DNA of 64,000 nt, taken from Thermoplasmatota archaeon (GTDB lineage Archaea; Thermoplasmatota; Thermoplasmata; RBG-16-68-12; JAGMCJ01). The stretch is taken from assembly GCA_022848865.1 (NCBI GenBank), contig JAJISE010000001.1, positions 49,036 through 113,035 on the forward strand. The letters are read 5' to 3'. The position numbers were made by a program, and so were the translations under genes. Shown piece by piece: positions 1-64,000 of the stretch. How positions within the stretch are numbered: position 1 is the stretch's first letter; every line of letters starts with the position of its first letter. The notes under the pieces were generated by a model. It was not told the DNA's origin, did no database searches, and worked only from the letters and a program-made list of their open reading frames with translations.

Positions 1-1740
1 ATCGCCATTGCCATTCACAACTGGACGACATCGGACGACTTTGTGAGCATCGACATTGAGGGTGAAACCTCATACCTCCCTGACTTCGGGAACACGGAGT
101 TCAATCCGTTTGATGAGGACTGGGGAGGGAAGCATCATGTATACTCAGGAGACGAAGCAATCTGGGACATATACTTCTACGAGCCTGAGGTACTTCCTGG
201 CAAGACCACGGTAAGACTCGACACGACAGTAACGCTGGGCCCGGACCCGGATGATTACTTCGAGATCCACTTCGACGCGTTCGACCCGATTGCCGACTAC
301 AAGACCCCGAACGGTCATGATCTGACATTCATTTCCTCGGCAATGATACCCGAGGATGAGGAGCCGCCAATACCGGATATCGTCATAACCCCTGAGACAA
401 TCTACGAGGGCGATCTGGTCACTCTTGACGGGTCCGGTTCGTCCGACCCTGACGGCACGATAGTCAGCTACGAATGGGACCTTGACGTGTTTGTCGACAG
501 TGATGGTGATGGCATCTATGACAATGATGTCGATGCGACTGGCCCGATCGTGACATTCATCTGGTACGATGACTACTACACCGAAGTGAAACTCACCGTG
601 ACGGATGATGATGGCCTGACAGGGACGGCCTTTGGCTACGTGGAGGTACTGAATGTGGACCCGACCCCGACGATAGAAGGGGCGTACATCGAGGTCACGC
701 TCTTCTTGAGAGTCGCTGGAGAGAAGTGGCACAACGTGGAGCTAACTCTCTACGAGAACTACGACAAGGAGACCGGCCAGTACGATGACATAGCCGCCTA
801 CATCGAGGTAGAGAGGTGGCCTGGGGACCCGTCGCTCAATCCGAGCTCTGGGGATCAGGGCATCACGATCCGCCTAGATGCGGCTGACTCCGTCAACTAC
901 ACTGCGGTGGTCACATACGATCCGTACGAGGACCTCGCCGACGCGATAATGGGCGATCAGCCCATCAACGGACAGCTGTGGGGAGCCAATCCCATCTGGA
1001 TAATCCTGGACTACGCGGAGGGTGGACAGTGCAAAATCCACCACACCTTCAACGTGCAGCAGTCCATCGAGCGGGACAGCGAGCACTTCATTCACGTGGA
1101 GCCCTGGATTGTCGACATAAACATCGGGGCACTCGTGGGTGCGCCTTTGACCTTCGTCGGGTCAGCAACGGACCCGGGTAGCGATGACCTGACATTCACG
1201 TGGGATTGGGGAGACGGCAGCAACGTCACGACCACGACCTACTACTACGATCCCTCCAGAGTGCCGCCTAACGATCCAGATCCGAGCCCGTACGAGCCCT
1301 ACTTCGGAGGAACTACTCCGCCACTCAGTGTCCAGGACACTCAGACTCATATCTACAGCTCACCTGGAACTTACGTCGTGACCCTCACTGTAACCGATGA
1401 TGATGGGGGAACGACAACCGTAACGACCACGCTTACGGTCGGGGAAGGAAATATCTGTCCCAAGGGGGGAGGAGGGGGAGGCAGAGGCGCCAACCAGGGG
1501 GAGTTGGCCCTGCTTCAGATCACAGCTTGGGAATACAACATCGACAGCGGGACTGTAGGTTCCGATGATGTTGTTACCTTCCCCGACGGCACTTCGATGA
1601 CGGCCTCGGAAGCGCTAGACCATCTGATGGACCTGTACGATAATGGCGAGTACGCGACTGCGACGGAGATAGCTGACCACCTGAACAACGAGTACGGGTA
1701 CAGCATTGGCTACTGGGGACTCGTTCCAGGGCGAAAGTAG
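1..1740 (+). CDS. Secreted/surface protein with PKD-like domains, 5'-truncated at the window edge. Its C-terminal roughly 250-aa module is paralogous to the C-terminus of 25146..27518.
   Basis: The reading frame is open from nt 1 with no upstream stop. PKD-like motifs are present (DPDGTIVSYEWD, TVTDDDGGTTTVTTTLTV). The strings GEKWHNVE, HHTFNV, DPGSDDLTFTWDWGD and GTYVVTLTVTDDDGG are shared with the 790-aa protein on the minus strand. Confidence 0.7.
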   Translation: MAIAIHNWTTSDDFVSIDIEGETSYLPDFGNTEFNPFDEDWGGKHHVYSGDEAIWDIYFYEPEVLPGKTTVRLDTTVTLGPDPDDYFEIHFDAFDPIADYKTPNGHDLTFISSAMIPEDEEPPIPDIVITPETIYEGDLVTLDGSGSSDPDGTIVSYEWDLDVFVDSDGDGIYDNDVDATGPIVTFIWYDDYYTEVKLTVTDDDGLTGTAFGYVEVLNVDPTPTIEGAYIEVTLFLRVAGEKWHNVELTLYENYDKETGQYDDIAAYIEVERWPGDPSLNPSSGDQGITIRLDAADSVNYTAVVTYDPYEDLADAIMGDQPINGQLWGANPIWIILDYAEGGQCKIHHTFNVQQSIERDSEHFIHVEPWIVDINIGALVGAPLTFVGSATDPGSDDLTFTWDWGDGSNVTTTTYYYDPSRVPPNDPDPSPYEPYFGGTTPPLSVQDTQTHIYSSPGTYVVTLTVTDDDGGTTTVTTTLTVGEGNICPKGGGGGGRGANQGELALLQITAWEYNIDSGTVGSDDVVTFPDGTSMTASEALDHLMDLYDNGEYATATEIADHLNNEYGYSIGYWGLVPGRK

Positions 1741-1775
1741 GCCTGACCTCTAGCTGTTAGTGGCCATTCAGGAAA

Positions 1776-1786
1776 CGAATATATAG
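1776..1786 (+). promoter_or_regulatory. TATA-box-like element (gaatatatag) about 28 nt upstream of the ATG at 1809; a leaderless-type archaeal promoter.
   Basis: An AT-rich TATA-like octamer sits in an otherwise GC-rich intergenic region at the spacing typical of archaeal leaderless transcripts. Confidence 0.35.
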
Positions 1787-1808
1787 TGCAATCCATGGTC
1801 TTGGTCAC

Positions 1809-3692
1809 ATGAAGAACCGCGTTGCCATCACCATCATGGCAATCCTCGTTACAAGTACGCTCGCCGGCGTGAACGTGAGAGCAGCTGTTACTGTGAACGA
1901 CGTCGTGACCGTCGTCTCAGATTATGTGAACGAATCCAAGGTCGTGGCGGGTGCGCTGCTGAACTTCACGGGATCCCCGCCAGATGCGCTCTTGGATGTG
2001 GATTTCCAGTGGTACGACCCTGGCGGTTCGCTCGTCTATACAGTGGCATCCGATCCTGACGATGGCGGACTCGCAAGAAGCAATTACACCGTTAACCAGA
2101 CGGGGACATGGTGGGTCAACGCGAGCTATACGCAACCTCCTGATGTGTTCTACCACAATGTGTCCTTCGAGGTCGTTGACGACCACTGGAACTCTTCCGC
2201 GAGGGTCATCAAGCGGGATTTGGTCGTCGGTGCTAACGCGACGCTCACCATCGATCCGGGAGCGACTATCGCGTTTGACAATGGAACCAGGCTCTCTGTT
2301 GCAGGAACCTTGGTTGCTCAGGGCTCGTGGAACCAGATGATAGCCTTCACCTCGAACTCCTCGGCGCCCCAGAAGGGGGACTGGGAAGGCGTGTACTTCG
2401 ACACGGGCAGTGAATCGTCAGCATTCAACTACGCGAGGATCGAGTACACGGAAAACGGTGCATACATCCGGAACACGAACGTTACAATCCAGAACAGCAC
2501 TTTCATGAACAACACTCACGGGATACGACTGGAAGCCTCAACTTCGCTTGTCTACAACAACACGCTGGAGAACAACACATATGGACTGCGGTCCTTTGCT
2601 TCGCAGCCCGTCCTGATCTCGAACACCGCCATCAACAACGTAGCTGGATACTACTCCTATGGCAGCGGCCTCTTGATCAGCAGGATGAATGTCGCCCGGG
2701 GAAACGAGCAGGTGGGCTTCCACCTGGATTTCACCAATGTTCAGTCCCAAGGTGATGTCTCGGAAGGCAGCATTGTTGGCCTGAGACTCGGAGTTTCGTC
2801 TGGCACCATCGAAGGTGCAAACATATCGGGTGTGGATGATGGCGTGTACGCCTACGAAGGTGACGCGACTTTCTACAACTCGACGATTAGTGGGGGGTTG
2901 AGGGACTTCTTCCTCGAGTCGGGTTCTGCTCTGGTCGTGGTCAACTCCACTTTTGGCGGGAAGGTCTCCGCGGGATCTGGTTGTCCAGTCTGTCATCTTC
3001 TCGTTAGGAACTACTTGACCGTCCACACCATCGAGCACCAGACGTCGGATCCAGTCGAGAATGTCACCGTTGAGATTACAGACAACGGTGTATCCGTTTT
3101 CTCCAACGTCACCGACGTCCAGGGATACTTGCAAGACATCACGGTTGCCCACGAGACCTACGAAGACGGTGTGAGAGTGCACAATACCACGATGGTGACG
3201 GTTACTCACCCCACTCTGTTCTTCGCGTACCACAACAGGAGCGTCGACATGAGCCTCTCACATACGGAGGTCTTTGAGGGAGATACCCTGGACACTGACG
3301 GAGACGGTGAGCCAGACTTCAGCGATCTGGATGATGACGGTGATGGGTTGTCCGATGAGATGGAGAATGGACTCGGGACGAATCCGCTGTCCAACGACAC
3401 CGATGAGGACACTATGCCCGACGGCTGGGAGCACTCGAATTCTCTTGATCCCTTGGATCCCTCCGATGCCGATGAAGATCTGGATGGGGATGGATTCTCC
3501 AACCTCGTCGAGTATCAGAACGAGACCGACCCCGACGATCCGCACAGCCATCCGCCCGTGGAAGATGAAGGAGATGACAAGTGGTTCGACTACGTCCTGT
3601 ATGCGGCGATAGCGCTCATGGTGGTTGCGGCCCTCGTGGTTGTGCTCCTGCTCGTCAGGCGCAGGAAGAAGGAAGAACCACCGGTCGAGTAG
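1809..3692 (+). CDS. Cell-surface glycoprotein with a right-handed parallel beta-helix repeat region, an Asp-rich calcium-binding-like (thrombospondin type 3-like) repeat segment and a C-terminal TM anchor followed by RRRKK.
   Basis: N-terminal signal peptide (MKNRVAITIMAILVTSTLAGVNVRA). There are many N-x-S/T sequons. Beta-helix-like repeats are present (NSTFMNNTHGIRL, NNTLENNTYGLRS, NTAINNVAGY). A D-x-D-x-D-G stretch is present (DTDGDGEPDFSDLDDDGDGLSDE...DEDLDGDGFSN). A hydrophobic C-terminal helix is followed by basic residues. Confidence 0.7.
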   Translation: MKNRVAITIMAILVTSTLAGVNVRAAVTVNDVVTVVSDYVNESKVVAGALLNFTGSPPDALLDVDFQWYDPGGSLVYTVASDPDDGGLARSNYTVNQTGTWWVNASYTQPPDVFYHNVSFEVVDDHWNSSARVIKRDLVVGANATLTIDPGATIAFDNGTRLSVAGTLVAQGSWNQMIAFTSNSSAPQKGDWEGVYFDTGSESSAFNYARIEYTENGAYIRNTNVTIQNSTFMNNTHGIRLEASTSLVYNNTLENNTYGLRSFASQPVLISNTAINNVAGYYSYGSGLLISRMNVARGNEQVGFHLDFTNVQSQGDVSEGSIVGLRLGVSSGTIEGANISGVDDGVYAYEGDATFYNSTISGGLRDFFLESGSALVVVNSTFGGKVSAGSGCPVCHLLVRNYLTVHTIEHQTSDPVENVTVEITDNGVSVFSNVTDVQGYLQDITVAHETYEDGVRVHNTTMVTVTHPTLFFAYHNRSVDMSLSHTEVFEGDTLDTDGDGEPDFSDLDDDGDGLSDEMENGLGTNPLSNDTDEDTMPDGWEHSNSLDPLDPSDADEDLDGDGFSNLVEYQNETDPDDPHSHPPVEDEGDDKWFDYVLYAAIALMVVAALVVVLLLVRRRKKEEPPVE

Positions 3693-3704
3693 TTATAGCC
3701 GGGA

Positions 3705-4208
3705 ATGCGTTGGTGGGTCGTGCTTGTCAGAGTGATCAGGCCCCACGGCGAGACATTCGATTACGAACAGGAACTGGTCGAGGACCGAGGGGACCTTGTC
3801 ATAACGCGGTTCGACTTCGTCGATTTCAGAAGGCCGTTGATCATACACGGTCAGGAAGTCGTGGCAGAGGGCTATCGTGCCCTGTTGTTCGAGTTCTTCC
3901 ACCCTCCACTTGAGATCATCGTAGTCACAGACAAGGATGGGAACCTCACGGGCTACTTCTGCAACGTGAACACTGAGCCTTCTCGCGTCGAGGGAGGGTA
4001 TGAGATCGTCGATCTGTACCTCGACGTGTTTGTCCTGCCTGACATGCGGTACGAGGTTCTTGATGAGGACGAGTTTCAAGAGGCTATCGAGAAGGGTTGG
4101 ATAACTGAGGAGCAGGTGTCGCTGGCAAGGGAGACCGTCGCCCGAGTAATCAAGGATGTCGAGACGGGGCGCTTCCCGCCAAGAATCGTGCAGGAGTTCC
4201 GGGCCTAG
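3705..4208 (+). CDS. DUF402-family protein (FomD-like nucleoside di/triphosphatase fold).
   Basis: The conserved acidic block VDLYLDVFVLPDMRYEVLDEDEFQEAIEKGWITEE is typical of DUF402. The size is about 167 aa. Confidence 0.5.
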   Translation: MRWWVVLVRVIRPHGETFDYEQELVEDRGDLVITRFDFVDFRRPLIIHGQEVVAEGYRALLFEFFHPPLEIIVVTDKDGNLTGYFCNVNTEPSRVEGGYEIVDLYLDVFVLPDMRYEVLDEDEFQEAIEKGWITEEQVSLARETVARVIKDVETGRFPPRIVQEFRA

Positions 4209-5296
4209 ATCTCGATGAAATCGCGGTCGGCCGTCGTAAGAGACTCGCAGCCACCCTTCGTTACGACGATATCGTCTTCGATCCTAACGCCACCATATCC
4301 GCGAACGTATATCCCTGGTTCGACTGTGAAGACCATGCCCTTCTCGAGCTTGAAGTCCGAGAACGGACCAAGACCCATCCCATCATGGACAGACAGCCCG
4401 ATGCTGTGACCGAGCCCGTGGGTGAACTTGCCTCTGAATCTCGTCTTGTCTATCATCCTCGCCGCTGCGTTGTGCACCGTTGACGCCTTCACACCTGGCC
4501 GTATTCTCCTCATGGCGCTTCTCTGGGTCTTCAGGACGATCTCGTACATCTCCTTCTGCTTCTTCTTCGCCTTTCCCAGGACGTAGGTCCTGGTCAGATC
4601 CGAGACGTATTTCTTGTAGCGGGCGCCGAAATCGAAGAGGACGAAGTCCCGCTTCTGAAGCGTCCTGTCCGCCGCCGTGTAGTGCGCCTCCGCCGAGTTC
4701 GGCCCCGAGGCGGGTATAGTCTCGAACGCGGGTTCAGACGCTCCCTTCTTCTGCATCAGGAAGTTTATCCTCGCCGAAAGTTCGTACTCCTTCACTCCGA
4801 CGTCTATGTAGGGAATAATCTCCTTGGCGACCTCGGATGAGATCTTGCACGCCCTCCTTATTGTCGCGATCTCCTTCCTGTCCTTCACGACCCTGGCTTT
4901 CATCACGGCTTCGGATACGTCAATGAGCTCCGCTTTGGGGGCGAGCTTCTTGAGAAGCAGGTAGTTCCGATACGTGAGCTCTGGCGGGTTCACTCCGATT
5001 CTCTTGCAGCCTCGAAGCGAGGACTTGAACATCTTCTCCCTCTCCTGGATGCTCTTGAATATCCTCACTGGGAAATCCGCCCTTCTCGCACTCTCCTGCT
5101 CAAGGAGCGATGTCACCAATCTCAGCGATTTGTCTGGATAAGTGAAAACGGCGCTGCCCTCGAAGAGGCCTGATGTGAACCCAGTAACATAGAAGAACGT
5201 CATGTCGTGCAACGGCTCGGTTCCGTTCATGAACACAATGCAGTCGATGCCCTTCCCGGCATTTCGGAATATCTTCCCCACTCTCGATTTCATCAT
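4205..5296 (-). CDS. Xaa-Pro aminopeptidase/dipeptidase, M24B family.
   Basis: M24 pita-bread metal-ligand motifs are present (HGLGHSIGLSVHD, VFTVEPGIY, GGVRIEDDIVVT). The length is 363 aa. Confidence 0.85.
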   Translation of the reverse strand: MMKSRVGKIFRNAGKGIDCIVFMNGTEPLHDMTFFYVTGFTSGLFEGSAVFTYPDKSLRLVTSLLEQESARRADFPVRIFKSIQEREKMFKSSLRGCKRIGVNPPELTYRNYLLLKKLAPKAELIDVSEAVMKARVVKDRKEIATIRRACKISSEVAKEIIPYIDVGVKEYELSARINFLMQKKGASEPAFETIPASGPNSAEAHYTAADRTLQKRDFVLFDFGARYKKYVSDLTRTYVLGKAKKKQKEMYEIVLKTQRSAMRRIRPGVKASTVHNAAARMIDKTRFRGKFTHGLGHSIGLSVHDGMGLGPFSDFKLEKGMVFTVEPGIYVRGYGGVRIEDDIVVTKGGCESLTTADRDFIEI

Positions 5297-5357
5297 AGTC
5301 GGTAATATCTCATAGCCTAAATCATATTTGCTAGTAAGTGTTCATCCCTAGCTGACG

Positions 5358-5687
5358 ATGGCAAGAAGAAGAAAGAAGGGTCTCGAGCGGAGAATCGCGC
5401 GGGAGAGGATTCTGATCCTGTTCCAGCAGGCCGAGAAGGAGTCCCTCCGGGGCAACTTGAGGAGGTCGAACAGGTACGTCCAGCTGGCCAGGCGCATCGG
5501 CATGAGGTACAACACGCCCTTCCCTTCGGCCCTGAAGAGAAGGTTCTGCCGGAAATGTGGCTCCTTCCTGCTCCCGTCCGAGAACAGCAGGGTGCGGCTC
5601 CGGAGTTCAAGGATAACGATAACGTGCGGAGAATGTGGCCATATAATGAGGATGCCCTATCTGAGAGAGAAGTCTAGTAGGCGGTAG
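5358..5687 (+). CDS. rnp4: RNase P protein component 4 (Rpp21/Rnp4), zinc-ribbon subunit.
   Basis: There is a near-identical block to archaeal Rpp21 (ITCGECGHIMRMPYLRE, compared with ITCLECGHIMRYPYLRE in Pyrococcus). The N-terminal helix IARERILILF and the CRKCGSF...CGECG zinc ribbon are also present. Confidence 0.9.
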   Translation: MARRRKKGLERRIARERILILFQQAEKESLRGNLRRSNRYVQLARRIGMRYNTPFPSALKRRFCRKCGSFLLPSENSRVRLRSSRITITCGECGHIMRMPYLREKSSRR

Positions 5688-6531
5688 TCATATCGATTTT
5701 TCCCGCCCGCCTGGCGAGGTAGTCGCCCAGTCTGAAAATGAGTATTGACAGGAAGTAGAAGAATAGGGCTGAAACCGCCAGCAGCGCAACCAGCCAGAAG
5801 TTCTCGATGCCCTGGAGCCCTGTGCCTTCCAGCTGCTGTGCGGGGAGCAGGGCCTTTCTCATCGCTTCCAGCCAGTATGTCACTGGAATGGCATATCCGA
5901 GGGATTGGCCCCACGCGGGGAGTTGAGTTATGGGGAAAACGACGCCGCAGAAGACGTAGAATAGACCCGCGATGCCTTCGTTGATTCCCCCACTGTGCTT
6001 GGCGGTCAGGAAGGTTATCCCCGCCAGAGCGATACCGATAGAGACCAAACATGCCATGCCCACAGTCAAGCAGAGGATAAGAAGGCCCCAGTCCATCGTG
6101 AACGCGTCCACGGGAATGCCCAGGACAAAGACACCGAAGAGCAGTGTGACCACGACAGCTATCGTCGCGATGAGAATCTTGCTTCCCGCTCGACCTATGA
6201 TGTAGTAGTAGAAGCTGATCGGTGAAATGTATATCAACTTCAGAGTCTGGAAGTGCTCCCTGTCCTCGTGGATGACCCAGGTCACACCGAAGAGCACCTG
6301 CCCTACATAGATGAAGAAAGCGTTGCCCAGGAATATGAAAGCGAATGCATCTCTTTGAGCAGCGACCCCGCCGAGTATGACGATGTACATGAAGACAAGG
6401 ATCAAGGCACCAGAGACAGGCTTCGCTACAGAGTAAACCAAGAACAGGAACGGATCGGTCCAGTTGGCTTCCATCTGCCAGCCGAGCCATCCGGCCCCAA
6501 GAAGGGTCCTGAGGTTCTCCTTCATTGCCAT
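5674..6531 (-). CDS. ABC-2 type transporter permease.
   Basis: Six predicted TM helices. It is in an operon with an upstream ABC ATPase and a second permease, and it overlaps its neighbour by 10 nt. Confidence 0.7.
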   Translation of the reverse strand: MAMKENLRTLLGAGWLGWQMEANWTDPFLFLVYSVAKPVSGALILVFMYIVILGGVAAQRDAFAFIFLGNAFFIYVGQVLFGVTWVIHEDREHFQTLKLIYISPISFYYYIIGRAGSKILIATIAVVVTLLFGVFVLGIPVDAFTMDWGLLILCLTVGMACLVSIGIALAGITFLTAKHSGGINEGIAGLFYVFCGVVFPITQLPAWGQSLGYAIPVTYWLEAMRKALLPAQQLEGTGLQGIENFWLVALLAVSALFFYFLSILIFRLGDYLARRAGKIDMTTAY

Positions 6532-7370
6532 CTCATCGTCAACCTCCCGGTCTTTCGGCCCAAGTTCTCCATGAAGCGGAGAGAGTGTCTAGCAAGGAAA
6601 AGGAAGAGAACGGACAGAACCGCAAGTGCGACCAGCTCCACTTCCACAGGAAGGAAGCCGTGGATGTCGGCGGTTTCGGTGAACATGAGCTGCCTGAGAG
6701 CGTCAAGCCCGAGTGTGATGGGAATGATGGATGCGGACAACGCGACAATGGATCCCAGGTACCTCACAGGGAAGTAGAACCCCGAGACGAGGTAGATGGG
6801 CTCGGTGAGAAGACTGGACATGTGCCAAGCTTCTCTTCCGTAGATCATGTAGAGCGATGCGAAGAGCATCCCCATCCCGTACAGAGCTATCAGAGTGAGG
6901 AGGAACACGAGAACCAAGTATATCGGCGGGCCGAGGGAGAAGGTCACTCCGAATATGAGCACACCTATGACTATCGTGGAGACCGCCCGCACGGTAGTGT
7001 AGAACATCCCGCCGACCGCCATGCCTCCGAGAACCGCCATCCTCGACATCGGAGCGATCATATAGAGCTGAAGGTTGCCTATCTCCTTCTCCCAGTAGAA
7101 CTGAGCTGCCATGCTCCACAGGACGTTCATCCAGTAGGCTGTCATAGCACCTCCGAGGATGACATAGCCGACGAACTGACCGATGTATTCCTTCTGTGGC
7201 CCTTGAGCAAGGCTGCCGAGATATTGATAGACGAAGACGTAAGCAGCGACGGTGAGCAGTGGCAGGATCGTATCGAAGAATATCCAGCTGAGTTCCCGGG
7301 TGCCTCCAACTACCCTTGGGTACGCTCGGCCCTTCAGGGCCCTCAGGTTGAGCAGCACGTAGTCCTTCAT
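6522..7370 (-). CDS. ABC-2 type transporter permease.
   Basis: Polytopic membrane protein. Its ATGA start/stop overlaps the ATPase gene at 7367-7370. Confidence 0.7.
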   Translation of the reverse strand: MKDYVLLNLRALKGRAYPRVVGGTRELSWIFFDTILPLLTVAAYVFVYQYLGSLAQGPQKEYIGQFVGYVILGGAMTAYWMNVLWSMAAQFYWEKEIGNLQLYMIAPMSRMAVLGGMAVGGMFYTTVRAVSTIVIGVLIFGVTFSLGPPIYLVLVFLLTLIALYGMGMLFASLYMIYGREAWHMSSLLTEPIYLVSGFYFPVRYLGSIVALSASIIPITLGLDALRQLMFTETADIHGFLPVEVELVALAVLSVLFLFLARHSLRFMENLGRKTGRLTMRWQ

Positions 7371-8407
7371 GCCAGCCCCCTGCCCACGAGAGAGACGAAA
7401 ACATCCTCGAGCGTGGGCTCTCTCTTTTCAAGCGAGTGGATTTTGGCGCCCTGTTCCACGATCCTGGAGACGATGTCGGCAACCGCGGATTCGTCCTGTA
7501 CTATGAAGGTGAGCAACGTCCTGTTCATCTGACCGTCGTGCTTGTAGGTGAAGTTCTGGATGCCTTCGATTCCTTTGAGCTTGTCAGGATCCCTAAGGTA
7601 ATCCGTCTCGAACGAGAGTGATGAGGCCTTGCTGACCGTCTTCTTCAGATTCCGAGGCGTGTCGCACGCCACTATTCCGCCCTCGTCTATGATCGCTAGC
7701 CTGTCGCAGAGCTCATCCGCCTCCATCATGTAATGGGTCGTGAGGAGAACCGTCCTTCCGCTCACCTCCCTCACCCAGTTGCTGATGAACTTCCTGATTA
7801 TCCGACTCGCGTTCACATCAAGCCCTAGAGTGGGCTCATCGAGGAAGATTATGCTCGGGTCCGTCATGAATCCCCTAATTACGTTCGCCTTCTGCCTCTC
7901 GCCCGTCGAGAGCGTCCTGACCTTCGCGTTCCTCTTGTCCCAGATCCCGAAGGCCTCCAACATCTCATCTATCCGTTTCTTGGCCTCCTTGGAGGGGATT
8001 CCGTAGAACTGGGAGAACATCCACAGGTTCTCACGGGTCGTGAGCAGTCCGTAGCCAGATGTTTCCCCGCCAGAGACCATGTTGATGATCCTTCTAATCG
8101 GATACGGGTCCTTCTCAACGTCGTTCCCGGCGACATATGCCTTTCCAGAAGTGGGAAGAAGAAGCGTGCAGAGGATCTTTATCAGTGTTGTTTTTCCTGC
8201 GCCGTTGGGACCTAGGAGACCGAAGAGCTCGCCCTCTTTGATGCGCAGGTTCACGTCCTTCAGCGCTGTGACGTCCGGCTCCGCTCCCTTGCTCCCGCTA
8301 CGCCTCCTCCTCCTCCGCTTCTTCACGCGGAAGATCCTCGTCAGATCCTTCGTCTCGACAGCGTAGTTCATCTCTCGCCACCACGTTGAGATGCCCACCT
8401 CGTTCAT
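7367..8407 (-). CDS. ABC transporter ATP-binding protein (ABC-2 subfamily) with an unusual N-terminal poly-Arg insertion.
   Basis: Walker A (GLLGPNGAGKTT), signature motif (LSTGERQKANV) and Walker B (IIFLDEPTLGLD) are present. The N-terminal insertion reads KKRRRRRRSGSKG. Confidence 0.9.
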   Translation of the reverse strand: MNEVGISTWWREMNYAVETKDLTRIFRVKKRRRRRRSGSKGAEPDVTALKDVNLRIKEGELFGLLGPNGAGKTTLIKILCTLLLPTSGKAYVAGNDVEKDPYPIRRIINMVSGGETSGYGLLTTRENLWMFSQFYGIPSKEAKKRIDEMLEAFGIWDKRNAKVRTLSTGERQKANVIRGFMTDPSIIFLDEPTLGLDVNASRIIRKFISNWVREVSGRTVLLTTHYMMEADELCDRLAIIDEGGIVACDTPRNLKKTVSKASSLSFETDYLRDPDKLKGIEGIQNFTYKHDGQMNRTLLTFIVQDESAVADIVSRIVEQGAKIHSLEKREPTLEDVFVSLVGRGLA

Positions 8408-8456
8408 ACTTCGGGGGCTATAAGCCTAACGGCAGGGGGTTGATGAAGGTAGGACG

Positions 8457-8492
8457 CTTGCCATGGGGTCTTCCCCGGCAAGCCAAAAAAAA
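8457..8492 (-). terminator. Hairpin plus oligo-T (on the minus strand) immediately downstream of rps17e.
   Basis: The arms gcttgcc and ggcaagc flank a GGGG/CCCC inner stem and are followed by an 8-nt A-run on the plus strand, which is a T8 run on the minus strand. Archaeal termination typically occurs at oligo-T. Confidence 0.45.
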
Positions 8493-8503
8493 CTTGCCAG
8501 GAA

Positions 8504-8704
8504 TCAGGCCTCGTAGTGCTTCCTGAATGTTGTGAGGTATCCCGCGATTCTGTTTCTCAATTTTAACGTGGTCACGTCCGTCAACTCCTGGACTTTCTTC
8601 TTGTTGTGCTCGAAGTCATCGGTGAACTCTTCCGGATATCTCTTGATGAGTTCCACGGCAATCCTCTTGATGTACGTCGGTCTTATGTTACCCAAGCGTT
8701 TCAC
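8504..8704 (-). CDS. rps17e: 30S ribosomal protein S17e.
   Basis: [32 protein letters not shown] matches the S17e family. The ORF-track start is GTG at 8704. A TTG at 8695 would give the canonical MGNIRPT N-terminus. Confidence 0.9.
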
Positions 8705-8918
8705 TCCAAGGTGATTTCATCTCGGCGTTCGACTTTCAATGTGGCCATCACTAATAAATGTTGCCCTGACTGTTCTGCCTTCGGTGTCACTTCCAGGAAC
8801 GTCGAGGAATCCGGGATTCTCTCTAGTTCGATCCCTCAGAGGCCATTCCATACAGGTTCTCACTGCGGAAGATTCAAATACAGAATCTGTTTACGCCACT
8901 TCTGAAAGGGGACAGAAG

Positions 8919-9086
8919 ATGGAAGAATCGCTCTGTAATGTCGAGTTCCTCAAGGACGCATCCACGTATCTGGCCCGTGTTCAAAGCGAGCTGGGAGGAG
9001 TGAGAGAGTACAGGAGTCCCACTTTCGAAGAGGTTTTGGAGCAGGTCATAATCGACTTGCAGGAAGAGTTCGAGGGCGCGGTCTAG
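8919..9086 (+). CDS. Hypothetical small acidic protein of 55 aa.
   Basis: An internal ATG is preceded by a GGGG-rich SD-like sequence. It overlaps the next gene by 4 nt. There is no recognisable family, so this is a weak call. Confidence 0.25.
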   Translation: MEESLCNVEFLKDASTYLARVQSELGGVREYRSPTFEEVLEQVIIDLQEEFEGAV

Positions 9087-10201
9087 ACGAGCTTCCCGTC
9101 CTTCATAATCGTTTCTTCAGAGTCGTCAGGATGAATCGCGGTTATCGTCGGGTACCAGACCAGCCCGTCGAGATGTGTGAAAGACTTCACGTCCTCGTCG
9201 TAGTTGGATCCGATGGCAATGTGGCACGTCCCGTAGACCTTCTCGTCCTCCAGCATGTTGCCAACGATCTCGGCCTTCTTGTTCAGCCCTATCCCGAGCT
9301 CGCCGAGACACCTGGCTCCTTTGACGTATTCCTCAGATTTCTCTTTCGTCATAGAACCCTTTTCCGCCATCTCGAGTGCGGTCTCCTTGCTTATGTTCAG
9401 CGTGTTCTCCAAGGCCGTGGCCTCGGTCCCGCCCTTGATCTTCGTGACCGAGTTGCTCTCGACCTTCACCTTGATTGGATCGCGGATTATGATCACGCCC
9501 TTGTGGGCGGATATGCTTCCGTCGTAGACGATGGTTCCTTCTGAGGACTCCAGCTCGGGTGATATGTAGACCTCGCCTGCGGGGAGGTTCCCGCCCGTGC
9601 CTGGCTTCGTGAAGTCTCCGTCATCCAAGTGGGTAGTCCTGCCCTTCAGTCCGATCCTCACGTCCGTTCCGGCCTTGGCGGTAATGTGAACGGCATCGGC
9701 CTTGTCCAGGATTCCCTTCAACTTCCGGGCGTTGCTCCTGAGCTCCCCGTAATCTATCGGAACCGTCTCGATGAACATCTTGGCTGTGATGCTAGGGGAC
9801 CAGAACGACCTCAGCTTCTTCGTCTTCCAGAGGTACGTGAAGATGTGATCGAACTCCTTCCCGCCCTCGCTGATGGGGTCCTTCAACCTGAACCTGTCCT
9901 TTCCGAGTTTGTGGCGGCTAATCGATATGAAAACGTCTGGATTCGATTCGATCGCTCTAATCACGGCGTCCTCGGCGAAATCCACCTGCGTCTTGGGCTC
10001 CTGAAAGACCAGCGACGTCTTCCCGCCAGAGTCGACCGACGCGTTGAAGACCACTTCGGATATCCTCCGAACATCGTCATCTGGATTCGAGACGATGAGA
10101 ACGTTCTCCCCCTCCTTCACAGCTATGACGTCCTCAATCGCCACTTTCGCGGCCCGCTTGAGGTCTTCGTCGTAGGCGATGGATTCCATGAATTTCGACA
10201 T
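9083..10201 (-). CDS. M29-family aminopeptidase (AmpS/PepS-like).
   Basis: Blocks NLPAGEVYISP, CLGELGIGLN and YGTCHIAIG align with the NMPTEEVFTAP, ALGECALVP and NHLAIG blocks of PepS. Confidence 0.7.
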   Translation of the reverse strand: MSKFMESIAYDEDLKRAAKVAIEDVIAVKEGENVLIVSNPDDDVRRISEVVFNASVDSGGKTSLVFQEPKTQVDFAEDAVIRAIESNPDVFISISRHKLGKDRFRLKDPISEGGKEFDHIFTYLWKTKKLRSFWSPSITAKMFIETVPIDYGELRSNARKLKGILDKADAVHITAKAGTDVRIGLKGRTTHLDDGDFTKPGTGGNLPAGEVYISPELESSEGTIVYDGSISAHKGVIIIRDPIKVKVESNSVTKIKGGTEATALENTLNISKETALEMAEKGSMTKEKSEEYVKGARCLGELGIGLNKKAEIVGNMLEDEKVYGTCHIAIGSNYDEDVKSFTHLDGLVWYPTITAIHPDDSEETIMKDGKLV

Positions 10202-10277
10202 CAGACTCCTCCCTGGTCACAGGACCTGAAAGAGAAAAGGATCCGAGAATAAGAACTTGGCGGGAGCCGCGGAAGGC

Positions 10278-11864
10278 TCAGTCTGAGACCCTGCCCTTCC
10301 GCTCGAACTGCTTCTCATAGAGATTCTTGAGCGTGGAGAACGTATCCACGTCCTCAGGAGACTTGTCCTCTCTGATGCGCTTTATCCTCGCGAAGCGGAG
10401 GGCGAATCCCGAGTTGTAGTGAGGGCTCTTCTGGATCTCGTTGTATGCTACCTCGACAACGGTCTCGGGGCGGACAAGGACCGTATGTCCCTCTTCAGAT
10501 GTCTTCAGCGAAAGGAGGCGGTCCGTCATCCACTGGAACTCCTCGTCCGTCAGCCCCTTGAACGTCTTCCCGATCATCTCGAACCCGCCCGTCTCCTCAT
10601 TCCTCACGGCGAGATGGTAGTTGCTCAGCCAGCCCTCCCTTCGTCCGTAGCCCCACTCGGCTGCAACTATGACGAGGTCGAGCATCTCCGCGGGCTTGAC
10701 CTTGAACCACCTCTTGCCCCTGTGACCAGGGCGATAGGGGCTGTCCAGGGCCTTTGCCATCAGGCCTTCATGTCCCGCCTCAAGCGCCCTTTCCAGGAAC
10801 TCGGCGGCTTCCCTGGGCTTAGATGAAACGATGCGTTCCGCAAGATAGTCTGGCGCGAGTTCGGACAGCTTACGCCACCTCGATTCATATGGCTCGTCAA
10901 TCAACATCTCCCCATCGACATACAGAACGTCGAAGAGGTAGAGCTTGAGCGGCATCTGCTTCCTCATTTCATCCACATCGTGCACCCGCCTGAACCTCCT
11001 CATCAGGTCCTGGAATGGCAGCGGCTTCCCTTCGCTGTCCACGGCGACGACCTCACCGTCCAAGAGGAACTCCTTCGCGGGGAGGTCGAGAGCGATCTCC
11101 CGCACCTCAGGGAGCGATGCCGTCACGTCCGTTAGTCGGCGGGTGAATATTCCGACCTCGTCCCCCTTGCGGTGTATCTGGATTCTTGCACCGTCGTACT
11201 TGAACTCCAGCGCGGTTCCCGCCGAATGCTCCTCGAAGACGCCCTCGAGGTTCTCCGCCAACTCACCGAGCATGGGCTTGACGGGTTTCAGGAGGCTCAG
11301 TCCGAACCTCTCGAGTCCCGAGGGGCCCGCGGTGAGCGCGACCTGAGCTACGCTACCGATGTCACCGCTCAACATATGAGCCCGCCTGACGAGGTTGACG
11401 TCCGCGCAGGATGCGTCGGCGATCGCCTCGAGCATGATGCCCTCACTCACGCCGTGCCTCATCTCTTGGAACAGCTCCCTCAGGATCATCTCCCGCTCGT
11501 CGTCACTTGCCCGACCGAGCAGGGCCTTCATCAGGTTCGTCCTTCGGCTAATGGAGTCCCTGCCAGAGACCTTGGCAATCTCATCGAACGACCTCTGGAC
11601 ATCCAGAATGCTGAGAGGCTTCTCGAAAAGTGTGGCCTGCTTCCCCGGACCGAGGGCCTTCCTGACGGTCCTCCATCCTACATGAAGGGCTTTTGACTCC
11701 GTCTCCGGAAAGATCCTGCCTATGACTAGCAGTACCGCAGGAGAGATCTCATCGGGGTTGACTCCCTGGAGGAACTGCCCCAAGACCCTCCTCTTCTCCA
11801 ACCTCTTGGTCGTGGACTCAAGAGCCTTGCACACCTGAACGAGCTCGGAGAAAGGGGTCTCCAT
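10278..11864 (-). CDS. lig: ATP-dependent DNA ligase.
   Basis: Adenylation motif I is EFKYDGARIQIH (KxDGxR). The 528-aa length and DNA-binding/adenylation/OB domain organisation fit the family. Confidence 0.9.
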   Translation of the reverse strand: METPFSELVQVCKALESTTKRLEKRRVLGQFLQGVNPDEISPAVLLVIGRIFPETESKALHVGWRTVRKALGPGKQATLFEKPLSILDVQRSFDEIAKVSGRDSISRRTNLMKALLGRASDDEREMILRELFQEMRHGVSEGIMLEAIADASCADVNLVRRAHMLSGDIGSVAQVALTAGPSGLERFGLSLLKPVKPMLGELAENLEGVFEEHSAGTALEFKYDGARIQIHRKGDEVGIFTRRLTDVTASLPEVREIALDLPAKEFLLDGEVVAVDSEGKPLPFQDLMRRFRRVHDVDEMRKQMPLKLYLFDVLYVDGEMLIDEPYESRWRKLSELAPDYLAERIVSSKPREAAEFLERALEAGHEGLMAKALDSPYRPGHRGKRWFKVKPAEMLDLVIVAAEWGYGRREGWLSNYHLAVRNEETGGFEMIGKTFKGLTDEEFQWMTDRLLSLKTSEEGHTVLVRPETVVEVAYNEIQKSPHYNSGFALRFARIKRIREDKSPEDVDTFSTLKNLYEKQFERKGRVSD

Positions 11865-11933
11865 CGGTCTTGATACGGCTTGTGGGTTTAAAAACAGTAA
11901 CCTCGAAACAGGAGGGGAATCGAGAGCGGGAAT

Positions 11934-12701
11934 CTACTTCTGGCAGAGGGGATGCTCCTCAAGAAACCTCGACATCGCTCGCGAGAAGGCCTTCTCGCTG
12001 TGGCCTAGATGAGCCGCGTGGCCCGCCCCCTCGAGAACGATGAGTTCTGATCCCTCCACCAGCTCGTGCATCTTCTCGAACTCCCAGATGCGGATGTGCT
12101 CGTCTCCGTCGCCTATCAGGAAAACGACAGGACAGCGGACCTCACCGAGCCTGTTGTCGTAGAAGTCGTCCGTCGAGCGATTGAACGCCAGCCACCGCTC
12201 AGCCCAGATCCGCAGAAGCGTCTTCCAGTACGGGTCGCCGTGCAGTCTCAAGAAAGACCTTGTCTCTCGCTCGGTCAGATCGTCCGGTCTCAGGAATCTC
12301 TCGAACAGGGCATTCGTCTCCTTGACCGGACAGTAATGCCCTGCCTCCGCCACGATGGCCGAAACGAGGTCGGGTCGCCTGAGAGCGAGGTTGAGGGCAA
12401 TGACCGTGCCATCGCTCCATCCCCAGAAGGTGGTCTTCTCGACCCCCAGCATGTCCATGAACTCGATAAGATCGTCCACCTGCTTCAGGAAGAACGGCTC
12501 GGGGAAACTCTCGACGTGTGTCGACCTTCCATAGCCGATCCTGTCCGGGAGAATGAACCTGTACCTGGCGGACATGAGCGGGATGTACTTCCTGAAGTCC
12601 CCCATGCCCGTCCCGAGACCTGCGTGCAGAGCGATCAGTGGATGGCCCTCCCCGTGCGCTGTGTAGTAGATGTCCCCGGAGCTGATTCGGATGAGAGGCA
12701 T
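11934..12701 (-). CDS. Alpha/beta hydrolase fold protein.
   Basis: Nucleophile elbow GWSDGTV with an HGxP-like N-terminal motif. It is a tandem paralog of the next gene. Confidence 0.7.
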   Translation of the reverse strand: MPLIRISSGDIYYTAHGEGHPLIALHAGLGTGMGDFRKYIPLMSARYRFILPDRIGYGRSTHVESFPEPFFLKQVDDLIEFMDMLGVEKTTFWGWSDGTVIALNLALRRPDLVSAIVAEAGHYCPVKETNALFERFLRPDDLTERETRSFLRLHGDPYWKTLLRIWAERWLAFNRSTDDFYDNRLGEVRCPVVFLIGDGDEHIRIWEFEKMHELVEGSELIVLEGAGHAAHLGHSEKAFSRAMSRFLEEHPLCQK

Positions 12702-13549
12702 CAGGTCCCCTCGAGGAAATCGACAACGCTCCGGACGAAATCGTCATTCTCCTCGATGAGGGGCCAGTGCCCGCTGTCCTCGAACACCATCAGCTTCGAT
12801 TCCGGGATCGCGTCGTCCATTACCTGGGAGAACTTAGGCGGGCAAATGGAATCGTGCCTACCCGCCAGAATCAGAACGGGACAAGATATCTTCGGGAGAT
12901 CGTCGAGGACGTCGTACTTCCGCAGGTCAACTTGCTGATGATATCTAAGGTGGTCGGGGGACATCTTGGAGGCCGAGAGGAGCTCCTCGAACTCCCCTCT
13001 GAAGGGTTCGTAGTCCTTGAAGTAAACGGAGAACATGAGGATGAGGTTCCGTCTCATCAGCTCTTCCTTCGTCATCTTCTCGTTCCCGGGGCTCGCCATC
13101 TCCTTGTGGATGCTGGCAATCCTCTTGTCCGTCCTGAGGAGGTCGTCGAACTCCGCCTCGTACCGAGTGTCCGCCGCGGTTGCGATCAGAACGAGGGCAC
13201 TGACGTTCTCCGGCCTTCTGATGGCATACTTGAGTGCGGAGAACCCGCCCGCCGAATGGCCCATGACCGCAATCTTCTCGAATCCCAGGTGCTTCCTCAG
13301 CCGTTCCATGTCCGACACGGTGGAATCCATGGAGAAGTCGGATGGTGACGTGATCTTGGATGACTCGCCGATCCCCCTTGGGTTGAGGTACACCATCGTG
13401 AGCTTCTTCTCCAGGCCCGTGAGGTAGTGGGCCCACAGCGTGTAGTCGATTCCCCAGCCGATAGGAGCGAGAAGGCACGGAGGTCCGCTGCCTCTGACCT
13501 CGTACTCGATTGCCCGATCATGAATCCTCGCCACGCTGGAACCCATCAA
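12701..13549 (-). CDS. Alpha/beta hydrolase fold protein (proline iminopeptidase-like).
   Basis: GHSAGG nucleophile elbow. It overlaps the upstream paralog by 1 nt. Confidence 0.7.
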   Translation of the reverse strand: MMGSSVARIHDRAIEYEVRGSGPPCLLAPIGWGIDYTLWAHYLTGLEKKLTMVYLNPRGIGESSKITSPSDFSMDSTVSDMERLRKHLGFEKIAVMGHSAGGFSALKYAIRRPENVSALVLIATAADTRYEAEFDDLLRTDKRIASIHKEMASPGNEKMTKEELMRRNLILMFSVYFKDYEPFRGEFEELLSASKMSPDHLRYHQQVDLRKYDVLDDLPKISCPVLILAGRHDSICPPKFSQVMDDAIPESKLMVFEDSGHWPLIEENDDFVRSVVDFLEGT

Positions 13550-13595
13550 GTCACCTTTCTAGCGGGAGGAGAGATGAACCTCCCCTGAATGAATC

Positions 13596-13605
13596 TTTTT
13601 ATATT
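13596..13605 (+). promoter_or_regulatory. TATA box (tttttatatt) about 30 nt upstream of the ATG at 13631. This is the leaderless promoter of the dCMP deaminase gene, sitting in a 40-bp divergent intergenic region.
   Basis: It is the only AT-rich element in the region. The spacing matches archaeal TATA-to-TSS geometry and puts the transcription start at or near the ATG. Confidence 0.4.
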
Positions 13606-13630
13606 CGGCATTTCTTATCTTTGTGTGCCA

Positions 13631-14077
13631 ATGTCCAGGATATCCAGGAACCACTACTACATGAACATCGCTGTGGACGTCTCCAAGAGAAGCACATGCA
13701 CGCGCCACAAGATCGGCGCGATAGTTGTGACCGGGGACGAGATAGAGAGCAGCGGGTACAACGGGAACCCGAGGGGGCTCCCACACTGTGATGAGGTCGG
13801 CTGCATAAGGGACCAGGAGAACATACCCTCTGGACAGAGGATGGAGGTCTGCACTGGCGTCCACGCGGAGATGAACGCCCTCCTTCAGGCGGGAAAGGGC
13901 GCGAAGGGCGGGACGCTGTATTCCACGATTGTCCCGTGCAATACTTGCGCCAAGATGATCATCAACGCGGGAATCAAGCGGGTCGTCTACCTGGAGGACT
14001 ACCCTGAGAGCATGGGGAGGGATTTGCTCACGCAGGCGGGAGTGGAGGTTGACAGGGTCGAGCTTCCAGATGACTAG
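13631..14077 (+). CDS. dCMP deaminase (cytidine/deoxycytidylate deaminase zinc-binding family).
   Basis: HAEMNAL (H-x-E) and PCNTCAKMII (PCxxC) zinc ligands are present. I moved the start to the internal ATG at 13631 on the basis of the family N-terminus and the TATA position. The track ORF starts at 13589. Confidence 0.85.
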   Translation: MSRISRNHYYMNIAVDVSKRSTCTRHKIGAIVVTGDEIESSGYNGNPRGLPHCDEVGCIRDQENIPSGQRMEVCTGVHAEMNALLQAGKGAKGGTLYSTIVPCNTCAKMIINAGIKRVVYLEDYPESMGRDLLTQAGVEVDRVELPDD

Positions 14078-14097
14078 CTCTGGTGGGCCTTTTTTCT
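14078..14097 (+). terminator. GC clamp (GGTGGGCC) followed by a T6 run directly after the dCMP deaminase stop codon.
   Basis: tggtgggccttttttctc lies immediately 3' of the TAG at 14075-14077. Confidence 0.45.
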
Positions 14098-14109
14098 CAT
14101 AATCAGTTA

Positions 14110-14241
14110 TGCTTAGGGAGAACGTGAGGGCCGCGATATCCAAGAGCTCCTCTTCTCGACTATGAAGTCCAGCCTGTCCACTGCAACGAGGTCACCATAT
14201 CTCCGGACAAGGCCTCTTGCTTCGACGACGTAGTCCGCCAT
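14110..14241 (-). pseudogene. Remnant of an ABC transporter ATPase gene. Only the N-terminal 43 codons are present.
   Basis: It translates to MADYVVEARGLVRRYGDLVAVDRLDFIVEK..., which is the canonical ABC ATPase N-terminus immediately before Walker A. It then diverges and stops (RSSWISRPSRSP*). No Walker A continuation exists in any frame. Confidence 0.5.
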
Positions 14242-14262
14242 CCCGCCATAAATAGGTGATTT

Positions 14263-15414
14263 CTAATTAAAGTCTAATCCATGATAGGGGAACACAGATT
14301 TCTTCACATCCCCAACGAGCGCCCGCACGTCCGCAGCGACCTCTGTCTCCTCCAGCTCATCGTGGAGTTTGTCTGAAGGAATCTCTCCGGCCAGCTTCTT
14401 GCACTGTGACTTCCAGCCTTCGGGGACCTCGTCAGGGAGCTCTATCTCGGCCATCTTACTGAAGACTATCGTCCATATCCTGGGCACTACGGCCGGGTCG
14501 TAGCCTCCACCTCCCACTCCGACCCACTTGCCATCGCAGATCTCGTGGGCGAGGTCATGGATGGTTCCCGCAATCCATTCGTACGTCCTCGTGCCAATCA
14601 TGAGATGCGTCAAGGGATCCGACTGATGGGCGTCAGTTCCCAACTGGGTGAGTATCAGATCGGGTTTGAAGGATTCCAGGAGAGGCGGGACAATCTCATT
14701 GAAGGCGAAGATGTAGGACGAGTCCCTCGTGTAGGTTGGGAGCGGGACGTTCACGGAGAACCCCTTGCCGTCGCCAGTCCCGACCTCGTTCTCGAAGCCA
14801 GTACCAGGGAAAAGGTACCTACCGCTCTCGTGGAGGGATATCGTCAGAACTTCAGGGCTATCGTAGAAGAGCGCCTGAACGCCATCACCGTGATGGGCGT
14901 CTATGTCCACGTAGGCGGCCCTCTTCACCTTGCCCTCGACGAGAAGCTTCTTAATCGCGATCGCAGGGTCGTTGAAAACGCAGAACCCGGATGCTCTCGA
15001 CCGCGAGGCGTGGTGAAGCCCACCCGCCGGCGTGAAGGCGTGATTGACCTGTCCGTTCGTGACTATGTCCGTGGCGTGTATCGCCGCACCGGTGTGCACC
15101 GCACTGGCGTAGTACATGTCCTCGAAGATCGGGTTGTCCCCGGAGCCCAGACCGAACAGAAAAGCGCCTTGCTTGGACTTCCCATCGCTGACGTTCCTGA
15201 CCATCTCAACATAGTCCTTGCTGTGGATCAGTTGGATCTGCTCTGAAGTCGCGACCTCGGGTTCCGAGACCATGACCTCTTCTCTGTCGAGTATCCCCAG
15301 CTCCTTCATCAGTTCGTAGGTGAGCTTGATCCTGATTTGGTTCATCGGATGAAAGGGTCCAAAATCGTATTTCATGAACTCCTCGGAGTACACGAATCCC
15401 GTCTTTGCAGTCAC
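14263..15414 (-). CDS. Histone deacetylase-family protein (AcuC/acetoin-utilisation/acetylpolyamine amidohydrolase-like).
   Basis: HDAC motifs DIDAHHGDGVQ, FCVFNDPAIA and GGGGY are present. The start is GTG at 15414, which gives MTAKTGFVYSEEF..., preceded by GGGGGG AAATCAA. An alternative ATG lies at 15375. The track ORF 14263..17499 runs on spuriously, antisense to the acd gene. Confidence 0.8.
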   Translation of the reverse strand: MTAKTGFVYSEEFMKYDFGPFHPMNQIRIKLTYELMKELGILDREEVMVSEPEVATSEQIQLIHSKDYVEMVRNVSDGKSKQGAFLFGLGSGDNPIFEDMYYASAVHTGAAIHATDIVTNGQVNHAFTPAGGLHHASRSRASGFCVFNDPAIAIKKLLVEGKVKRAAYVDIDAHHGDGVQALFYDSPEVLTISLHESGRYLFPGTGFENEVGTGDGKGFSVNVPLPTYTRDSSYIFAFNEIVPPLLESFKPDLILTQLGTDAHQSDPLTHLMIGTRTYEWIAGTIHDLAHEICDGKWVGVGGGGYDPAVVPRIWTIVFSKMAEIELPDEVPEGWKSQCKKLAGEIPSDKLHDELEETEVAADVRALVGDVKKSVFPYHGLDFN

Positions 15415-15522
15415 TTGATTTCCCCCCTGGAGGGTTTGGAAAGCGATTGGGTGGACGATATTTAACCATTGGCAACGCCACCGTTTTATACCGTTCCTCA
15501 CTTCTCTAGACGGAGGGGAAGA

Positions 15523-17643
15523 ATGAGACACAGACTCGATCCTGTCTTCAATCCGAGGTCCATAGCCGTCATTGGCGCGTCCAGAAACCCGAAGAAGTTG
15601 GGCGCCCAGATAACGCACAAACTGATAACATACGGATTCCGGGGCACGCTCTATCCGGTGAACAGAAAGGCCAAGGATGTCCACTCGATAAGGGCGTATC
15701 CATCGGTCCTTGAGATCCCTGACGAGGTGGACCTGGCGATTGTTGTTGTACCGTCCGAACACGTCATGAGCACGATGGAGGAGTGTGCTGAGAAGGGGAT
15801 TCGCGGGGCCGTCGTGATAACGGCGGGATTCAAGGAAGTCGGCGGGGAGGGAACCAATCGCGAGGAGGAGCTCCTGCGGTTCGTCAGAAAGCACGACATC
15901 GCGACAATAGGACCGAATTGCATGGGCATCATAAACACGAGCCCGGGGGTAATGATGGACTCGACATTCGCTCCCACCTACCCACTCAATGGAAGGACTG
16001 CCTTCATGTCCCAGAGCGGTGCTCTTGGCGTTGCGGTCCTCGGTCATGCTAGGAACATAAACATCGGTTTCTCCAAGTTTGTGAGCTTGGGCAACAAGAT
16101 GGACATCTCTGGCAACGACCTGCTTGAGTACTGGGGGAAGGACCCTGAGACGGATGTCATACTGATGTACATTGAGAGCTTCGGCAATCCGCGCAACTTC
16201 GTGAGGATAGCCAGGGAAGTGACCCCGCGGAAGCCCGTCATTGCGCTGAAATCGGGGCGGACGGAGGCGGGGAAGAGGGCTGCTGCGAGTCACACTGGCT
16301 CCTTGGCGGGATTGGACGAAGCGACAGACGCACTCTTCGAACAATGTGGCGTCCTGCGGGTTGGATCGATAGAGGAGCTCTTCGACCTCGCGACTGCATT
16401 CTCCATGCAGCCGACACCAAAAGGCCGGCAAGTTGGCATAGTGACCAACGCTGGCGGTCCCGCAATCATGGCAACGGACGCCCTGGTGAGCGTCGGTCTT
16501 GACGTCCCTCCACTCGGGCGGAGGACCCAAGAGAAACTGAGAGCCGCTCTGATGGATGAAGCGATTACGACAAACCCTGTCGATATGACCGCCCACGGCG
16601 ACCCGAAAGGATACGAAGCGGCCCTCAGGGCCGTGCTGAACGATTCGAGAGTGGATTCCGTCCTTGTGATATTCGTCCCGCCTGCAATGGTGGACGAGCT
16701 GGCGGTTGCAAACAGCATCCTGAAAGTGGCCAAGAGGCACAAGAAGAAGACCATACTGTCCTGCTTTCTCGGTAGCACGGAAGAGTCGCCGGGGTTCGTT
16801 GCGCTCACGACGAACGGCATTCCCGCCTACCTCTTCCCAGAGTCCGCCGCAAAGGCGCTGACCTCGATGTATGCCTACGGCCAATACCTCCAGAGGGACA
16901 GGGGGACCGTGAAGGAGTTCAAGGTCGACCGCAAGAGGGTGGCCAGGATATTCGATGCGTGCAGACAGAATGACCGATGCAGGCTCAACGAGGTCGAGGT
17001 CCTGCAGGTTCTCGAGGCCTACGGCTTCTCCCTGGCCAAGTATGGTGTGGCAAAGGACCTCGAAGAGACGAAGAAGCTCGCAGCGGAGATCGAGTATCCC
17101 GTTGCCCTGAAGGCAATGTCCCCTCAGATAGTCCACAAGTCGGACTTCGGCGGAATAGCCTTGGACATCGAGGACGAGAGGGACCTGGCTCGGAGGCTGA
17201 AGAAGATCACGAGAAGGATCAAGCGGTCTGGATTCTCGATCTCGGGCTATCTCGTACAGGAGTTCGTCACAGACGGGAAGGAGGTCATCCTCGGGATGAA
17301 GAACGACCCTAAGTTCGGGCCTCTGATCATGTTCGGTCTGGGGGGGATCTACGTCGAGATACTGAAGGACGTGGCGTTCAGGCTGACCCCTCTCACGGAC
17401 TCGGAGGCTGACAGGATGATCAAGTCGATAAGGGGATATCCGCTCCTCACGGGCGTCAGGGGGGAGAAGGCCTCCGATGTCAACATCATCGTGGACCATC
17501 TCCAGCGGATCTCACAGCTGGTGAACGACTTCTACCGGATCGAGGAGCTCGACATCAATCCGATGATGGTCTTCGGCAAGAAGAAGGGCGCGAAGATAGT
17601 CGATGCGAGGATGACGATCGGGGAGAAGGTCAGACCTAAATGA
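15523..17643 (+). CDS. acd: Acetyl-CoA synthetase (ADP-forming), fused alpha/beta (NDP-forming acyl-CoA synthetase).
   Basis: CoA-binding N-terminus (LDPVFNPRSIAVIGASRNPKKLG), succinyl-CoA-synthetase-like domains and a C-terminal ATP-grasp are present. The start is ATG at 15523, preceded by GGAGGGGAAGA. The track ORF begins 18 codons earlier. Confidence 0.9.
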   Translation: MRHRLDPVFNPRSIAVIGASRNPKKLGAQITHKLITYGFRGTLYPVNRKAKDVHSIRAYPSVLEIPDEVDLAIVVVPSEHVMSTMEECAEKGIRGAVVITAGFKEVGGEGTNREEELLRFVRKHDIATIGPNCMGIINTSPGVMMDSTFAPTYPLNGRTAFMSQSGALGVAVLGHARNINIGFSKFVSLGNKMDISGNDLLEYWGKDPETDVILMYIESFGNPRNFVRIAREVTPRKPVIALKSGRTEAGKRAAASHTGSLAGLDEATDALFEQCGVLRVGSIEELFDLATAFSMQPTPKGRQVGIVTNAGGPAIMATDALVSVGLDVPPLGRRTQEKLRAALMDEAITTNPVDMTAHGDPKGYEAALRAVLNDSRVDSVLVIFVPPAMVDELAVANSILKVAKRHKKKTILSCFLGSTEESPGFVALTTNGIPAYLFPESAAKALTSMYAYGQYLQRDRGTVKEFKVDRKRVARIFDACRQNDRCRLNEVEVLQVLEAYGFSLAKYGVAKDLEETKKLAAEIEYPVALKAMSPQIVHKSDFGGIALDIEDERDLARRLKKITRRIKRSGFSISGYLVQEFVTDGKEVILGMKNDPKFGPLIMFGLGGIYVEILKDVAFRLTPLTDSEADRMIKSIRGYPLLTGVRGEKASDVNIIVDHLQRISQLVNDFYRIEELDINPMMVFGKKKGAKIVDARMTIGEKVRPK

Positions 17644-19405
17644 TGTGGCTTGTGAAGTAGTAGTATATCAGATAGACGCCCACGGCTATGAGCACGACCG
17701 CGCTCACCTTCTTTATGAGGTCCGTGTACTGGCTGAGCTTCCTCACGCTTTCCTGACCAAAGGCGGAGAGCATGAACGTGATGGCGACCATCAGGAGCAC
17801 GATCACGAGGGAGAACACGAGGAGGATGAACAGGCTCTCGGTCGGACCCCCTGTTATGGATGACTGCGCGAGCACGGCTATGAAGAGAGGGGCGGTGCAG
17901 GCTGACGCCGCGGCCCCGTACCCGACGCCGTAGCCGAAGAGCTTCGGGTAGTAACCTCCGGTCTCCTTGCTCTTTCCCTTCGTTATCGCCTCTTTGAGTC
18001 GAGTGAACGGCCTCAGCAGAGCGTGGTACTGGAGGTTCGTGAACATCAGCAATCCTAGGGCAATCAGGACTGCCCCGACGATGGGTCCCAGAATAGGCGT
18101 GTACTCCTCCACGTTGGCAGCCGTTCCCGCCGCTATCCAGACGAACCCTATGACAAGGAAGACGAGGATGATTCCTATGCCGGCGACGAGCCCGCTGCCG
18201 AGCACTTTGAGTGTGCTCTTCTTCTCCTGCTCCGCTTCTGCGGACAGGTAATACGCCACGAACCCCGGGAGCATCGGGAAAGAGCATGGCGAGAAGAAGG
18301 TGGCGAATCCCGCGAAGACTGCGAGGAGGATACCGCCCACCGCCTGGATTCCTATGGCTTGCGATCTCCCCGCCAGAGCACTGTCGATCATGCCACGAAT
18401 GCTGCTCGCGGAGGCGTAGGCATCCGTGACCACGTTGACCGCGTACCCCTCCCTGTCGATTACCACCAGCTTCGGAATGGAACTCACGGCGTAGTCGTTC
18501 ACGAGACCGCCAGGATCCATGGCCATCCGCCAAGGATATCCCTTGTCCTCTTTGAATGCCCTAAGAGAATCGAGATCATCGAGCACATCTATCGATATCA
18601 CCTCGAGCTCTGATTCGTCGAAATGGGGGTAGACGTCATCGATAATCGTCCCGGCGATGATTTCACAGCCCCCGCAGCTGATGGACATAAAATCGAGGAT
18701 CACGACCTCCCCGCGGAAGTCGGAGAGGTTGAAGGTGTAACCGTCCGTATCGACGGCCTGGAAATCCTTGGCAAGCTCCACCTCAGTGGGCCGAGTGAGG
18801 ATGGTCACGGCTCCGTAGACTACGGCCAGGATGATGAGGATGACTACCCCCATGGCGGCCACCTTGCTCGTCTCCAGGCCATTCATCTTCCTCCATGCCA
18901 AGATGCCTAGCAGGGCCACTGTGATGCCTATGAGAAGGGCTTCGACAAGCACGAGTTCGAGAGTGATCAGCGGTGGTGCGGGTTTCGCTGGAGGGGAGGG
19001 GCCCACGTAAGTGATGTTGACGTACTTGGTCGCCTCTGGGTAATAGTCCCTGTGCCCCGTCGTGTTCTCAACTGTGACGTTGTATCCGATCACGGTACCA
19101 TTGATGATGTTCTCTTCTCCACCGATACCCCTCCAATAGGTGTCGTTCCCTCCGTAGTACATATCGTTCGGATAACATGATCCCGAATCGAAATTGCACC
19201 AGAAGATCTGCACGAAGGAGATGTTCGAAGGATCAGCCACTCTCACTGTCACATTGACCATCACACCAGGAAGCGGAACCTCTGGCGAGTGCGATACGTC
19301 GAGTATGAGTTCCGCCTTTGCAGGAAGAGAGGAGAATATCAGGGCCCCGATCAGGAGCAACGATATCCCTGCAAGATGACGACTACATCTGTGTATCAAT
19401 ACCAC
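17636..19405 (-). CDS. Membrane thiol-disulfide oxidoreductase. A glycosylated extracytoplasmic N-terminal domain is fused to a TlpA/ResA-like thioredoxin domain (CGGC) and a CcdA/DsbD-type transmembrane electron-transfer domain.
   Basis: Signal/anchor at the N-terminus. Thioredoxin active site FMSISCGGCEI. CcdA conserved cysteines in TM segments (FFSPCSFP, AAASACTAP). At least 8 TM helices. Confidence 0.7.
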   Translation of the reverse strand: MVLIHRCSRHLAGISLLLIGALIFSSLPAKAELILDVSHSPEVPLPGVMVNVTVRVADPSNISFVQIFWCNFDSGSCYPNDMYYGGNDTYWRGIGGEENIINGTVIGYNVTVENTTGHRDYYPEATKYVNITYVGPSPPAKPAPPLITLELVLVEALLIGITVALLGILAWRKMNGLETSKVAAMGVVILIILAVVYGAVTILTRPTEVELAKDFQAVDTDGYTFNLSDFRGEVVILDFMSISCGGCEIIAGTIIDDVYPHFDESELEVISIDVLDDLDSLRAFKEDKGYPWRMAMDPGGLVNDYAVSSIPKLVVIDREGYAVNVVTDAYASASSIRGMIDSALAGRSQAIGIQAVGGILLAVFAGFATFFSPCSFPMLPGFVAYYLSAEAEQEKKSTLKVLGSGLVAGIGIILVFLVIGFVWIAAGTAANVEEYTPILGPIVGAVLIALGLLMFTNLQYHALLRPFTRLKEAITKGKSKETGGYYPKLFGYGVGYGAAASACTAPLFIAVLAQSSITGGPTESLFILLVFSLVIVLLMVAITFMLSAFGQESVRKLSQYTDLIKKVSAVVLIAVGVYLIYYYFTSHII

Positions 19406-19484
19406 CGTCCTGCTGGCTTACATTGATAGACGTTCACCATTTATACATTTTTGGCTTCGGGAGGCTGGCGGAAGCAAATCCCTT

Positions 19485-19973
19485 ATGTATGGCCCTGCAT
19501 TGACATTGATGATGAAGACGAAACTGTTCTTCACTTCCAATGGTTGCCTACAAATCTTCGAGAGCGATGACCGCCTCTACGAGATACTGCTTGATGGAGA
19601 TCCTCTAGCCGAGGGAGACAACTCGGAGCTGCTGGAGGAGACCAAGGGACTTCTCAAGGATTACTTCAACGGCAATCCCGTCGATTTCGGCAGGCTGAAG
19701 CTGGATCTTTCCGGTTACACCGAGTTCCAAAGAGACGTGCTCGAGGCCGTGGCGGGCATCCCTTCGGGTGAAGTGAGAAGCTACAAACAGGTGGCTGAGA
19801 TGGTGGGCAGACCGAGAGCATACAGAGCCGTCGGGAACGCGGTCGGGAACAACCGCACGCCGATCGTCATCCCCTGCCACAGGGTGATCAGGAGCGACGG
19901 TTCGATCGGCCACTTCGGCGGTGGAGCGAGGTTGAAGAGGTTCCTCCTCAGGCTGGAGGGCGCCCTGGATTGA
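19485..19973 (+). CDS. ogt: Methylated-DNA--protein-cysteine methyltransferase (Ogt/MGMT).
   Basis: The active site PCHRVIRSDG, together with the HTH and NxxGxNxxPIxIPCHRV context, identifies the family. Confidence 0.9.
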   Translation: MYGPALTLMMKTKLFFTSNGCLQIFESDDRLYEILLDGDPLAEGDNSELLEETKGLLKDYFNGNPVDFGRLKLDLSGYTEFQRDVLEAVAGIPSGEVRSYKQVAEMVGRPRAYRAVGNAVGNNRTPIVIPCHRVIRSDGSIGHFGGGARLKRFLLRLEGALD

Positions 19974-20020
19974 TTCACTAGGTTTTTCTATCGCCATCCC
20001 ATTCGAGTCCGCGGGATACT

Positions 20021-21163
20021 ATGTCAGGCAATTCCACGGTTTGTGTGCACGCGGGGGAGAGGAAGGACGCGACTGGGTCTCTCGTCACGCCGATATACCA
20101 GACGTCCACGTTCTATTACCCCGAATGGCAGAAGGAATACGTCTACACGAGGCTGTCCAACCCCACGATAGAGGCCGCGGAGAGCAAGCTCGCCGCGCTC
20201 GAGGGCGGGGACGGATGTCTCGTCTTTTCATCGGGCATGGCGGCCATAACCGCCACGCTTCTCTCCGTTCTCGAAAAGGGAGACCACCTCGTCTCGATCC
20301 CGGACCTGTATGGAGGGACCCGTGTCCTCTTGGACAAGGAGCTTCCCCGCCACGGGATCGGGGTGAGCCTTGTGGATTGCGAGGATTCTTCCGCCATTGA
20401 AAACGCTCTCACACAGGAGACGAGGGCCATCCTAATCGAGACTCCGACGAATCCGCTACTGAGAGTCCTCGACATGAAGAAGATCGCCGAGGTGGCTCAT
20501 CGGAACTCTGCCATACTTGTTGTGGATAACACCTTCGCCACGCCGATCAATCAGAGACCCCTGGAACTGGGCGCCGATGTTGTCGTTCACAGCGCATCCA
20601 AGTACCTCAATGGACACAGTGACGTCGTCGCGGGATTCGCCGTGTCCTCGGAGGAATGGATCGAGAGCATCGAGCAGAGACGGAGGCTCTTCGGCGGGTC
20701 AACCGATCCGCTTGCCGCCTTCCTCATTGCGAGAGGGATGAAGACCTTGGACCTCAGGATGAGGGTCCACAATGAGAACGGGATGGCCGTGGCGGACGCC
20801 CTGGAAGACATGAAACAAGTCGGAAAGGTCCACTATCCTGGCCTCAGGTCATTCGGGCAACATGCGCTGGCAAAGAGACAGATGGCGGGCTTTGGCGGGA
20901 TGGTCAGCTTTGAGGTGGGGCGGGCAGCGAAAGACGCAAGGCAGGTTTCCAGGAGGTTCGATCTGGTAAAACTGGCCTCGAGCTTGGGAGGAGTGGAGAG
21001 CCTCGCATCCCTTCCACTGGAAACCTCACACAAGTACATCAGCGCGAAGGAGAGAAGGGAATCCGGAATCCCTGACAACCTGATCCGCCTGTCGATCGGT
21101 ATCGAGAACTCCGAGGACATAATCGAGGATCTTGAGCGGGCGATTTCTGGCGGCAACCGCTAG
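20021..21163 (+). CDS. Cys/Met-metabolism PLP-dependent enzyme (cystathionine gamma-synthase/beta-lyase/methionine gamma-lyase family).
   Basis: The PLP-lysine region VVHSASKYLNGHSDVVAG is present. The length is 380 aa and the fold is type I. Confidence 0.85.
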   Translation: MSGNSTVCVHAGERKDATGSLVTPIYQTSTFYYPEWQKEYVYTRLSNPTIEAAESKLAALEGGDGCLVFSSGMAAITATLLSVLEKGDHLVSIPDLYGGTRVLLDKELPRHGIGVSLVDCEDSSAIENALTQETRAILIETPTNPLLRVLDMKKIAEVAHRNSAILVVDNTFATPINQRPLELGADVVVHSASKYLNGHSDVVAGFAVSSEEWIESIEQRRRLFGGSTDPLAAFLIARGMKTLDLRMRVHNENGMAVADALEDMKQVGKVHYPGLRSFGQHALAKRQMAGFGGMVSFEVGRAAKDARQVSRRFDLVKLASSLGGVESLASLPLETSHKYISAKERRESGIPDNLIRLSIGIENSEDIIEDLERAISGGNR

Positions 21164-22332
21164 TCCGTCCAGCCCTCGGGGACCATCGGGGAGATTGCCC
21201 TGAGTTCCTTCACTATCTGCGGGAGCGTCTCGATCACGTAGTCGATGTCATCCCCCTTCGTCCATCTGCCCAGAGTGAACGCAATCGACCCGTGCGCGTG
21301 TTCTGGCGGAATTCCCATCGCGGTGAGTACATGTGACGGCTCGAGCGTCTCGGACGTGCACGCGGAGCCCGTTGCGGCCTGGATTCCTTTCATGTCCAGG
21401 TTCAGAACGATTGATTCCCCTTCTATGTAGCTGAGCCGGAGGTTCGCGTTGTTCGGAAGCCTCTTCTCGAGCCTGCCATTTAGGTGGCACTCCTTCACGG
21501 TCGAGGTCAGGCCCTTGACCAGCTGGTCTCTCATCTTGCTCAACCTTTCTGATTCGACGCCCATCTCCTGCGCCGCGATCTCGGCGGCCCTTCCCATGCC
21601 CACGATGAGCGGGACGCTCTCGGTTCCTGGACGGAGCTTCCTCTCTTGACGCCCACCATGGAGGAGGGGCACGATCGACGTTCCCTTTCTCACGTACAGA
21701 GCCGCGACGCCCTTTGGGCCATACAGGTCCTGTGACGATAACGATAGCAGGTCGATATTGTCCTTGGTCACGTCTATCGGTATCTTCCCCGCTGCAGCGA
21801 CCGCATCTGTGTGGAACGGAATCCCCTTCTCCCTTGCGATGTCCCCGATCTCTCTGACCGGCTGGATGGCGCCGACCTCGTTGTTCGCGGACATCACCGA
21901 GATGAGTATCGTCTTGCCCGTTATCGCATCCCTTACCTTGTCTGCATCCACGATTGCGCTGTCATCAACGGGCAGACGAGAGACCGAGAATCCGACCCTC
22001 TCGAGCTCATCGACCGCTGAGAGGGCAGCGGGGTGCTCGATGCTTGAGGTGACCACATGACCCCCTTCGCTCTTCCTCTTCTGGGCCATGCCCTTGAGCG
22101 CTAGGTTGATCGACTCTGTGCCAGTGGAGGTGAATATGATCTCCCTCGCTTCCGCCCCGATGAGGTTCGCCACCCTCTCACGGGCCTCCTCGACCGCCGA
22201 GTTCGCTTCGAAACCCAGTGAATAGACGCTCGAAGGGTTGCCGTATTTCTCAGTGAAGTAAGGCAGCATCTCCTCCATCACGCGAGGATCGACGGGAGAC
22301 GCGGCAGCATAATCCAGATAGACTCGCCTCAT
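21160..22332 (-). CDS. IscS/NifS-like class V aminotransferase-fold protein in which the PLP-binding Lys is replaced (SSQD in place of SGHK). The catalytic-loop Cys is retained.
   Basis: It aligns along its full length with E. coli IscS (HTDAVAAAGKIPID, LYGPKGVAALYVRKG, ATGSACTSETLEPSHVL). At the Schiff-base position, HK is replaced by QD. Confidence 0.8.
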   Translation of the reverse strand: MRRVYLDYAAASPVDPRVMEEMLPYFTEKYGNPSSVYSLGFEANSAVEEARERVANLIGAEAREIIFTSTGTESINLALKGMAQKRKSEGGHVVTSSIEHPAALSAVDELERVGFSVSRLPVDDSAIVDADKVRDAITGKTILISVMSANNEVGAIQPVREIGDIAREKGIPFHTDAVAAAGKIPIDVTKDNIDLLSLSSQDLYGPKGVAALYVRKGTSIVPLLHGGRQERKLRPGTESVPLIVGMGRAAEIAAQEMGVESERLSKMRDQLVKGLTSTVKECHLNGRLEKRLPNNANLRLSYIEGESIVLNLDMKGIQAATGSACTSETLEPSHVLTAMGIPPEHAHGSIAFTLGRWTKGDDIDYVIETLPQIVKELRAISPMVPEGWTD

Positions 22333-22376
22333 TCAACACCTCCGCCAAGGTTCAGGAACGACCGCTGGCATATTTA

Positions 22377-23285
22377 TCACTTGGGAAAGCTCTTTCCCAG
22401 AATCCTTGCCGTGTGATAGCCAGCGTCCATGATCATGATCACGTCCTCATCAGAAACACTGCTCAGAATCCTCTCGCGAGCACGCGTGAGCTTCTCGAGG
22501 TTCTCGTGCTCGGATTCGAAGAAGGTCGTGAGACATTCGGAGACGAACTCGGGAATGCCCGTGAGGGTCTCGTGGCCATTCTTCCCGCTCAGGTCGATGA
22601 GCGCCTCCAGGCCAGTGAGCATGTTAAGAGCTACCCCATGGAGGAGGAAGCCCAAGCCCGCATGAAAGCCGTTGTCGGTCTCGATGATGAAGGATGTTGC
22701 CAGCCGTCCAGCCTCGACGCAGTGCGCCCTGACCTCGTTCTCCAGCCTCGCCAGACCCTCCTTCCCACGGGAGAGCATTTCGGTGAGCTCTGCCAGCTTC
22801 TCCCCCGCCTGTCTGAGATTGTGAGCGGCGGAGCGGTACGTGTCGCCGTGTTCCAGCGATTGGGCGAAGTCCAGAACCTCCCATCCCTTGAGCCGTCCTT
22901 CTGACTCCCTGCCTTCCATTGGCGGTTCGAGCTGACACCCGCACACATCATCCAGGCAGTCATCGCACGCACCAGAGAGACAATGGACCATCGCATGCTC
23001 GCAATCGCACTTCACGGACCCCCACATAACGCGCGCGAGCGCTCTGAGGATCCGTCGAGCGTCCGCCTCATCCTCTGCTCTGCGCACGATTATCTTCCCG
23101 CCTTGAAAGGCGTGAATGCGTCTGCCGCCGGATTCCCCGTAGGCATAGCCCATCTCATCTGAGCACCTGAAGCGGTCGAAGAACTCGATGGTACGCATCA
23201 GATAGCACATCTGTTTCGGGTCGATGTACTCGCCGAATGTGCATCCTGATATCTTGCTCAGGTCGAATCTAGCTTCGAGAGTCAC
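22377..23285 (-). CDS. Hypothetical protein with a dense Cys cluster (CDCEHAMVHCLSGACDDCLDDVCGC). It lies 44 bp upstream of, and in the same orientation as, the IscS-like gene.
   Basis: The ORF is 302 aa with 8 Cys in 26 residues. I recognise no family. Confidence 0.5.
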   Translation of the reverse strand: MTLEARFDLSKISGCTFGEYIDPKQMCYLMRTIEFFDRFRCSDEMGYAYGESGGRRIHAFQGGKIIVRRAEDEADARRILRALARVMWGSVKCDCEHAMVHCLSGACDDCLDDVCGCQLEPPMEGRESEGRLKGWEVLDFAQSLEHGDTYRSAAHNLRQAGEKLAELTEMLSRGKEGLARLENEVRAHCVEAGRLATSFIIETDNGFHAGLGFLLHGVALNMLTGLEALIDLSGKNGHETLTGIPEFVSECLTTFFESEHENLEKLTRARERILSSVSDEDVIMIMDAGYHTARILGKSFPK

Positions 23286-23528
23286 GAATCCGTCTTCGGT
23301 GCAGGGGTTGATTTCGACTATGTCCTCGGGCGTTCCTCTCCCTCGACCGAGCGATTGCCCGGTCGTTATATAAGGGCATTCATGGAGGGGGCAAGGACAG
23401 TGAGAGGCTCAGCAGGCGACTCAAGGAGATACATATTAAATCGGCGTGTTCCATCTGCATCGTGGTTCCCCGAACGAAGGGATGATGCGAATCGATGGGT
23501 CAGTCGCCCACGTGATGGAGAGGAATCT

Positions 23529-24305
23529 GTGGACTTGGAACTGGAGACAATCGTTCTCATAATCATACTGGCGTTCGTATTCCAGTACACGGATGCCTCT
23601 CTCGGCATGGGCTACGGGACCAGCCTCACTCCGCTCCTGTTGGTCATTGGCTTCGGCCTGTTCGAGATAGTCCCCGCTCTCCTGCTCAGCCAATTCATAA
23701 CTGGGATGGTGGGGGGGCTGTTCCATCACTACTTCGGGAACGTGGACCTTAGCGTCGGTTCAAGAGATTTGAGGATTACAGGCGTCCTCACCTTGTTCAG
23801 CATCATCGGTGTGGCAATCTCAGTGGTCGCCTTCGTCAGCGTTCCCGAGGTGTACATCCAGCTCTACATCGGAATCCTTGTTCTCTGTATCGGCGCCGTC
23901 ATTCTCCTCACATTCGAGAGGACGTTCGTCCTGACCATGAAGAAAATCATGGGGCTCGGCCTTTTCGCGGCTTTCAACAAGGGTCTGAGCGGCGGTGGCT
24001 ACGGTCCGATCGCGACCGGTGGGCAGATCCTGTCGGGTGTGCACAGCAAAAGCGCGATTGGCATAGCCTCCGTGGCGGAGGGGCTGACCTCTGCTGTCGG
24101 GGCGGTTCTCTTCTTCTTCTTTGTACCTACTGCACAATGGGGACTGGTACCATGGCTCCTTCTTGGTGGATTGGTCTCCGTACCCGCAGCCGCATTCACT
24201 GTGAAGAAGATCCACGCAAGGAATCTGAGGGTCATGGTTGGCATTGCCATCTGCGCCCTGGGAATCGTGACGCTCGTAAAGGTGGCATTTGGATGGGTAG
24301 GGTGA
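23529..24305 (+). CDS. TauE/SafE (DUF81) family membrane exporter.
   Basis: Polytopic protein with the family Gly-rich motifs (GMGYGTSLTPLL, FNKGLSGGGYGPI). The start is GTG at 23529 after GGAGAGGA. The first roughly 58 codons of the track ORF, from 23355, look non-protein-like. Confidence 0.6.
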   Translation: MDLELETIVLIIILAFVFQYTDASLGMGYGTSLTPLLLVIGFGLFEIVPALLLSQFITGMVGGLFHHYFGNVDLSVGSRDLRITGVLTLFSIIGVAISVVAFVSVPEVYIQLYIGILVLCIGAVILLTFERTFVLTMKKIMGLGLFAAFNKGLSGGGYGPIATGGQILSGVHSKSAIGIASVAEGLTSAVGAVLFFFFVPTAQWGLVPWLLLGGLVSVPAAAFTVKKIHARNLRVMVGIAICALGIVTLVKVAFGWVG

Positions 24306-24309
24306 AGAA

Positions 24310-25137
24310 ATGACAGGTGATATCGAGAGAATGTTGGTGGCTGTTGACGAGAACATAGAAGGGAACATCGCGCTCCATTATGGGATCAACCTCGCACGCG
24401 TCCTAGGGGCGAAGGTCGAGGTCATCCATGTTGTGGAGGACGCCCTTGTCTACGCGGGCTGGGGCGCCATAGTCACCAAGACCAAGAAAGAGGTCGACAG
24501 ACAATTGCATAGAATGGACACGGAGATCTCGAAGTACCGAGAGAAATGGAAGATGGACATCGGTGTCAAGATCTGTGAGGGGACGTCCGCCTCGGCAGAG
24601 ATACTCAGAGAACTCCACGAGGAGGAGTTCGACCTCCTCGTTGTCGGCTCCCACGGCGCTTCGGCGGTGATGGAGTTCCTGCTCGGAGGCATCTCATCGC
24701 AGATAGTCCATCATACGAAGAAGCCCATCGTCGTCGTCAAGAAGATGAGAGATGTCGCCAACATTCTAATGTGCACGGCAGGGTCGAAATGCTCGTTCAG
24801 GGCCATCAGGTACGCGGCGAGCATAGCGAAGGCGGCAGGAGCGGAAGTGACCGTACTCTCCATCTCGCCGTGGAAGTCGAGCGAAGCCGTGAATCAAGCC
24901 TGGGAGTTCGCGCATGCGGGTGTCGAGATACTCAAGGAACACGGGGTGACCGCTGGAGAAACGGTCAGAATCGGCAAGCCCGCCGAAGAGATACTGGCCG
25001 AGGCGAGGAAGCAGGACTTCGATCTGATCGTGATGGGCTACCGGGGGACGTCGGCGGTTGCAGACATGCTTCTAGGAGAGGTGGCCTCCAAGGTGATGCA
25101 TCACTCGCTCAGGCCCACGCTGATTTTCCGGAAGTGA
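24310..25137 (+). CDS. Universal stress protein with tandem UspA domains.
   Basis: There are two USP ATP-binding signatures (VGSHGASAVMEFLLGGISSQIVHHTKKPIVVV and MGYRGTSAVADMLLGEVASKVMHHSLRPTLIF). Confidence 0.85.
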   Translation: MTGDIERMLVAVDENIEGNIALHYGINLARVLGAKVEVIHVVEDALVYAGWGAIVTKTKKEVDRQLHRMDTEISKYREKWKMDIGVKICEGTSASAEILRELHEEEFDLLVVGSHGASAVMEFLLGGISSQIVHHTKKPIVVVKKMRDVANILMCTAGSKCSFRAIRYAASIAKAAGAEVTVLSISPWKSSEAVNQAWEFAHAGVEILKEHGVTAGETVRIGKPAEEILAEARKQDFDLIVMGYRGTSAVADMLLGEVASKVMHHSLRPTLIFRK

Positions 25138-25145
25138 TCGCCACA

Positions 25146-27518
25146 TCAGATGCTAACAGTGAATGTGATGATAGTGGAGCCACCATCATCGTCGGTCACG
25201 GTGAGAGTGACTACATACGTGCCTCCGCCCGGGAATGAGTGAGTCGCGACATCATCTACTGAGATCGGATTCACGTCCGGGGACGGATATGGGTCAGGAC
25301 CAATTCCGTTGTTGAAGTAGGTTCGCGCCTCTGTGCTGTTGTCGCCCCAGTCCCACATGAAGGTGAGGTCATCGCTTCCTGGGTCATACGCGGATGCGTG
25401 GAACGTGAGGTTGTGACCCCCGAAGTACTCGTTCAGCCTCTCTATCTCCCATGTCCAAGTCCCGTTGTGCCTGACGTTGAACGTGTGATGTATCCTCGTG
25501 TCGTTACCGTCATCGAAGTCCAGGATTACCCAGGCGGGAGTGGAGCCCCATATCTGTCCGTTTATGGGATCGTCCATGGGCTTGTATAGTGCGAGGACGG
25601 AGTACTCGCTGGATAGGGATATGTTGAGACCGGACAAGGTGACGGCCTGATCGTCCGGACTACCTGGATAACGCACAATCTGCGCGTATGCGACCTCGGT
25701 TCCGTCCTCGTAGAGGAAGAACTCGACGTCGTGCCACTTCTCCCCTGCGATCCGGAAGGTGATTCCGGTAAGGATGCGCAGGTCGAGGTAGCCCAGCACA
25801 GACGGGGCGACGTTCGCTATCGTCACATCCGCCAACGCCTCCACCTCATACGTGCCATCAGTTACCCTCAATCTCACTGTCCCAGTGTAGTCATCGCCGA
25901 ATACATGGCTGTATGTCGGGCTGCTCGAGTAGTTGGTCTCGAAAACCCCATCGTCATCGATGTCCCACATGTATTGCAGGGGATCTCCGTCTAAATCATA
26001 CGAGCCGCTAGCGTCGAATGCCACCGTATCGCCCTCGTCCGCAAGGTAGGGACCTCCTGCATGCGGATCAGGCGGTTGATTTATCCTTATCTCATCGCCG
26101 GCTGAGTCCTGAACAGCCCATTCTATTCTAGAAGACGCCGTAAGTGAGATCGCATCGGTGGTTCCCGGCGGACCCCCAGGAACGTCCACGGCGACTAGGA
26201 CGTAGTAGGTTCCGTTTGTGTCCAAATCTGGTGTTATGTCGACCTCGGGCTCACCTGCGTCGTAGACGCCATTTGCGTTGGAATCTTCATATATCCCAGC
26301 AAACCATCCGAGAGTAGATTCACCAGTGAGGTCGTAGGCCTGAGTGACCCCCCTGTTAGTAACTGTGTGCGAGTAATGGTAGGTTGCGCCTCCAGGCACG
26401 TCTTCGTCGTGGTCTGGCTCTACCTCAGGTGGAGGATTCACAGGAAGTGGAGGCGTTGAACCGCATACGAAGACCTCGTATGTCGTTTCCAGGAAATTGG
26501 CGTTGTGAGCATCCATCCCTTTGACCTCATACTTCCAGAGGCCAGGAGACAAAGAGTAGTTGACAGTGTAGTCATCGTCAGCGAGATCTCCTATGCTGAA
26601 AATCTCCCATTCCTGGTTGCCGGAGGGGTTGGAGTTCAAGTAAGTGTTACCGTCTGGATCTGTGACAACAACGTGAATGTTCGGACTGATTCGATACTTT
26701 GAATCTGGATTGTCGTCCTTAGGCTCCCCCCAATTCTGCCCTTCATCATAAGGGGGAGTGTTGGGAGTGTTGGGATCGTCGGTATCGTAAATGTGGTCAG
26801 CGTCACCGTCGAGGAAGAAAACTCTGGATTTCGCTATTGGAACGTAAAAGTTGTAGCACCATTCGCCGTCGTAGGTGTTGTCCGGTGTTCCAAAATTCGG
26901 ATCGATACCAGCCTGAGGACCCCCAGCAAATCCGAACTCGTGACCAGCTGCAAGGCTAATCTGACCGGTCGTCCTGACCTTGAAGTCGTTCAGCCCAATT
27001 GAAGGGGTCCCGCCTTCCCACTCAGCAACGAACCTGTAGAAGTAGTTCCCGCTGGGAGCCTGAGCGTCGGGAGAGACCGAGAAAGACTCGGTGAACCAAT
27101 CATCATCTGGCAGAACACCGCTACTGCTACTCCAACTCTCGACGAATAAGGCGGTCGTTCCATTCTTCAACGGGTCCATGTAAAGGGTGAAGGTTGTTGG
27201 CAAGTCACCAACATAATCCCAATGTTGCCCAACATCGCCGTCGAATATACCCACCTCGAACGTCGACTCGTTCGCGGGAACGCCTATATAGGCCACGACC
27301 TTTGACTCTATTGTTTTATGTCCGGCTGACGCTATCAAGACAAACTTCCCATCGTTAGGATCGACTGATGGAATGCCTTCGTAGCTGCCCGACTGGATGA
27401 TGATTCCATCATCCGCGCTATCATCGGCGATGTTTCCCACACAAGCAAGCAGACTCCCTGTCAGTAACAAAGCCCCTATTGCTGTAACGAAGATCTTCTC
27501 ATACAAAGGAATACGCAC
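25146..27518 (-). CDS. Surface lipoprotein candidate with PKD-like domains. It is a paralog of the 5'-truncated gene at 1..1740.
   Basis: The signal peptide has a lipobox-like LLAC. PKD-like motifs are present. The C-terminal roughly 250 aa share IAGEKWHDVEFFLYE, HHTFNV, YDPGSDDLTFMWDWGD and GTYVVTLTVTDDDGG with the other paralog. Confidence 0.75.
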   Translation of the reverse strand: MRIPLYEKIFVTAIGALLLTGSLLACVGNIADDSADDGIIIQSGSYEGIPSVDPNDGKFVLIASAGHKTIESKVVAYIGVPANESTFEVGIFDGDVGQHWDYVGDLPTTFTLYMDPLKNGTTALFVESWSSSSGVLPDDDWFTESFSVSPDAQAPSGNYFYRFVAEWEGGTPSIGLNDFKVRTTGQISLAAGHEFGFAGGPQAGIDPNFGTPDNTYDGEWCYNFYVPIAKSRVFFLDGDADHIYDTDDPNTPNTPPYDEGQNWGEPKDDNPDSKYRISPNIHVVVTDPDGNTYLNSNPSGNQEWEIFSIGDLADDDYTVNYSLSPGLWKYEVKGMDAHNANFLETTYEVFVCGSTPPLPVNPPPEVEPDHDEDVPGGATYHYSHTVTNRGVTQAYDLTGESTLGWFAGIYEDSNANGVYDAGEPEVDITPDLDTNGTYYVLVAVDVPGGPPGTTDAISLTASSRIEWAVQDSAGDEIRINQPPDPHAGGPYLADEGDTVAFDASGSYDLDGDPLQYMWDIDDDGVFETNYSSSPTYSHVFGDDYTGTVRLRVTDGTYEVEALADVTIANVAPSVLGYLDLRILTGITFRIAGEKWHDVEFFLYEDGTEVAYAQIVRYPGSPDDQAVTLSGLNISLSSEYSVLALYKPMDDPINGQIWGSTPAWVILDFDDGNDTRIHHTFNVRHNGTWTWEIERLNEYFGGHNLTFHASAYDPGSDDLTFMWDWGDNSTEARTYFNNGIGPDPYPSPDVNPISVDDVATHSFPGGGTYVVTLTVTDDDGGSTIITFTVSI

Positions 27519-27607
27519 GTTCCCCTCCCCCTCCTTTCTAACTATATGAGCCTGGCTAAGTATTAATGTTTTCCCCTGGACCGTTGTGGACTTCGTAATC
27601 CAGATCG

Positions 27608-27639
27608 AAAAAAGGGGAAAGGTGGGGACTTGCGTCCCC
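27608..27639 (-). terminator. Perfect hairpin (GGGGAC-GCAA-GTCCCC on the minus strand) followed by a CCTTTCCCCTTTTTT run, downstream of the small Q/N-rich protein gene.
   Basis: The inverted repeat lies at 27624-27639 and the A6 run on the plus strand (T6 on minus) at 27608-27613. Confidence 0.45.
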
Positions 27640-27666
27640 TTCTAGAGTGGGTGAGCTTGCGTTGTT

Positions 27667-28083
27667 CTACGGTCCGTCAGGTCCTGGCCCTGGCCTCTCG
27701 TGATCCTGATCGCGGTGCCTAAACCTATCCTGACTCTGGTCGCAGTCCGGATCGTTGGGATTCTCCCCCTCGTTCTTGTACTGATGCTTGAACTGGTTTC
27801 CGTCGTTGTCGCAGGTCTCGTTGTACTTGTACTGGTACTGGAACCTGTTCTGGCTCATGTCCTGGTTCTGCGACTCTTGGGCACCGTCCTCGTTGTGCTG
27901 GTACTGCGGTTTGTATTGGTGTTTCCACTCGTTACCGTTCGCGCAGTTGTTCTGCTCCCCCAGGTCTGATATCTGGTCGTCTGCGTTGCTCCCCGTGACC
28001 GAGGCGGAATCGAGCGCAAAGGCCGTCCCTACTGTTCCCAACAGGGCGATTGCCGCAAAGGCCGCTATTATTTTTGCCTTCAT
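27667..28083 (-). CDS. Small secreted low-complexity protein, Q/N/D/Y-rich, with a reiterated QYK/HQYK motif and a C-terminal PGPGPDGP.
   Basis: The signal peptide is MKAKIIAAFAAIALLGTVGTAFA. A textbook SD (AGGAGGTGA, 6 nt before the ATG) precedes it. The repeats are KHQYKPQYQHNEDG, RFQYQYKYNE and QFKHQYKNEGE. Confidence 0.55.
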   Translation of the reverse strand: MKAKIIAAFAAIALLGTVGTAFALDSASVTGSNADDQISDLGEQNNCANGNEWKHQYKPQYQHNEDGAQESQNQDMSQNRFQYQYKYNETCDNDGNQFKHQYKNEGENPNDPDCDQSQDRFRHRDQDHERPGPGPDGP

Positions 28084-28204
28084 TCTTTCACCTCCTGGTT
28101 GGAGGTCCTCCTCGCAACCATTGTCCTCTTCATCGGCTGAAACGACCTATCATACCTTCGTGGAACCGGTTTCAAAAAGTGAAAAGCTCGTGAAATCGGG
28201 CAGA

Positions 28205-28777
28205 TTACTGCGTCTTAGCGAGCGTGATCTTGTTGGTGTAGCCGTGCCTTACTTTCGAGATGAGCCCCCTTTCCTCCAACTTGTCGATGATCCTCGAGAC
28301 CTTGGCCTTGGAGAACGGCACCGCTGAGACGATGTCCTTCTGAAGGATTTCCCCTCCACCATCAACGACCTTGCGATATACTCTCCTTTCATCCCCCTCG
28401 AGTAACCTCAAGGCCATCTGCTCAAAGGACACGGAAGGCTCCTCGTCGGGGGGGGAAGGGATTTCTGGCGGGATGTCGCTCCTGAGAGCTTCCTTTCCCT
28501 TGATGCTTATGACCGCAAGATCCGGGTAGAGCTTGGTCACGCTCCTCTTCTCCGGTGCCCTGGTGGGCATGACAAGATAGACAAGAGAGAGGACGATAAG
28601 TATGACTCCGACCGTGATCGTAACCCATCCGACGCTCGTGAGAGAATCCTCCCCGGTCATCCAATGACCGCGGCCGCTACCGGTCTCGGTCACGAAATAC
28701 GTGAGGGCTATCAAGATGAGGACTATGCCGACAACTATTCCAATCCCGGAGACGGCCAACTTCCTCTTGAGAGCCAT
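28205..28777 (-). CDS. Membrane-anchored winged-helix (MarR/ArsR-like) transcriptional regulator.
   Basis: Two N-terminal TM helices are followed by a C-terminal wHTH (ILQKDIVSAVPFSKAKVSRIIDKLEERGLISKVRHGYTNKI). Confidence 0.55.
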   Translation of the reverse strand: MALKRKLAVSGIGIVVGIVLILIALTYFVTETGSGRGHWMTGEDSLTSVGWVTITVGVILIVLSLVYLVMPTRAPEKRSVTKLYPDLAVISIKGKEALRSDIPPEIPSPPDEEPSVSFEQMALRLLEGDERRVYRKVVDGGGEILQKDIVSAVPFSKAKVSRIIDKLEERGLISKVRHGYTNKITLAKTQ

Positions 28778-28956
28778 GTCACTTCGTTAATATCTCTGGG
28801 ACGTATATCAAACTTCCCGGCCTTGTGTGTTCGAGAGAGCCGACAACGATGGGTTTCCGGTGCCAAGAAAAGGTATTTGTAGGGACTCGGCAATACCTTG
28901 TCTCCCTTCTCGCATCCGGCGCGGAAGGGCGTTTTCGCATTCTCAGGGGGAGAGGC

Positions 28957-30189
28957 ATGGAAGACAGCATATTCGAGCCGTACCTGGCAACGAAGGCCAT
29001 CTTCAAGAAGGACAGGGACATCCTTAGACCTTCCTATATCCCAGAGAAACTGCCTCATAGGGAGAGACAAATCAAGCAGCTGGCTTCCATTCTTGTAATG
29101 GCCTTGAGGGGCGAGAGACCTTCTAACGTCCTGATTTTTGGGAAGACAGGAACGGGAAAGACCGCGACGGTGAAGTACCTGCAGAAGGAGGTGGAGAAGG
29201 CGAAGAAGTGGTCGCGCGTCGACTACCTCTACATGAACTGCGAGGTGACCGACACACGGTACAGTGTTCTCCAGAACCTGGGAAACAGGTTCATCGAGGA
29301 CTTCGACGAGAGGATCCCCTTCACGGGTTGGTCGACGGAGAGGGTCTACAACATCCTGAGGGAGAAGCTCGATGAGGAGAGGCGCGTGGTGGTCGTCGTG
29401 CTCGATGAGATCGACAAGCTCATCTACAAGAGCGGGGACGACGTGCTCTATCACCTGACGCAGATAAACGAGGACCTGAAGAAGGCTAAGGTCAGCATCC
29501 TCGGCATATCCAACGATCTCAAGTTCACGGAGTTCCTCGATCCCAGGGTCAGAAGCAGACTGAGCGATGAGAAGATGGTCTTCCCTCCGTACAACGCCGA
29601 GGAGCTGAAGGACATACTCAGCCAGAGAGCGGATCTGGCCTTTGACGACGGTGTCATCGATGAAAGCGTCACGTCGCTGTGCGCGGCCCTCGCGGCGCAA
29701 GAGCACGGGGACGCGCGGAGAGCCCTTGATCTTCTCAGGGTCGCGGCCGAGATCGCCGAGAGGAACAATGAGGACAAGATCACGGACGAGCACGTGCTTC
29801 GGGCGAAGAACCAGCTCGAGCTGGACTGCGTCATCGAGGCCGTCAAGTCGCTTCCCACACAGTCGAAGCTCATCCTTCTCGGGATAATCATGAACGAGGA
29901 GATGGGGGCCACGAGGATGACGACCGGTGATGTGTACAACATGTACAAGCAGCTCTGCCGGAGGACCGGCATGAGCGTTCTGACGCAGAGACGCATAACG
30001 GACCTCATATCCGAGCTCGATATGCTCGGGCTCGTGAGTGCCCGTGTGAAATCCTTTGGGAGGGGAGGTAGGACGAAGGAGATCCAGTCGAGTGTCCCTG
30101 CGCTCGAGACGAGGCGGGTGTTGGAAAGGGATGAGCTCCTCTCGAATGTCAGGAACTTCCGATTGAAGTTCCAGACGACCCTTGTATGA
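28957..30189 (+). CDS. cdc6: Orc1/Cdc6 replication initiator.
   Basis: AAA+ Walker A (IFGKTGTGKTA), Walker B (VVVLDEID), sensor motifs and a C-terminal winged helix are present. The start is the ATG at 28957 after GGGGGAGAGG. The track ORF starts 44 codons earlier. Confidence 0.9.
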   Translation: MEDSIFEPYLATKAIFKKDRDILRPSYIPEKLPHRERQIKQLASILVMALRGERPSNVLIFGKTGTGKTATVKYLQKEVEKAKKWSRVDYLYMNCEVTDTRYSVLQNLGNRFIEDFDERIPFTGWSTERVYNILREKLDEERRVVVVVLDEIDKLIYKSGDDVLYHLTQINEDLKKAKVSILGISNDLKFTEFLDPRVRSRLSDEKMVFPPYNAEELKDILSQRADLAFDDGVIDESVTSLCAALAAQEHGDARRALDLLRVAAEIAERNNEDKITDEHVLRAKNQLELDCVIEAVKSLPTQSKLILLGIIMNEEMGATRMTTGDVYNMYKQLCRRTGMSVLTQRRITDLISELDMLGLVSARVKSFGRGGRTKEIQSSVPALETRRVLERDELLSNVRNFRLKFQTTLV

Positions 30190-30192
30190 GGT

Positions 30193-31335
30193 CTACTCGG
30201 GTTCCCTCTCGTCCGTTTCGGACTCCTGAGCGCTGCGAGAACCTTCCATCTGTTCCTCGAGTTCTTCGATGTCCGCATCGAGATCTTCGAGTTCGTCGAG
30301 CGTCTCCGCCTCTTCTTCCAGCGGCGTTTCGCGCTCGGTCACTTCCGGCTCAGTGGTCTCATCTGTTATCTCAGGGGGCGCTTCTTCCGCCTCCTCCTTG
30401 CGTTTCCTACGGAAATCCAGAGCGTAGCTGATTCCGAAATCCAGGGCAATCGGAACAGCGATTATCAGTACTATCGCAATCAGAAGCGCATCCCAGCTGT
30501 TCCGCGGGGCAGCAGAATCGTATATCTCGCTGCAGCACGGAGCTCCTGAGTCTCGGAAAAGAGTGAGCTTCAGCAACCCGAACCAGGGGATCTCGCCCCT
30601 TGCCCTTCCCTCAATCCACTCCTGCCTGATTATGTCGAGATCGGTGCGGCCTCCGTTGTTGTCTCCCAAGGCAACAAACGCACTCCCACTGGGGTCGCCG
30701 CTTCGGTTGAACTGGGAGATGTAACCACTGATTGAAAGGGTGACGGTCACATCGGCAAAGCCAACATGGTTGAGGGTTATCGTGCCGTCAAGTCCATAGG
30801 GCGATGTGACGGTCTCACCGCCCGACATCTTCCCGGACCAGTCCGCGCCGAGCTCCAATCTGTCCAGATCGGGGATGTCGATTGTCCCGCTCGATTCATT
30901 CCAATCCAAGCGGATTAGTGCACGATGTATGATGCTCTTGGCTTCGTAGTTCCCGCCCTGTTTGTATATGATGACATCGCCGAACTCGCCGTACGTGCCG
31001 TATCCCGTGGCTCGACCCTCCACGTAGGTGATTATGTCCGACTTCGAAGGCGCATTCTGGACAAGGACAAGGTCGCCGGTATCTATGACTCCAACGAAGC
31101 TCTCCGTGTGGCTGTGCTGCATGCTCTTGCTCTCGACGACGACCATTGGAGGCCAGTTACCCGTGTAAAGAAACAGAGAGAGAAGGATAATCCCCACGAT
31201 AAGGGCAGCGACGCCCAGGTCCCGGAGCAGGAAGAGGATGGAACGGATCCATTTTCTCTTCCGGTCCTTCTTCTCCTTGTCCTCGGGTTCTGACTCCATG
31301 CGCACCTTCAGCGGATAAGATACCAGGGATTTCAC
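30193..31335 (-). CDS. Signal peptidase I (archaeal/ER Sec11 type, S26B) with a long acidic C-terminal tail.
   Basis: TM anchor. Box B-like ESKSMQH, GDLVLV, box D IIHRAL (the catalytic His) and box E GDNN are present. The tail EEAEEAPPEITDETTEPEV...ESETDEREPE is unusually long. Confidence 0.7.
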   Translation of the reverse strand: MKSLVSYPLKVRMESEPEDKEKKDRKRKWIRSILFLLRDLGVAALIVGIILLSLFLYTGNWPPMVVVESKSMQHSHTESFVGVIDTGDLVLVQNAPSKSDIITYVEGRATGYGTYGEFGDVIIYKQGGNYEAKSIIHRALIRLDWNESSGTIDIPDLDRLELGADWSGKMSGGETVTSPYGLDGTITLNHVGFADVTVTLSISGYISQFNRSGDPSGSAFVALGDNNGGRTDLDIIRQEWIEGRARGEIPWFGLLKLTLFRDSGAPCCSEIYDSAAPRNSWDALLIAIVLIIAVPIALDFGISYALDFRRKRKEEAEEAPPEITDETTEPEVTERETPLEEEAETLDELEDLDADIEELEEQMEGSRSAQESETDEREPE

Positions 31336-31573
31336 TTAAACCTTTCTCGCAGCGCTCTCTGGAAGGACGTCTGAGCATCAGTCTCAACGACGGTGACCTG
31401 CCTGACGAGCGGGACGGGAAGAGTGTGAGGTATCACATGCGCAAGCGGGGGAAAGACTGCTAGGTTGATGTGCGTGAGTGCGCCAGGTCGATGTGCTTCC
31501 AGGTCTGCGCTCCCTTGGTGAGGACGAGCCCGTCCTTGCTCTTCCGTTGTTGGGGATTTCGGGACAACACGGC

Positions 31574-33085
31574 CTAGAACTCTAGCATCGTGTACGCGCC
31601 GCTCTCGAGATTGACTATCGGAACGCGGCAGACAATGGGGTTCATGTTGTGCATCCTCTGAAATGCCGTCTGTGACTGCCAGGTCGAGCAGTTGATCATC
31701 ACAACTCCCTTGTATTCCTCGATACCCGCCCAGTGGACGTGTCCCGTGGCAAAGACGTCAGGAACCCTGGCGATCGCCAGATAGTCCTCTCTCTCGGGGG
31801 CAATCGGGGTCTTCCCGCCGTATATGGGTGCGAGGTGACGCCGGATGAGCATCTCCCTCATCCCCGTCAGCGGTTTCTCGTACGAGACCTCGGGGAAAGC
31901 TCCGACGAAGTCATCGAGGCTCCTGCCGTGATAGGACAGAATCTCGACGCCATGAAGGCTGAGCAGGCACGGGTTTCCGACGAAGGTCACGTTGTCCTGA
32001 AAGACCTTCCTCACATCGGAGGGAAGAGCTGGCTGAGGCTCTGCGGGTCGGACGGCGTCGTGGTTCCCGGGTTGGAGGATTATCTCCACGTGATCGGGAA
32101 GCTGGGAGAGAAGGCCCGCAAGGCTCTCGTACTGCCCGTATATGTCATCGATCTCAAGGTCCTTGTCCTGGCCGGGATAGATCCCTATTCCGTCGACCGC
32201 GTCGCCCGGAACGACGACATACTTCACCCTTCTCGCCAGGTCGTCCGAGTTCCCAAGCCACTCCACGAGCTTCGCCCAGCGGTCGGGAAGGAATGTCTTG
32301 CTTCCCACATGGATGTCACCGAGGAAGGCCACGGACACGGGAACGTCGGCCTCGTTGAACCGCTTGCCTGGCGGCACGTCGGGCCTGAACACCCTCTTAG
32401 CGATCATCAAATCGTTCTTGCCTGTCTTTCCCATGATCCCGAGGACCTCGTCCGCGATGAAGTTATCCGAGTGCATCTCGGGGGGTATCAGAACCGACAC
32501 GGTGTCTGTCTCGTCCTCCACATCAAGGATGAGATGGCCCGAGCGGGTCCTGTTCACCTTGCGAACCATGCAGACAAAACTGATCTCCCTCATCAGCCGC
32601 TTTGCCTTCGAGATGTCCTCGCATCCCCTCAGCTCTCTCCTTTGCTTGAGCATCTCAGAGAGCTGGTGAAACCTGTTCTTGAAATGGCAGTGGAAGTCAT
32701 CTATCGAGCCCTGGCATGTCGATTCTCCCGTGATGTCCTTCAGAATGCGGATGTCGCTCTCACAGTCCTTGGCGGAAGATCCCACGTCGCGGGTCCTCGG
32801 TCTCGGAGGTTTCGATGCCGCCATTGGTTTCCTCTTTACCTTGTCTGCCGCAAGGATGGCGATGCCCTCCGCCTTGGCGATCTCTTCCATCGTAATCATG
32901 AAGGGCTTGTCCTGGAAACGAGTGAACAGGTCCTCGACATAGGATATCGGGTCCTCCTTCTCCAGGATATAGCTGGCAGCCTCGGGCTCAAGCAGGGTTC
33001 CCTTGTCGAGAAGTAGGCTCAAAAGCTTGCTCCGCATTCCACGGCTTATTGTCCTTACAAATCTAAATATGTTTCCACCGCGCAA
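31574..33085 (-). CDS. DNA polymerase II (PolD) small subunit DP1, 3'-5' exonuclease.
   Basis: Calcineurin/Mre11-like phosphoesterase motifs are present (VVPGDAVDGIGIYPGQ, GNHD, GHVHWAG), with an N-terminal PolD DP1-type region. Confidence 0.8.
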   Translation of the reverse strand: MRGGNIFRFVRTISRGMRSKLLSLLLDKGTLLEPEAASYILEKEDPISYVEDLFTRFQDKPFMITMEEIAKAEGIAILAADKVKRKPMAASKPPRPRTRDVGSSAKDCESDIRILKDITGESTCQGSIDDFHCHFKNRFHQLSEMLKQRRELRGCEDISKAKRLMREISFVCMVRKVNRTRSGHLILDVEDETDTVSVLIPPEMHSDNFIADEVLGIMGKTGKNDLMIAKRVFRPDVPPGKRFNEADVPVSVAFLGDIHVGSKTFLPDRWAKLVEWLGNSDDLARRVKYVVVPGDAVDGIGIYPGQDKDLEIDDIYGQYESLAGLLSQLPDHVEIILQPGNHDAVRPAEPQPALPSDVRKVFQDNVTFVGNPCLLSLHGVEILSYHGRSLDDFVGAFPEVSYEKPLTGMREMLIRRHLAPIYGGKTPIAPEREDYLAIARVPDVFATGHVHWAGIEEYKGVVMINCSTWQSQTAFQRMHNMNPIVCRVPIVNLESGAYTMLEF

Positions 33086-33117
33086 CTCTTATCTCGATGT
33101 TCGCGTTCTTCCGGGCG

Positions 33118-33492
33118 ATGAGGATTGACGTGAGGACTCCCTGTAATCCGACAGAGAACGCGCGGAAGGTCGAGCGGGCGATGAAGAATGTCTTTCCGGA
33201 CCTGGATATCAAGAAGGAGGCGGTGTACCTCGTCGGGACAGGATCCTCTACGGAGAGGTTAGGTGACCTTCTCAAGAACCAGAGGATCAGGTCCGCGGCA
33301 AGGGGGGTCTTCCTCTCCTCCTGCTCGGACAACGAGGTCTCCTTCGCCCTCAACAAGCAGGTCGCGTTCATCGGCAAGGTGAGCTTTGGGTCAGGCTCCC
33401 CGCTGGGAGACATCGAAGTGAAGATCACTGACGACAACATCGAAGCCCTCATAGATTCCATAGCACCCAGGATAGGAGATGTCAACGAGTGA
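33118..33492 (+). CDS. UPF0201-family protein (small archaeal RNA-binding-like protein).
   Basis: The N-terminal block RIDVRTPCNPTENARKVERAMKNVFPD matches the PTED-x-EKV signature of UPF0201. The antisense ORF 33063..33485 is rejected. An alternative start lies at 33097. Confidence 0.5.
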   Translation: MRIDVRTPCNPTENARKVERAMKNVFPDLDIKKEAVYLVGTGSSTERLGDLLKNQRIRSAARGVFLSSCSDNEVSFALNKQVAFIGKVSFGSGSPLGDIEVKITDDNIEALIDSIAPRIGDVNE

Positions 33493-34253
33493 TCTCGATA
33501 AGTTGTCCCCCGCTATCCCTGCTTCCCCTTGAGGAAGCCCTGCGGATGGTGGAAGGGAAGTTCGACGGTTGGGAGATAGTGGCGGAGGGGAGGCACCTCC
33601 TCCCTGCGATCGAGGGCGATCTGGAAGAGATCGTATCCAGCCATCCCATGAAGTTCACGGTGCACGCCCCCCTCAGCGACATCAATATAGGCACCCTCAA
33701 CCCGGGGATCAAGAGGGAAGCGATCAATCAGCTGGTCGAGGTGGTGGAGATAGCGCATCGTCTTGGGATAGGGAGAGTGACGATGCATCCGGGATTCCTC
33801 TCGCCCATAACGTTCGGCAGGAGGAGGCTCGCCGAAGAGGCGGTCCGGGACTCGGTGGAGGAGATTGAGCGAAGAACGGATGGGACGGATGTGGTCAAGT
33901 GCATCGAGAACATGCCGCGTCTGTTCATCACACTCTTCTCGGAGCCCGAAGAGATGCTCGAACTCATCGAAGGAACTTCTTTCGAGCTCTGCCTCGACGT
34001 GGGGCATGCGAATACGACGGGCAATCTGTCTGCATTCCTTGAGCACTGGGAGAGGTTCGGTACCGTACACGTGCATGACAATATAGGGAAGTTCGACGAG
34101 CACCTTCCGCTGGGCGAGGGAGAGATAGACTTCGAGATGGTGTTCGGTATGCTGCGGGACTATAGAGGCGACTTCGTGGTGGAGTCGAGAAGCGTGGAGG
34201 AGGGTTTGGCGGGAAAGCGGTTCATCGAGTCATTGCAGATAGCCGCACCTTAG
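33489..34253 (+). CDS. Sugar phosphate isomerase/epimerase (xylose isomerase-like TIM barrel, AP endonuclease family 2 fold).
   Basis: Metal-ligand blocks are present (TMHPGF, CIENMP, CLDVGHAN, VHVHDN). Confidence 0.6.
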   Translation: MISISCPPLSLLPLEEALRMVEGKFDGWEIVAEGRHLLPAIEGDLEEIVSSHPMKFTVHAPLSDINIGTLNPGIKREAINQLVEVVEIAHRLGIGRVTMHPGFLSPITFGRRRLAEEAVRDSVEEIERRTDGTDVVKCIENMPRLFITLFSEPEEMLELIEGTSFELCLDVGHANTTGNLSAFLEHWERFGTVHVHDNIGKFDEHLPLGEGEIDFEMVFGMLRDYRGDFVVESRSVEEGLAGKRFIESLQIAAP

Positions 34254-35648
34254 GCACTGGAACCTCCCCTCGAAGTATCTGGCCTCTTGGAAGCCGCACT
34301 GGGAGCACACAAAGCCGAACTGCTGCGGTCCCGCTGTCTGCAGCGGCACTTCCCCTGCCATCTGGACGCCTCCGGCGGGAACTGGAACAGGCTTCTGTAA
34401 GCGGAAGAACGCCCCCAGAGCGTCCAGGGCCTTCTTGGAGTAGTAGATGAAGAAGAGAAAGCCAGCGATTAGGAAGACGATGAGCACCAAGCCAAGGAAC
34501 ACCTCCATGCCCGTGTTGCCGCTTGCAATTGCGACGAGCACGGAAGCAGCGAAGTAGTCCACGACGAAGTGAAAGAGAATGGAGGCCCAGATGCCCTTCT
34601 TCACATACACATACCCGAGGATGAGGCCTGCGAACAGGGTTGGAGCCAGCTTGTATACATCCCAGGAAGGGATGTGGGCGATTCCGAATATCGTCGCAGA
34701 GGCGATTATCAAACCCCAGGTGTATGACTTCATCCTCCCGCTCCCGCCAAAGAGCTCCTTGAGAAGCGGTCTGCCACGGACACCGGATCCCAGCGCGATT
34801 AGGAACAAGGGGACGCCAAGGAAGACCAGGCGGGTGGCAATCTCCTCGTATACGGACGCGTTCAGCAGCTCGAACAGCAGGAACCATTGTGGATAGCTTT
34901 GAGTCGAGGGTGAGGCCGTCTCCACTCCGAGCATCCACAAGAAGAGGAGGTATGCTGTACTGAAGAATAGGTAGGTGCAAAACAGCTGAGCGATCATCGC
35001 CCAGGAGGTGTTAGTGGACAGCCTGAGCCTCCCGTCCCTCACCGAGGAGACCATGTCAGAAATGAGCTTCTTGCCGTCAAGACCAACGGCCAGCGATATG
35101 GAAACGACGACGGCGACCACCAAGCCGAGATAGTAGAGGAGGAACCAGCCGGGATCGCTGAAACTGAATAGGCCGATGGGGATCGGAGCCAACACGTAGA
35201 TTACGACACCGCACTCTGTGCACTCCTGACCCGTTATGCCGGGAATGACCTCGCTCATCCCCCAGAACAAGTATCCAGAGATGACGACAAGAAGAACGAG
35301 GAACACGATCATGACCCCAATCCAGACGAAGGACCCGAGGATGTGAATCGTCCTCATCATGGACTCGTGAATGGACACTTCCCGATACGACGGATAGTAG
35401 GTGGGCGCTCGATCGCAGACGGGGCAGTAGTTCCCTTGGAAGGGAGTCCCGCAGTAGATGCACTGCATGACGGCAGGAGCCATCTGAGGCGCCCCTGCCC
35501 CGCAATATGGACAGAAACTCCCGGAGAAGGACTGACCGCAGAAGAGACACGCAATGGGTCCTCGGGGCGCAGGTTCCGCGCCGACGTCAAGACCGCACCG
35601 AGGACAGAACCGCAGTGGGATTCCTGCTCCACATCTGGGACAGTTCAC
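34230..35648 (-). CDS. Membrane protein with four N-terminal zinc ribbons fused to a CPBP (CAAX protease/Abi) intramembrane metalloprotease domain.
   Basis: Four CPxCG-type pairs occur (CPRCG..CPRCG, CLFCG..CPYCG, CIYCG..CPVCD). CPBP motifs are EEIATRLVF (EExxxR), FGIAHIPSW (FxxxH) and HFVVDYF (HxxxD/N). Confidence 0.65.
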   Translation of the reverse strand: MNCPRCGAGIPLRFCPRCGLDVGAEPAPRGPIACLFCGQSFSGSFCPYCGAGAPQMAPAVMQCIYCGTPFQGNYCPVCDRAPTYYPSYREVSIHESMMRTIHILGSFVWIGVMIVFLVLLVVISGYLFWGMSEVIPGITGQECTECGVVIYVLAPIPIGLFSFSDPGWFLLYYLGLVVAVVVSISLAVGLDGKKLISDMVSSVRDGRLRLSTNTSWAMIAQLFCTYLFFSTAYLLFLWMLGVETASPSTQSYPQWFLLFELLNASVYEEIATRLVFLGVPLFLIALGSGVRGRPLLKELFGGSGRMKSYTWGLIIASATIFGIAHIPSWDVYKLAPTLFAGLILGYVYVKKGIWASILFHFVVDYFAASVLVAIASGNTGMEVFLGLVLIVFLIAGFLFFIYYSKKALDALGAFFRLQKPVPVPAGGVQMAGEVPLQTAGPQQFGFVCSQCGFQEARYFEGRFQCLRCGYLQ

Positions 35649-35817
35649 ATCCGTGCTACGAGAATCTGTCTATTTAAGGGATACGGTGAGGGTTTGGCAC
35701 ATCAACTTAAATACCCCCAATGCTTTCGTGTGTTTCGCCCTGAACCTCCAAGCCAGAAGGCCAAGGGAACAGTTGTGCGGAGGTCGCAGCCATCGCACGA
35801 ACACCGGAGGAAAAACG

Positions 35818-36069
35818 ATGGAGAACCAAAGGAGATCGAAGGTGCATTTCGAAACGCTAGACTCTGAGAAGATCGGTTTTGGAAAAAGCAATTTCCTCGA
35901 GGTCGCCCGAAAGAAGGCGACGACAGAGGAGGGAGAGGAGAACGAGTTCATCTCCCTTTCGAGAGGGTACTACCTTGACGACGGAACGGCGAGATTCAAG
36001 AAATCCCTCACCATTCCGGACGATCCCGAGATAAGGGAATTCGTGGCTGAGAAGATAAGGACGCTGTAG
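35818..36069 (+). CDS. Hypothetical small protein of 83 aa.
   Basis: An internal ATG is preceded by GGAGG 8 nt upstream. The upstream 88 codons of the track ORF, from 35554, look spurious. Confidence 0.35.
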   Translation: MENQRRSKVHFETLDSEKIGFGKSNFLEVARKKATTEEGEENEFISLSRGYYLDDGTARFKKSLTIPDDPEIREFVAEKIRTL

Positions 36070-36176
36070 TGGCCTTTTCGGGAGGCGAGACGCCGCCTGA
36101 GAATCTGCTATCATTCTTGATAACGAGTCCGTAGAATGAGGATCGGCCCGTGTGCCGAAGAAATCCAGATCACCAG

Positions 36177-36470
36177 TTATCCGAAAAGGAAGCCGACCCC
36201 GTTGGCGACTGTGTCCTCTTCCGCCTTGAACTTGTCGTAGGCCGATTCCGCCTCGTCGTCCTGCAGTGCCTTCCCGAGTTCCTCGAAAATCTCCTTGGCC
36301 CTCCCTATAGCTTCTTCGGTGCCCTCGACAAGCAGGAGCGTTCCCTCCATGTCCTCCCCGAGCACCTTCGCTTCCCTAATCACAATGCTCTGCCTGCTTA
36401 CTAGATCGTCCTTCAGAGCCTCGTTCATCTTTCCCGTTTTTTCCTTGTCGATGCTGAAGATGACATACAT
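36177..36470 (-). CDS. Hypothetical small acidic protein of 97 aa.
   Basis: Compact ORF with protein-like composition. I recognise no family. Confidence 0.35.
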   Translation of the reverse strand: MYVIFSIDKEKTGKMNEALKDDLVSRQSIVIREAKVLGEDMEGTLLLVEGTEEAIGRAKEIFEELGKALQDDEAESAYDKFKAEEDTVANGVGFLFG

Positions 36471-36808
36471 GATGAATCACTGGGTCATGATTAGGCTCAG
36501 GATATAAAAAGACTCGCAGTTTCCGTCAGGTCCACTTGTCTGGATTCGCGTAGTAGTTGAACGTCTCGGACAAAATGCGGCTCGCCAACTCTGGTCTGTG
36601 GGGCAACGAGACCCACCTCCTTCGCCAGGCGAACCGCTTGCGACGCTTTCTCCACGGTGATTCGCTTCTTCATGTTCCTGAGGACAACGGGATTCGCGGA
36701 TTCCATGCCTGAGCCTATTCTCGTGCACCCGCTTTCTTTCATCGGATTCATCTATCATCTCGGGGGCATTAGTTCTTAAATAGCCATGACATTTTCGCTT
36801 CGAGGCAA

Positions 36809-37819
36809 GTGATAATAAGGCCCCCCGAGCCAGAGGACAACGACGAGCTCATCCAACTCGACAGGGTGGCTCCTGAGGAGGGTCTGATTTCGTACTACGT
36901 GGACAGGAGGCCGAAGTACATCCACGAGCCAGATGCGAAAGGGTTCTTTCCATACATAGCGGAGGTGAACGGCAAGATCGTAGGCGTTGTCTTCAGTTCC
37001 ATCGACGAACTCTACGTGAATGGCGAGCCCAAGGCCTGCGACTATGTCTCCAGCCTGCGCGTACACCCCGAGTACCGAAGAAGAGGGATTGGGCGTGCCT
37101 TGATAGATCGCGCCGTTGAGAAGGGCAGGGAAGAGAGGGCGGACATATTCTGGGCGGTCATCATGGGAAAGAACTTGGCCTCTTCCAGGACGTTCGAAAA
37201 ATGCGGCTTCGACAGAGTTGGCGGGCATGGATTCAGGGTCATCATCTCGAAAGGGAGGAGGAGGTTCTCTGATGCGTCGCTGAGAGAGGCCACCGAGGAG
37301 GATTTCGACGATATGGCCACTCTGTTCTCGTCGTTCTACAAGAGCCACAACTTCAGGCCGAAGGACACACGGAAGTGGCTGACGAGCCGTTGCAGAGTCA
37401 AGGGGACGAGGCTCGGTGTGGTTTGCGTCGCGGAAAGGGACGGGAGAGTCGTCGCAACGGTCAGGGCTGTGAGGCAATGGCTAACGACCAAGATGGTCAT
37501 CACGAAGCTACCTTTGAGCATGAGATTTCTGAGCTCGCTCCTTCGACTGGGAATAGAAGAAGGCTCCCTGCTCAAGATGATTGACGTCGGTGCCATATCC
37601 TTTTCCCAAGGAGAAGAGATGGCCGCCACCGATCTGATCAACTTCGCGAGGAGGAGGTTGAGGGATGAGTGCAGGATCGCCTTCATCCAATACGTGCGGG
37701 GGGGAGAAGAGGAGAAGTTCATGACCAAGGCCAGGGGCTTTTCCGGGTACTCCGACGTGTTGGCGATGAGCCCTGATCGTAAGCTGGAGGAGCTGGACCC
37801 CATATTCCCGTCGAGATAG
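36809..37819 (+). CDS. GNAT-family N-acetyltransferase with a C-terminal extension.
   Basis: The acetyl-CoA-binding motif RRRGIGRALIDRAVEKGRE is present. The antisense ORF 36776..37477 is rejected. Confidence 0.7.
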   Translation: MIIRPPEPEDNDELIQLDRVAPEEGLISYYVDRRPKYIHEPDAKGFFPYIAEVNGKIVGVVFSSIDELYVNGEPKACDYVSSLRVHPEYRRRGIGRALIDRAVEKGREERADIFWAVIMGKNLASSRTFEKCGFDRVGGHGFRVIISKGRRRFSDASLREATEEDFDDMATLFSSFYKSHNFRPKDTRKWLTSRCRVKGTRLGVVCVAERDGRVVATVRAVRQWLTTKMVITKLPLSMRFLSSLLRLGIEEGSLLKMIDVGAISFSQGEEMAATDLINFARRRLRDECRIAFIQYVRGGEEEKFMTKARGFSGYSDVLAMSPDRKLEELDPIFPSR

Positions 37820-37864
37820 TGTCCGGGACGAACGAAACAGGTTAAATAGAGACACACGGATTGG

Positions 37865-38395
37865 ATGCACGTGAGTGACCTCGGGTTGATACAGGTCTAC
37901 ACTGGGACGGGGAAGGGCAAGACAACTGCGGCCCTCGGTCTGGCGATGAGGGCATGCGGCCACGGTCTGAGAGCCTATATGGTCCAGTTCATGAAGGGAA
38001 GGATAGATTACGGGGAGCTGAAGGTCGCCGAGAAGATTGAGGGTCTTACGATTGAGCAGTTCGGGAGACCGGATTTCGTGGACAAGGACAATCCCGCCGA
38101 GGAGGACATCGAGCTGGCAAGAGAGGCGCTCGCGAAATCAAAGGAGGTCGTTCTGAGCGGGGAATACGATCTGGTCATCCTCGACGAGATCAACGTCGCC
38201 ATAGAATGGAACCTGATCGACGTCGGCGAGGTCGTGGATCTCCTAGAGATGAAACCGAAGGATGTCGAGGTCGTTCTTACGGGAAGATACGCCAGGCAGG
38301 AAATAATCGACCTAGCGGATCTGGTCAGCGAGGTAAAGGAGGTCAAGCATCCATTCACGCGGGGAATGCATTCGCGGGTCGGAGTGGACTACTAG
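37865..38395 (+). CDS. cobO: Cob(I)yrinic acid a,c-diamide adenosyltransferase (CobA/CobO/BtuR).
   Basis: The P-loop GTGKGKTTAALG, the QFMKG block and the size of about 176 aa identify the family. Confidence 0.85.
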   Translation: MHVSDLGLIQVYTGTGKGKTTAALGLAMRACGHGLRAYMVQFMKGRIDYGELKVAEKIEGLTIEQFGRPDFVDKDNPAEEDIELAREALAKSKEVVLSGEYDLVILDEINVAIEWNLIDVGEVVDLLEMKPKDVEVVLTGRYARQEIIDLADLVSEVKEVKHPFTRGMHSRVGVDY

Positions 38396-39543
38396 CCTTC
38401 CACCGTCTTGGAGAACATCAAGAGTTGGATCTCTGGCGTTGTGAACCTAGACCTCTTCTTGAGCTCCTCGGCATTCCCTTCCCGCATTAGGGTCAGGAAA
38501 AGCGGATTCCCCTTTGTCAGGAGGTATATCCGCCGCATCGCCTCGTCCTCGATTCTCGGGTTTCCCAACACGAGCTTGGAGCCCTCCTGGCTGAGGCCCT
38601 TGAGATGCATCTCATCGACGACTCCGCCCTCGGTCATCTTCCTGTCGTAGAAGCGGCAGTAGGCGGGGGTCGCCTCCTGCGCGACCACGATCATCTTCGC
38701 CTTCTCGATCCCGGATAGCAGATGCGCGAGGGCATTGAATGCATCCACGAGATCCTCGCCCACGATGCTGTAGTTGTCAAAGACGAGTAGGGAACCGGAG
38801 TCGCGGAGTTCTTCTCCGAGCGCGGTCATCGTGCCATCGAAGTTTCCCTCTTCGAGCAGCTTTCTCACGCTGCTGCCACGTTTCCCAGTCGCGAAGTGCA
38901 CGAGCGGCTTGAGCACGTCCGTGGCATCGTCGTCCTCGGAAAGGTCCTTCCAGAACACTCGCCAGCCCTCGGCCCCATCCAGCAAGGTCCTGACGAGGGA
39001 TGACTTCCCATAACCGACGTGTCCGTACAAGGCCAGAACGGGCGCCTTGCCCGCCAACCACTCCCGCATGTGAAGGAGCTCCGCCTGTCTGTTCACGAGC
39101 TCCCTCTTCCCAGTCGCGGGCTTGGGCGGCATCTGGATAGTGTCAAGGACATCCTCTGGACCCAGGTTCTTGAGGATCTCAGTGTAACTCATCTCGTAGA
39201 GCCCGGACGCCTCCGAGACCGGGAGCTCGGTCTCGCCCGAGCTGGAGCGGACCGTGATCTTTCTCCTTCCAATCTGCTTCCTGATGTTGGCGGCCCGCCT
39301 GTATCCCTTCTCGGTCAGGAAGTACATCTTGAGACGCCTTCCGGCCCCATGGACGCGCTCCCTCCTCTCCTCGATCGCCCCCTCCTCCATGAGCGTCTTC
39401 ATGGATCGCGGGATGTGGCTCCTTCGGATGCCAACGGAGGTCGCGATCCCGGCCTGCGTGATGTCGGGCGGGAGGTCGTTCTGGACATTCCTGTAGTCAA
39501 AAAGGTGAACCAGCATCCTGTCGTTGACAGTTAGACTCGCCAC
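38392..39543 (-). CDS. Winged-helix plus AAA ATPase-domain regulator (archaeal ATPase family).
   Basis: An N-terminal wHTH is followed by Walker A (ALYGHVGYGKSSLV) and Walker B-like (LLVFDNY) motifs. It is divergent from the giant pilin-like gene. Confidence 0.55.
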   Translation of the reverse strand: MASLTVNDRMLVHLFDYRNVQNDLPPDITQAGIATSVGIRRSHIPRSMKTLMEEGAIEERRERVHGAGRRLKMYFLTEKGYRRAANIRKQIGRRKITVRSSSGETELPVSEASGLYEMSYTEILKNLGPEDVLDTIQMPPKPATGKRELVNRQAELLHMREWLAGKAPVLALYGHVGYGKSSLVRTLLDGAEGWRVFWKDLSEDDDATDVLKPLVHFATGKRGSSVRKLLEEGNFDGTMTALGEELRDSGSLLVFDNYSIVGEDLVDAFNALAHLLSGIEKAKMIVVAQEATPAYCRFYDRKMTEGGVVDEMHLKGLSQEGSKLVLGNPRIEDEAMRRIYLLTKGNPLFLTLMREGNAEELKKRSRFTTPEIQLLMFSKTVEG

Positions 39544-39559
39544 GCGATATCATCAGGCA

Positions 39560-39618
39560 GTGGTTATTTAACCATGACGGTAGCGCACTCGCGTGGTGCA
39601 AACCATGGTAACTACCAC
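39560..39618. promoter_or_regulatory. Operator-like palindrome (GTGGTGCAAACCATGGTAACTACCAC at 39594-39618) plus a related upstream half-site (GTGGTTATTTAACCATG at 39560-39576), located in the divergent regulator / giant-gene intergenic region.
   Basis: Dyad symmetry centred on CCATGG with GTGGT...ACCAC flanks. It lies immediately upstream of the TATA box at 39625. Confidence 0.35.
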
Positions 39619-39624
39619 ACAAGG

Positions 39625-39634
39625 CTTATATAAA
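39625..39634 (+). promoter_or_regulatory. TATA box (cttatataaa) for the 1284-aa gene. A strong SD (GGAGGACGAAGG) precedes the ATG at 39672.
   Basis: The AT-rich element lies about 42 nt upstream of the ATG, with the SD sequence in between. Confidence 0.4.
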
Positions 39635-39671
39635 CTCAGGCTCTTCTTTCAGAACCACAGGAGGACGAAGG

Positions 39672-42600
39672 ATGTCACTCTATAGGAAGCGTTTCTCCAG
39701 AGACAATAATGGCGTGGCCGAGGTCGTTGGAACGATATTGATATTGCTCATCACAGTGGTCATCTTCTCGACCATATTCATATGGGTGTACTCTATCCCA
39801 ACGCCAGAGGCTTCAACGAAGCTCCAGATGGAAGGAGCACTGGACCCGATTTATGATACTGGTGTGTGGGACGGGGCGATAATAAACATCACCCACCAGG
39901 GCGGGGAGAATCTGTATGGCTGGAGAACGCAGGTTTACATTCGAGTGAACAATGAGTTCGAGATACTTGAGACCCAGGGAACGATCTCGTACGGACCCAA
40001 CTCTGGGGACCCATACGGACTGAGAGAGGATGGTGACTGGTTCATCGGCGAGGTCTGGAGCATTCTGAACCACACGATTCAGCCTGATGACAGGGTCGAG
40101 GTCGGTGTGGTCGAATCCATAAAGGGCGAGGTGATCTGGAGCTCTTTGCTCTTGGGAGCCGCGGGCGAGCATCCCCCGCTCTTCGTCCAGAAGTGGTATG
40201 ACGGCAATCTGGATACGATTGCGAGGGAGGATCTGAGAGGGAACGAGTCGTTCGCGATCTACGTCCAGATAGTGGACAATGACGGGGATTTCGATTCGGG
40301 CAACCCTGTTTACGCCAACGTGACCGTGCTCTACGCTGACTACGGCGCCTTCAAGATGTACGACAACGGCTCCATGGGAGATGCTCTGGCAGATGATGGC
40401 ATCTGGACTGCGAACTATACGGCGTTCGAAGCGGACGAATCCATGGACGGCTCGCTGGTGATTATCACGGCCGAGGATGATGCTGGTCACAACACGACCG
40501 CCAGGCTAATCCTCAAGCTTCGAGAGACGACGACGATCTACATCCCAACGCCACCGCCGGATTACAATATCACCACACCGAGGTTTGGCCCTGAACTGCT
40601 TCCTGGAAGCGGCCTCCAGCACTATCAGATATTCAACGAGACAGAGTGGGATAAGTTGAGATGGGTAGGCAACGCGTCACGGACGTTCGTGAAGGGTGAG
40701 AGGATCGTCATAGTCATCGCCAGCCATTTCCTTCCTGACACGAATCTGGACAACAAGTTTTGGCTGTTCAAGGCAGAGTCTGGTCTTGGACCACAGCCCG
40801 TAGTCTATGGCGGGGGATCGCTGGGTCCGAATTCTATTCCGTCCTCAACAGAGGCGTTCGAACTCGTTGACTACGTGGGCAAGTTCTACGTCTGGGAGTG
40901 CAGGTGGAACACCTCGAGCGAGGGTCACGGCTTCAGCGACGGACTGCTGGATTACGGCCACTACTCTCTAAGGATAAAACTGAGATCCAGCTACTATCCT
41001 CCACCCGACAATCTCTTCGAGGTCATGGACTTCATCACGGTCACAGATGAGGACGGCAATTTCCCGGACTATCCGATGGTCCAGACCTTCCTTGATGCCA
41101 ACCACGAGCAACCCTCTGATACGTTCAACTACACAGACATTATGTACGTCAAGGTTGTCGTCCAGGATACTGACGGCTCGTTCGAGTTCGGGAACGTCAA
41201 GATACAGGACTTCGGGGCTGGTATCCAAATCTGGGCCAAGCCAGGCAATCCTCCCGTTAGTGCCGCCTCGGTGAACAACTCCGTGAGTTATAAGTTCAAC
41301 ATAGACCTGACCAAGCCGAATTTCGATCCATGGCTCTTCGGAGAGAATGCCTACACGTTGAGGGTTCTGTATCTCAAGGACATCAATGAGGAATACAAGG
41401 TCTCGCTCAGTCGTCTTGTGACGATCAGGGGACCCCGATGGTACTTGGACATTGCCCATTCAATCGAGGGTTACGACCACCCGACCCATGACGACAGGGT
41501 TTACGCTGTGTTCCTCGAGAACCTTGTCTTCAGATGGGAAGATTACTGGATTGAGTCCTACAACGGTCCTCCAAACCAGAGGGACCCACCGTGGGGAGGC
41601 GGTGCTTTCCTCTCCATCGTCTTCGGAGACCTCGATGATGATACCGACTTGGATGTTGTCACGGGTCTCGAAGTGGGCAGATTGTTCATGTACAGGAACC
41701 AAGGCGGGAATGGTCACTTCTGGCAACAAAGAGAAGTCGACAACCTGGGGATGCCAGTCACAGCTGTCGATGTCGGCCATGTCGACAAGGACGGTCTCCT
41801 CGATATCGTCGCTGGAACAGAGGACGGTCATATCTGGTGGTATGCGAGCGACAACCAATGGACGCCGACACTCATCGTGGATACGGGTTTGGAGATTCAC
41901 GAGTTGGTGATGGCAGACATGGATGATGACGATGACGATGACTTGGTCGTCGCGACTGGGAACGATCTTCGTGTCTATGAGAACAGCGATGGCGTCTTCG
42001 GGACGATCACGACACTGGAATACTTCGCAGAGGCGGACATTGGAGGCAATGGAACCGTCGTGCCATCACCACTTGGCTTCGAGAAAACCAAAATGTCCGA
42101 TGACGACTATGAGTCCATAACTGAAGTAAGCGGAATCGCGTATAACGTCAGCACATACACTGCACAGGGAGAGGTCGATGCCCAGTACGAAGACCCAAAG
42201 AGCGGGGACTACACCAACACAAAGACCGAGGATGGGTCCTACGAGGTCCTCAGAGAGAAGAATTCATACCCACTCAAACTCAATGGGAAGTATCGTTACC
42301 TCATTCGCAATTGGACTGGCAATCTAGCAACGCATGGGCACGCCTTCCTGTTTGGAGATGTGCCGAATGGGGATCTCATTAAGCTCTACATCAACAGCTA
42401 CATAAGCAACGGAACAACCAACGAGCCATTCAATATGGGCTGGTCCAACGATTGGACAGCGAACCCGACTTACATCTCAGATATCTCAAGGACGACAATA
42501 GGGACAGATGAATTCAATCTGAAGGCTGCAGGGTTCACTGGCGGACCGCTCATCATCTGGATATGGGATGATGATCACAGCGAGAAAGACATCACTTCCC

Positions 42601-43526
42601 TTGATGAGGCACTGAGTTGGCTATCCATCGACTACATGGGTGTGAAGGTCTTTACGGCAAACGGAACGACGAGCACTCTGGACCACATCTGGAGAACCGA
42701 TTCCATCCAGGCCAATGGGCACGCATACAAGTTCTTCTTAGAGGCCTATCACGATGACAACGCTGAGAATGACCACTTCACGTTCCAGTACTCCCAGAAC
42801 CAAGGAGGTCCCTGGACGGACATGGTGACCATAGTACGCACATCGGATCCTAACGACTATACTGGGGCCACGCTTCCCACAACGGTCGCAGGAAACGCAT
42901 ACATAAAAGTTATCGACACCGACGGCACGAACGGTAGACTCAACAACGACACTGTGTATGTGGACCATATGTTCATCAGGAGATACTATGTCTCGACAAC
43001 CCCACTCTACTCCATCGACCTCGGTAGCACCGTGAATAGTATCGCCGTCGGTGATGTGGACGGTGATGGTGATAATGACGTTGCTGCGGCGACTTCCAGT
43101 GGGAACATCTATGTGAGGTACAATGATGGCCTGGGTGACCTGGGTTTGGTGGACGTGCTTGCGGCAACTGGCTCAGTTCTACAAGTGGATCTTGCCTATA
43201 TTGATGGCGACGACGCCCTCGATGTCGTCGCGGGAACGGACGACAACAAAGTCTACTGGTTCGAGAATGCCCTTCCACAAACCTCATGGGATAGGGAAAA
43301 GATTGCGGACACCGATGGTGACGTCACGGCCCTGAGGGCCGGAGATGTCAATGGTGATTACTGGGACGATATCGTGATAGGAACAGATACAGGGAAGATC
43401 GTCTGGTACAAGAATGAGCGTCCTGGCTGGAAGACAGAGATCGTGGATAGCCGCAATTCACCCATCTACGATCTGGACATCGGCGACGTTGACCGAGGAG
43501 TGACGATCGAGCTAGAGAGGGACTAG
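39672..43526 (+). CDS. Giant (1284 aa) surface protein. It has an archaeal type IV pilin-like (class III) N-terminal signal/anchor and multiple FG-GAP/VCBS-like beta-propeller repeats.
   Basis: The N-terminus RDNNGVAEVVGTILILLITVVIFSTIF matches the archaeal pilin N-terminal domain consensus. Repeated D-x-D-x-DG-x-x-D-hydrophobic-hydrophobic-x-G blocks are present (DLDDDTDLDVVTG, DKDGLLDIVAGTEDGHIWWY, DDDDDDDLVVATG, DVDGDGDNDVAAATSSGNIYV, DGDDALDVVAGTDDNKVYWF, NGDYWDDIVIGTDTGKIVWY). Confidence 0.75.
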   Translation: MSLYRKRFSRDNNGVAEVVGTILILLITVVIFSTIFIWVYSIPTPEASTKLQMEGALDPIYDTGVWDGAIINITHQGGENLYGWRTQVYIRVNNEFEILETQGTISYGPNSGDPYGLREDGDWFIGEVWSILNHTIQPDDRVEVGVVESIKGEVIWSSLLLGAAGEHPPLFVQKWYDGNLDTIAREDLRGNESFAIYVQIVDNDGDFDSGNPVYANVTVLYADYGAFKMYDNGSMGDALADDGIWTANYTAFEADESMDGSLVIITAEDDAGHNTTARLILKLRETTTIYIPTPPPDYNITTPRFGPELLPGSGLQHYQIFNETEWDKLRWVGNASRTFVKGERIVIVIASHFLPDTNLDNKFWLFKAESGLGPQPVVYGGGSLGPNSIPSSTEAFELVDYVGKFYVWECRWNTSSEGHGFSDGLLDYGHYSLRIKLRSSYYPPPDNLFEVMDFITVTDEDGNFPDYPMVQTFLDANHEQPSDTFNYTDIMYVKVVVQDTDGSFEFGNVKIQDFGAGIQIWAKPGNPPVSAASVNNSVSYKFNIDLTKPNFDPWLFGENAYTLRVLYLKDINEEYKVSLSRLVTIRGPRWYLDIAHSIEGYDHPTHDDRVYAVFLENLVFRWEDYWIESYNGPPNQRDPPWGGGAFLSIVFGDLDDDTDLDVVTGLEVGRLFMYRNQGGNGHFWQQREVDNLGMPVTAVDVGHVDKDGLLDIVAGTEDGHIWWYASDNQWTPTLIVDTGLEIHELVMADMDDDDDDDLVVATGNDLRVYENSDGVFGTITTLEYFAEADIGGNGTVVPSPLGFEKTKMSDDDYESITEVSGIAYNVSTYTAQGEVDAQYEDPKSGDYTNTKTEDGSYEVLREKNSYPLKLNGKYRYLIRNWTGNLATHGHAFLFGDVPNGDLIKLYINSYISNGTTNEPFNMGWSNDWTANPTYISDISRTTIGTDEFNLKAAGFTGGPLIIWIWDDDHSEKDITSLDEALSWLSIDYMGVKVFTANGTTSTLDHIWRTDSIQANGHAYKFFLEAYHDDNAENDHFTFQYSQNQGGPWTDMVTIVRTSDPNDYTGATLPTTVAGNAYIKVIDTDGTNGRLNNDTVYVDHMFIRRYYVSTTPLYSIDLGSTVNSIAVGDVDGDGDNDVAAATSSGNIYVRYNDGLGDLGLVDVLAATGSVLQVDLAYIDGDDALDVVAGTDDNKVYWFENALPQTSWDREKIADTDGDVTALRAGDVNGDYWDDIVIGTDTGKIVWYKNERPGWKTEIVDSRNSPIYDLDIGDVDRGVTIELERD

Positions 43527-44135
43527 TCGCTCCAGGTGCTTGAGGACGCCATCCGCCCTTTCCACCTCAATCAGGGAAAGGACCCTTGACCATTTGCCCG
43601 CCATCTTCGACAGTCTCAGAGCGATATATCGCTCCCTTTCCTGTTCAAGCCGCTCAAAACCATTATGCCTGTTGACGTACGCGTCGAACTCCAGCACGAA
43701 GTCCCCCGGTGACTGGGCCTTGAACTTCTTCCCAACGAGTGCGCGAGAATCCCTGGTCTGCTTCATCACGTCGACGACGGAGACAAAATTGCAGTACGCC
43801 TCGGTGTACAGGTGTTCATTCATGTCCACGGCCATGCACGGGACCCGCAGGCGTCTCGCAACCGCGATACACTCGGAGTAGCAGGGTGGGGGCTTCCTCA
43901 CGTCTCCGAACTTCTGCAATCCCTTCATGTAGGCCTCCTCGTGAGCGCTTGACGGCTCTGCCTCTTGATTCCCCAGGGTGCCCAGCGTCCTGAGCTCCTC
44001 CTTTGAGATGCAGATGCCCAGTGCGTCCGGTTTGGTCTCTTCAATCGCCCGCTCGACCTCCTCCGCCTCGCTGACGAGGCCCCTGATCACGGGTAACACG
44101 AAAATCCTGGAGCCGCCCCTCCCAATGGAATCCAT
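43512..44135 (-). CDS. TraB/GumN-family protein (tentative).
   Basis: The N-terminal block SRIFVLPVIRGLVSEAEEVERAIEETKPDALGICISKEEL resembles the TraB-family GTAHVS...PD-V-VEL region. Confidence 0.4.
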   Translation of the reverse strand: MDSIGRGGSRIFVLPVIRGLVSEAEEVERAIEETKPDALGICISKEELRTLGTLGNQEAEPSSAHEEAYMKGLQKFGDVRKPPPCYSECIAVARRLRVPCMAVDMNEHLYTEAYCNFVSVVDVMKQTRDSRALVGKKFKAQSPGDFVLEFDAYVNRHNGFERLEQERERYIALRLSKMAGKWSRVLSLIEVERADGVLKHLERLVPL

Positions 44136-44139
44136 CGAA

Positions 44140-45081
44140 TCACTTCTTCCTTTCCAAAATCAGGTCCAGCATCCCTTCCCTGTCCTTGACCTTCTTGAGC
44201 TCCTTCTCGAGGATGATCGGCGTCCCTTCTATGTTCCGCTTCACAGTGAGCTGCCTGACGAAAATCACAGAGTCCTTCTCGACAACGCTGGAGATGTTCG
44301 CTACAATCTTCGCCTTGGTCGAGAGATCCGATTGTCTCCTTTCCAGACCCGTGAGCAGAATCACCTTCCTGTCCCTTGTCACGGCATCGAACGGGCATCT
44401 GATGGTCGGCACGATGCTGTACCCAAGCATGGACAGATGACCGAAGACATCCCTCTCGAACTGGTCGAGCTGATTCCACGACGTCATGATCTCATCGGCA
44501 TCCGGTTTCAGGTGGAAGGGGTCCACGGCCTGGACGATAGGCTCCCCCAGGAACTCCTCGAGCCTCAAGGCGACATCTACGGTGGCGCCCATCCCGTCCT
44601 CGTACATCTGGATCGTCCGCCTGGACACGCCCGCGATCTCCGCCAGTGCTCCCAAGGAGATGCTCTTCTTCTCCCTTGCACGGCGTATGATCGTCCCGTC
44701 GAGCTTCACGTACAGGCCGCCCGGTGCGGAGAACATGAACGGTGGCACGCCCTCGACGAAGATGTCCGTGAAGGTTCCAAGAGAAAGGATCGGGATCCCG
44801 AACCGGGAGTATATCGCCCCGTCCTCCAGTTTTCCAGCCCCGCTCTTCCCCGCCAGTATGAGAGGCGTCCCCTCGAGGCAAGATGCAATCATCTTCAGCT
44901 CCTGCGAGCGCTTCCTGCCCAGCGAATCGATGTTCAGAAGCACTTTCGTGACCAGCAGCGTGTCGTCCCGCCTGGCGACGAAATCGAAACTAATCCTCCT
45001 TGTGTCCAGTCTCTGGGACAGATAGAATCCAGTCTTCGCTAGGATTTCCCGAGATGTATCGATTATCTGCTGGCGGTTCAC
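44140..45081 (-). CDS. Putative HTH-type transcriptional regulator (archaeal approximately 315-aa family with a central cro/C1-type HTH).
   Basis: The central XRE HTH is SLGALAEIAGVSRRTIQMYEDG. The size and architecture match the archaeal putative HTH-type regulator family. Confidence 0.6.
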   Translation of the reverse strand: MNRQQIIDTSREILAKTGFYLSQRLDTRRISFDFVARRDDTLLVTKVLLNIDSLGRKRSQELKMIASCLEGTPLILAGKSGAGKLEDGAIYSRFGIPILSLGTFTDIFVEGVPPFMFSAPGGLYVKLDGTIIRRAREKKSISLGALAEIAGVSRRTIQMYEDGMGATVDVALRLEEFLGEPIVQAVDPFHLKPDADEIMTSWNQLDQFERDVFGHLSMLGYSIVPTIRCPFDAVTRDRKVILLTGLERRQSDLSTKAKIVANISSVVEKDSVIFVRQLTVKRNIEGTPIILEKELKKVKDREGMLDLILERKK

Positions 45082-45193
45082 AATTTCAATAACGTGGACT
45101 CTTCTATATAAAGATAATCAGCTGCCTGGGGTCGGTCTTCTTCTCTTTGGACCCTGCCAGTTCACGCGACATCGGCCGTGGCGTTCCGGGAAG

Positions 45194-45203
45194 GTTTATA
45201 GAG
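45194..45203 (+). promoter_or_regulatory. TATA-like element (ggtttataga) about 27 nt upstream of the endA ATG, suggesting a leaderless transcript.
   Basis: It is an isolated AT-rich element in a GC-rich spacer. Confidence 0.3.
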
Positions 45204-45225
45204 GACTGACACTATCGAGACCAGG

Positions 45226-46278
45226 ATGAGCGCCGTTCTCAAGGACGGGGAGATAGAAATCCTTGACGAGTCGGAGGCCAGCCAGATATATAGCAAAGGT
45301 TATTTCGGCAAGCCCCAGTCCGGAGGTTCCCTAAGGATGGACCTGATCGAGGGGCTCTACCTGGTTGAGAGTGGAAGGCTAGAGGTGGAGATGGACGGGA
45401 AGAACGTGAACGCCAACACCCTCATCCGCCTCGGTCACAAGAGGGAGGGGAATTTCGAAATCAGATACCTTGTTTACAGAGATATGAGGAAGAGAGGATA
45501 TGTTGTCAAGTCAGGCGTTGGCCCTCTGGATTTCCGCGTCTATCCGAGAGGAGGAGGACCTCCGACTGCGGCCTCGAAATACTGGGTCATCGCGCTCTCC
45601 GAGAGAGCGGTATTCGATCTTAAGGGGTTGATCGGACTGGTGGACAGGGCCGTGGCGGCCCGGAAATCGCTACTCGCGGCGGTGGTGGACGAGGAGGGCG
45701 ACCTGACATACTACAAGGTCTCCCAAGTCAGTCCGAAGGGGCGAGGGAAGAGAAGGAAAGCCAAACACCCCGCTGAAGCGATCTTCTTCGGCGACAGGGT
45801 GATGATACTGGACCCCGAGGATGCCAGGAGAATCCACGAGAGCGAGTTCTTTGGACGACTGATCGGAAGCAGGCTCCAACTCTCGCTCATCGAGACAGCG
45901 TTCCTGTTGAAGAGGGGCGACATCGGGGTCGTGAACGGCAGAACGGGGAGAAGGATCTCCGGGACCACGTTCCTCAAGGAAGCTGTGAATGTGCAGGCGG
46001 ATTTCCGAATGAGGCTCAGGGTCTACGAGGACCTGAAGGGGAGGGGGATCGTCGTCAAGACGGGGTTCAAGTACGGCTCGCACTTCCGTGCATACAAGGG
46101 GGATCCGGCTACCGGCCACGCGAAGTACTTGGTCCATTCGTTCCCGGCGAGCTACAAGGGCATGTGGCCAGAGGTGAGCAGAGCCGTTAGGTTGGCTCAC
46201 GGGGTCAAAAAGGACATCCTGTTCGGTCGGGTCGGAAGGGAAATCGACTACATCCGACTGTACAGGATCAGACCCTAG
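45226..46278 (+). CDS. endA: tRNA-splicing endonuclease, two-repeat (homodimeric alpha-prime-2 type) form.
   Basis: Repeat 1 reads [27 protein letters not shown]. Repeat 2 reads [26 protein letters not shown]...GHAKYLVH. The catalytic Tyr/His/Lys context sits in the C-terminal repeat. Confidence 0.85.
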
Positions 46279-47216
46279 AGCTCGATCTCGATACCCAGCT
46301 TGTCGGTCAGCTCCTTGTATCTGTTCCTGATGGTGACTTCTGTCACGCCCGCGACGTCCGCGACCTCTCTCTGCGTCCTTCTCTCGTTGGCCAGTATCGA
46401 TGATATGTAGATGGCCGCCGCCGCGACACCTGTGGGTCCCCGGCCAGACGTAAGCTCTCTGTCCGATGCGTCCTTCAGGATCTCGATCGCCTTCGACTGG
46501 ACCTCACCGCTCAGTCTCAACTCGCTGCAGAACCTCGAGACGTAGTCCTGAGGCTTGGTCGGCAAGAGCTTCAGCTTGAGCTGACGCGTCATGAAGCGGT
46601 ATGTCCTTCCGATCTCCTTCCTTCCCACTCTCGATGACCCAGCGATCTCGTCGAGCGTCCTAGGGACGTTGCACTGCCGGCACGCCGCGTACAGAGAGGC
46701 CGCCACCACGCCCTCAATGCTCCTCCCGCGAATCAGGTTCTTATGCACAGCCTTCCTGTATATCATCGCGGCGGTCTCCCGCACGTTTCTGGGGAGTCCC
46801 ATCCCGCTTGCCATGCGGTCGAGCTCGCTCAGGGCGAACGCGAGGTTCCTCTCCGTGGCGTTTGAGACCCGTATCCTCCTCTGCCACTTCCTCAGCCTGT
46901 ACAGCTGAGCTCTGTTCCTGGTTGGTATGCTCTTACCATACGAGTCCTTGTTCTTCCACCCGATGGTGGTTGAGAGTCCCTTGTCGTGCATCGTGTACGT
47001 CATGGGAGCGCCTGTCCGGGCGCGCTTCTCGCCTTGTTCGACGTCAAATGCCCGCCACTCAGGTCCTTGGTCTATCATCTGATCGTCAAGAACAAGACCG
47101 CATTCCTCACAGACGAGCTCTCCCTTCTTGTAGTCCCTTGTGATATGAGAGCTCCCACACTCTGGACACCTTGTGACTTCAACCGTTGTCTCGACTTTCT
47201 TCTTTTTCTTTGGCAT
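46275..47216 (-). CDS. tfb: Transcription initiation factor IIB (TFB).
   Basis: An N-terminal zinc ribbon (CPECGS...CEECGLV), a B-finger and two cyclin-fold repeats are present. Confidence 0.9.
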
Positions 47217-47228
47217 GTCACGCCCCCA

Positions 47229-47456
47229 TTATTCTAGGTGCAGTTCCTTACCAATCACTCCCAATAGTCTCCGTTTTCCCGATGTCGGTTTCACGGTAAC
47301 GTAGGGGCGGGAGACTGGGCCGAACACCCTTTCGACCCGACCGATCTGCTGTCCATCACCGGTGAATACCTTATCTCCCAGGCTCGGAGCGGCTTCGGCA
47401 CGTGTTACCAGCGTTCCTCGATATGAGACGTCCACCACAATTCCCAAACGTTTCAT
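47229..47456 (-). CDS. gar1: H/ACA ribonucleoprotein complex subunit Gar1.
   Basis: MKRLG...VFGPVSRPYVTVKP matches archaeal Gar1. The conserved gar1-tfb adjacency is present. Confidence 0.85.
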   Translation of the reverse strand: MKRLGIVVDVSYRGTLVTRAEAAPSLGDKVFTGDGQQIGRVERVFGPVSRPYVTVKPTSGKRRLLGVIGKELHLE

Positions 47457-47597
47457 CTACTCTCCAACGTGAGAAACCTGACTGGTCTCGTTGCAATACC
47501 CAGTACTGTATTTAAGGCTTTCGCAAATCTTTATTGGTAGAAGACGGACTGCGGACCTGTAAGCTCTCTCGACCCAAGACAATCCTTTTAATATGGT

Positions 47598-47819
47598 TTG
47601 ATGATTGAGCGGGCGATGGTCGAAAGACTGGTTCAGCACAAGCACTGCAGGCAATGCGGGCTGGCAACTCCCGCGAAGGACGTCTTCTGTTCGGAGGACT
47701 GCGAGAGCGATCACAAGAGGATGTTGAGGAAGAAGAAGAACCAGCTCCTCTTGCTGTATGTGAGCAGCATCGTCGTACTCATACTCATTCTCCTCCTGAG
47801 CTGGGGGTTGCCCTTCTGA
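47598..47819 (+). CDS. Small zinc-ribbon plus single-TM protein (tentative). It could alternatively start at 47616, which would be leaderless relative to the TATA ttttaata at about 47582.
   Basis: CRQCG...CSEDCE zinc ribbon. A basic patch (RKKKN) precedes a hydrophobic helix, following the positive-inside rule. It overlaps the 5' part of the downstream PPAT-fusion ORF in another frame. Confidence 0.35.
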   Translation: MMIERAMVERLVQHKHCRQCGLATPAKDVFCSEDCESDHKRMLRKKKNQLLLLYVSSIVVLILILLLSWGLPF

Positions 47820-48787
47820 AGGTCTGCCTGGGCGGGACCTTCGACAGGATTCACAAGGGACACAAGGCTCTGCTCGCGGAGGCGTTCGAGATCGGCGACG
47901 AGGTTGTCATAGGCCTCACCTCGGACGAGATGGCGCGGTCTGAGAAGAGCTCCTCGGTGTCCCCATACGATGCAAGAAAGGCAGCGCTCAACAACTACCT
48001 CGCGGCCAGCGGACACTCCAACTTCGAGATCGTGAGCATCGATGACAGGTTCGGACCGGCGAAGACAGAGCCGATCGACGCGATAGTGGTCTCGAAGGAG
48101 ACGAAGGGGACCGCAGAGGAGCTCAATGCGGAGAGGATGAAGTCTGGACTCAGCCCCCTGAAGATCGTCGAGATAGGCATGGTCCTTGCCGACGACTGCG
48201 CTCCCGTGTCCTCGAGCAGGATAAGGCTCGGAGAGATGGACGAGGGCGGCAAGATGGTTCGGCCGCTAATCGTCAACGTCGGGTCGAAGAACAGGACGAA
48301 GATATGGGCGGTCAGGGATGTCTTCCTGAAGCTCTTCGGCAAGGTGGAGGTTCATGGTGTTCCCGTGTCCTCCGATGTACCCAAGCAGCCCGTTGACGAG
48401 GAGGCTATCCGGGGCGCCGTGAACCGCGCCCAGGCAAGCCTCGGGGATGCGGATTTCGGCGTCGGGATAGAATCGGGAGTCGTCTGGAACGAGGAGGCGG
48501 GTTCGCATCTCTGCGTCCAGTTCTGCGCGGTCGTGGACAAGCTTGGAGAGGTAACATTGGGGCACAGTGCGGGATTCACGCTGCCTGCCGAAGTTGCGGA
48601 GAAGATTCGGGCGGGAAGCGATCTCGCGGAGGCCCTGTCGGGTGTGGAAGGTGTCCGAACGGAGGAGAGCAAAGGTGCTGTTGGGTTCCTGTCCGGTAAT
48701 CTCATTTCCCGATCGAGTCTCACTGAGTCCGCAGTTCTGATGGCGATGATCCCGCGAATCCGCAGAGACCTCTACTTCCCAGTCTGA
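47654..48787 (+). CDS. Fusion ORF. The N-terminal part is phosphopantetheine adenylyltransferase (archaeal PPAT, cytidylyltransferase fold) and the C-terminal part is a YjjX/DUF84-type non-canonical purine NTP phosphatase.
   Basis: PPAT HxGH motif (GGTFDRIHKGH) and ...SSRIRLGE end. Without an intervening stop it runs into MVRPLIVNVGSKNRTKIWAVRDVFLKLFG...VHGVPVSSDVPKQPVDEEAIRGAV, which aligns with the E. coli YjjX N-terminus. The internal ATG at 48254 has an SD-like sequence. The true 5' start is uncertain because there is no canonical start near the PPAT N-terminus at about 47810. Confidence 0.65.
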   Translation: MRAGNSREGRLLFGGLRERSQEDVEEEEEPAPLAVCEQHRRTHTHSPPELGVALLKVCLGGTFDRIHKGHKALLAEAFEIGDEVVIGLTSDEMARSEKSSSVSPYDARKAALNNYLAASGHSNFEIVSIDDRFGPAKTEPIDAIVVSKETKGTAEELNAERMKSGLSPLKIVEIGMVLADDCAPVSSSRIRLGEMDEGGKMVRPLIVNVGSKNRTKIWAVRDVFLKLFGKVEVHGVPVSSDVPKQPVDEEAIRGAVNRAQASLGDADFGVGIESGVVWNEEAGSHLCVQFCAVVDKLGEVTLGHSAGFTLPAEVAEKIRAGSDLAEALSGVEGVRTEESKGAVGFLSGNLISRSSLTESAVLMAMIPRIRRDLYFPV

Positions 48788-48925
48788 GCGATCCTCGGAA
48801 TCTCCGACTTCTATTCTCTCTGCCCTTCGCGAGGGAGCGTTCTCCTTCCGAGGCAAACATGCGGGCGGGAGTTACTGCCCTGCTCAAGCACTCCGACGGA
48901 CTACTGAAGGAATCGACGCAGCAGA

Positions 48926-49123
48926 GCATAGGATTCCTATGGCTCGCGTATAGGATTCGTATAGGATCCCTATGGAAACTGTATAGGATTCATATGGGAT
49001 TTGTATGGAATTTGTATGCAATCGGTATGAGTATCTCCTGAGCATCCCCTGAGCATCCTATGGTCATCTCCTGCGAAAGGTATAGAAGAGCTATGGGAAG
49101 AGTATGGGGAGAATATGGAAGTG
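48926..49123. repeat. Eighteen tandem units of an 11-bp degenerate repeat, about 80 bp upstream of the gap start codon. The unit consensus is roughly G/C-TATAGGATTC or G/C-TATGG-RA-NN. Examples are gtataggattc repeated three times, ctatggaaact, atatgggattt and gtatggaattt.
   Basis: I laid the sequence out by hand. Consecutive 11-mers from 48926 to 49123 share a TATGG/TATAGG core at a fixed phase. The array also contains a direct duplicate (tcctgagcatc then ccctgagcatc). The period is not a multiple of 3 and no frame is conserved, so the array is noncoding. Confidence 0.8.
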
Positions 49124-49203
49124 GAGAGGAAGAACTTGACCGTTCAGGGCAGTCCTTCGCAAACCTTTATACTCTTTCCATCGATTGCGGAGCGGGGGTT
49201 ATA

Positions 49204-50214
49204 TTGAGCGTCAAAGTGGCGATCAATGGCTATGGGACGATAGGTAAGAGGATAGCCGACGCGGTAGCTTCGCAGGATGATATGGAAGTGATCGGTGTAA
49301 CGAAGACCAGACCGACCTACGAGGCGAAGATGGCAATCTTGCGGGGATACCCGTTCTACGCAGCATCCGAGGAATCTGTAGGACGCTTCAAGGACAAGGG
49401 AATTGAGGTCCAGGGGACCCTTGACGACCTGCTCGAACAGGCTGACATAGTCGTGGACGGGACCCCCAAGAACATGGGATACAAGGAGACCTACGAGAAG
49501 GCGGGCGTGAAGGCCATATGGCAGGGAGGCGAGAAGCACGAGTTGACCGGGCTTTCGTTCAACGCCCAGGCGAACTACGACGAGGCGCTCGGCGCCGACT
49601 ACGTCAGAGTCGTTTCATGCAACACGACCGGACTCATAAGGACGCTGTACCCCCTTCACAAGGAGTTCGGAGTGGAGTATGTCATGGCCGTGATGATCAG
49701 GCGGGGAGCAGATCCCTGGGATACGAAGAGGGGCCCCATAAATGCGGTGGAGCCCGTGCTCAAGGTTCCGTCACACCACGGTCCCGATGTGCAGACGGTC
49801 ATGCCCTACCTGAACATCCAGACGACCGCGGTGAAGGTCCCGACGACCATAATGCATCTCCATTCCCTCATGGTCAGGCTGAAGCGGGAGGTCAGCAGAG
49901 ATGATGTCCTCAAAGTGTGGGAGAACTCCCCGAGGATCCTCTTCGTTGAGGGGGAGGAGGGAATCAAATCCACGGCCCAGATCATGGAGATGGCCAAGGA
50001 CATGTGCAGGAACAGGGCGGACCTGTACGAGATAGCCGTGTGGCGGGACGGCACCCATGTGGTGGGCGATTCGCTCTACTACTACCAGGCGATCCATCAG
50101 GAGTCCGATGTCGTGCCCGAGAACGTGGACGCGATCAGGGCCATGATGGAAATCGAGAAGGACAACATGAAGAGCATGAAGAAGACGGACCTCGCATTGG
50201 GCATAGAGTGCTAG
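49204..50214 (+). CDS. gap: Glyceraldehyde-3-phosphate dehydrogenase, archaeal type.
   Basis: [19 protein letters not shown] is the archaeal GAPDH N-terminus and the active-site SCNTTGL is present. The start is TTG at 49204, giving [11 protein letters not shown], 5 nt after GGGGG. The track ORF start at 49060 lies inside the repeat array and is spurious. Confidence 0.9.
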
Positions 50215-50367
50215 ATTCGATGAGCCAGATGGTGAGGTTCAAAACCTTACATTGTCAGAAACTTGACAGAAGCCCCGCAGGGAAGCGCCGCGAAAATGGG
50301 GGTAGCGAGAACGGAGCGCCACCGATTTTGAGGGTAGAGGCGAAGCCGAGCACCGCGAGTTTCGAGG

Positions 50368-51438
50368 TCAGTTGGAGCGCCGTACGGCTTCGAGGATTTC
50401 CGAGATACGATCTGCGATATCATCCTCTACACCAGACTGCAAGAGTGAATACATCGCTTCTCGTATCTTTCCGTCAAGCCCATAGTACTTGACGTTGCCC
50501 AGCGAAGCATGCGGCTGAAGAGCTAGATATGTTTCATGGTCACTCTCAAGAACCCAGAAGACAAGGAGTTCCACGGCGTCTGGATGTCCTGCGCCTACGA
50601 GGACGTTGAACGCCCTCTTCGCAATCTGGCGCGAAGGCATCGACTTCCCGATTTCCCTGATCTTCTCCATCCATCGAGACACCACATTCTTCTCAATGGT
50701 TCTCCCTCTGTAACCAAGAATACGGAGGAATTCAAGAGCGCCCTCGATTTCCTTCTCGGATTTGGAGTCCAACGTTTTCCTCACCAGTTCCGGGATTTCC
50801 TCGTGCTCGAATATGATGTACGTGTGCACCATGGACTCGAGGTCCATCAACGCCTCAAGACGAAGCGACGGATTCTCGCTCTTGAGCATCTTCACAATCA
50901 AAGAGGCTTCTGAATCCGGGATTTGCTTCCTTGGAGGCTCTCTCTGTGCCGGCGTTATTTCTGGCCTTTCTCCATGGAGCAATCCCTTCATTCTCAGACG
51001 CATGATTACACCAGCGCTATCAAGGTAGTCTGTCTTATCACCGATACGTATGGGGAACCGGAACTTGTCATCGCAGTGTGGCACGGTGCCCTCCGGTACT
51101 TCGAGAACAAGGAACTCCTTGTTTCCCCATGAAATCCGCTTGCTGTTGATAGCAACAGGTGGGCGGCAGTTCCCTGCCTGCTGAGAGATTCTGCTAGGGT
51201 CTCTCTCATCTATCTGGCATCCAATAGGATTCTTCTCATCGGTAAAACCGAAGACAATGTGACCTCCTTCGTGATTGGCCAAGGCGGCTATGTCCGTCGA
51301 CAATCCCCTAATCACCTCATCCGAAATCTCCCTCTTGAGTTCCACGTGAGAACTCTCGGCATCACGAACTAGCTCCTCAAGATCATCCAGCGTCTTAACC
51401 ATGTCATGTCCCTCCACATAGAACTTCCATCTACCCAA
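50368..51438 (-). CDS. AlbA_2 (Schlafen-like, putative DNA-binding) domain protein with C-terminal HEAT/PBS-lyase-like repeats.
   Basis: AlbA_2 consensus blocks are present (HVELKREISDEV, IAALANHEGGHIVFGFTDEKNPIG). The C-terminal helical repeats include GHPDAVELLVFWVLESDHETYLALQ. It lies within the lower-GC island. Confidence 0.55.
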   Translation of the reverse strand: MGRWKFYVEGHDMVKTLDDLEELVRDAESSHVELKREISDEVIRGLSTDIAALANHEGGHIVFGFTDEKNPIGCQIDERDPSRISQQAGNCRPPVAINSKRISWGNKEFLVLEVPEGTVPHCDDKFRFPIRIGDKTDYLDSAGVIMRLRMKGLLHGERPEITPAQREPPRKQIPDSEASLIVKMLKSENPSLRLEALMDLESMVHTYIIFEHEEIPELVRKTLDSKSEKEIEGALEFLRILGYRGRTIEKNVVSRWMEKIREIGKSMPSRQIAKRAFNVLVGAGHPDAVELLVFWVLESDHETYLALQPHASLGNVKYYGLDGKIREAMYSLLQSGVEDDIADRISEILEAVRRSN

Positions 51439-51679
51439 AGAAATCGGATAGCTCCCTTTCTATCCTTTTCCAAACAGGAATACTACAGTCAATTGTCACG
51501 TGCACGGTGTTCTCACGGACTTCATAAGTCCCTGATAGAAGACCAGTTGGATGAGAGAAATTCCCCCTCCGAGCGTTGCCAGACAGTGACCATCCATTCT
51601 CTTCGGCTCGCTGGTTCACGATTCTGAATAGGTCTTCTGGAGTGTATTTCAAGTCAATATCGTATGTTCTTCTCGCCAT
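51431..51679 (-). CDS. Hypothetical 82-aa protein that overlaps the start of the AlbA_2 gene by 8 nt (same operon).
   Basis: Compact ORF with ATG/stop overlap coupling. I recognise no family. Confidence 0.35.
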   Translation of the reverse strand: MARRTYDIDLKYTPEDLFRIVNQRAEENGWSLSGNARRGNFSHPTGLLSGTYEVRENTVHVTIDCSIPVWKRIERELSDFFG

Positions 51680-52450
51680 TGTCAGAGATATGGCATTGGT
51701 TCCTTATCTATGTGTCCCACGACGTGCGACGACGACTATCCAGCGTGTCCGTTGTACCGGACCAGGAGGCTGTAATCTGGAAAGGGAATCTCCCCGTAGG
51801 TGAACGGCTGGAATCGTCCACTGCCTTCAATGATCCCCTCTCCTACGTTGAGGGCGTCGATGGTTGGCTGATACACTCTGGACCATCGGGGCCTGCGAGC
51901 TGCGGGCAGGTAGGTGAAATACTGGAGCTTCTCGACCAGTCGGTTGTCAATGTCGCTGATGTTGTGGGTCGTTACACAGACGGAGATTGAGCGCCTTCCG
52001 ATAGTTTTCTTATTTGACTCCGAGCTCTATCATCTTCTTGACCAGAAGTCTCTGAACATCTTCATCTTGGAGTATCGTTGAGAGCTTTCCATCCAGGCTC
52101 TCCATTTCGTCCTGCAGTGCTGCCGCAGTCTGAATATCGAGTATGGCCCCACACCCAGTGCAGAACCTACCTGTAGCTTTGGACAAGGCTCAACACGAAC
52201 TCAGGGAGGACCTCCAACCCATACCTCTCACAAACGAGCATAGAAGAATACTTCCCCTGAAGAAGGGATCATCGTACTGCGTAGCTGTATCACAAAGTCG
52301 TCTTACGGTCGCTAGGGATGAGGAATGAATACAGCATTTGGTGTCATATGGAAATGCGTACAGGTTTCTGATCTTGGGAATGATTGTGCAGATGGTGGCG
52401 GAGTCTGCTACCCAGGAGAGGTTTCCCACTTCGAGCTTTCCGGAAGGTCC

Positions 52451-53968
52451 TCAGGGTCCCGCTTCATCTGGCCCTTTCCTTCTATTCACAATCAGCAGTG
52501 CAAGCATCACCACGACAATCCCAACTGGAAGACCTACTGCGATCCACATCCAATCTTGAGAACCCTCCTTCGGCAGAGGACCTCTTTCGAGCACTATCTC
52601 TCCAATATCAATCGTCGGTGTGCCTTCCGATACAGAGAATATCATTGTCTCATGGCCCACATATCCCTCTCTGGATACAAGCACCGTGTAGCTGCCGAAA
52701 GGAACATCGAAAAACTCAAAAACACCATTTGGATCGGCGGTCTCAGCATCCACTATGTTGCCAGTGCCCACATCCTTCAGTTGGACGACTGCGCCTTCCA
52801 ACGGATTCCCTTCCTTGTCCTGAACCGTCCCTGCTATCGTGCCTGTTGTCGTTAGTTCGGCTTCCGTCGTCCAGGTCCATGCATAAGGAGTAGTTGCCAA
52901 TGGATTGCCGTTCACATCGTCGGCTCCTGACACAGTGAATGTGTATGTGATGGAGAATGCAAAGTCATCGCGCGTCCCTGTTATCTTGGTGTCTCCAGCA
53001 TTCCATGTCCACGTCCAACCTCCGACATATGGGTCGATTGTGAAGTCGAAGCTTGTAGTATCCATCGCCTCGCTGAACCTAACAACGACATCTTGGGTGA
53101 TTTGCACATTTGAATCGGAGCTTGCTGGTGTCGTGGAAAGAATCGATGGTGGCGTGACATCGCCCGACGGAGCAGCAACAGCAATTGTATGCAAGACATC
53201 TGCTAACGTGTTAGCAGCTCTATTCAAAGATGCACCCGCACTGTCTTTGAACGCAGGATCTAACCAGTCATAACTACTGTCCATCCAAGTGCAGCTTTTG
53301 ATATCGGCACCATCCCCGAATGTTGTACTATAGGCAACATCAAGTGCGGCATCGTAAGCATCTATCGAAAAAAGAGCCCCATCGAAAGCAAGATAGGGAT
53401 CGAACATGCTCGACATATAGCTCGTCGTCCGATCTCTAACGTAGTTCTCATAATCGCTATGGTGCGTCTCCGCACCCCAATCAGTGCTCGAGCCCATAAC
53501 GTGCCCGAAAACAGCTAGGTCGACTATGTAGTGGCTCATAACACCTGCGTATTTGGCTGCCAGGGCATCGTTCCCACTATTGAGATGGTCGATGACATCC
53601 TCGTATGCTTGCTGGGCTCTTGTTGCAGAAATACCATCCTGCAGATTACCGGACGAATAGTAGTAGACATGGTGGTTGAAAGAGTCACCGATGCCGTCGG
53701 GCGCTCCACCGTTGTCCGGTAGCTCAGTACCGTAGAGATAGTCTTGGAGGTTGCTAAGGATGTATTGCTTCTCATTGCTCGGAAGCCAGTCCAAAGCATG
53801 CTCAGCTATCCAGTCGTGTGTGCCGTAATCAGGATTCGAGGGGTCGGCGCTGTATCCGCCATTGGACCACGCGACGGTTTGTGATGCTGCGAGCAATATT
53901 GGGAGCATGCCTGCAAGCATGATTGCTGTTATGATGTAGACCTTAGTCCTCCTGAGATTCTCCTCCAT
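52451..53968 (-). CDS. Secreted, membrane-anchored protein with a zinc-dependent phospholipase C-like domain, followed by an Ig-like domain, a carboxypeptidase-regulatory-like domain and a C-terminal TM anchor.
   Basis: The signal peptide begins at the internal ATG 53968 (MEENLRRTKVYIITAIMLAGMLPILLAA). PLC-like blocks HDWIAEHAL and SHYIVDLAVFGHV compare with Bacillus cereus PLC HLWIVNRAI and LHYLGDVNQPMHA. The CarboxypepD_reg block is GTIAGTVQDKEGNPLEGAVVQLKD...GSYTVLVSREGY. A TM segment plus NRRKG closes the protein. Confidence 0.6.
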   Translation of the reverse strand: MEENLRRTKVYIITAIMLAGMLPILLAASQTVAWSNGGYSADPSNPDYGTHDWIAEHALDWLPSNEKQYILSNLQDYLYGTELPDNGGAPDGIGDSFNHHVYYYSSGNLQDGISATRAQQAYEDVIDHLNSGNDALAAKYAGVMSHYIVDLAVFGHVMGSSTDWGAETHHSDYENYVRDRTTSYMSSMFDPYLAFDGALFSIDAYDAALDVAYSTTFGDGADIKSCTWMDSSYDWLDPAFKDSAGASLNRAANTLADVLHTIAVAAPSGDVTPPSILSTTPASSDSNVQITQDVVVRFSEAMDTTSFDFTIDPYVGGWTWTWNAGDTKITGTRDDFAFSITYTFTVSGADDVNGNPLATTPYAWTWTTEAELTTTGTIAGTVQDKEGNPLEGAVVQLKDVGTGNIVDAETADPNGVFEFFDVPFGSYTVLVSREGYVGHETMIFSVSEGTPTIDIGEIVLERGPLPKEGSQDWMWIAVGLPVGIVVVMLALLIVNRRKGPDEAGP

Positions 53969-54428
53969 TCCGCCGTTTCCCCCGAATGGCTGAGTGTTGA
54001 ATCCGTTGCGCCGATAAAAGTGTTTCCCAGAAGGCATTTCAGAATCACTTCTCGGGAGCCATTTCAGAGGGAACAGTTTGCCATCGTAACGTCGCTGTTC
54101 ATATCGAAGGAAATCACTTCTCGTCTGAAGGTAGGCTCTTGGAGGCTTTCTCGTGGATTCTGAGCCACTTTCACTTTGGGATGAGCGGAAGCTGTCAAAA
54201 GAGAACCACTGCCAGAGAGCAGTCTGTCTGCCTCTGTGTGCATTTCCTGACTCTCCTTCGCTAGAGTGCATTGGGACGGTCCTCTCAAACCGTTTCCCAT
54301 CCCGAGAGGGATATGCAAATAGGATGATATGATTATTTTCTGAGCATATGTGATGGAAAGTGTCTAATAGCAGGTATGATATAAAGCTCAGCAAAGCATA
54401 TAGTCTGATAATCCATGCTTAGCATATC

Positions 54429-54656
54429 TTGGTATCAGACAAGTCTGCTTTCGGGGATGATGAAGTGGAAAAGAAGATTCTGGAGGCAATTCGCAATAGT
54501 CCAAGGGGAACCTATATCGAAGAGCTGGCGAGGGAACTCAAGTTGAATAGAGCGACTATCAAGGATCGGGTAATCAGATTGGAAGCTCAGGGAAAGATAG
54601 AGGCCGAGAAGAAAGGAGCTACCAAGATGCTCTACTACAAAGAGGACGGGAACTGA
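54429..54656 (+). CDS. Small winged-helix DNA-binding protein, a possible controller for the adjacent R-M genes.
   Basis: The 75-aa protein has wHTH-like ILEAIRNSPRGTYIEELARELKLNRATIKDRVIRLEAQGKI. It lies immediately upstream of the methyltransferase. Confidence 0.45.
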   Translation: MVSDKSAFGDDEVEKKILEAIRNSPRGTYIEELARELKLNRATIKDRVIRLEAQGKIEAEKKGATKMLYYKEDGN

Positions 54657-54689
54657 GTTCCAGTGGAAATGACGGGGACGGTGTCTTAG

Positions 54690-55490
54690 TTGGCCGGCGA
54701 AGTGATTTTGGGCGATGCCCTGGAAGGCATGGAGAGACTGGACAAAGAGACCTTCGACTGCGTCTATGCAGATCCAGACTACAATGTGGGAGTGAACTAC
54801 AATGGCAAGAGGTACAAGAGATCTTTTGAGGAATACATCGAATGGTGCTCTGAGTGGTCAAGGGAAGCCCACAGGCTACTCAAACCCACCGGTAATTTCT
54901 TTGTGGTGAACTACCCAAGGAACAATGCCTATCTTTGGGCAAGCACTCTGGACGAATTGTACCACGATGTGCAGGAATATGTGTGGGTCTATAACACCAA
55001 TGTGGGGCATTCACCGAAGAGATTCACTACAGCTCATAGGTCAGTTCTCCACTGTCGAAAGACCAATGACAACAACTGGTTCAAGGATCAAGTGGCTCAA
55101 CCGTACAAGAATCCCACGGACAAACGCATAAGAAGGAACATCGCCAACGGATCTAAGGGAAGAATGCCGTATTCTTGGCTCTATTACAACCTCGTGAAGA
55201 ATGTCTCAAGGGAAAAGACAAATCACGTATGTCAAATCCCACAGAAGCTTTCGGAACTGCTATTCAAGGCCTCCATGAAAAAGGGTGACAAGGTCCTGGT
55301 GATGTTCGGGGGCTCGGGTAGTGAAGTCTTGGTGGCAACTCGTCTTGGGCTGGAATACACGACCTTCGAAATAGACCCCAAGTATCACAAGCTCATTCTC
55401 AAGCGAATCAAGAGAGTAGAGACGGCGGTCAGAGAGGGAGAGTTGAAGCCCCTAACATATTATACTGAACCGCTCTCACAAACTCAATAG
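54690..55490 (+). CDS. DNA methyltransferase (beta-class N4-cytosine/N6-adenine).
   Basis: Motif IV variant DPDY (VYADPDYNVGVNY) sits near the N-terminus and motif I FGGSGS near the C-terminus. This is the beta-class order. Confidence 0.75.
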   Translation: MAGEVILGDALEGMERLDKETFDCVYADPDYNVGVNYNGKRYKRSFEEYIEWCSEWSREAHRLLKPTGNFFVVNYPRNNAYLWASTLDELYHDVQEYVWVYNTNVGHSPKRFTTAHRSVLHCRKTNDNNWFKDQVAQPYKNPTDKRIRRNIANGSKGRMPYSWLYYNLVKNVSREKTNHVCQIPQKLSELLFKASMKKGDKVLVMFGGSGSEVLVATRLGLEYTTFEIDPKYHKLILKRIKRVETAVREGELKPLTYYTEPLSQTQ

Positions 55491-56247
55491 AATTGAAGTC
55501 CAGAGAGTTCTTGAACCTATACTCATGAAGCCTTACATAGCTCTGCTTCTTCGACTTAACCATGTTAGCGTAGATGTATCTGAGGCTGAACTTCGGTGGG
55601 ATGACTTTCTCCCTCTGGAACTTCTCGAAATACTTCATCGCTGTGAATAGCTGTCTGATCTCGAAGTTCGTCCTTGTCCCTCTCTTCACTTCTATTGGAG
55701 CGATAACGTCTTTGCCCTCCACAAATCCATCGATCTCCAATTGAAGTTGGTCTGGGTAGAAATCGTACTTGCCTATCTTGAAGTGAAATGAGAACTTCGA
55801 GCGTCTGGAATTGTGGATACGCAAGTCAGCGTCTCTCCGTCCGCATAGGAAATCGTGGAGTATCCTCTCGTTGTAGAGTGTCGAGAATGCCGAAGCCTCA
55901 CTCGCTCCAATCTCGTCCAACATGCTACCCCTCAACTTCCAGGGTTTGACTTCGTCCACATCCTCCAAGTAGTGATAACCGGTACCGCTGACGAAGGCAT
56001 GGTTTCCCCTTCCGAGATGGATGATAAAATAGCCCTCATCTTTCAAGGCTTCGGGCAACCTCTCATAGGTGTCAAACTTCGTCGCATCGAACTGATTGAC
56101 AAAGGCATACTTGACACAAATCTCCCTCACTTGGGGCGTGTTGAAATTGATGACATCGAGTCTTTCATCTTCGGGTTTCAGTCTTGTGAATAGCTCCGTA
56201 ATGATTCGCCGTTTCTTACCCTCTTTCTTTGCCATCTTTTCAGACAA
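55429..56247 (-). CDS. Putative type II restriction endonuclease, convergent with the methyltransferase and overlapping it by about 60 bp.
   Basis: A PD-(D/E)xK-like block is present (IDGFVEGKDVIAPIEVKRG). The call rests on R-M gene context. There is no family-level similarity that I can verify. Confidence 0.4.
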   Translation of the reverse strand: MSEKMAKKEGKKRRIITELFTRLKPEDERLDVINFNTPQVREICVKYAFVNQFDATKFDTYERLPEALKDEGYFIIHLGRGNHAFVSGTGYHYLEDVDEVKPWKLRGSMLDEIGASEASAFSTLYNERILHDFLCGRRDADLRIHNSRRSKFSFHFKIGKYDFYPDQLQLEIDGFVEGKDVIAPIEVKRGTRTNFEIRQLFTAMKYFEKFQREKVIPPKFSLRYIYANMVKSKKQSYVRLHEYRFKNSLDFNSIEFVRAVQYNMLGASTLPL

Positions 56248-56474
56248 AGAGGCAGTGGACTATTAACCTTTGGTGAGTGAGTCAATGTCCGACAGCTGCC
56301 ATCCAGTATTCCGAGGAATATCCTAACTAACGGGAAGGGACCCCGTCCGACTTCTGTCAGCCAGCATTTCGAAGGAGTGTATCACTTAACGGCACGGAAT
56401 CTCTGAACCGAAACCAGCAAGTATGTCTAGTAGGTTAGGAAGGTCGATTCCTGCGAAAGGAAGGAGTGTAGACC

Positions 56475-56865
56475 ATGCCTCGGAATCACCTGGAGCAACT
56501 GGTTCATGAATGGTATGAGTACAATGGATACTCTGTGCGGAGTAACGTCAAAGTGGGCCCACGTCCCCATGGCGGGTACGAAGGCGAATTGGACATTGTT
56601 GCTTTCAACCCAGAGTCAGGAGAGATTGTCCACGTTTGAATCTTCTAACGACGCTCTTTCTTGGATCAAGAGAGAGATGCGGTATGAGAGAAAGTTCAGC
56701 CTTGGAAAGAGATTCATTCCTGGACTATTTCCAAAGAGCCAGTCAAGACTAGATCAGATAGCTCTCCTCGTCTATGCAAGCAAGGATGCCCAAGGAAAGG
56801 AGTTGGGTGGAGGGTATGCACCATCGGTGGTTTTCTGGATGAGATATGTGCCAAACTCCTTGTGA
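56475..56865 (+). pseudogene. Frameshifted small PD-(D/E)xK nuclease-fold gene.
   Basis: A 54-codon ORF follows the strong SD AAGGAG and reads ...GELDIVAFNPESGEIVHV before a stop at 56637-56639. The protein continues in the adjacent frame (ESSNDALSWIKREMRYERKF...) to 56865. A 1-nt indel near 56636 is implied. Confidence 0.45.
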
Positions 56866-57242
56866 AGCCCCCCCGAAGTGAGGCAGTTCCTGAGAACTAC
56901 CCGTTGTTGAGGACCATTCAGTTTGTGTTGCACTTCACAGAGTTGGGAAGATCTAATCCTGATCGAAGCCTGAAAAATGAGAACCAAGTCGAAAAGCCCC
57001 GTTTCGAACCCATTTGGGCCCGAATCCCCGTGAGCCCGTACCTCTCTTGCTGGCTGAAAATCAATTCGCGGTTTCTTCAATCTTGCTATCTGATCCTACG
57101 GACTTCTTCTCGACAACATCCCTTACCCTCTCCCCAAGGGATGCCTTCGCGTTGGCTACTGCGGGCGAAAGGATTATAGAACCCGAGCCATATGTGAAGC
57201 TCCAGAGGGGAGGAATGTGAAAGTGTCCTGGAGGGCTCAATC

Positions 57243-57773
57243 ATGGTGAAGTGCAAGAAGTGCAACAGAGAGATTCCGGTCGCGTCGAACTTCTGTCCAC
57301 GCTGCGGGTCCAAGCTCGGATTGGAGGCGAGGATCAAGAAGTGGAACCCGACGCAGAGGAAGGCGACGAACCTTGCGAAGACGCTCCAAGGACTGCGCCT
57401 GCAGAGGAAGGGAATCAAGAACGAGGCGGATGTCGAGAAGCAGATCATCTCGCTCCTTGCCGATGAGAGGGGCTTCCGGCACCGGTGGGGAGAGAGATCC
57501 GACGTCAAGCCCGTGTACGCCCTGGGATTCAAGCACGGTCCGGACGCTGAGGTCAGGGGGATAGCCCTCGAGGTGAAGTACGCCACGGGCTCGAGACACA
57601 TCCAGCAGGCGATCGGACAGGGGTTCCTGTACCACACCCAATATCCCTACGTCATGCTGTTCCTAGTCGATGGGACGAAGTCGAAGAAGATCAAGAAGAG
57701 CCTGGATTCCAAGGACGCCCAGCGGTTCGTGAGGAAGCTCAAGGAGATGGGGCTGTATCTGATCGTGAAGTGA
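57243..57773 (+). CDS. Zinc-ribbon plus PD-(D/E)xK (Hjc-like) nuclease-fold protein.
   Basis: The N-terminal ribbon is CKKCNREIPVASNFCPRCG. The C-terminal block is GFKHGPDAEVRGIALEVKYA (PD...EVK). Confidence 0.45.
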   Translation: MVKCKKCNREIPVASNFCPRCGSKLGLEARIKKWNPTQRKATNLAKTLQGLRLQRKGIKNEADVEKQIISLLADERGFRHRWGERSDVKPVYALGFKHGPDAEVRGIALEVKYATGSRHIQQAIGQGFLYHTQYPYVMLFLVDGTKSKKIKKSLDSKDAQRFVRKLKEMGLYLIVK

Positions 57774-58192
57774 GGGAGATGAAGAAGAAGGTTCTACTGG
57801 CGGCCAGCATCACCGTGGCACTCATCGCCGGTGGTGCTGGGGCATACTACGTGAGCGAGCTACTCGCAGACGAGACCTCGACAATCATCTTCGAGTATGA
57901 CGGAACGGTAGGTGGATCTGGAACGTTTCTGGGCGAGTTTCAGGCATACAGGGATATGGAGATATCCTGGAATTCGACGCCGCACATAGAGGTCCGAGTC
58001 CGATGGGTCTCAGATGGTGAGACAGTCTGGTGGGGAAGCGGAAGAGACAACACGGATCCCCGTGCAGCCAACAATACCATTCAGATAAACCACGCGGATG
58101 AAGGACGCCTTCTCGAGGTCTGGACGCGTCAATATGGTCTTGAAGAGGGAGAACGGTTTAGCGTGCATCTCGTAGTCCGGGCCATCGGATGA
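57770..58192 (+). CDS. Hypothetical membrane-anchored/secreted protein coupled to the previous gene by an ATGA overlap.
   Basis: The N-terminal hydrophobic anchor is KKKVLLAASITVALIAGGAGAYYV. No family is recognised. Confidence 0.35.
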   Translation: MREMKKKVLLAASITVALIAGGAGAYYVSELLADETSTIIFEYDGTVGGSGTFLGEFQAYRDMEISWNSTPHIEVRVRWVSDGETVWWGSGRDNTDPRAANNTIQINHADEGRLLEVWTRQYGLEEGERFSVHLVVRAIG

Positions 58193-58492
58193 GCTGGAAG
58201 TGATTATAAGATTCCCCAAGGCTGAATGTCAACTGCTCAGAACCTCGCTCAGCAGCTTGTTGCTAGAGGCGAGTGTCAGTTTTGTGTTGCACGTTGCCGG
58301 AGAGAAGGCGAACTCGACCTCCGTGATCGTGTAGTCCCCTGAGAGGCCATACTGGGCGTTGTCGAGACTCACGAACTCGCCCACGGTGAATATGCCCCGG
58401 GGGATTCCGGATCGCCACAGCCACGGCGAAAACGGGCCCTCGGTGCAACGCCACGTATGTCTGGGCCCGCCTGAGCAGGACGTCCCTGTTCG

Positions 58493-58924
58493 TTGTCGGG
58501 AGCGAACACTGGCGACCTCTGCGACAACTGCAACAAGAAGGTCGTGGAGCTCTGCGAGATGCTGAGGGGGGGAATTTTCTGCCGTTCCGAGAAGCGAATA
58601 TGGGTCATCGCCAACGAAGTGATGCTGGACGCTGTCCCCGTGGTCCGAGAGAAGGTTGCTGAGGGTGCGGATTTCAAGCTCGTAATCGACCAGACCTTCA
58701 AGGCTCCTCCGTCGTTCGAGCCCTCCTTACCTGAGCTTTGGCGGCAGGTGCCAAGAATCCCCGTTGCCACGGCGGTTACGGAGAAGGAAGGGATGGTCTG
58801 CTTCCTCGATCGCGAGCTAATGGTGGATTACACCGTCGCGTTCACGTCTGATGAGCCACCGTTCTTGAAGCGGTGCGAGAACCTCGTTGACAACCTTTGG
58901 AAAGAAGGCGTCCCGCTTCAATGA
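58493..58924 (+). CDS. Hypothetical protein.
   Basis: A 143-aa ORF in the island. I recognise no family. Confidence 0.3.
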   Translation: MSGANTGDLCDNCNKKVVELCEMLRGGIFCRSEKRIWVIANEVMLDAVPVVREKVAEGADFKLVIDQTFKAPPSFEPSLPELWRQVPRIPVATAVTEKEGMVCFLDRELMVDYTVAFTSDEPPFLKRCENLVDNLWKEGVPLQ

Positions 58925-59054
58925 TAGTACTCTCGAAACCGCTCGGCTAGAGGTCACGGGCGAACATGAATCCTTCATTCATAGGAGTGATGTTCCCCTG
59001 CAGAAGCGGGGAATAGTAAGGCATTATTAGGCAGATACGCAGATAGCCCAAGAG

Positions 59055-59534
59055 GTGCAGTCCATGAACGAAGAGAAATCCACGGAGGAAGAGGGCCACA
59101 GGAAGTTCGCGGTTGACGCTTTCAACCTGGTCTGGGATCTTCTCGACAAGGAAGAGAGAACGGAGGGAGAGGATGACAAGATGGTTCATGCAGTTCATAC
59201 GTCTCGCTTCCACTGGGGCGAGATAGGAACGCCTCTGGAGTTCGAGAGAGGCGAGTGGCAGATCTCCCGGGTCTACTCGGTTCTGAACAAGCCAGAGTCA
59301 GCACTTCACCACGCAAAGAAGTGCTTGAGCATCTGCAAGGAGAGCGACATCGGAGACTTCGACATCGCCTTCGCGTATGAAGCCACGGCGAGAGCCAACG
59401 CCGTTGCGGGTGAGCAGGCCGAGGCTGAGAAGTACATCAAGTTGGGGAAGGAGGCTGGAGAGCAGATCGCCGAGAAGGGCAACAAGGACTACTTCTTCAG
59501 CGAACTGAAGACGATCCCTGGCTATCAGGAATGA
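59055..59534 (+). CDS. Hypothetical protein.
   Basis: A 159-aa ORF with protein-like composition. I recognise no family. Confidence 0.35.
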   Translation: MQSMNEEKSTEEEGHRKFAVDAFNLVWDLLDKEERTEGEDDKMVHAVHTSRFHWGEIGTPLEFERGEWQISRVYSVLNKPESALHHAKKCLSICKESDIGDFDIAFAYEATARANAVAGEQAEAEKYIKLGKEAGEQIAEKGNKDYFFSELKTIPGYQE

Positions 59535-59566
59535 CGCTCGTCAGGGAATCATCGGCAAGGGCCGCA

Positions 59567-59959
59567 CTACCTGGGCAACTCGAATAGCTGTATCCAGTTG
59601 CCATCAGGATCCTCGATGTATGCCCAGTTTGCGTCTGGCTCCTCGGCCACGTCCGAGACAGGCTCATGACCCTTCTTCTTGAGGTACTTGAGCGCCTTGT
59701 CCAGATTTCGGACTTCGAAGGTGAGATAGTCCAGCTCGTCCCCCTTCTTGAACGGCCCAGCCACCGGACTTCTGTCCGAATACCAATTGAGCGTCAGGAC
59801 ATGCCCGGTGCTTTCGCTCTGCAGGCCAGCGGTCTCGCCCTTGGTGAACGGAATCTCCGAGCGGCCCAAGAACTTCATACCCAGGACCTCCGTGTAGAAA
59901 CGGATCGAACGGTCGAGGTCCTGAACGCGAATTCCCGTGAACGAGAACATGAACTTCAT
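59567..59959 (-). CDS. VOC-family protein (glyoxalase/bleomycin resistance/dioxygenase fold).
   Basis: A betaalphabetabetabeta module with GIRVQDLDRSIRFYTEVLGM and an acidic C-terminal metal site (YIEDPDGNWIQL). Confidence 0.75.
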   Translation of the reverse strand: MKFMFSFTGIRVQDLDRSIRFYTEVLGMKFLGRSEIPFTKGETAGLQSESTGHVLTLNWYSDRSPVAGPFKKGDELDYLTFEVRNLDKALKYLKKKGHEPVSDVAEEPDANWAYIEDPDGNWIQLFELPR

Positions 59960-60117
59960 GGCCGACCGAATGGCTATGGATGATTAAGTCCTAACGATGG
60001 AACGGGAACCTTGTCCCGCCTCGCGATTGGCGATAATCGTCATTCCCATGCTTCAATCGGCCGTCTTTCTCAAATAACCTTTTAATAAGGTCACGGATTC
60101 ACACACGGGGGTAGGAC

Positions 60118-61296
60118 ATGGAAGAAGTTGTACTGGCAAGTGCAGTTCGGACAGCCGTCGGTAAGTTCGGCGGGACGCTGAAGGATATCAATGCGCCTCA
60201 ACTTGGCGGGTATGCAATCGCAGAGTCCATCAAGCGGGCAGGAATCGAGGGCAAGGACATCCAGGAAGTGATAATGGGCAACGTGGTCTCCGCGGGTCTC
60301 GGTCAGAATCCAGCAAGGAGGGCTATGATATTTGCGGGCCTTCCGTACGAGATTGGCGCCTTCACGATCAACAAGGTCTGCGGCTCGGGACTCAAGGCGG
60401 TGATGATCGCGGCGGACGCGATCAAGTCGGGGAGCTATGGCATCATCGTGGCCGGCGGAATGGAGAACATGAATCAATGCCCGTATCTGCTGACAAAAGC
60501 GAGGTACGGTTATCGCCTTTTCCACGGAGAGCTCGTCGACGCGATGGTCCACGACGGACTCTGGGACATCCACAACGACTTCCACATGGGATTGACAGGC
60601 GAGATAGTGGCCGAGAGGTTCAACATCACGCGCGAAGAAATGGACACGCTCGCATATGAGAGTCACTTGAAGGCCGCCAAAGCAACCGAGGAGGGCAGAT
60701 TCAAGGACGAGATTCTCCCGCTTGAGATTCCACAGAGGAAGGGGGACCCGATCACATTCGATAAGGACGAGGGCGTTCGTCCCAATACAACACGTGAGAG
60801 GCTCGCCAAGCTCAAGCCAGCGTTCAAGAAAGATGGGATGATTACGGCAGGAAACGCATCACAGATCAGCGACGGCGCATCAGCCCTTGTCGTCATGGCG
60901 AAGAGCGAGGCTGAGAAGAGAGGCGTCGAGCCTCTCGCGAAAGTTGTCGCATACAACACGAGCGGCGTGGAACCAAAGCATGTCATGTCCGCACCGATTC
61001 CCTCTGTGAAGGCACTGCTCAAGGACAATGGCTTCATAATTGATGACATCGACATCTTCGAGCACAATGAGGCATTCGCGTCCGCGAGCGTGGCCGTGAG
61101 GAGGGAGATAGGAGTTCCTGACGAGAAGTTCAATGTCAATGGCGGTGCCGTCGCTCTCGGACATCCGATCGGGTGCAGTGGTGCGCGGGTCCTCACGACA
61201 CTTCTCTACGCGATGAAGGACAGAAATGCGGGAAGGGGACTGGCCACCCTGTGCCTCGGAGGCGGGAACGCGGTCAGCATGATTGTGGAGATGTGA
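60118..61296 (+). CDS. Acetyl-CoA C-acetyltransferase (thiolase II, bacterial type).
   Basis: Thiolase signatures are present ([11 protein letters not shown] and [20 protein letters not shown]). The length is 392 aa. Confidence 0.9.
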
Positions 61297-61298
61297 TC

Positions 61299-62147
61299 AT
61301 GGAAATCAAGCGGATTGGCGTCCTCGGTGCCGGCACCATGGGGAACGGAATCGCCCAAGTAGCCGCGCAGAGCGGCCACGAGGTTGTCATGCGGGACATC
61401 GAGCAGAGGTTCATCGACGGCGGGATGGAGAGCATCAGGAAGAACCTCTCTAGGGGTGTGAAGAAGGGCAGAATCACCGAAGAGCAGATGGAGACAACTC
61501 TGTCCAGAATCAAGCCGACGTTGGATATGGGGGACCTGAGCGGGTCAGACCTGGTCATCGAGGCGGTCATCGAAGACGCGGAACTGAAGAAGAGCGCGTT
61601 CAGGGAGATTGACGAACTCTGTGGGGATCATGTCATCATCGCAACGAACACCTCGAGCATATCAATCACTGATCTCGCATCGGCGATGGAGAGGCCTGAG
61701 AAGTTCATCGGAATGCACTTCATGAACCCTGTGCCTCTTATGAAGCTCGTGGAGGTCATAAGGGGGCTCCAGACAAGCGATGAGACAACGAGTGTGATAT
61801 TGGACCTTGCGGAGAAGATGGGAAAGACGCCCGTGGAAGTGAACGACTACCCAGGTTTCATCTCGAACAGGCTGCTCATGCCGATGATAAACGAGGCCGC
61901 CTTCTGTTTGATGGAGGGAGTGGCGACGAGGGAGAGCATAGACACAGTGATGAAGCTGGGCATGAATCACCCAATGGGGCCGCTCGAACTCGCTGATTTG
62001 ATCGGCTTGGATGTGTGTCTCTTCATCATGGAAGTCCTGTACAACGACTTCAACGACTCGAAGTACAGGCCCTGCCCGCTCCTGAAGAAGATGGTGAGGG
62101 CTGGATATCTGGGCAGAAAAACGAAGAGAGGCTTCTACGATTACTGA
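61299..62147 (+). CDS. hbd: 3-hydroxyacyl-CoA (3-hydroxybutyryl-CoA) dehydrogenase.
   Basis: The NAD-binding motif is [16 protein letters not shown]. The catalytic [15 protein letters not shown] block is also present. The start is the ATG at 61299, 2 nt after the thiolase stop. The track ORF starts 42 codons earlier. Confidence 0.85.
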
Positions 62148-64000
62148 TCCGGTATGCGGTCCTCTTCGGCGTCGATATCATCCGGCTCTGAGATTTCTGG
62201 CGGCGGCTCTGGCGGCGGCTCCACATAGGCAAAGTCCGCAGCGCCAGGCCACGTCTGGGCTCTCCTCTTTCTCCACCAGAGGAGCATGACGAGGACCACG
62301 ACGAGAATCACAATCAGGAGGATCATCCACCATAGGTCGAAGAGGGTCAGAGTGTGCGTCAAGGTCACGTTCAGCTCTCTTACCTGATTGGGCTCCAGAT
62401 CCACCGTTCTCGTCGCACCGTTGAGTCCTTCCTTCGAGAACCTGACGGTGTAGCTTCCCGCAGGTATGTCCTCGAAGATGTACGAGCCATTGGAGGACGT
62501 ATGGACACTCATATCCAATGCCTGGATAGTGATGACTACGTCACGGAGGTCGACCCCGTTCTCGTCCCTCACCGTTCCGCGTATGGTGCCCGAACCGACA
62601 TCGGTTGTGAAGCTCCAGCTGTGGTCGCTCGTCATATGATTGCTGGACCGGTCCATAGCGGACTGCGTTATGGTGACAGTGTAGTTCGCCCCGTAGCGAA
62701 GGTCGGAGTCGGGAATGAACGTCACCTCCTCGCCATTCCAGACGAAGATGCCGTCCCCCTCCTGCCATACCGTTGTCCCGTCGGTGAAGTGGAAGGCGCT
62801 CTGCACGGAGCTCTCGTCCATAAGCTCGCTGAACCCGATGACTATGTTCTCCGTCACTGGAACGCTGGACCCTGTGGGAGACTCGTCCACCACGGTCGGA
62901 GGAATGTTGTCAGGAATAATCTCCGTTGTGAAGCTCAGGCTGTAGTCATCGCCCCCGACGCCGTTACGGTCACCGTCGAGCGAGATTCCAGAGGCGTCGG
63001 TTGCCACCGATGCATCGAGCGTGACAGTGTACGTTCTTCCGTAGTAGAGGCTCATCGTGGGTTTGAACGTGAACTTGTCCTTTCCCATGTTCCACGTGAC
63101 GTTGCCATCGGACTTGTCCCACGTTGTGGTGGAGTCCGTGTAGCTGAACGAATTGTTGACGGAATCCATATCCATGTTCTCGTTGAACCTCATCTCGATT
63201 TCCGTATTGATATCCACATCGGTCTGCCCAGATTGCGGGATGTTCCCGATGACCTGTGGCGGGTCGTCGTCCACGGGCTCCGTCGTGAAGTTCCAGATGA
63301 AGTCCACGCCGCCCGAGAGATACGAGCCACAGTTGTCTTTGGCCACCGTACCGTTGATCGTGACGTTGTAGTCCGTGCTCGTGTTGAAGTTATCGAACGG
63401 ATTGAAAATCATCGTGTCGGAGATGTGATTGGTTGAATTCCACACGATTTCACCGTGGGACCTGTTCCAGATGTCGATTCCGTCCGTGTAGGAGAACGCG
63501 GTGGCGACCGAACTCTTGTCCATCGGTCTGTCGAATGTCACGATGATGTTGGAGGAGACAGAGACAAACGGCTCCCCGTCTGAGGGGCGCGTGTGGTTGA
63601 CGACAGGTGGTGGCCCTAGCTCGGTCGTGAAGTTCCACAGGAAATCTGGCCCGCTATTCCCGTCGTTGTCCCCGTCGAGGTACTGCCCAGTCTCGTCCTT
63701 CGCGGTCGAGGAAAGTAGCGTCACGTTGTACTGCGTGCAGCAGGCATACGGCTCATCAGGCGTGAAGACGAACGAGACGTTCGTGGGCCAGGTGAAACTC
63801 CCGTGCATCGAGTCTCTCTTGATTTTCCCATCCTTGTAGCTCAGCGACTCCTCAACCGATGTCGTATTCATCAGTTTGCTGAACGTGACGTCAATGGCGG
63901 TGCCCACCGGTATGCCGCCGCCTTCCGGGCTCCAGGCAGTGACAATCGGCGGCTCGGACGGACCCATCGCGATGAACGTCTCAGTGTGCGACGAGTCCAT
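62141..64000 (-). CDS. Large surface protein with Ig-like domains, a carboxypeptidase-regulatory-like domain and a C-terminal TM anchor. Its N-terminus lies beyond the window.
   Basis: The CarboxypepD_reg block is [23 protein letters not shown]...[15 protein letters not shown] helix plus WWRKRRAQ follows, with an acidic tail. The ORF is open to the window edge. Confidence 0.65.

What the first reader, a model, noticed from the sequence alone, without database searches (positions are those of the whole stretch)
21160..23285. IscS homolog lacking the PLP Schiff-base lysine, co-oriented with a Cys-cluster protein
The 390-aa protein aligns along its whole length with IscS/NifS, including the catalytic-loop cysteine (ATGSACTS). 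At the invariant SGHK, where Lys forms the internal aldimine with PLP, it reads SSQD. An IscS with Asp at this position is known from Archaeoglobus fulgidus. There it does not bind PLP, lacks desulfurase activity and functions with IscU as a scaffold component. No IscU is adjacent here. Instead, 44 bp upstream and co-oriented, there is a 302-aa protein with 8 Cys in 26 residues (CDCEHAMVHCLSGACDDCLDDVCGC). It is a plausible alternative metal/Fe-S-binding partner. A Cys/Met PLP lyase gene sits convergently next to the pair.
Basis: partly seen in the sequence, partly recalled or inferred. Interest (0 to 1): 0.55.

Follow-up and report, generated by a model that had tools for sequence, protein, structure and literature searches.

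The report
Lysine-less IscS with conserved Cys-rich partner
An archaeal (Thermoplasmatota) gene pair encodes an IscS-type protein that has lost the lysine needed for cysteine desulfurase chemistry and, directly upstream, an uncharacterised cysteine-rich protein whose relatives sit beside IscS, SufS or IscU genes in many archaea, which makes it a candidate undescribed component of archaeal iron-sulfur cluster assembly.

Summary
ORF 21160-22332(-) is a full-length class-V aminotransferase/IscS homologue. Its best solved relative is Archaeoglobus fulgidus IscS (E 1.7e-120, 49% identity). It has Asp202 (GAC) where the PLP Schiff-base Lys should be, and it keeps the catalytic-loop Cys325. This is not an error. 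Of its 120 closest database homologues, 94 carry D or E there, and dN/dS is 0.06-0.14. The IscS part is therefore a new member of a known kind, although public records name it 'cysteine desulfurase NifS'.

The less ordinary part is the upstream protein, here called X (22377-23285(-)). It has 7 Cys in 25 residues, not 8 in 26. It matches no Pfam or NCBIfam family and has no significant solved-structure relative. X belongs to a family of about 150 sequence clusters. Most members carry an extra N-terminal [4Fe-4S] domain of the CFeSP/RnfB type. In 31 of 46 X loci examined, a cysteine-desulfurase homologue or IscU lies within 1.2 kb. Every type-I IscS I could score next to X lacks the lysine. X-IscS(D)-IscU operons occur in a Hodarchaeota MAG and in one metagenome contig of unknown taxon. 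X looks like an added partner, not a proven replacement for IscU. No IscU lies in the 64 kb window. The function of X is inferred from gene context only.

The parts
21160..22332 (-). IscS/NifS-type class-V aminotransferase-fold protein (390 aa) lacking the PLP Schiff-base lysine. It has Asp202 (GAC, 21727-21729) and keeps the catalytic-loop Cys325 (21358-21360).
   Evidence: Pfam PF00266 E 6e-75 over the full length. Best PDB hit is A. fulgidus IscS 4eb5, E 1.7e-120, with D aligned to D199 and 49% identity. The score against NCBIfam TIGR03402 is 531.7, just over the cut-off of 530.75. dN/dS is 0.06-0.14 against relatives.
22333..22376 (-). 44-bp spacer between X and IscS, with a GGAGGTG Shine-Dalgarno-like motif (22337-22343) 4 nt before the IscS ATG. 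This is consistent with co-transcription.
   Evidence: Sequence read directly. The spacing of 43-61 bp is conserved in the loci that keep X-IscS adjacency in the two Thermoplasmata-type clades. Co-transcription itself is an inference.
22377..23285 (-). Protein X as listed (302 aa), an uncharacterised Cys-rich protein. It has an N-terminal alpha/beta domain with a TBP-like fold, a Cys cluster, and a C-terminal helical bundle that is weakly PhoU-like.
   Evidence: No Pfam or NCBIfam family. No meaningful PDB sequence hit. AlphaFold2 model has pLDDT 85.9 and pTM 0.88. Foldseek of the whole model finds nothing with E<0.1. The N-terminal domain model resembles a single TBP repeat (prob 0.99, TMq about 0.45, E about 0.03). 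A profile search finds 147 representative clusters. dN/dS is 0.08-0.20.
22935..23009 (-). Cysteine cluster C93-x-C95-x6-C102-x4-C107-x2-C110-x4-C115-x-C117 (7 Cys in 25 residues).
   Evidence: Counted. C93, C95, C102, C107 and C110 are at least 90% conserved across 40 diverse family members, as are C27, C41 and the upstream 'PC' cysteine.
23286..23342 (-). Conserved in-frame N-terminal extension of X (GRGTPEDIVEINPCTEDGF) carrying the family-wide Pro-Cys motif. It contains no ATG, GTG or TTG. An invariant ATA lies at 23319-23321 and an invariant ACG at 23331-23333.
   Evidence: Translation. The peptide is conserved with synonymous third-position changes in 9 related loci. The GTG at 23285 is replaced by GTA in L010 and GTC in L011, and stop codons lie just upstream in L001, L008, L009 and L010.
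23365..23383 (-). Invariant ATGAATGCCCTTATATAAC element, with the TATA-box-like TTATATAA at 23366-23373, about 48 nt upstream of the ATA codon. Probable archaeal promoter of the X-IscS unit.
   Evidence: Nucleotide alignment of 9 loci. The promoter assignment is an inference from the archaeal TATA consensus.
20021..21163 (+). Convergent PLP enzyme of the Cys/Met metabolism family. It is closest to methionine and cystathionine gamma-lyases and keeps its own Schiff-base Lys194.
   Evidence: PF01053 E 2e-136. Best PDB hits are methionine gamma-lyases and cystathionine gamma-lyases, E 1e-104 to 1e-85. The SASKY motif was located. Convergent adjacency to IscS(D/E) is kept in both Thermoplasmata-type clades, and also in L028 where X lies elsewhere.
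23355..25137 (+). Divergent neighbours: a TauE/SafE-family membrane protein (23355-24305; the true start is probably later) and a tandem universal stress protein (24310-25137).
   Evidence: Pfam PF01925 E 1.3e-19 and PF00582 E 2.5e-48. These are conserved only in the close clade. Listed as context, not as demonstrated parts of the system.

Best explanation
The pair is a variant of the archaeal minimal IscS/IscU-type (MIS/ISC-like) iron-sulfur assembly module.

The IscS homologue cannot form the internal PLP aldimine because Asp202 replaces the lysine. By analogy with A. fulgidus IscS, it should have no cysteine desulfurase activity. It would act as a structural or scaffold subunit, and its retained loop cysteine (Cys325) could ligate a nascent cluster or accept sulfur.

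It is probably co-transcribed with protein X. X is a conserved metalloprotein candidate with 8-9 family-conserved cysteines, a TBP-like-fold domain and a PhoU-like helical bundle. Most relatives also carry a CFeSP/RnfB-type [4Fe-4S] domain. X most likely works with the IscS-like protein as an Fe-S-binding accessory, acting as a cluster or sulfur carrier, a co-scaffold or a redox partner.

Sulfur would have to come from free sulfide or from another enzyme. One candidate is the conserved convergent gamma-lyase-type PLP enzyme.

Shown here: the identities of the proteins, the substitution, its conservation, and the gene linkage. Inferred: loss of activity, metal binding by X, a physical partnership between X and IscS, and the sulfur source.
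For: 1. Lys to Asp at the aligned Schiff-base position, with the catalytic loop retained. The closest solved relative is A. fulgidus IscS, which is reported inactive and to donate a Cys ligand to the [2Fe-2S] cluster on IscU.
2. D or E at this position occurs in 94 of the 120 best homologues. These group apart from the Lys-type proteins. Purifying selection acts on both genes.
3. X lies directly upstream of an IscS homologue (16-154 bp) in 17 loci besides the window, from at least five divergent lineages. All IscS copies next to X that I could score read S[SA][QNP][DE]xYGP[KR]G.
4. Independent arrangements link X to Fe-S and sulfur genes:
   - X-IscS(D)-IscU in L003 and L020 (L020 also has SufC nearby).
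   - ThiI-HTH-X-IscU-SufS in L019.
   - SufS upstream of and co-oriented with X in L029, L031 and L043.
   - SufS downstream of and convergent with X in L023, L030, L032 and L034 (L042 shows only a 52-residue fragment).
   - IscU upstream of X in L047.
   - Overall, 31 of 46 X loci have a desulfurase homologue or IscU within 1.2 kb.
5. 15 of 28 diverse X members carry PF04060. The family profile hits the [4Fe-4S] domain of the CFeSP large subunit (E 6e-8) and RnfB.
6. Eight cysteines are at least 90% conserved across the family.
7. A 44-bp spacer with a strong SD motif precedes IscS.
Against: - There is no biochemical evidence for this protein or for any member of family X.
- The window protein lacks the recognisable [4Fe-4S] domain, so its cofactor is unknown. 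The cysteines could bind Zn.
- 15 of 46 X loci show no desulfurase or IscU in the available flanks. Several of these contigs are short, but L024, L025 and L038 have 3-6 kb on both sides.
- Lys-less IscS also occurs without X (L026, L027). In one complete genome X and IscS(E) are far apart (L017 and L028).
- Much of the synteny comes from related Thermoplasmata lineages and may partly reflect inheritance.
- No IscU was found in the window, and I could not determine whether the genome has one.
- A. fulgidus IscS still holds PMP or PLP non-covalently, so some other PLP/PMP-dependent chemistry cannot be excluded.
Confidence: 0.6

Rival explanations
1. X is a regulator, not an assembly factor. It would be an Fe-S- or metal-sensing protein controlling the IscS locus, the archaeal positional analogue of IscR as first gene of iscRSUA. 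The TBP-like domain would contact DNA or a protein, and the PhoU-like bundle would act as a signalling module.
For: X is the first gene of the unit, and a conserved promoter-like element lies just upstream. The N-terminal domain has a TBP-like fold, and one relative weakly hits Pfam TBP. Two relatives reach the Pfam PhoU cut-off in the C-terminal region, and Foldseek's best whole-model hit is PhoU. PhoU proteins are regulators (general knowledge).
Against: The TBP-like fold is a single repeat with non-significant E-values (0.02-0.1), and this fold occurs in many proteins that do not bind DNA. In L018-L020 a separate HTH gene already sits upstream of X. Orientation relative to the desulfurase gene varies (SufS upstream of X, or convergent with it), which fits a partner better than an operon repressor. 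The CFeSP/RnfB-type domain is typical of electron-transfer proteins.
Confidence: 0.15
2. The pair serves sulfur trafficking for products other than Fe-S clusters, such as thiamine, tRNA thiolation or homocysteine. X would be a persulfide or sulfide carrier, and the Lys-less IscS an adaptor. This would resemble the DsrE/TusA relays found next to Lys-less IscS in other archaea.
For: X neighbours include ThiI (L018, L019), Thi4 (L012-L017), HcyBio with MoaE/ThiS (L025) and NadA (L004). In L027 and in the Methanosarcina acetivorans isc1 cluster, DsrE and TusA/SirA genes lie beside the Lys-less IscS, which is the position X occupies here. A gamma-lyase-type enzyme is a conserved neighbour.
Against: IscU, the dedicated Fe-S scaffold, is the most specific recurring neighbour after the desulfurases (L003, L019, L020, L047). 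SufC lies next to the L020 cluster. ThiI, NadA and HcyBio-associated proteins are themselves Fe-S-dependent or sulfur enzymes, so these contexts do not separate the two models.
Confidence: 0.15
3. The adjacency has no functional meaning. X is an unrelated Cys-rich (possibly Zn) protein that happens to lie beside a decaying or neofunctionalised IscS paralogue, and the synteny reflects shared ancestry.
For: Most loci with the exact arrangement seen in the window come from two related Thermoplasmata-type clades that also share downstream genes (MGMT, DsbD-like), which indicates general synteny conservation. X and IscS(E) are separated in L015 and in L017/L028 without obvious loss of either gene.
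Against: Linkage recurs in distant lineages (the Hodarchaeota and Heimdallarchaeota MAGs, and the metagenome contigs of unknown taxon). It recurs with different partner types (type-I D/E IscS, type-II SufS, IscU) and in different orientations. Both genes are under purifying selection. Decay or sequencing error is excluded by the conservation of D/E in 94 of 120 homologues.
Confidence: 0.08

Closest known systems
Archaeoglobus fulgidus IscS (IscS2; PDB 4eb5, 4hvk, D199K variant 4r5f), solved in complex with IscU
   Same: It is the best solved-structure match (E 1.7e-120, 49% identity over 380 residues). Asp sits at the Schiff-base Lys position. The preceding His is also replaced (N in A. fulgidus, Q here). 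The catalytic-loop Cys is retained. The literature reports no desulfurase activity and a Cys ligand donated to the [2Fe-2S] cluster on IscU.
   Different: The A. fulgidus protein was solved in complex with IscU. Here no IscU lies within 64 kb. The motif is SSQD, not SSND, and the protein falls in a separate Thermoplasmata-type subgroup. The upstream partner X has not been described for A. fulgidus, and I could not inspect that genome.
Methanosarcina acetivorans isc1 cluster (IscS1 MA0808, IscU1 MA0807, DsrE- and SirA/TusA-like genes) and the similar Bathyarchaeota locus L027
   Same: The IscS also lacks the lysine and is embedded in a cluster with extra small sulfur-handling genes next to it. 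The M. acetivorans isc2 cluster is linked to a Cys/Met-family PLP enzyme and NadA. This echoes the gamma-lyase neighbour here and the NadA gene in L004.
   Different: The accessory genes there are DsrE and TusA, not X, and IscU is present. Whether MA0806 (annotated 'conserved hypothetical') is related to X was not testable with these tools.
MIS (minimal iron-sulfur) system, MisS plus MisU, as summarised in the 2026 review PMC13066941
   Same: It is an archaeal two-gene IscS/IscU-like system without chaperones or carriers. The window protein belongs to this IscS/NifS-like group by sequence.
   Different: The review states that MIS has no additional components. Here a conserved third gene (X) accompanies the MisS-like gene, MisU is not adjacent, and the MisS-like protein lacks the catalytic lysine.
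N-terminal [4Fe-4S] domain of the corrinoid/iron-sulfur protein large subunit and of RnfB (Pfam PF04060)
   Same: Most X family members begin with this domain (15 of 28; profile hit to 4djd at E 6e-8 and to RnfB 8ahx at E 0.003).
   Different: The window protein and its two nearest clades lack this domain entirely. The conserved core of X (TBP-like domain, Cys cluster, helical bundle) has no counterpart in CFeSP or RnfB.
PhoU-domain proteins
   Same: The C-terminal helical bundle gives PhoU as the best Foldseek hit (1t8b, prob 0.85). Two relatives, P0019 and P0020, reach the Pfam PhoU cut-off.
   Different: The window protein has no Pfam PhoU hit. The Foldseek E-value is 0.1 and TM is about 0.26-0.35. 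The genomic context has nothing to do with phosphate.

Membership tests
Type-I cysteine desulfurase (IscS/NifS; PF00266, TIGR03402) | Full-length class-V aminotransferase fold with IscS/NifS-level sequence similarity | tested here: met
   PF00266 E 6e-75 covering residues 4-365. TIGR03402 scores 531.7 bits against a cut-off of 530.75. PDB IscS and NFS1 hits range from E 1e-120 to 1e-80.
Type-I cysteine desulfurase (IscS/NifS; PF00266, TIGR03402) | Schiff-base lysine in the S-x-H-K motif that forms the internal aldimine with PLP | tested here: not met
   The query reads SSQD (Asp202), aligned without gaps to SAHK of 9wep and to SSNK of the 4r5f D199K variant. The codon is GAC. The same D or E is present in all close orthologues.
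Type-I cysteine desulfurase (IscS/NifS; PF00266, TIGR03402) | Catalytic persulfide-forming cysteine in the flexible loop (SSGSACTS-like) | tested here: met
   ATGSACTS at residues 320-327, with Cys325.
Type-I cysteine desulfurase (IscS/NifS; PF00266, TIGR03402) | Other PLP-contacting residues (the His before the Lys, the Gln after the conserved Asp) | tested here: inconclusive
   The alignment to 9wep shows HTDAV kept (Asp present). However, Gln is replaced by Ala (davQslg versus davAaag) and His by Gln (saHk versus ssQd). The stacking His (IEHPA) is kept. Non-covalent cofactor binding therefore cannot be judged from sequence.
Type-I cysteine desulfurase (IscS/NifS; PF00266, TIGR03402) | L-cysteine desulfurase activity | not testable with these tools
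   This needs an enzyme assay. Loss of activity is inferred from the reported inactivity of the A. fulgidus protein.
A. fulgidus-type inactive IscS (scaffold-type IscS paralogue) | Acidic residue replacing the Schiff-base Lys, with the loop Cys retained | tested here: met
   The class is large: 88 D and 6 E among the 120 best homologues.
A. fulgidus-type inactive IscS (scaffold-type IscS paralogue) | A cognate IscU with which it forms an (IscS-IscU)2 complex (solved for the A. fulgidus protein); tested here as adjacency of an iscU gene | tested here: not met
   There is no IscU-like sequence in the 64 kb window (tblastn, best E 0.27) or in the flanks of the two Thermoplasmata-type clades. IscU is adjacent in L003, L020 and L027. 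Whether IscU is present elsewhere in this genome could not be determined.
MIS minimal Fe-S system (MisS + MisU) | Two-gene MisS-MisU unit without further dedicated components | tested here: not met
   MisU is absent from the locus, and an extra conserved gene (X) is present. The definition is taken from PMC13066941.
PF04060 'FeS' domain proteins (CFeSP large subunit / RnfB N-terminal [4Fe-4S] domain) | N-terminal C-x2-C-x4-C...C domain matching PF04060 | tested here: not met
   The window X has no Pfam hit. Its N-terminus begins at the PC motif that follows this domain in longer relatives. The domain is present in 15 of 28 relatives.
Protein family X (uncharacterised; defined here by the A2/A4 profiles) | Core of a TBP-like domain with PC, C27 and C41, then W-G-x-x-x-C-x-C-x6-C-x4-C-x2-C, then a helical bundle with a G-x3-N motif | tested here: met
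   The profile search finds 147 clusters (80 at E<=1e-10), with the window's cluster on top. Conserved columns are listed.
PhoU family | Match to Pfam PF01895 / TIGR02135 above the cut-off | tested here: not met
   The window protein gives no hit. Only P0019 and P0020 reach the cut-off, over about 70 C-terminal residues. Foldseek to PhoU has E 0.1.

The most novel reading that the evidence does not exclude
Protein X is a previously unrecognised core component of archaeal IscS/IscU-type (MIS) iron-sulfur biogenesis. It is found in Thermoplasmatota-type MAGs, in single Hodarchaeota and Heimdallarchaeota MAGs, and in other lineages. It would bind Fe-S clusters and work directly with Lys-less IscS, and with SufS/IscU elsewhere. 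It would supply the electron-transfer, sulfide-handling or co-scaffold function that lets these systems build clusters without cysteine desulfurase chemistry. In the short-form Thermoplasmata clades it may even substitute for an adjacent IscU.
Probability: 0.35. Interest if true: 0.75.

Novelty: new variant of a known kind. Interest (0 to 1): 0.55.

Why it matters
A. fulgidus IscS showed that some archaeal IscS proteins are catalytically dead. A review still lists as open how clusters are assembled on such IscS-IscU pairs without a desulfurase (PMC8918507). A 2026 review describes the archaeal MIS system as having no further components (PMC13066941).

This locus, and about 30 related ones, point to a concrete and testable candidate for a missing component. 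It is a conserved cysteine-rich protein family, usually carrying a [4Fe-4S] domain, that travels with Lys-less IscS, SufS and IscU genes.

The analysis also shows that the Lys-less form dominates among the closest archaeal IscS homologues (94 of 120). These proteins are being annotated automatically as 'cysteine desulfurase NifS'. That will mislead metabolic reconstructions of sulfur and Fe-S metabolism in uncultured archaea.

Tried and rejected
- Sequence search of X against the PDB gave only coiled-coil noise (NEMO, keratin).
- Foldseek of the whole X model against the PDB gave no hit with E<0.1. The domain-only model gave consistent but statistically weak TBP-like hits.
- The search for related loci with the 28-sequence alignment failed for lack of a conserved stretch. 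I replaced it with the 11-sequence alignment A3.
- Sequencing error or pseudogene is rejected. The GAC codon needs at least two changes from a Lys codon, D/E is conserved in orthologues, and dN/dS is 0.06-0.14.
- A shifted lysine is rejected. The alignment around the motif is gap-free, and the only nearby Lys is the universal GPKG lysine.
- A weak tblastn hit of IscS at window 43836-44446 (E 0.12) is treated as noise, given its E-value and an unrelated-looking 313-aa ORF on that strand; Pfam was not run there.
- A search for informative domain fusions of X found only the PF04060 domain and one PP-loop protein with a weak partial match.
- Literature searches for PF04060 and for MIS/MisS/MisU found no description of the X family. 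The original MIS paper (Nat Ecol Evol 2022) is not held.
- An attempt to find an IscU belonging to the window's lineage, by matching contig lengths among IscU homologues, failed. The one apparent match (L049/L050) is an unrelated low-GC archaeon with NadA-IscS(Lys)-IscU.
- A Biopython neighbour-joining tree timed out. I used average-linkage clustering instead, so the branching order of the Lys and D/E groups is only weakly resolved.
- Pfam scans of 10 further window ORFs found no SufB/C, IscU or other Fe-S assembly gene.

Full report
**What is in the sequence.** The ORF listing confirms three genes at the stated coordinates:
- A 390-aa ORF at 21160-22332(-).
- A 302-aa ORF at 22377-23285(-), 44 bp upstream and co-oriented.
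- A convergent 380-aa ORF at 20021-21163(+), whose 3' end overlaps the first by 4 bp.

The 44-bp spacer ends in GGAGGTG, 4 nt before the downstream ATG. This is consistent with an internal operon gene. The closest relatives of all three proteins are labelled Thermoplasmata or Thermoplasmatota archaeon. A genome contig 99% identical over the X protein match is JAJISH010000161.1, 'Thermoplasmatota archaeon bin211'.

**The IscS homologue.**
- It matches Pfam Aminotran_5 end to end (E 6e-75).
- Its best solved relative is A. fulgidus IscS (4eb5/4hvk; E 1.7e-120), with 49% identity over 380 residues.
- The HMMER alignments are gap-free around the active site. The query reads 'slssqDlygpkgv', wild-type A. 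fulgidus 'tissnDiygpkgv', its D199K variant 'tissnKiygpkgv', and a Lys-type enzyme (9wep) 'sfsahKmygpkgv'.
- Asp202 is GAC at 21727-21729. The persulfide-loop motif ATGSACTS (Cys325) is intact.
- The His preceding the Lys is Gln here, and the Gln following the conserved Asp is Ala.
- Every orthologue fetched reads S[SA][QNP][DE]xYGP[KR]G.
- Among the 120 best database homologues, 88 have D, 6 have E and 25 have K. In average-linkage clustering, the K group separates from the SQ[DE] group (Thermoplasmata-type) and the SND group (named members are Bathyarchaeia and 'Ca. Hecatella'; the A. fulgidus sequence has the same SND motif).
- dN/dS against four relatives is 0.06-0.14.

The substitution is therefore real, old and selectively maintained. 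According to the literature held here, A. fulgidus IscS has no desulfurase activity. It contains PMP when crystallised alone (PLP was modelled in the complex), and it supplies a Cys ligand to the [2Fe-2S] cluster on IscU. M. acetivorans IscS1 also lacks the lysine. The IscS half of the finding is thus a new member of a known kind. One practical point: the protein scores 531.7 bits against the NCBIfam NifS equivalog, whose cut-off is 530.75. Identical database entries are accordingly named 'cysteine desulfurase NifS'.

**The Cys-rich protein X.**
- The cluster CDCEHAMVHCLSGACDDCLDDVCGC holds 7 cysteines in 25 residues (residues 93-117).
- X has no Pfam or NCBIfam family and no meaningful PDB sequence match.
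- A word-indexed search found only 14 homologues. A profile search against 1.84 billion representatives found 147 clusters, 80 of them at E<=1e-10.
- Most members are 340-430 aa. 15 of 28 sampled carry an N-terminal PF04060 domain. The family profile aligns that domain to the [4Fe-4S] domain of the corrinoid/iron-sulfur protein large subunit (E 6e-8) and to RnfB.
- The window protein and its two nearest clades lack that domain.
- Family-wide conserved residues include a Pro-Cys just before the annotated start, then C27, C41, C93, C95, C102, C107 and C110.
- An AlphaFold2 model is confident (pLDDT 85.9, pTM 0.88). It shows an alpha/beta domain, the Cys-rich segment, and a helical bundle.
- Foldseek finds nothing significant for the whole model. 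The best hit is PhoU, at E 0.1.
- A separate model of the N-terminal 140 residues (pLDDT 85.2) consistently resembles one repeat of TBP (prob 0.99, TM about 0.45, rmsd about 3.3 A, E about 0.03).
- Two relatives reach the Pfam PhoU cut-off in their C-terminal helices.
- Source annotations for members are 'hypothetical protein', '(Fe-S)-binding protein' or 'phosphate uptake regulator'.
- I found no paper describing the family.

**Gene linkage.** I collected 46 X loci, counting the window.
- In the window's clade (L001, L002, L005-L011; X 71-99% identical), X is followed after 43-49 bp by IscS(D/E).
- In a second clade where X is only about 34% identical (L012-L016; Methanomassiliicoccales and Thermoplasmata MAGs), the same X-IscS(E) arrangement holds in four of the five loci. 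In L015 a 1599-aa ORF separates X from IscS. In the related closed genome CP070767.1, X (L017) and IscS(E) (L028) lie far apart.
- At 23-26% X identity, the arrangements are:
  - X-IscS(D)-IscU in L003 and in a Hodarchaeota MAG (L020). In L020 a SufC gene (TIGR01978 above cut-off) and an HTH gene lie upstream.
  - X-IscS(D) in a Heimdallarchaeota MAG (L021).
  - X followed by a fragmented IscS beside NadA (L004; its Lys position could not be scored).
  - ThiI-HTH-X-IscU-SufS in L019. The related L018 has the start of IscU before a masked stretch.
  - X-SufS in L022, and X convergent with SufS in L023.
- Metagenome contigs add SufS upstream of and co-oriented with X (L029, L031, L043), SufS downstream of and convergent with X (L030, L032, L034; L042 shows only a 52-residue match), and IscU upstream of X (L047).
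- The SufS-like neighbours inspected (L019, L022, L023) keep their lysine (FSIHK/FSGHK).
- Altogether, 31 of 46 loci have a desulfurase homologue or IscU within 1.2 kb of X.
- The exceptions include several short contigs, but also L024, L025 (next to HcyBio, MoaE and ThiS) and L038.
- Conversely, Lys-less IscS occurs without X. It is solitary in 'Ca. Hecatella' (L026). It sits in NadA-ferredoxin-DsrE-TusA-IscS(D)-IscU in a Bathyarchaeota genome (L027). The latter resembles the M. acetivorans isc1 cluster, which has DsrE- and SirA-like genes.

**Interpretation.** The linkage recurs across distant lineages, with three different partner genes and in several orientations. This argues for a functional connection between X and the IscS/SufS/IscU machinery, beyond inherited synteny. 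X accompanies IscU in several lineages, so it is better described as an additional component than as an IscU substitute. Replacement is still possible in the short-form Thermoplasmata clades, where neither the flanks nor the 64 kb window contain IscU. I could not establish whether the genome encodes IscU elsewhere. A search among IscU homologues for contigs of this lineage found none, and the one apparent match was an unrelated low-GC archaeon.

The most likely working model is as follows. The Lys-less IscS is a non-catalytic scaffold or adaptor, as proposed for A. fulgidus. X is a cysteine-ligated metal/Fe-S protein that acts with it as a carrier, co-scaffold or redox partner. The CFeSP/RnfB-type domain of the long forms points to electron transfer. 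Sulfur would come from sulfide. The convergent PLP enzyme is closest to methionine and cystathionine gamma-lyases and keeps its lysine. It remains next to IscS(E) even where X has moved away. That makes it a candidate sulfide source, but the point rests on context within related lineages only.

The rival models are a regulatory role for X (IscR-like), a role in non-Fe-S sulfur trafficking, and chance linkage. They are listed with their tests.

**Start of X.** In the window's clade, the peptide GRGTPEDIVEINPCTEDGF upstream of the annotated GTG is conserved, with synonymous third-position changes. The GTG itself is GTA in L010 and GTC in L011. Stops lie just upstream in four loci, and there is no ATG, GTG or TTG in between in most loci. 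An invariant ATA (23319-23321) and an invariant ACG (23331-23333) are the only conserved candidate start codons. An invariant TATA-like element (TTATATAA, 23366-23373) lies about 48 nt upstream of the ATA. The sister clade has a normal ATG at the equivalent place. The real protein is therefore probably at least 12 residues longer, and it includes one more conserved cysteine.

**Verdict.** The suggestion of a partnership with the Cys-rich protein is supported by comparative genomics, but it is untested biochemically, and 'alternative to IscU' is not established. I rate the finding as a new variant of a known kind, with interest 0.55. The IscS itself is ordinary for archaea. The X family is an undescribed, testable candidate component of archaeal Fe-S biogenesis.

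Noticed in passing
window 23286-23383 (minus strand): X appears to start at a non-canonical codon. A conserved coding extension (GRGTPEDIVEINPCTEDGF) has no ATG, GTG or TTG. An invariant ATA lies at 23319-23321 and an invariant ACG at 23331-23333. An invariant TATA-like element lies at 23366-23373. The annotated GTG is not conserved in L010 or L011.
   Followed up: partly
window 21160-22332 (protein P0169): The Lys-less protein scores 531.7 bits against NCBIfam TIGR03402, whose cut-off is 530.75. Identical database entries are therefore named 'cysteine desulfurase NifS'. This is probably a systematic functional mis-annotation for the whole D/E clade.
   Followed up: partly
L007:6001-8126 compared with window 21160-23285: The adjacent genes have diverged unequally. 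X is 93% identical to the window's X (dS 0.16), but the neighbouring IscS is only 82% identical (dS 0.72). This suggests recombination or replacement within the locus.
   Followed up: no
window 20021-21163 (+); also L028:6178-7329: A gamma-lyase-type Cys/Met PLP enzyme overlaps the IscS 3' end by 4 bp, convergently. It stays next to IscS(E), together with the MGMT-like and DsbD/thioredoxin-like genes, even in a genome where X is elsewhere. It may be a sulfide source for the inactive IscS.
   Followed up: partly
L018:5289-5714, L019:4656-5054, L020 (gene just upstream of X): A small HTH protein with a C-terminal Cys motif (CEICSKI...CNYH...CDVC) sits directly upstream of long-form X, preceded by a ThiI-like PP-loop gene in L018 and L019. 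It is a candidate dedicated regulator of these clusters.
   Followed up: no
L012-L017, upstream of X: In the sister clade, X is preceded by Thi4 (thiazole synthase family) and a DUF6775/DUF7001 'probable metallopeptidase' gene, co-oriented with X. This order is conserved in all six loci.
   Followed up: no
window about 50000-57000: GC content drops to 0.47-0.52 against about 0.56 elsewhere. The region holds an ORF (54690-55490) whose N-terminus looks like a DNA methyltransferase, plus several ORFs of unclear function. It may be an integrated element or a restriction-modification island.
   Followed up: no
window 25146-27518 (-) and 39672-43526 (+): Two very large secreted or surface-type proteins. 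The relatives of the first in L001 and L002 carry PKD domains. The second (1284 aa) was not scanned; its sequence looks rich in Asp/Gly repeats. The first is part of the conserved neighbourhood of the close clade.
   Followed up: no
L025:4142-4414: A 90-aa ORF directly downstream of X in L025 (sequence includes '...KPCSGRAGFEAI...VFPSGRMLLKT...') visually resembles the N-terminal TBP-like domain of X on its own. This may be a stand-alone paralogue of that domain. The profile search also returned many hits of 70-120 aa covering only this region.
   Followed up: no

What the first reader, a model, noticed from the sequence alone, without database searches (positions are those of the whole stretch)
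38392..43526. 1284-aa FG-GAP repeat protein with an archaeal pilin-type N-terminus, paired with a divergent wHTH-AAA regulator
The giant ORF begins with RDNNGVAEVVGTILILLITVVIFSTIF. This is the signature of archaeal type IV pilin-like (class III signal peptide) proteins processed by PibD/FlaK-type prepilin peptidases. The remaining roughly 1250 aa are full of FG-GAP/VCBS-type calcium-binding propeller repeats, as found in integrin alpha chains and bacterial adhesins. A pilin-like anchor on a megaprotein adhesin is unusual. The only plausible regulator is the divergently transcribed wHTH plus Walker-ATPase protein. The 128-bp intergenic region has a TATA box, a strong SD and a CCATGG-centred palindrome.
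Basis: partly seen in the sequence, partly recalled or inferred. Interest (0 to 1): 0.6.

Follow-up and report, generated by a model that had tools for sequence, protein, structure and literature searches.

The report
Giant archaeal pilin-anchored propeller surface protein
An uncultured Thermoplasmata archaeon encodes a 1284-residue surface protein with a pilin-type N-terminal helix, a stalk of four Ig-like domains and an integrin-like calcium-binding propeller head, driven by a promoter whose conserved palindrome is shared with related pilin-like genes; it is an interesting archaeal version of the known "modular pilin" idea rather than a new kind of system.

Summary
Pfam passes threshold for Pilin_N (residues 13-93) and FG-GAP_3. 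FG-GAP repeats cover only residues ~591-793 and 1110-1284. AlphaFold2 gives a helix (13-40), four Ig-like domains, then an approximately seven-bladed propeller split by a ~315-residue β-sandwich insert.

The identical protein is already in NCBI as "type IV pilin" (MCJ2555574.1). It belongs to a Thermoplasmata-MAG family. The N-terminal module (residues 1-288) heads 409 cluster representatives of up to 2618 aa, so the architecture is common in this lineage.

A ~545-aa paralog sharing only that module lies beside T2SSE/T2SSF genes in five loci of one soil sub-lineage. No such genes were seen in the ~84 kb examined here. The window protein has N, not a charged residue, at −2 of the putative cleavage site, so processing is unproven.

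The CCATGG centre is not conserved. The adjacent palindrome GGTAACTACC (39607-39616) sits at fixed spacing before the TATA box in 61 distinct family promoters. The divergent wHTH-P-loop gene is its best, unproven, candidate binder.

Verdict: new variant of a known kind; interest about 0.45.

The parts
38392..39543 (-). 383-aa wHTH + P-loop (AAA_16/ATPase_2-like) protein, the candidate regulator ('reg'), GTG start
   Evidence: ORF. Pfam hits are sub-threshold: HTH_Crp_2/TrmB at residues 10-63 and AAA_16/AAA_22/ATPase_2 at 150-349. SlyA matches in PDB at E 0.0014, residues 15-109. In 49 distinct orthologs the 'TQAGIA..RSHxPR' helix, Walker A G.GK[ST], Walker B hhhhD and a 'TKGNPL' motif are conserved. 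Orthologs lie divergent-upstream of the family gene in most loci.
39564..39571 (-). Putative TATA box of reg (TTAAATAA on the minus strand), 21 nt from the GTG, which implies a leaderless mRNA
   Evidence: Sequence. The block GTTATTTAACCATGACGGT is conserved in 8 close relatives. Promoter function is inferred.
39603..39608 (.).
   Evidence: It reads AACATGG or ATCATGG in L004, L006, L007, L008, L010, L011 and L061.
39607..39616 (.). Conserved palindromic upstream element GGTAACTACC (GGTA-N2-TACC), 9 nt before the TATA box
   Evidence: The consensus TGGTAAcTACCaCgaA...tTTATATAtCGTCgg holds over 61 distinct promoters, with variable flanks. Of 67 perfect GGTANNTACC sites in 1.32 Mb, 61 lie within 300 nt upstream of a family gene. 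The strict palindrome+TATA pattern gave 50 of 50 hits upstream of family genes.
39626..39634 (+). TATA box TTATATAAA of the giant gene, preceded by a BRE-like ACACAAGGC
   Evidence: Invariant in close relatives and TTATATA/TTAAATA in distant ones.
39660..39664 (+). Shine-Dalgarno GGAGG, 7 nt before the ATG
   Evidence: CAGGAGGAC is conserved in close relatives and GGGAGG in distant ones.
39672..39713 (+). Leader peptide, residues 1-14 (MSLYRKRFSRDNNG), ending at the putative class III cleavage site G14|V15
   Evidence: Position -1 is G or A in 118 of 118 family N-termini. Position -2 is N here and is charged in only 31 of 118. Cleavage itself is not shown.
39714..39800 (+). Hydrophobic H-domain / alpha-1 helix, residues 15-43 (VAEVVGTILILLITVVIFSTIFIWVYSIP)
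   Evidence: It is the only hydrophobic segment in the protein. AF2 predicts a helix at 13-40. Pilin_N begins at residue 13. G20, T21, L23, L25, T28, F32, W38, V39, P43 and P45 are invariant in 47 sequences.
39801..40526 (+). Two beta-sandwich domains (residues 44-285). Together with the helix they form the shared 'pilin module'.
   Evidence: AF2. Homology to the 544-aa short paralog covers residues 5-288 only (35% identity, E 3e-47). The module heads 409 cluster representatives. choice_anch_X motif at 228-254.
40527..40583 (+). Pro-rich linker, residues 286-304
   Evidence: pLDDT below 50 at 285-304. Homology to the short forms ends here.
40584..41441 (+). Two further Ig-like beta-sandwich domains (residues 305-590), forming the stalk
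   Evidence: AF2. Foldseek finds only generic Ig-stalk and S-layer matches such as PrgB and SbsB, with low TM scores. No Pfam match.
41442..42050 (+). FG-GAP propeller, N-terminal part (residues 591-793): closing strands plus blades 1-3 with acidic Ca-loop motifs
   Evidence: FG-GAP_3 best stretch at 704-760. AF2 pLDDT 89, four-stranded repeats. Profile hits to CRTAC1 and ITFG2. Motifs GDLDDDTDLD, VDKDGLLD and DMDDDDDDD are visible in the sequence.
42051..42998 (+). Beta-sandwich insert of about 315 residues (794-1109) between blades 3 and 4
   Evidence: AF2 DSSP. No Pfam match. Contains 6 of the 19 N-glycosylation sequons.
42999..43526 (+). FG-GAP propeller, C-terminal part (residues 1110-1284): blades 4-6, closing strand, conserved C-terminal tail ...DIGDVDRGVTIELERD, and stop codon
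   Evidence: FG-GAP at 1122-1148 and BBS7-propeller-like at 1178-1250. Integrin alpha-6 and alpha-V profile hits. AF2. C-terminus conserved.
43512..44135 (-). 207-aa conserved protein of unknown family ('p207'), convergent, overlapping the giant gene's 3' end by 15 bp
   Evidence: Orthologs lie immediately downstream in most loci at 38-77% identity. No match in Pfam, NCBIfam or PDB. Whether it belongs functionally is unknown.

Best explanation
The 1284-aa ORF encodes a giant modular, pilin-type surface glycoprotein of an uncultured Thermoplasmata archaeon.

Shown:
- A short basic leader is followed by a hydrophobic helix homologous to the archaeal type IV pilin N-terminus. It is the only membrane-compatible segment.
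- Everything after it looks extracellular. It is acidic, has one Cys, and is rich in N-glycosylation sequons.
- It folds as four Ig-like domains carrying an FG-GAP beta-propeller of about seven blades with acidic calcium-loop motifs. The propeller is split by a ~315-residue beta-sandwich insert.
- The helix plus the first two domains (residues 1-288) form a conserved module shared with ~545-aa paralogs. Homology stops at a Pro-rich linker. The layout is therefore pilin module, linker, cargo.

Inferred:
- The protein is inserted through Sec.
- It is probably cleaved at G14|V15 by a prepilin-type peptidase.
- Its pilin module is handled by a type IV filament (TFF) machine encoded elsewhere. The propeller head is then displayed about 20 nm from the membrane, either at a filament tip or in a short bindosome-like assembly, for calcium-dependent binding of a ligand, surface or cell.
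- Transcription starts from a strong BRE/TATA promoter carrying the family-specific palindrome GGTA-N2-TACC. The divergently encoded wHTH-P-loop NTPase is the most likely protein to bind it and to co-regulate the giant gene with its short paralogs.
For: Domains and fold:
- Pilin_N and FG-GAP_3 pass Pfam gathering thresholds.
- AF2 models: pLDDT 89.3 and pTM 0.80 for residues 600-1284; pLDDT 79 for residues 1-640 with a helix at 13-40.
- Profile hits to CRTAC1, ITFG2 and integrin alpha. Weak hits to the helices of solved archaeal pilins 9myg and 8fj5.

Extracellular character:
- One hydrophobic segment, 19 sequons (1.48 per 100 aa against 0-0.6 in cytoplasmic neighbours), and 205 D+E against 83 K+R.

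Helix conservation:
- The H-domain is almost invariant across proteins only ~30% identical overall. That is more than a plain membrane anchor needs. In Haloferax a conserved H-domain is required for pilus assembly (PMC4371748).

Modularity:
- Homology to short forms ends at the linker.
- The module always sits at the N-terminus of 409 cluster representatives, 100-2618 aa long.
- Five of six sampled distant members also carry split FG-GAP repeats.

TFF link:
- The short paralog passes TIGR02537.
- It lies next to T2SSE, two T2SSF genes and a KaiC-like ATPase in L054, L058, L066, L068 and L081. L054, L058 and L068 come from three genomes that also hold a giant ortholog.
- It is the only class-III-type ORF in the three of those loci scanned, L054, L058 and L068.
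- Remote pilin genes and split platform genes are normal in Thermoplasmatales (PMC12448462).

Regulation:
- The palindrome is conserved and specific, and is shared by the TFF-linked paralogs.
- reg adjacency holds whether a giant or a short form fills the slot.
- The reg wHTH and Walker motifs are nearly invariant.
- The two lineages that lost the right half-site (the L003/L017/L048 clade and L079) also lack reg nearby.
Against: - The charged -2 residue expected for archaeal prepilin peptidase substrates is absent here and in 74% of the family.
- No prepilin peptidase, T2SSE or T2SSF gene was found in the window or within 10 kb beyond it.
- The gene lies in a conserved housekeeping block (Cdc6/Orc1, PolD-DP1, EndA, TFB), not in a TFF locus.
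- TFF adjacency of the short paralog is seen only in one soil sub-lineage. It is absent in L062 and L089 despite at least 6 kb of upstream sequence.
- TIGR02537 scores below cutoff for the window protein (13.1 against 20).
- A ~135-kDa ectodomain is hard to fit anywhere in a filament except the tip.
- Foldseek gave no pilin among the top hits for the N-terminal half.
- The reg-palindrome link rests on adjacency and co-conservation only. Since the whole region is syntenic, adjacency is weak evidence.
- reg has at least one paralog in the genome.
Confidence: 0.5

Rival explanations
1. Plain membrane-anchored surface protein. The N-terminal helix, cleaved or not, simply stays in the membrane as a signal-anchor. 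The Ig stalk and propeller then act as a stand-alone adhesin or receptor, or as a component of the disordered exterior protein layer of S-layer-less Thermoplasmata, with no filament machinery involved.
For: - No TFF genes in about 84 kb around the gene.
- The -2 residue is non-canonical.
- The gene is conserved at the same slot in a housekeeping block in most of 79 species-representative loci.
- Strong consensus promoter and SD.
- Heavy sequon load.
- Foldseek similarity of the stalk to the S-layer proteins SbsB and EA1, although generic.
- The ~20-nm exterior protein layer of Thermoplasmatales has unknown composition (PMC12448462).
Against: - The helix is conserved residue by residue (E17, G20, T21, T28, and others) far beyond what hydrophobic anchoring needs.
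- The same module occurs on a paralog encoded beside T2SSE/T2SSF.
- A dedicated operator and regulator suggest conditional rather than constitutive coat expression.
- No family member has been shown in the cultured Thermoplasmatales where the layer was observed.
Confidence: 0.33
2. Nutrient-capture or enzymatic surface protein. As with the class III-signal sugar-binding proteins of the Sulfolobus bindosome, the pilin-type N-terminus localises a binding or catalytic module. The propeller plus insert would bind or cleave polymers such as polysaccharides rather than mediate adhesion.
For: - FG-GAP/VCBS propellers occur in enzymes. A secreted esterase (8w20) is among the best profile hits, E 6.5e-6.
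- The insert domain has no recognisable family.
- Three S. solfataricus and eight S. acidocaldarius FlaFind-positive proteins are substrate-binding proteins (PMC4371748).
- The window encodes other secreted PKD/NosD/PLC-type proteins.
Against: - No catalytic domain or motif was detected.
- No transporter or catabolic genes are linked.
- A four-domain stalk with a terminal propeller is typical of adhesins.
Confidence: 0.1
3. The reg-giant pairing is a relic of synteny. The wHTH-P-loop protein has a function unrelated to the giant gene, and the GGTA-N2-TACC element is bound by another factor.
For: - The whole 15-20 kb region is syntenic across the clade.
- reg has a paralog elsewhere, and its domain hits are sub-threshold.
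- Short paralogs far from any reg gene carry the same element.
- Another HTH regulator lies 600 bp downstream.
Against: - Neighbours such as CobA and GNAT vary while reg stays divergent-adjacent.
- Adjacency persists when a short form replaces the giant.
- Lineages lacking reg nearby have a degenerate element.
- The wHTH is nearly invariant, as is the DNA element.
Confidence: 0.3

Closest known systems
Bacterial modular type IV pilins (Streptococcus sanguinis PilB/PilC, ETEC CofB; Raynaud et al. 2021, PMC8179133)
   Same: An N-terminal pilin module is joined by a short linker to a bulky functional (adhesive) module. The carrier module is shared with smaller pilins. A tip location is considered likely.
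   Different: This N-terminus is of the archaeal Pilin_N type, not the bacterial IPR012902 type with N-methylation. The cargo is about 1000 residues (two more Ig domains plus a split propeller). The largest bacterial case in that census is 860 residues in total. The gene is not in a pilus locus, and incorporation into a filament is untested.
Archaeal non-pilin class III signal peptide proteins (Sulfolobus bindosome sugar-binding proteins; 'relatively large pilins' co-regulated with Haloferax PilB4/PilC4; PMC4371748)
   Same: A class III-type N-terminus is used to place a large functional ectodomain on the archaeal surface. The genes often lie far from the machinery.
   Different: The cargo is different (FG-GAP propeller on an Ig stalk). 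The -2 position is uncharged. The family is confined, as far as seen, to Thermoplasmata MAGs. It has a conserved dedicated promoter element.
PilY1/PilC tip adhesins of bacterial type IVa pili, and the PilY-like adhesins noted in archaeal TFF loci (bioRxiv 10.64898/2026.04.22.720090)
   Same: A large calcium-binding beta-propeller head is presented by a type IV filament system for adhesion.
   Different: PilY1 is not a pilin and docks on minor pilins, whereas here the propeller is fused to the pilin module. There is no Pfam match to the PilY1/Neisseria_PilC family. The propeller is of the FG-GAP/VCBS type.
Integrin alpha-chain, CRTAC1 and ITFG FG-GAP beta-propellers
   Same: FG-GAP repeats with acidic DxDxDG-type loops. 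A seven-blade propeller carries a domain inserted between blades, as with the integrin alpha I domain. It serves as an extracellular ligand-binding head on a stalk of beta-sandwich domains.
   Different: Similarity is at repeat level only (E 1e-7 to 1e-5). The insert is a ~315-residue beta-sandwich between blades 3 and 4, not a vWA domain between blades 2 and 3. The anchor is N-terminal rather than a C-terminal TM helix. No beta-subunit partner is known.
Archaeal activators acting just upstream of BRE/TATA at surface-filament promoters (EarA at the Methanococcus archaellum operon, ArnR in Sulfolobus; recalled from memory, not checked here), and N-terminal-DBD + STAND NTPase regulators such as AfsR/SARP-NB-ARC
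   Same: A short conserved element lies immediately upstream of BRE/TATA of a pilin or archaellin-type gene. A wHTH protein is the presumed activator. The DBD-plus-P-loop architecture suggests nucleotide-dependent switching.
   Different: The DNA motif differs (GGTA-N2-TACC). reg shows no significant sequence similarity to a named regulator family (best matches are sub-threshold MreA/Sta1/SlyA). Binding is untested.

Membership tests
Archaeal type IV pilin-like proteins (class III signal peptide; Pfam Pilin_N PF07790) | Significant match to the Pilin_N N-terminal domain model | tested here: met
   PF07790 at residues 13-93, E 6.9e-10, 40.1 bits against a cutoff of 25.2. TIGR02537 is below cutoff for this protein (13.1 against 20) but above it for the short paralog (24 against 20).
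Archaeal type IV pilin-like proteins (class III signal peptide; Pfam Pilin_N PF07790) | G/A/S at -1 directly preceding the hydrophobic H-domain, after a short charged leader | tested here: met
   G14 follows MSLYRKRFSRDNN. G or A occupies -1 in 118 of 118 family N-termini. The H-domain at 15-43 is the only hydrophobic segment, and AF2 predicts a helix at 13-40.
Archaeal type IV pilin-like proteins (class III signal peptide; Pfam Pilin_N PF07790) | Charged residue at -2 (stated as critical for archaeal prepilin peptidase recognition, PMC4371748) | tested here: not met
   The window protein has N13. Across the family -2 is S in 70, R in 13, K in 12, and charged in 31 of 118. An E or D usually sits at -3. 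The TFF-linked paralogs share the same ESG|VSE site.
Archaeal type IV pilin-like proteins (class III signal peptide; Pfam Pilin_N PF07790) | Cleavage by a PibD/ArlK/EppA-type prepilin peptidase | not testable with these tools
   FlaFind is not available and the original paper is not held. No A24 peptidase gene was seen in the sequence examined.
Archaeal type IV pilin-like proteins (class III signal peptide; Pfam Pilin_N PF07790) | Same genome encodes a TFF assembly ATPase and platform protein | tested here: inconclusive
   None in the window or within 10 kb beyond it. Three related genomes with giant orthologs do encode T2SSE plus two T2SSF genes next to a short paralog.
Archaeal type IV pilin-like proteins (class III signal peptide; Pfam Pilin_N PF07790) | Incorporation of the subunit into a helical filament | not testable with these tools
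FG-GAP / VCBS beta-propellers (integrin-alpha type) | FG-GAP repeat models above threshold | tested here: met
   FG-GAP_3 PF13517 scores 57.4 bits against 26.9, in 5 stretches. Profile hits in PDB: CRTAC1 at 1.2e-7, ITFG2 at 5e-6, integrin alpha-6 at 1.3e-5.
FG-GAP / VCBS beta-propellers (integrin-alpha type) | Closed seven-bladed propeller | tested here: inconclusive
FG-GAP / VCBS beta-propellers (integrin-alpha type) | Calcium-binding DxDxDG-type loops in the blades | tested here: met
   Acidic loops are visible at about 655, 705, 750, 1128, 1172, 1222 and 1268 (GDLDDDTDLD, VDKDGLLD, DMDDDDDDD, GDVDGDGDND, IDGDDALD, GDVNGDYWDD, GDVDRG). Several D and G positions are invariant in 44 sequences. 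Actual Ca2+ binding is not testable.
Modular pilins (sensu Raynaud et al. 2021) | Pilin module, short linker, then an extra module not specific to T4P biology | tested here: met
   The shared module is residues 1-288. The linker is at 285-304 with low pLDDT.
Modular pilins (sensu Raynaud et al. 2021) | Bacterial class III motif IPR012902 (N-terminal methylation site) | tested here: not met
   Only the archaeal Pilin_N model matches. This protein is therefore an archaeal analogue rather than a member of the set surveyed in PMC8179133.
PilY1/PilC tip adhesins | PilY1/Neisseria_PilC-type C-terminal propeller domain | tested here: not met
   No such family appears among the Pfam or NCBIfam hits at E up to 0.1.
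wHTH + AAA_16/STAND-type NTPase regulators (the 383-aa neighbour) | Pfam AAA_16/ATPase_2 and HTH models above threshold | tested here: not met
   AAA_16 scores 25.8 against 32.6, ATPase_2 24.6 against 33.2, and HTH_Crp_2 24.4 against 27.
wHTH + AAA_16/STAND-type NTPase regulators (the 383-aa neighbour) | Conserved Walker A/B and a conserved DNA-reading helix | tested here: met
   G.GK[ST], hhhhD, 'TKGNPL' and 'TQAGIA..RSHxPR' are conserved at 80% or more in 49 distinct orthologs. The SlyA-like wHTH matches at E 0.0014.
wHTH + AAA_16/STAND-type NTPase regulators (the 383-aa neighbour) | Sequence-specific binding to the promoter it controls | not testable with these tools
   Only indirect evidence exists: adjacency, and co-loss of reg and the palindrome's right half-site.

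The most novel reading that the evidence does not exclude
This family may be the unidentified building block of the ~20-nm 'exterior protein layer' that replaces the S-layer in Thermoplasmata. In this reading, giant integrin-like glycoproteins carry a pilin module and are assembled by a type IV filament machine into short bindosome-like arrays. Together they form a calcium-dependent, regulated cell coat or cell-cell adhesion layer. The whole regulon (giant forms plus short forms) would be switched by a dedicated wHTH-STAND NTPase through the GGTA-N2-TACC element.
Probability: 0.12. Interest if true: 0.75.

Novelty: new variant of a known kind. Interest (0 to 1): 0.45.

Why it matters
Modular pilins, in which a pilin carrier is fused to a functional head, have been surveyed systematically only in bacteria. 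This family shows the same design in archaea at a much larger scale: about 1000 residues of cargo with an integrin-like split propeller, spread over hundreds of sequence clusters in uncultured Thermoplasmata.

It gives concrete candidates for how wall-less, S-layer-less archaea attach to surfaces or to each other. It may also bear on what their uncharacterised exterior protein layer is made of.

The conserved palindrome just upstream of BRE/TATA, shared by giant and short family members, defines a small candidate regulon. With the adjacent candidate regulator, it can be tested directly by EMSA or DAP-seq and in metatranscriptomes.

None of this changes basic concepts. The gene is already auto-annotated as a type IV pilin.

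Tried and rejected
- Foldseek against PDB returned only generic multi-propeller matches (DDB1, SF3B130, Elp2; TM about 0.2) for the C-terminal half. For the N-terminal half it returned generic Ig-stalk matches (PrgB, SbsB, complement). Neither is informative beyond fold class.
- Domain-by-domain Pfam at E up to 5 found nothing for the four Ig-like domains, the insert or p207.
- A profile search with 23 diverse N-terminal modules through the word-indexed database gave only 7 hits, so the taxonomic range could not be widened.
- FlaFind could not be run and the Szabo 2007 paper is not held. I applied the criteria as restated in PMC4371748 instead.
- Extending 10 kb past each window edge found no TFF genes.
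- The 8-bp inverted repeat CCACGCGA/TCGCGTGG (39540-47 and 39589-96) is not conserved in relatives and was dropped.
- I rejected the idea that the L003 divergent neighbour is a reg ortholog. It is the ortholog of the signal-peptidase-like gene at window 30193-31335.
- The sigma-70 promoter scanner was not used because the organism is an archaeon.

Full report
**1. What is at the coordinates**

A GTG-initiated ORF lies at 38392-39543 (-) and encodes 383 aa. A 128-bp spacer separates them.

The surrounding genes show an archaeon with GC of about 0.56. They include TFB, a tRNA-splicing endonuclease, Cdc6/Orc1, the small subunit of PolD, CobA and a GNAT.

The identical protein is already in NCBI nr as MCJ2555574.1, 'type IV pilin [Candidatus Thermoplasmatota archaeon]', on a 119-kb MAG contig.

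**2. Domain content and fold**

Pfam places Pilin_N (PF07790) at residues 13-93, with 40.1 bits against a cutoff of 25.2. FG-GAP_3 (PF13517) scores 57.4 bits against 26.9, in five stretches. Weaker FG-GAP and BBS-propeller hits lie near the C-terminus. NCBIfam adds a short choice-of-anchor-X motif at 228-254.

Because the protein exceeds the 1200-residue limit, I modelled two overlapping halves with 44-47 homologs as the alignment.

- Residues 600-1284 gave a confident all-beta model (pLDDT 89.3, pTM 0.80).
- Residues 1-640 gave pLDDT 79. The model has a long helix at 13-40, four beta-sandwich domains (about 50-160, 170-280, 310-460 and 469-590), and a disordered Pro-rich linker at 285-304.

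From the DSSP strings I read the C-terminal half as follows:

- three four-stranded blades at 646-793;
- a ~315-residue beta-sandwich insert at 794-1109;
- three more blades at 1113-1248;
- a closing blade made from strands 594-631 plus 1253-1260.

That makes a seven-blade propeller with a large insert. I could not inspect the coordinates, so the blade count is an inference.

A profile of the family hits FG-GAP propellers of known structure: CRTAC1 at 1.2e-7, ITFG2 at 5e-6, integrin alpha-6 at 1.3e-5, and many alpha-V and alpha-IIb chains. It hits the helices of two solved archaeal pilins only weakly (9myg, 8fj5; E about 0.1). Foldseek returned only generic propeller and Ig-stalk matches. The Ig-like domains and the insert match no Pfam model.

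Roughly a third of the protein is propeller.

**3. Extracellular character**

- There is one hydrophobic segment, at residues 15-43.
- There are 19 N-X-S/T sequons, or 1.48 per 100 aa, against 0-0.6 in cytoplasmic neighbours.
- The protein has a single Cys.
- It has 205 acidic against 83 basic residues.
- Acidic loops of the DxDxDG type occur once per blade. Several of their D and G positions are invariant across 44 sequences.

**4. The N-terminus as a class III signal**

Across 118 distinct family N-termini the pattern is a charged leader, then G (108) or A (10), then (V/I)(S/A)E(V/I)(V/I)GT(I/L)L(I/V)L...T.

Position -2 is S in 70 cases. It is charged in only 31, and it is N in the window protein. 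An E or D usually sits at -3.

PMC4371748 restates the FlaFind criteria as G/A/S at -1 plus a charged -2 residue, which it calls critical for archaeal peptidases. One defining feature is therefore not met, and cleavage cannot be assumed.

Two observations argue that this is a lineage-specific variant of a real pilin signal rather than a chance anchor.

- The helix is conserved almost residue for residue in proteins only about 30% identical overall.
- The paralogs encoded next to filament machinery carry the same ESG|VSE site and pass TIGR02537.

**5. The family**

A word-indexed search found 54 full-length relatives at 27-82% identity, all Pilin_N plus FG-GAP and all from Thermoplasmata-type MAGs.

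An exhaustive phmmer search with residues 1-290 found 409 cluster representatives. The module always sits at the N-terminus, and protein lengths run from fragments to 2618 aa.

Five of six sampled distant members again combine Pilin_N with split FG-GAP repeats. The sixth carries CARDB and Big_5.

In 79 species-representative loci the complete genes fall into three size classes: 514-564 aa, about 940-1010 aa, and 1270-1390 aa.

The short form aligns with the giant only over residues 5-288 (35% identity, E 3e-47). The alignment stops exactly at the linker.

This is the modular-pilin layout described for bacteria in PMC8179133. That census used the bacterial signature only, and its largest case had 860 residues.

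**6. Link to filament machinery**

Neither the window nor 10 kb beyond each edge encodes a T2SSE ATPase, a T2SSF platform protein or an A24 peptidase.

In related soil Thermoplasmata, the short form sits divergent to a large CARDB/zinc-ribbon membrane protein. In five loci (L054, L058, L066, L068, L081) a T2SSE gene lies beyond it. Two T2SSF genes were confirmed in L058, L066 and L068. A KaiC-like ATPase lies downstream in L054, L058 and L068.

Three of those loci (L054, L058, L068) come from genomes that also carry a giant ortholog in the usual slot (L025, L049, L084). In those three loci the short form is the only class-III-type ORF.

The linkage is not universal. L062 and L089 have at least 6 kb of upstream sequence without TFF genes.

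Remote pilin genes and a split platform are documented for Cuniculiplasma (PMC12448462), so a pilin gene far from its machinery is not unusual in this class.

**7. Neighbourhood and the 'regulator'**

The gene order is conserved down to about 29% identity of the giant protein:

Cdc6/Orc1, signal-peptidase-like, PolD-DP1, Rce1-like, ..., reg, family gene, p207, PDDEXK-HTH, EndA, TFB.

Because the whole block is syntenic, adjacency alone is weak evidence. Three points add weight.

- Variable neighbours such as CobA and GNAT come and go while reg stays divergent-adjacent.
- In genomes where a short form occupies the slot, reg is still next to it.
- The reg wHTH ('TQAGIA..RSHxPR'), Walker A and B, and a 'TKGNPL' motif typical of AAA_16 regulators are conserved in 49 distinct orthologs.

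All Pfam and NCBIfam hits for reg are below threshold. The best structural-sequence hit is SlyA at E 0.0014.

reg has a full-length paralog about 7 kb upstream of the window, next to PKD surface-protein genes.

A second HTH protein, PRK04140-type, lies at 44140-45081. reg is therefore not the 'only' candidate regulator.

**8. The promoter**

TATA (39626-34) and GGAGG (39660-64) are invariant in close relatives. A second AT-rich box at 39564-71, read on the minus strand, sits 21 nt from the reg GTG, which suggests a leaderless reg transcript.

What is conserved is the overlapping palindrome GGTAACTACC at 39607-16.

- The consensus over 61 distinct promoters is TGGTAAcTACCaCgaA...tTTATATAtCGTCgg, with fixed spacing and variable flanks. 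The promoters include those of the TFF-linked short forms.
- In 1.32 Mb of window plus loci there are 67 perfect GGTANNTACC sites. Of these, 61 lie within 300 nt upstream of a family gene.
- A stricter palindrome-plus-TATA pattern hit 50 times, always upstream of a family gene.
- Apparent exceptions L020, L028 and L029 carry one-mismatch variants.
- Only the L003/L017/L048 clade and L079 have lost the right half-site, and these lack a nearby reg. That amounts to two or three independent events, so the correlation is suggestive rather than proven.

The position, directly upstream of a BRE-like (C)GAAC, is where archaeal activators are known to act. That statement rests on my own knowledge and was not checked here.

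**9. Interpretation**

The best-supported reading has three parts.

- The protein is a giant archaeal modular pilin-type surface glycoprotein.
- Its pilin module is probably recognised by a TFF system.
- Its integrin-like head mediates calcium-dependent binding.

The gene belongs to a small regulon marked by GGTA-N2-TACC, with the divergent wHTH-P-loop NTPase as the likeliest regulator.

The main rival is a plain membrane-anchored adhesin or coat protein that never enters a filament. That rival is favoured by the missing -2 charge, the housekeeping location and the lack of nearby machinery.

The ~20-nm exterior protein layer of S-layer-less Thermoplasmatales has unknown composition (PMC12448462). 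A stalk of four Ig domains plus a propeller would be of roughly that height, by my estimate. This is the most novel reading not excluded, but no member of the family has been shown in the cultured species.

**10. Verdict**

- The object is a new archaeal variant of a known design, already auto-annotated as a pilin.
- The added value here is fourfold: the resolved architecture, the demonstration of modularity, the paralog-TFF link, and the conserved promoter palindrome.

Noticed in passing
window 43512-44135 (-): A 207-aa protein with no Pfam, NCBIfam or PDB match. It is conserved immediately downstream of the family gene in most loci (38-77% identity) and overlaps its 3' end convergently by 15 bp. 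Its function is unknown.
   Followed up: partly
window 30193-31335 (-): A 380-aa membrane protein with a signal-peptidase-I-like 'VVESxSMQH' motif (TIGR02228 at 23 bits, below cutoff) and a long C-terminal extension. It is conserved between Cdc6/Orc1 and PolD-DP1. In the L003 clade it is the divergent neighbour of the giant gene, in place of reg.
   Followed up: partly
window 28205-30189: Cdc6/Orc1 (28825-30189 +) lies divergent to a TM + DUF7343/MarR-type protein (28205-28777 -), with PolD-DP1 at 31574-33085. This is probably the replication-origin neighbourhood. The origin repeats were not searched.
   Followed up: no
window 34230-35648 (-): An Rce1-like CAAX-type membrane protease carrying several N- and C-terminal zinc-ribbon motifs. 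It is conserved in the same block across the clade.
   Followed up: no
L087 3127-4359 (about 7 kb upstream of window position 1): A 410-aa full-length paralog of reg (25% identity, E 7e-32). It sits next to PKD surface-protein genes, a KaiC-like ATPase and a Beta_helix+DUF835 protein. This suggests a multi-copy family of wHTH-P-loop proteins associated with surface-protein genes.
   Followed up: partly
window 43-3692, 25146-27518, 52451-54394, 62141-64000: The window is rich in other large secreted or surface proteins: two PKD proteins, a NosD/TSP3 beta-helix protein, a Zn-phospholipase-C + Big_5 protein, and a Big_5 x4 + CarboxypepD_reg protein. None has a class III-type N-terminus.
   Followed up: partly
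window about 50000-57000: A low-GC stretch (0.47-0.52 against about 0.56) encodes a Schlafen/AlbA_2 protein, an N6/N4 DNA methylase and a DUF6996/DUF6997 protein. It is possibly an acquired restriction-modification or defence island.
   Followed up: partly
L058 4913-9511 and 13452-16250; L089 6724-9582: Membrane proteins of 930-1550 aa with CARDB domains and cytoplasmic double zinc ribbons are the constant divergent neighbour of the short pilin-family paralog, with or without TFF genes nearby. This is an uncharacterised partner module.
   Followed up: partly
L090 366-6413; L017 about 6925 and 9992: Tandem duplicated mid-size family genes (966 and 938 aa, Pilin_N + FG-GAP) occupy the syntenic slot in some genomes.
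   Followed up: no
family C-termini: There are two conserved C-terminal endings. One is ...DIGDVDRGVTIELER(D/E) in the window's clade. The other is ...LGDxxxSQYxGR, ending exactly in GR, in the other clade. The invariant terminal GR may be a sorting or docking signal.
   Followed up: no

Follow-up and report, generated by a model that had tools for sequence, protein, structure and literature searches.

A phase-locked 11-bp tandem repeat array upstream of an archaeal gap gene, a possible protein-binding array with copies at unrelated loci

The gap gene examined here is preceded by 18 contiguous 11-bp units that have kept their register in four species-level lineages and that have homologues beside unrelated genes. 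The array is tentatively considered to be one of a small lineage-specific family of dispersed, iteron-like, putative protein-binding arrays of about 200 bp, possibly of mobile-element origin. As a putative function, a docking array for a DNA-binding protein is more likely than a gap-specific switch. The term "window" refers to the whole 64-kb stretch of DNA that was analysed.

Results

Architecture of the array

The original prediction, made from the letters of the window, described an array of 18 11-bp units at 48926-49123. The same array was recovered here with a one-base shift, and all of the 11-mers that had been quoted were found in the sequence, including the tandem pair tcctgagcatc/ccctgagcatc. 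The units fall into four blocks.

48927-49124, plus strand: the 11-bp tandem array, 18 contiguous units of the form TATRGnnnnnn, located by autocorrelation and Tandem Repeats Finder
48927-49014, plus strand: block 1, units 1-8, of the TATRGGATTY type, for example TATAGGATTCG and TATGGGATTTG
49015-49036, plus strand: block 2, units 9-10, TATGCAATCGG and TATGAGTATCT
49037-49080, plus strand: block 3, units 11-14, CCTGAGCATCC twice, TATGGTCATCT and CCTGCGAAAGG, with the degenerate core YMTGNG
49081-49124, plus strand: block 4, units 15-18, of the TATRGRRAGAG type

The array is 198 bp long, and every one of its 18 units measures exactly 11 bp, without indels. The lag-11 autocorrelation peak that had been proposed as a check was present: the match fraction was 0.588, 0.557 and 0.558 at lags of 11, 22 and 33, respectively, compared with 0.26 in shuffled sequence (z = 10.7, 9.2 and 8.8; 2000 shuffles), and the remaining lags were at or below background. 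Tandem Repeats Finder independently reported four overlapping rows of period 11. When the whole window was scanned with a sliding 110-bp segment, lag-11 identity peaked at 0.69 in the array, while the next best value was 0.41 and the window-wide mean was 0.243 (sd 0.046). A weight matrix of three in-phase units scored 34.7 in the array and at most 11.0 elsewhere on either strand, and a second comparable array was found in the 64-kb window neither by the lag-11 scan nor by the weight matrix applied to both strands. The array holds 12 of the 72 plus-strand occurrences of TAT[AG]G in the window, none on its minus strand, and all nine of the TAT[AG]G pairs spaced by exactly 11 bp.

Most of the information within a unit resides in positions 1-5 (T, A, T, R, G), with position 3 being T in all 18 units, whereas positions 8-11 carry little. 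The distribution of mismatches over unit positions, worked by hand for the window alone, was not significant (chi-square about 15, 10 df, p about 0.13). Block 1 is the part of the array that is shared with a diverged array at another locus, L143, and the window, L001, L003, L004 and L165 share the block 2 unit TATGAGTATCT without any difference. In block 3, the unit order of the window differs from that of L004 only by whole-unit moves.

The GC content around the array was 0.55-0.59, with no AT-rich block. The sole forward ORF across the array starts at an ATG (48859) that is AGG in relatives, in agreement with the view that the region is non-coding, and a coding array was rejected on the grounds that the ORFs spanning it lack conservation in relatives. 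CRISPR repeats are 25-40 bp long with unique spacers between them, so the contiguous 11-bp units without spacers were also correctly said not to be a CRISPR array. There were no Rfam matches and no tRNA in the whole window.

The gap locus and the inserted segment

The DNA comes from an uncultured archaeon of the Thermoplasmata. The array and gap are co-oriented, and the placement directly upstream of gap was accurate, the distance from the end of the array being 41 bp to the TATA box and 79 bp to the TTG start (49204).

47654-48787, plus strand: upstream gene, a CTP_transf_like (PPAT-type) and NTPase_I-T fusion according to the Pfam annotation of its orthologues
48788-48926, plus strand: "part A", the non-repeat left portion of an insertion
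49125-49160, plus strand: "part B", the non-repeat right portion of the insertion
49161-49203, plus strand: ancestral gap core promoter, BRE/TATA AAACCTTTATAC (TATA TTTATAC at 49166-49172), and short leader
49169-49181, minus strand: inverted block 4 unit ATACTCTTTCCAT (reverse complement of ATGGAAAGAGTAT), overlapping the TATA box
49204-50214, plus strand: gap, type II (archaeal) glyceraldehyde-3-phosphate dehydrogenase, TTG start, domains Gp_dh_N and Gp_dh_C

The real start of the upstream PPAT/NTPase gene is probably internal to the called ORF. The best database match of the gap product was 98% identical across the same 336 residues. A DUF2116 ORF overlaps the 5' end of the PPAT/NTPase gene.

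The array sits within an insertion of about 370 bp that is bounded on the left by the PPAT/NTPase stop codon and on the right by the ancestral gap BRE/TATA. Part A was 93% identical between the window and L004 and had an RNA fold z-score of -1.05; the segment 48803-48908 is deleted in L001 and all of part A is missing in L003. Part B was 89% identical in the same pair, longer in L001 and different in L003. Inspection by eye of the ends of the insertion revealed no convincing target-site duplications or terminal inverted repeats. On the far side of gap, an island begins immediately past the stop codon in both the window and L007.

The inverted unit at the gap TATA box is complementary at 12 of 13 positions, a value reached by 2 of 500 shuffled promoters, and it is kept at all array-bearing loci. 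It is partly ancestral, since the array-less L010 has TATATCTTCTTGATGA.

Distribution and divergence among relatives

The upstream regions of gap in relatives, which had been suggested as a further check, gave a divided answer. The array was present in four species-level lineages of one clade (window, L001, L003 and L004-7), in an identical register, with unit counts of 18, 19, 19-20 and 18, and length changes involved whole units only. The array-bearing genomes are monophyletic, and the nucleotide identity of gap among these loci falls to 82%. The window, L001 and L004 had a colinear unit order, and L003 was partly colinear with them; across the lineages with colinear order, 4-fold sites differ by 26-54%. 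None of five arrays had a phase-breaking indel. Adjacent recent duplicates were seen in the window (CCTGAGCATCC, twice), L001 (TATAGGATTCG, twice) and L003 (TATGCATTTTG, twice). A strain-specific slippage expansion, which had been named as an outcome that would undermine the original prediction, can be dismissed because four diverged lineages keep the place, the 11-bp register and, largely, the unit order.

The sister clade and the outgroups have no array and only 33-133 bp where the insertion would be. In the sister-clade loci the same TATA lies immediately 3' of the upstream stop codon, as illustrated by the array-less L008 and L010, in which AAACCT(T/A)TATA follows that codon directly. The comparison of these sequences shows that the ancestor of one sub-clade gained about 370 bp, array included, by an insertion before the gap BRE/TATA.

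Between the window and L004, the array was 86% identical compared with 74% at 837 4-fold sites pooled from seven genes (Fisher p = 5e-4), so that the array diverged at about half the rate of 4-fold synonymous sites. The 4-fold sites of gap alone were 60% identical, a figure that overstates the constraint relative to the seven pooled genes. Other intergenic DNA of the same genome pair had an identity of 0.81-0.90, so the array is no more constrained, and the constraint on it appears to be moderate, like that on other intergenic DNA of the pair. Conservation in this pair was 0.88 in the core and 0.84 at the non-core positions. L001 and L003 each lost or exchanged DNA flanking the array, in independent events, and both kept the array itself. 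The phase between array and TATA was not constant, being shifted by -3 in L001 and -1 in L003.

Copies at other loci and the neighbouring HTH protein

A second array, on a 2-kb contig (L165), was 84-89% identical over about 170-200 bp with the same unit order, and the homology stopped at the array limits. The layout of L165 is a C-terminal fragment of a tyrosine recombinase, a helix-turn-helix (HTH) gene, 62 bp, the array and a conserved gene, designated gene X, a conserved Thermoplasmata gene of about 359 codons that is unrelated to gap. A diverged array lies upstream of a third gene at L143 and has the 5-bp core TATRG in common. The L165 array is antisense to both of its flanking genes and the L143 array is co-oriented with its flanking gene; thus, the orientation relative to the downstream gene varies by locus. 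The presence of homologous arrays at these unrelated loci indicates that the array is not gap-specific. The adjacency of accessions and locus tags suggests that metagenome-assembled genomes (MAGs) with L004-type GAPDH may also hold the L165-type second locus.

The HTH protein of L165 has 127 residues, with a GRP arm, a tri-helical HTH of the resolvase/transposase type and a conserved C-terminal helix. The GRP-HTH protein has the accession MEE9506970.1. The HTH was confidently modelled (pLDDT 83-94, residues 31-70). HTH_23 was matched by all 12 aligned members of the family and HTH_7, weakly, by 6 of the 12; weak matches of the protein were also obtained to the Tn552 Bin3 invertase, in its C-terminal region, and to the IS21 transposase IstA, at its N-terminus. 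A Foldseek search with the model returned generic small-HTH matches only, all with E > 0.07. No homologue of the protein is encoded in the 64-kb window or beside the gap copy, the locus of a distant homologue (L174) has no arrays, and no viral relatives of this protein or of a 186-aa protein were found.

A scan of genome contigs for four successive TATRG-N6 units gave at least 120 matches, and those listed were bacterial, mostly from Bacteroidota and Rhodobacterales. A class of arrays common to several domains was rejected because control patterns with 10-bp and 13-bp spacing were likewise very common in viral contigs and because the neighbours of the bacterial matches were unrelated housekeeping genes. 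Viral contigs are thus rich in TATRG arrays with periods of 10, 11 and 13, which makes short-period tandem arrays unremarkable. Two array-specific patterns gave only chance or unrelated three-unit matches in viral contigs, and BLAST against phage and plasmid records found no similar array.

Discussion

Regulation of gap, curvature and helical face

The array had been proposed to bind a regulator cooperatively, or to bend the DNA, in front of a glycolytic/gluconeogenic gene. The protein-binding part of this proposal fits the conservation, the register and the core information, while the dedicated gap regulator is not supported by the comparison with array-less gap promoters and with other loci. 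A gap-specific operator array for a TrmB- or Lrp-like sugar regulator, or a curved element that tunes the gap promoter, is very unlikely. The array is co-oriented and ends just 5' of the gap TATA box, which is itself overlain by an inverted unit, and archaeal activators usually bind just 5' of the BRE (PMC5512572). However, the nearest array-less relatives have the same promoter right after the upstream stop codon, the gap promoters of the sister clade and more distant relatives do without the array, homologous arrays occur at unrelated loci and the array-to-TATA phase varies between lineages. Moreover, the TGM palindrome of TrmB-type regulators, TATCAC-N5-GTGATA, was not matched with up to three mismatches in 48700-49300.

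Intrinsic curvature was not borne out, the values being ordinary. A dinucleotide wedge model gave a mean of 8.4 degrees for the array compared with 8.0 for the window, an end-to-end ratio of 0.956 compared with a mean of 0.951, and 37% of 199-bp windows that were more curved than the array. The statement that every copy faces the same side of the helix holds only approximately. One turn of relaxed B-DNA takes about 10.5 bp, so that successive units are rotated by about 17 degrees and the last by about 290 degrees from the first. Given a period of 11.0 bp, bound proteins would lie on a shallow superhelix, or the DNA would be underwound.

A dispersed protein-binding array

The phase, the retention in several lineages, the slower-than-synonymous change and the information in the core fit an array of protein-binding sites. 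In this view a single unit, made up of a TATRG core and a variable tail, would represent one site for a sequence-specific DNA-binding protein and, with contiguous sites one turn apart, many copies could bind side by side and cooperatively. The bound copies may form a nucleoprotein filament or a shallow superhelix abutting the promoter, and the inverted unit over the TATA box could allow the same protein to occlude the core promoter or to loop to it. The array would then modulate the adjacent promoter, or act architecturally, at each of its copies rather than serve as a gap-specific metabolic operator. A speculative candidate for the binder is the 127-aa GRP-HTH protein encoded 62 bp from the L165 array, which, if it binds, would point to a mobile-element origin.

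Several observations weigh against the binding-array interpretation, 1) the gene for the candidate binder is absent beside the gap copy, and the structural matches of the protein are generic, 2) the constraint on the array is no stronger than that on other intergenic DNA, 3) in close lineages the non-core positions are conserved nearly as well as the core, so that site-specific selection is only putative, 4) the array-to-TATA phase and the orientation to the downstream gene are variable and 5) slippage alone can produce whole-unit indels and a preserved periodicity.

Comparison with known systems

The parC locus of plasmid R1 consists of contiguous 11-bp direct repeats that each bind one ParR dimer, cooperatively, and that also act as promoter operators (PMC2241845). 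The array is similar in having contiguous 11-bp direct repeats that adjoin a promoter. However, parC has two sets of five near-identical iterons flanking the parMR promoter of a bacterial plasmid, whereas the 18 units of the array are degenerate, lie to one side of a housekeeping promoter in an archaeal chromosome and have paralogous copies elsewhere. There are no parR- or parM-like genes near the array and no plasmid match; it is flanked by the PPAT/NTPase gene and by gap, which show conserved synteny on the chromosome. Nor does the array look like the iterons of a replication origin: rep, orc and cdc6 are absent among the neighbours, and there is no AT-rich block and no phage or plasmid match.

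Winged-helix proteins of the OmpR/PhoB type bind head-to-tail sites with 11-bp spacing, such as the PHO boxes of Streptomyces PhoP and the heptamers of SARP/AfsR. The array likewise has head-to-tail monomer units every 11 bp, with a conserved core of 5-7 bp and a variable spacer. PHO boxes and SARP sites comprise 2-6 units that overlap the -35 element of bacterial sigma-70 promoters; in contrast, the array exceeds them three- to ninefold in length, belongs to an archaeon and lies 5' of a BRE/TATA, and an OmpR-type protein is not linked to it. Tandem repeats about one turn apart also form the arm and accessory sites of lambda Int/Xis, which lie beside the integrase gene and are occupied cooperatively by small proteins of the HTH or winged-helix kind. 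The L165 copy similarly adjoins integrase and HTH genes. However, att arms have 2-5 sites, and the gap copy has no nearby integrase and no element between duplicated sites.

Among archaeal systems, EarA recognizes four 6-bp sites immediately 5' of the BRE/TATA (PMC5512572). The array resembles these sites, the ara-box and the GvpE UAS in that short motifs are repeated just 5' of an archaeal BRE/TATA. Those systems have only 2-4 sites, which are gene-specific and conserved wherever the regulated operon occurs, unlike the 18 units of the array, which are missing from the gap promoters of the closest relatives and present at unrelated loci. Like VNTRs and the pneumococcal BOX elements, the array is intergenic and tandem, has a lineage-variable copy number and occurs at more than one locus. 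Unlike them, it has a period of one nominal helical turn, a conserved core and a unit order that is kept across species-level divergence, and terminal modules or inverted repeats were not found.

Alternative explanations

It is possible, although doubtful, that the arrays are attachment or arm sites of a tyrosine-integrase element, the HTH protein being excisionase-like or accessory and the gap copy a functionless relic or empty site. Lambda Xis forms a microfilament on adjacent direct repeats, and the L165 array lies 62 bp past an HTH gene that itself follows the recombinase fragment. In relatives gene X is located on long chromosomal contigs, so that L165 resembles an element/chromosome junction; gene X occurs in many MAGs, including those with L004-type GAPDH, and the cluster of HTH proteins at 90% or greater identity lists one named NCBI MAG protein, which fits a variably present element. 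In addition, a related HTH locus breaks off, in three independent assemblies, where L165 enters the array, the neighbourhood of gap is plastic, with the island right after its stop codon in the window and L007, and the end of the L176/L165 homology shares with the start of the window/L165 homology a crossover-core-like 7 bp (CCAYTTC), although such an overlap is weak evidence. However, an adjacent recombinase is seen at L165 and is absent at the gap copy (window, L001-L007); an integrase, the HTH gene or a second array flanks the gap copy in none of five loci, and all three are lacking in the 64-kb window, whose single array leaves no attL/attR pair bracketing an element. The shared segment is the entire 198-bp array, well beyond usual att cores, and similar arrays were not found in the viral contigs and the phage and plasmid records searched. 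An inert relic should neither outlive its flanks nor change more slowly than synonymous sites. A neutral or selfish minisatellite is unlikely. It would have begun as a chance duplication of an 11-mer within the inserted fragment, expanded through slippage or unequal recombination, passed to descendants by vertical inheritance and been copied once or twice, its periodicity being kept by the ongoing birth and death of units rather than by selection. As in a VNTR, the unit number varies by lineage (18, 19, 19-20 and 18), the units are degenerate with recent adjacent duplicates, conservation does not exceed that of other intergenic DNA, the array-less sister clade shows that gap expression can dispense with the array, and TATRG arrays of periods 10, 11 and 13 abound in viral contigs. 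A minisatellite is not expected to remain colinear despite 26-54% difference at 4-fold sites, to acquire no phase-breaking indel in five arrays, to persist while neighbouring insertion DNA was lost twice or to diverge at about half the synonymous rate (p = 5e-4), nor does it account for the concentration of information in a 5-bp core shared with the diverged L143 array or for the inverted unit at the TATA box.

An action at the RNA level is extremely unlikely; the array would be part of a 3' tail on the transcript of the upstream gene, or have a promoter of its own, and its RNA would serve, for example, as a sponge for a protein that recognizes UAUGG/GGA. The plus strand folds with z = -2.7 relative to shuffles (minus strand, z = -0.4), most units contain GGA or GGG and, at both gap and L143, the array runs in the same direction as the flanking genes. 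Nevertheless, the fold signal is weak and arises from partial palindromes inside the units, no promoter is evident upstream of the array, Rfam gave no match, the L165 array is antisense to both neighbours and a spacing of 11 nt is too tight for the hairpins of known sponge RNAs. A more elaborate version of the dispersed binding array, and quite an improbable one, is an undescribed chromosomal system in which phase-locked arrays of about 18 sites would nucleate filaments of domesticated GRP-HTH protein beside core promoters. The promoters concerned would be those of gap, the 359-aa gene and the 186-aa gene, the effect would be silencing or architectural via the inverted TATA units, and the system would constitute an archaeal chromosomal analogue of the ParR/parC operator-centromere.

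Significance

Very little is known about the upstream regulatory elements of archaea, and a few cultured species account for nearly all of that knowledge. Array-bearing and array-less sister populations coexist in public metagenomes and thus provide a natural experiment, in which the effect on gap expression could be read directly from metatranscriptomes. If the arrays are neutral, arrays with a strict helical period can persist for a long time without function, and proximity to a key gene does not amount to regulation. If, as is tentatively preferred, they bind protein, they would represent an unusually long phase-locked platform that was recently inserted by a housekeeping promoter and duplicated elsewhere, and they would illustrate how the DNA-binding modules of mobile elements can be recruited for the regulation or architecture of the archaeal chromosome.

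Structure of the repeat array

The DNA upstream of gap contains a real, phase-locked and non-coding repeat array, which is organized as follows.

48927-49124, plus strand, 11-bp repeat array of 18 consecutive 11-mers that start with TATRG or a close variant
Units 1-8, block 1, TATRGGATTY type
Units 9-10, block 2, two odd units
Units 11-14, block 3, the CCTGAGCATCC block
Units 15-18, block 4, TATGGRAAGAG type

There was no insertion or deletion in any of the 18 units. The autocorrelation peak at lag 11 that was expected from the original prediction was present, with match fractions of 0.59, 0.56 and 0.56 at lags 11, 22 and 33, compared to 0.26 in shuffles (z = 10.7, 9.2 and 8.8, respectively), and the other lags in the array were at or below background. 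Tandem Repeats Finder returned four overlapping rows of period 11 at the array. In a sliding scan of the 64 kb, lag-11 identity peaked at 0.69 in the array and never exceeded 0.41 elsewhere, and a weight matrix for three in-phase units scored 34.7 in the array, with no score above 11.0 in the rest of the window. All 12 exact TAT[AG]G cores of the array were on the plus strand. Position 3 of the unit was T and position 4 a purine in 18 of 18 units, and positions 8-11 were close to random. As proposed, the array is non-coding, since the open reading frames that cross it were not conserved in relatives. Neither an Rfam family nor a tRNA was found anywhere in the window, and the array RNA had a weak tendency to fold, seen for the plus strand alone.

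The gap locus and its promoter

PPAT-like/NTPase fusion gene, upstream neighbour of the array, with a TFB gene further upstream
49166-49172, archaeal TATA box TTTATAC, 41 bp past the array and about 32 bp ahead of the start codon
49169-49181, inverted copy of a block 4 unit, overlapping the TATA box, complementary at 12 of 13 positions to 49093-49105
49204-50214, gap, archaeal type II GAPDH, TTG start, downstream of the array

The named relatives of this GAPDH were all Thermoplasmata MAGs. The complementarity of the inverted unit was matched by 2 of 500 shuffled promoters; the unit was kept in all array-bearing loci and was partly there in the promoter of one array-less gap locus, L010. Array-bearing lineages differed in the phase of the array relative to the TATA box.

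The PPAT/NTPase open reading frame was listed as 377 residues (47654-48787), but the true start is probably internal. Relatives have a separate 64-72 residue DUF2116 zinc-ribbon gene annotated over its 5' end (window 47598-47819), and the gene length differs by gene caller between assemblies (285, 319-330 or 377 residues).

Origin of the array-bearing DNA

The gap locus was compared in 13 related GAPDH clusters, and its synteny was kept in all of them. Among the related gap upstream regions, the array was present in L001 (98% amino acid identity), L002/L003 (89%) and L004-L007 (87%), where the two genes are 334-415 bp apart. It was absent from L008/L009/L138 (85%), L010-L012, L136/L137 and L139 (87%), L013 (76%) and L014/L015 (75%), where the spacing is only 33-133 bp. 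The 146-kb contig of L002 stops inside the array. In the array-less loci L008 and L010, AAACCT(T/A)TATA directly follows the upstream stop codon and the remaining core promoter aligns to window 49161-49203, so the approximately 370 bp at 48788-49160 were inserted after the stop codon, ahead of a pre-existing gap promoter. In the gap nucleotide tree, the array-bearing loci grouped into a single clade whose sister was the array-less group at 85-87% identity; L013 and L014/L015 branched outside. A single gain would be the simplest history. Comparison of these loci thus shows that the insertion is specific to this lineage and that the promoter downstream of it is older.

On the other side of gap, the gap stop codon is the exact point at which the window loses synteny with L001 and L004. 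The window (at 50213-57000) and L007 (7012-7148) have 136 bp past the stop codon in common and then diverge. In relatives, gap is followed by genes for a SpoU methylase and a pseudouridine synthase, neither of which occurs in the remainder of the window; in their place are:

50368-51438, AlbA_2/Schlafen gene
52451-54394, PLC-like secreted protein gene
54690-55490, N6_N4 DNA methylase gene
55429-56247, DUF6996/DUF6997 protein gene

These genes all lie within a low-GC stretch (0.47-0.51), and 50213-57000 is probably an integrated island with a restriction-modification system.

Turnover and constraint

The four array-bearing lineages have 18, 19, 19-20 and 18 units, in strict 11-bp register and with block order retained, and their arrays differ in length by whole units only. 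Recent adjacent duplicates were CCTGAGCATCC twice in the window, TATAGGATTCG twice in L001 and TATGCATTTTG twice in L003. In the comparison of the window with L004, the array was 86% identical without a gap column, the non-repeat left piece of the insertion (part A, 48788-48926) 93%, and the non-repeat right piece (part B, 49125-49160) 89%. The array exceeded the pooled 4-fold identity of seven genes (74%, n = 837; Fisher p = 5e-4). However, intergenic DNA elsewhere in that alignment was 81-90% identical, so the constraint, as judged from this alignment, is real yet of ordinary degree. Core positions pooled over all pairs scored 0.83-0.97 and tails 0.69-0.77, a difference that is partly trivial because the core is common to every unit; the unambiguous window-L004 comparison gave 0.88 and 0.84. 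A clean deletion has removed window 48803-48908 of part A from L001, L003 has no part A, part B differed in both, and the array was retained in both. The alignments thus show that the array was inherited vertically, with turnover of whole units and a moderate constraint.

The 4-fold sites of gap alone (60% identity to L004) were rejected as a neutral benchmark because gap is an outlier relative to the seven-gene value; its six neighbours gave 72-87%, which hints that gap itself recombined or evolved faster in one lineage. Part A is more conserved than both flanking genes, yet was lost in L001 and L003; it has small GC-rich hairpins, CCCTtcgcgAGGG and GGAGcgttCTCC, with a fold z-score of only -1.05.

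Copies of the array outside gap

A broad scan of reference genomes for four TATRG-N6 units listed abundant short bacterial arrays (L016-L135). Among the matches listed, many were arrays of 4-9 direct 11-bp repeats with a TATRG core in Bacteroidota and Rhodobacterales, and the flanks of some were conserved across several sites of one genome (e.g. Bacteroidaceae CAVEIE01). These matches do not delimit a special 11-bp TATRG class, because the neighbours were ordinary genes of no shared family (soxB, tig, murG) and the core at 10-bp and 13-bp spacing was just as abundant in viral contigs.

A family-specific three-unit pattern gave 31 loci in one metagenome scan. Most were unrelated low-GC tandem arrays; two, L165 and L143, both from one metagenome, matched this lineage in GC content and in their types of unit. 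The array of L165 (1,972 bp) was 84-89% identical to those of the window, L001 and L004/L007 over about 170-200 bp and 78% identical to that of L003, with unit order unchanged. The homology is confined to the array and stops exactly at its edges. The L165 array lies among the following genes.

C-terminal end of a tyrosine recombinase, in the neighbourhood of the array
127-residue HTH_23-like protein gene, ending 62 bp from the array
Hypothetical protein gene of about 359 residues, on the other side and reading away from the array

The last of these looks chromosomal, as conservation of its product extends across Thermoplasmata at graded identity and as more distant relatives have the gene on long contigs. 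GenBank MAGs with a GAPDH identical to that of L004-L007 also hold this protein at 90% identity or more, under nearby accession numbers, and in one MAG the HTH protein (V3V98_07495) and the 359-residue protein (V3V98_07490) have consecutive locus tags. From this cluster membership and adjacency, L165 would be a second locus with the array in the species of L004-L007.

The L143 array, between an enoyl-CoA-hydratase-like gene and a 186-residue open reading frame, is diverged (77-80% identity to block 1). Sequence comparison thus shows homologous arrays in two or more further contexts, in one of which integrase and HTH genes lie next to the array.

The 186-residue protein of L143 (343-903, minus strand), directly downstream of the array on a Thermoplasmata-like contig, is 37% identical (tblastn E = 7e-11) to a protein of an Anaerolineales bacterium (L050 1430-2014) whose gene likewise follows a TATRG 11-bp array, with its start about 50 bp from the array. 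The family had no Pfam, PHROG or NCBIfam match, and about 150 fetched loci and viral contigs yielded no further member.

The HTH protein beside the L165 array

A GRP motif is invariant among the relatives of the HTH protein, which also have in common a tri-helical HTH and, at the C-terminus, a conserved helix. HTH_23 was matched by all 12 aligned members (best E 2.8e-07) and the resolvase HTH_7 weakly by six. The profile also gave weak matches to the Tn552 Bin3 invertase, in its C-terminal region, and to the IS21 transposase IstA, in its N-terminal HTH. AlphaFold predicted the HTH confidently (pLDDT 83-94 over residues 31-70), then a disordered linker and the C-terminal helix, and Foldseek gave generic small-HTH matches only. 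The protein is plausible as a candidate sequence-specific binder of element-associated repeats and as nothing beyond that; no homologue is encoded in the window.

Interpretation

The suggestion of a gap-specific regulator, a curvature element or an RNA retains little probability: homologous arrays also occur at L165 and, diverged, at L143, there is no TGM motif for a TrmB-type regulator in 48700-49300, and predicted curvature was ordinary by a Bolshoy-type wedge model. Nor does 11 bp correspond to one turn of relaxed B-DNA, as had been assumed. The helical repeat of relaxed B-DNA is about 10.5 bp, at which the sites would rotate by about 17 degrees with each unit and by about 290 degrees along the array.

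An origin as the att or arm site of an element, with the gap copy a relic, is an unlikely alternative, although one to be taken seriously. Besides the integrase and HTH genes of L165, three independent assemblies from three samples (L176 2288-2365, L177 and L178) that carry a 54% identical HTH homologue end at the same base, 77 bp past the stop codon of this resolvase-type HTH gene, where L165 enters the array, which suggests a repeat or mobile-element boundary. The homology of L176 to L165 ends and that of the window to L165 starts inside one CCAYTTC, a faint indication compatible with an att crossover. A neutral minisatellite, to which whole-unit turnover could be ascribed, is slightly less probable still; the array was nonetheless more conserved than 4-fold sites. 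Membership in a family of binding platforms is the reading that we favour, if tentatively.

The closest known architecture is parC of plasmid R1, in which each 11-bp iteron binds one ParR dimer and the iterons double as promoter operator (PMC2241845). As the array has neither the defining par genes nor a plasmid context, it resembles parC without being a member of that type.

Contiguous binding arrays of helical period and dispersed minisatellites are kinds already known. We know of no description of a degenerate 18-unit array that is conserved across species, adjoins the promoter of an archaeal housekeeping gene and recurs in paralogous copies. The function of the array is putative and reached by inference: its units would be protein-binding sites, and the array as a whole may be a platform for cooperative binding, with an effect on the promoters next to it or on the architecture of the local DNA.
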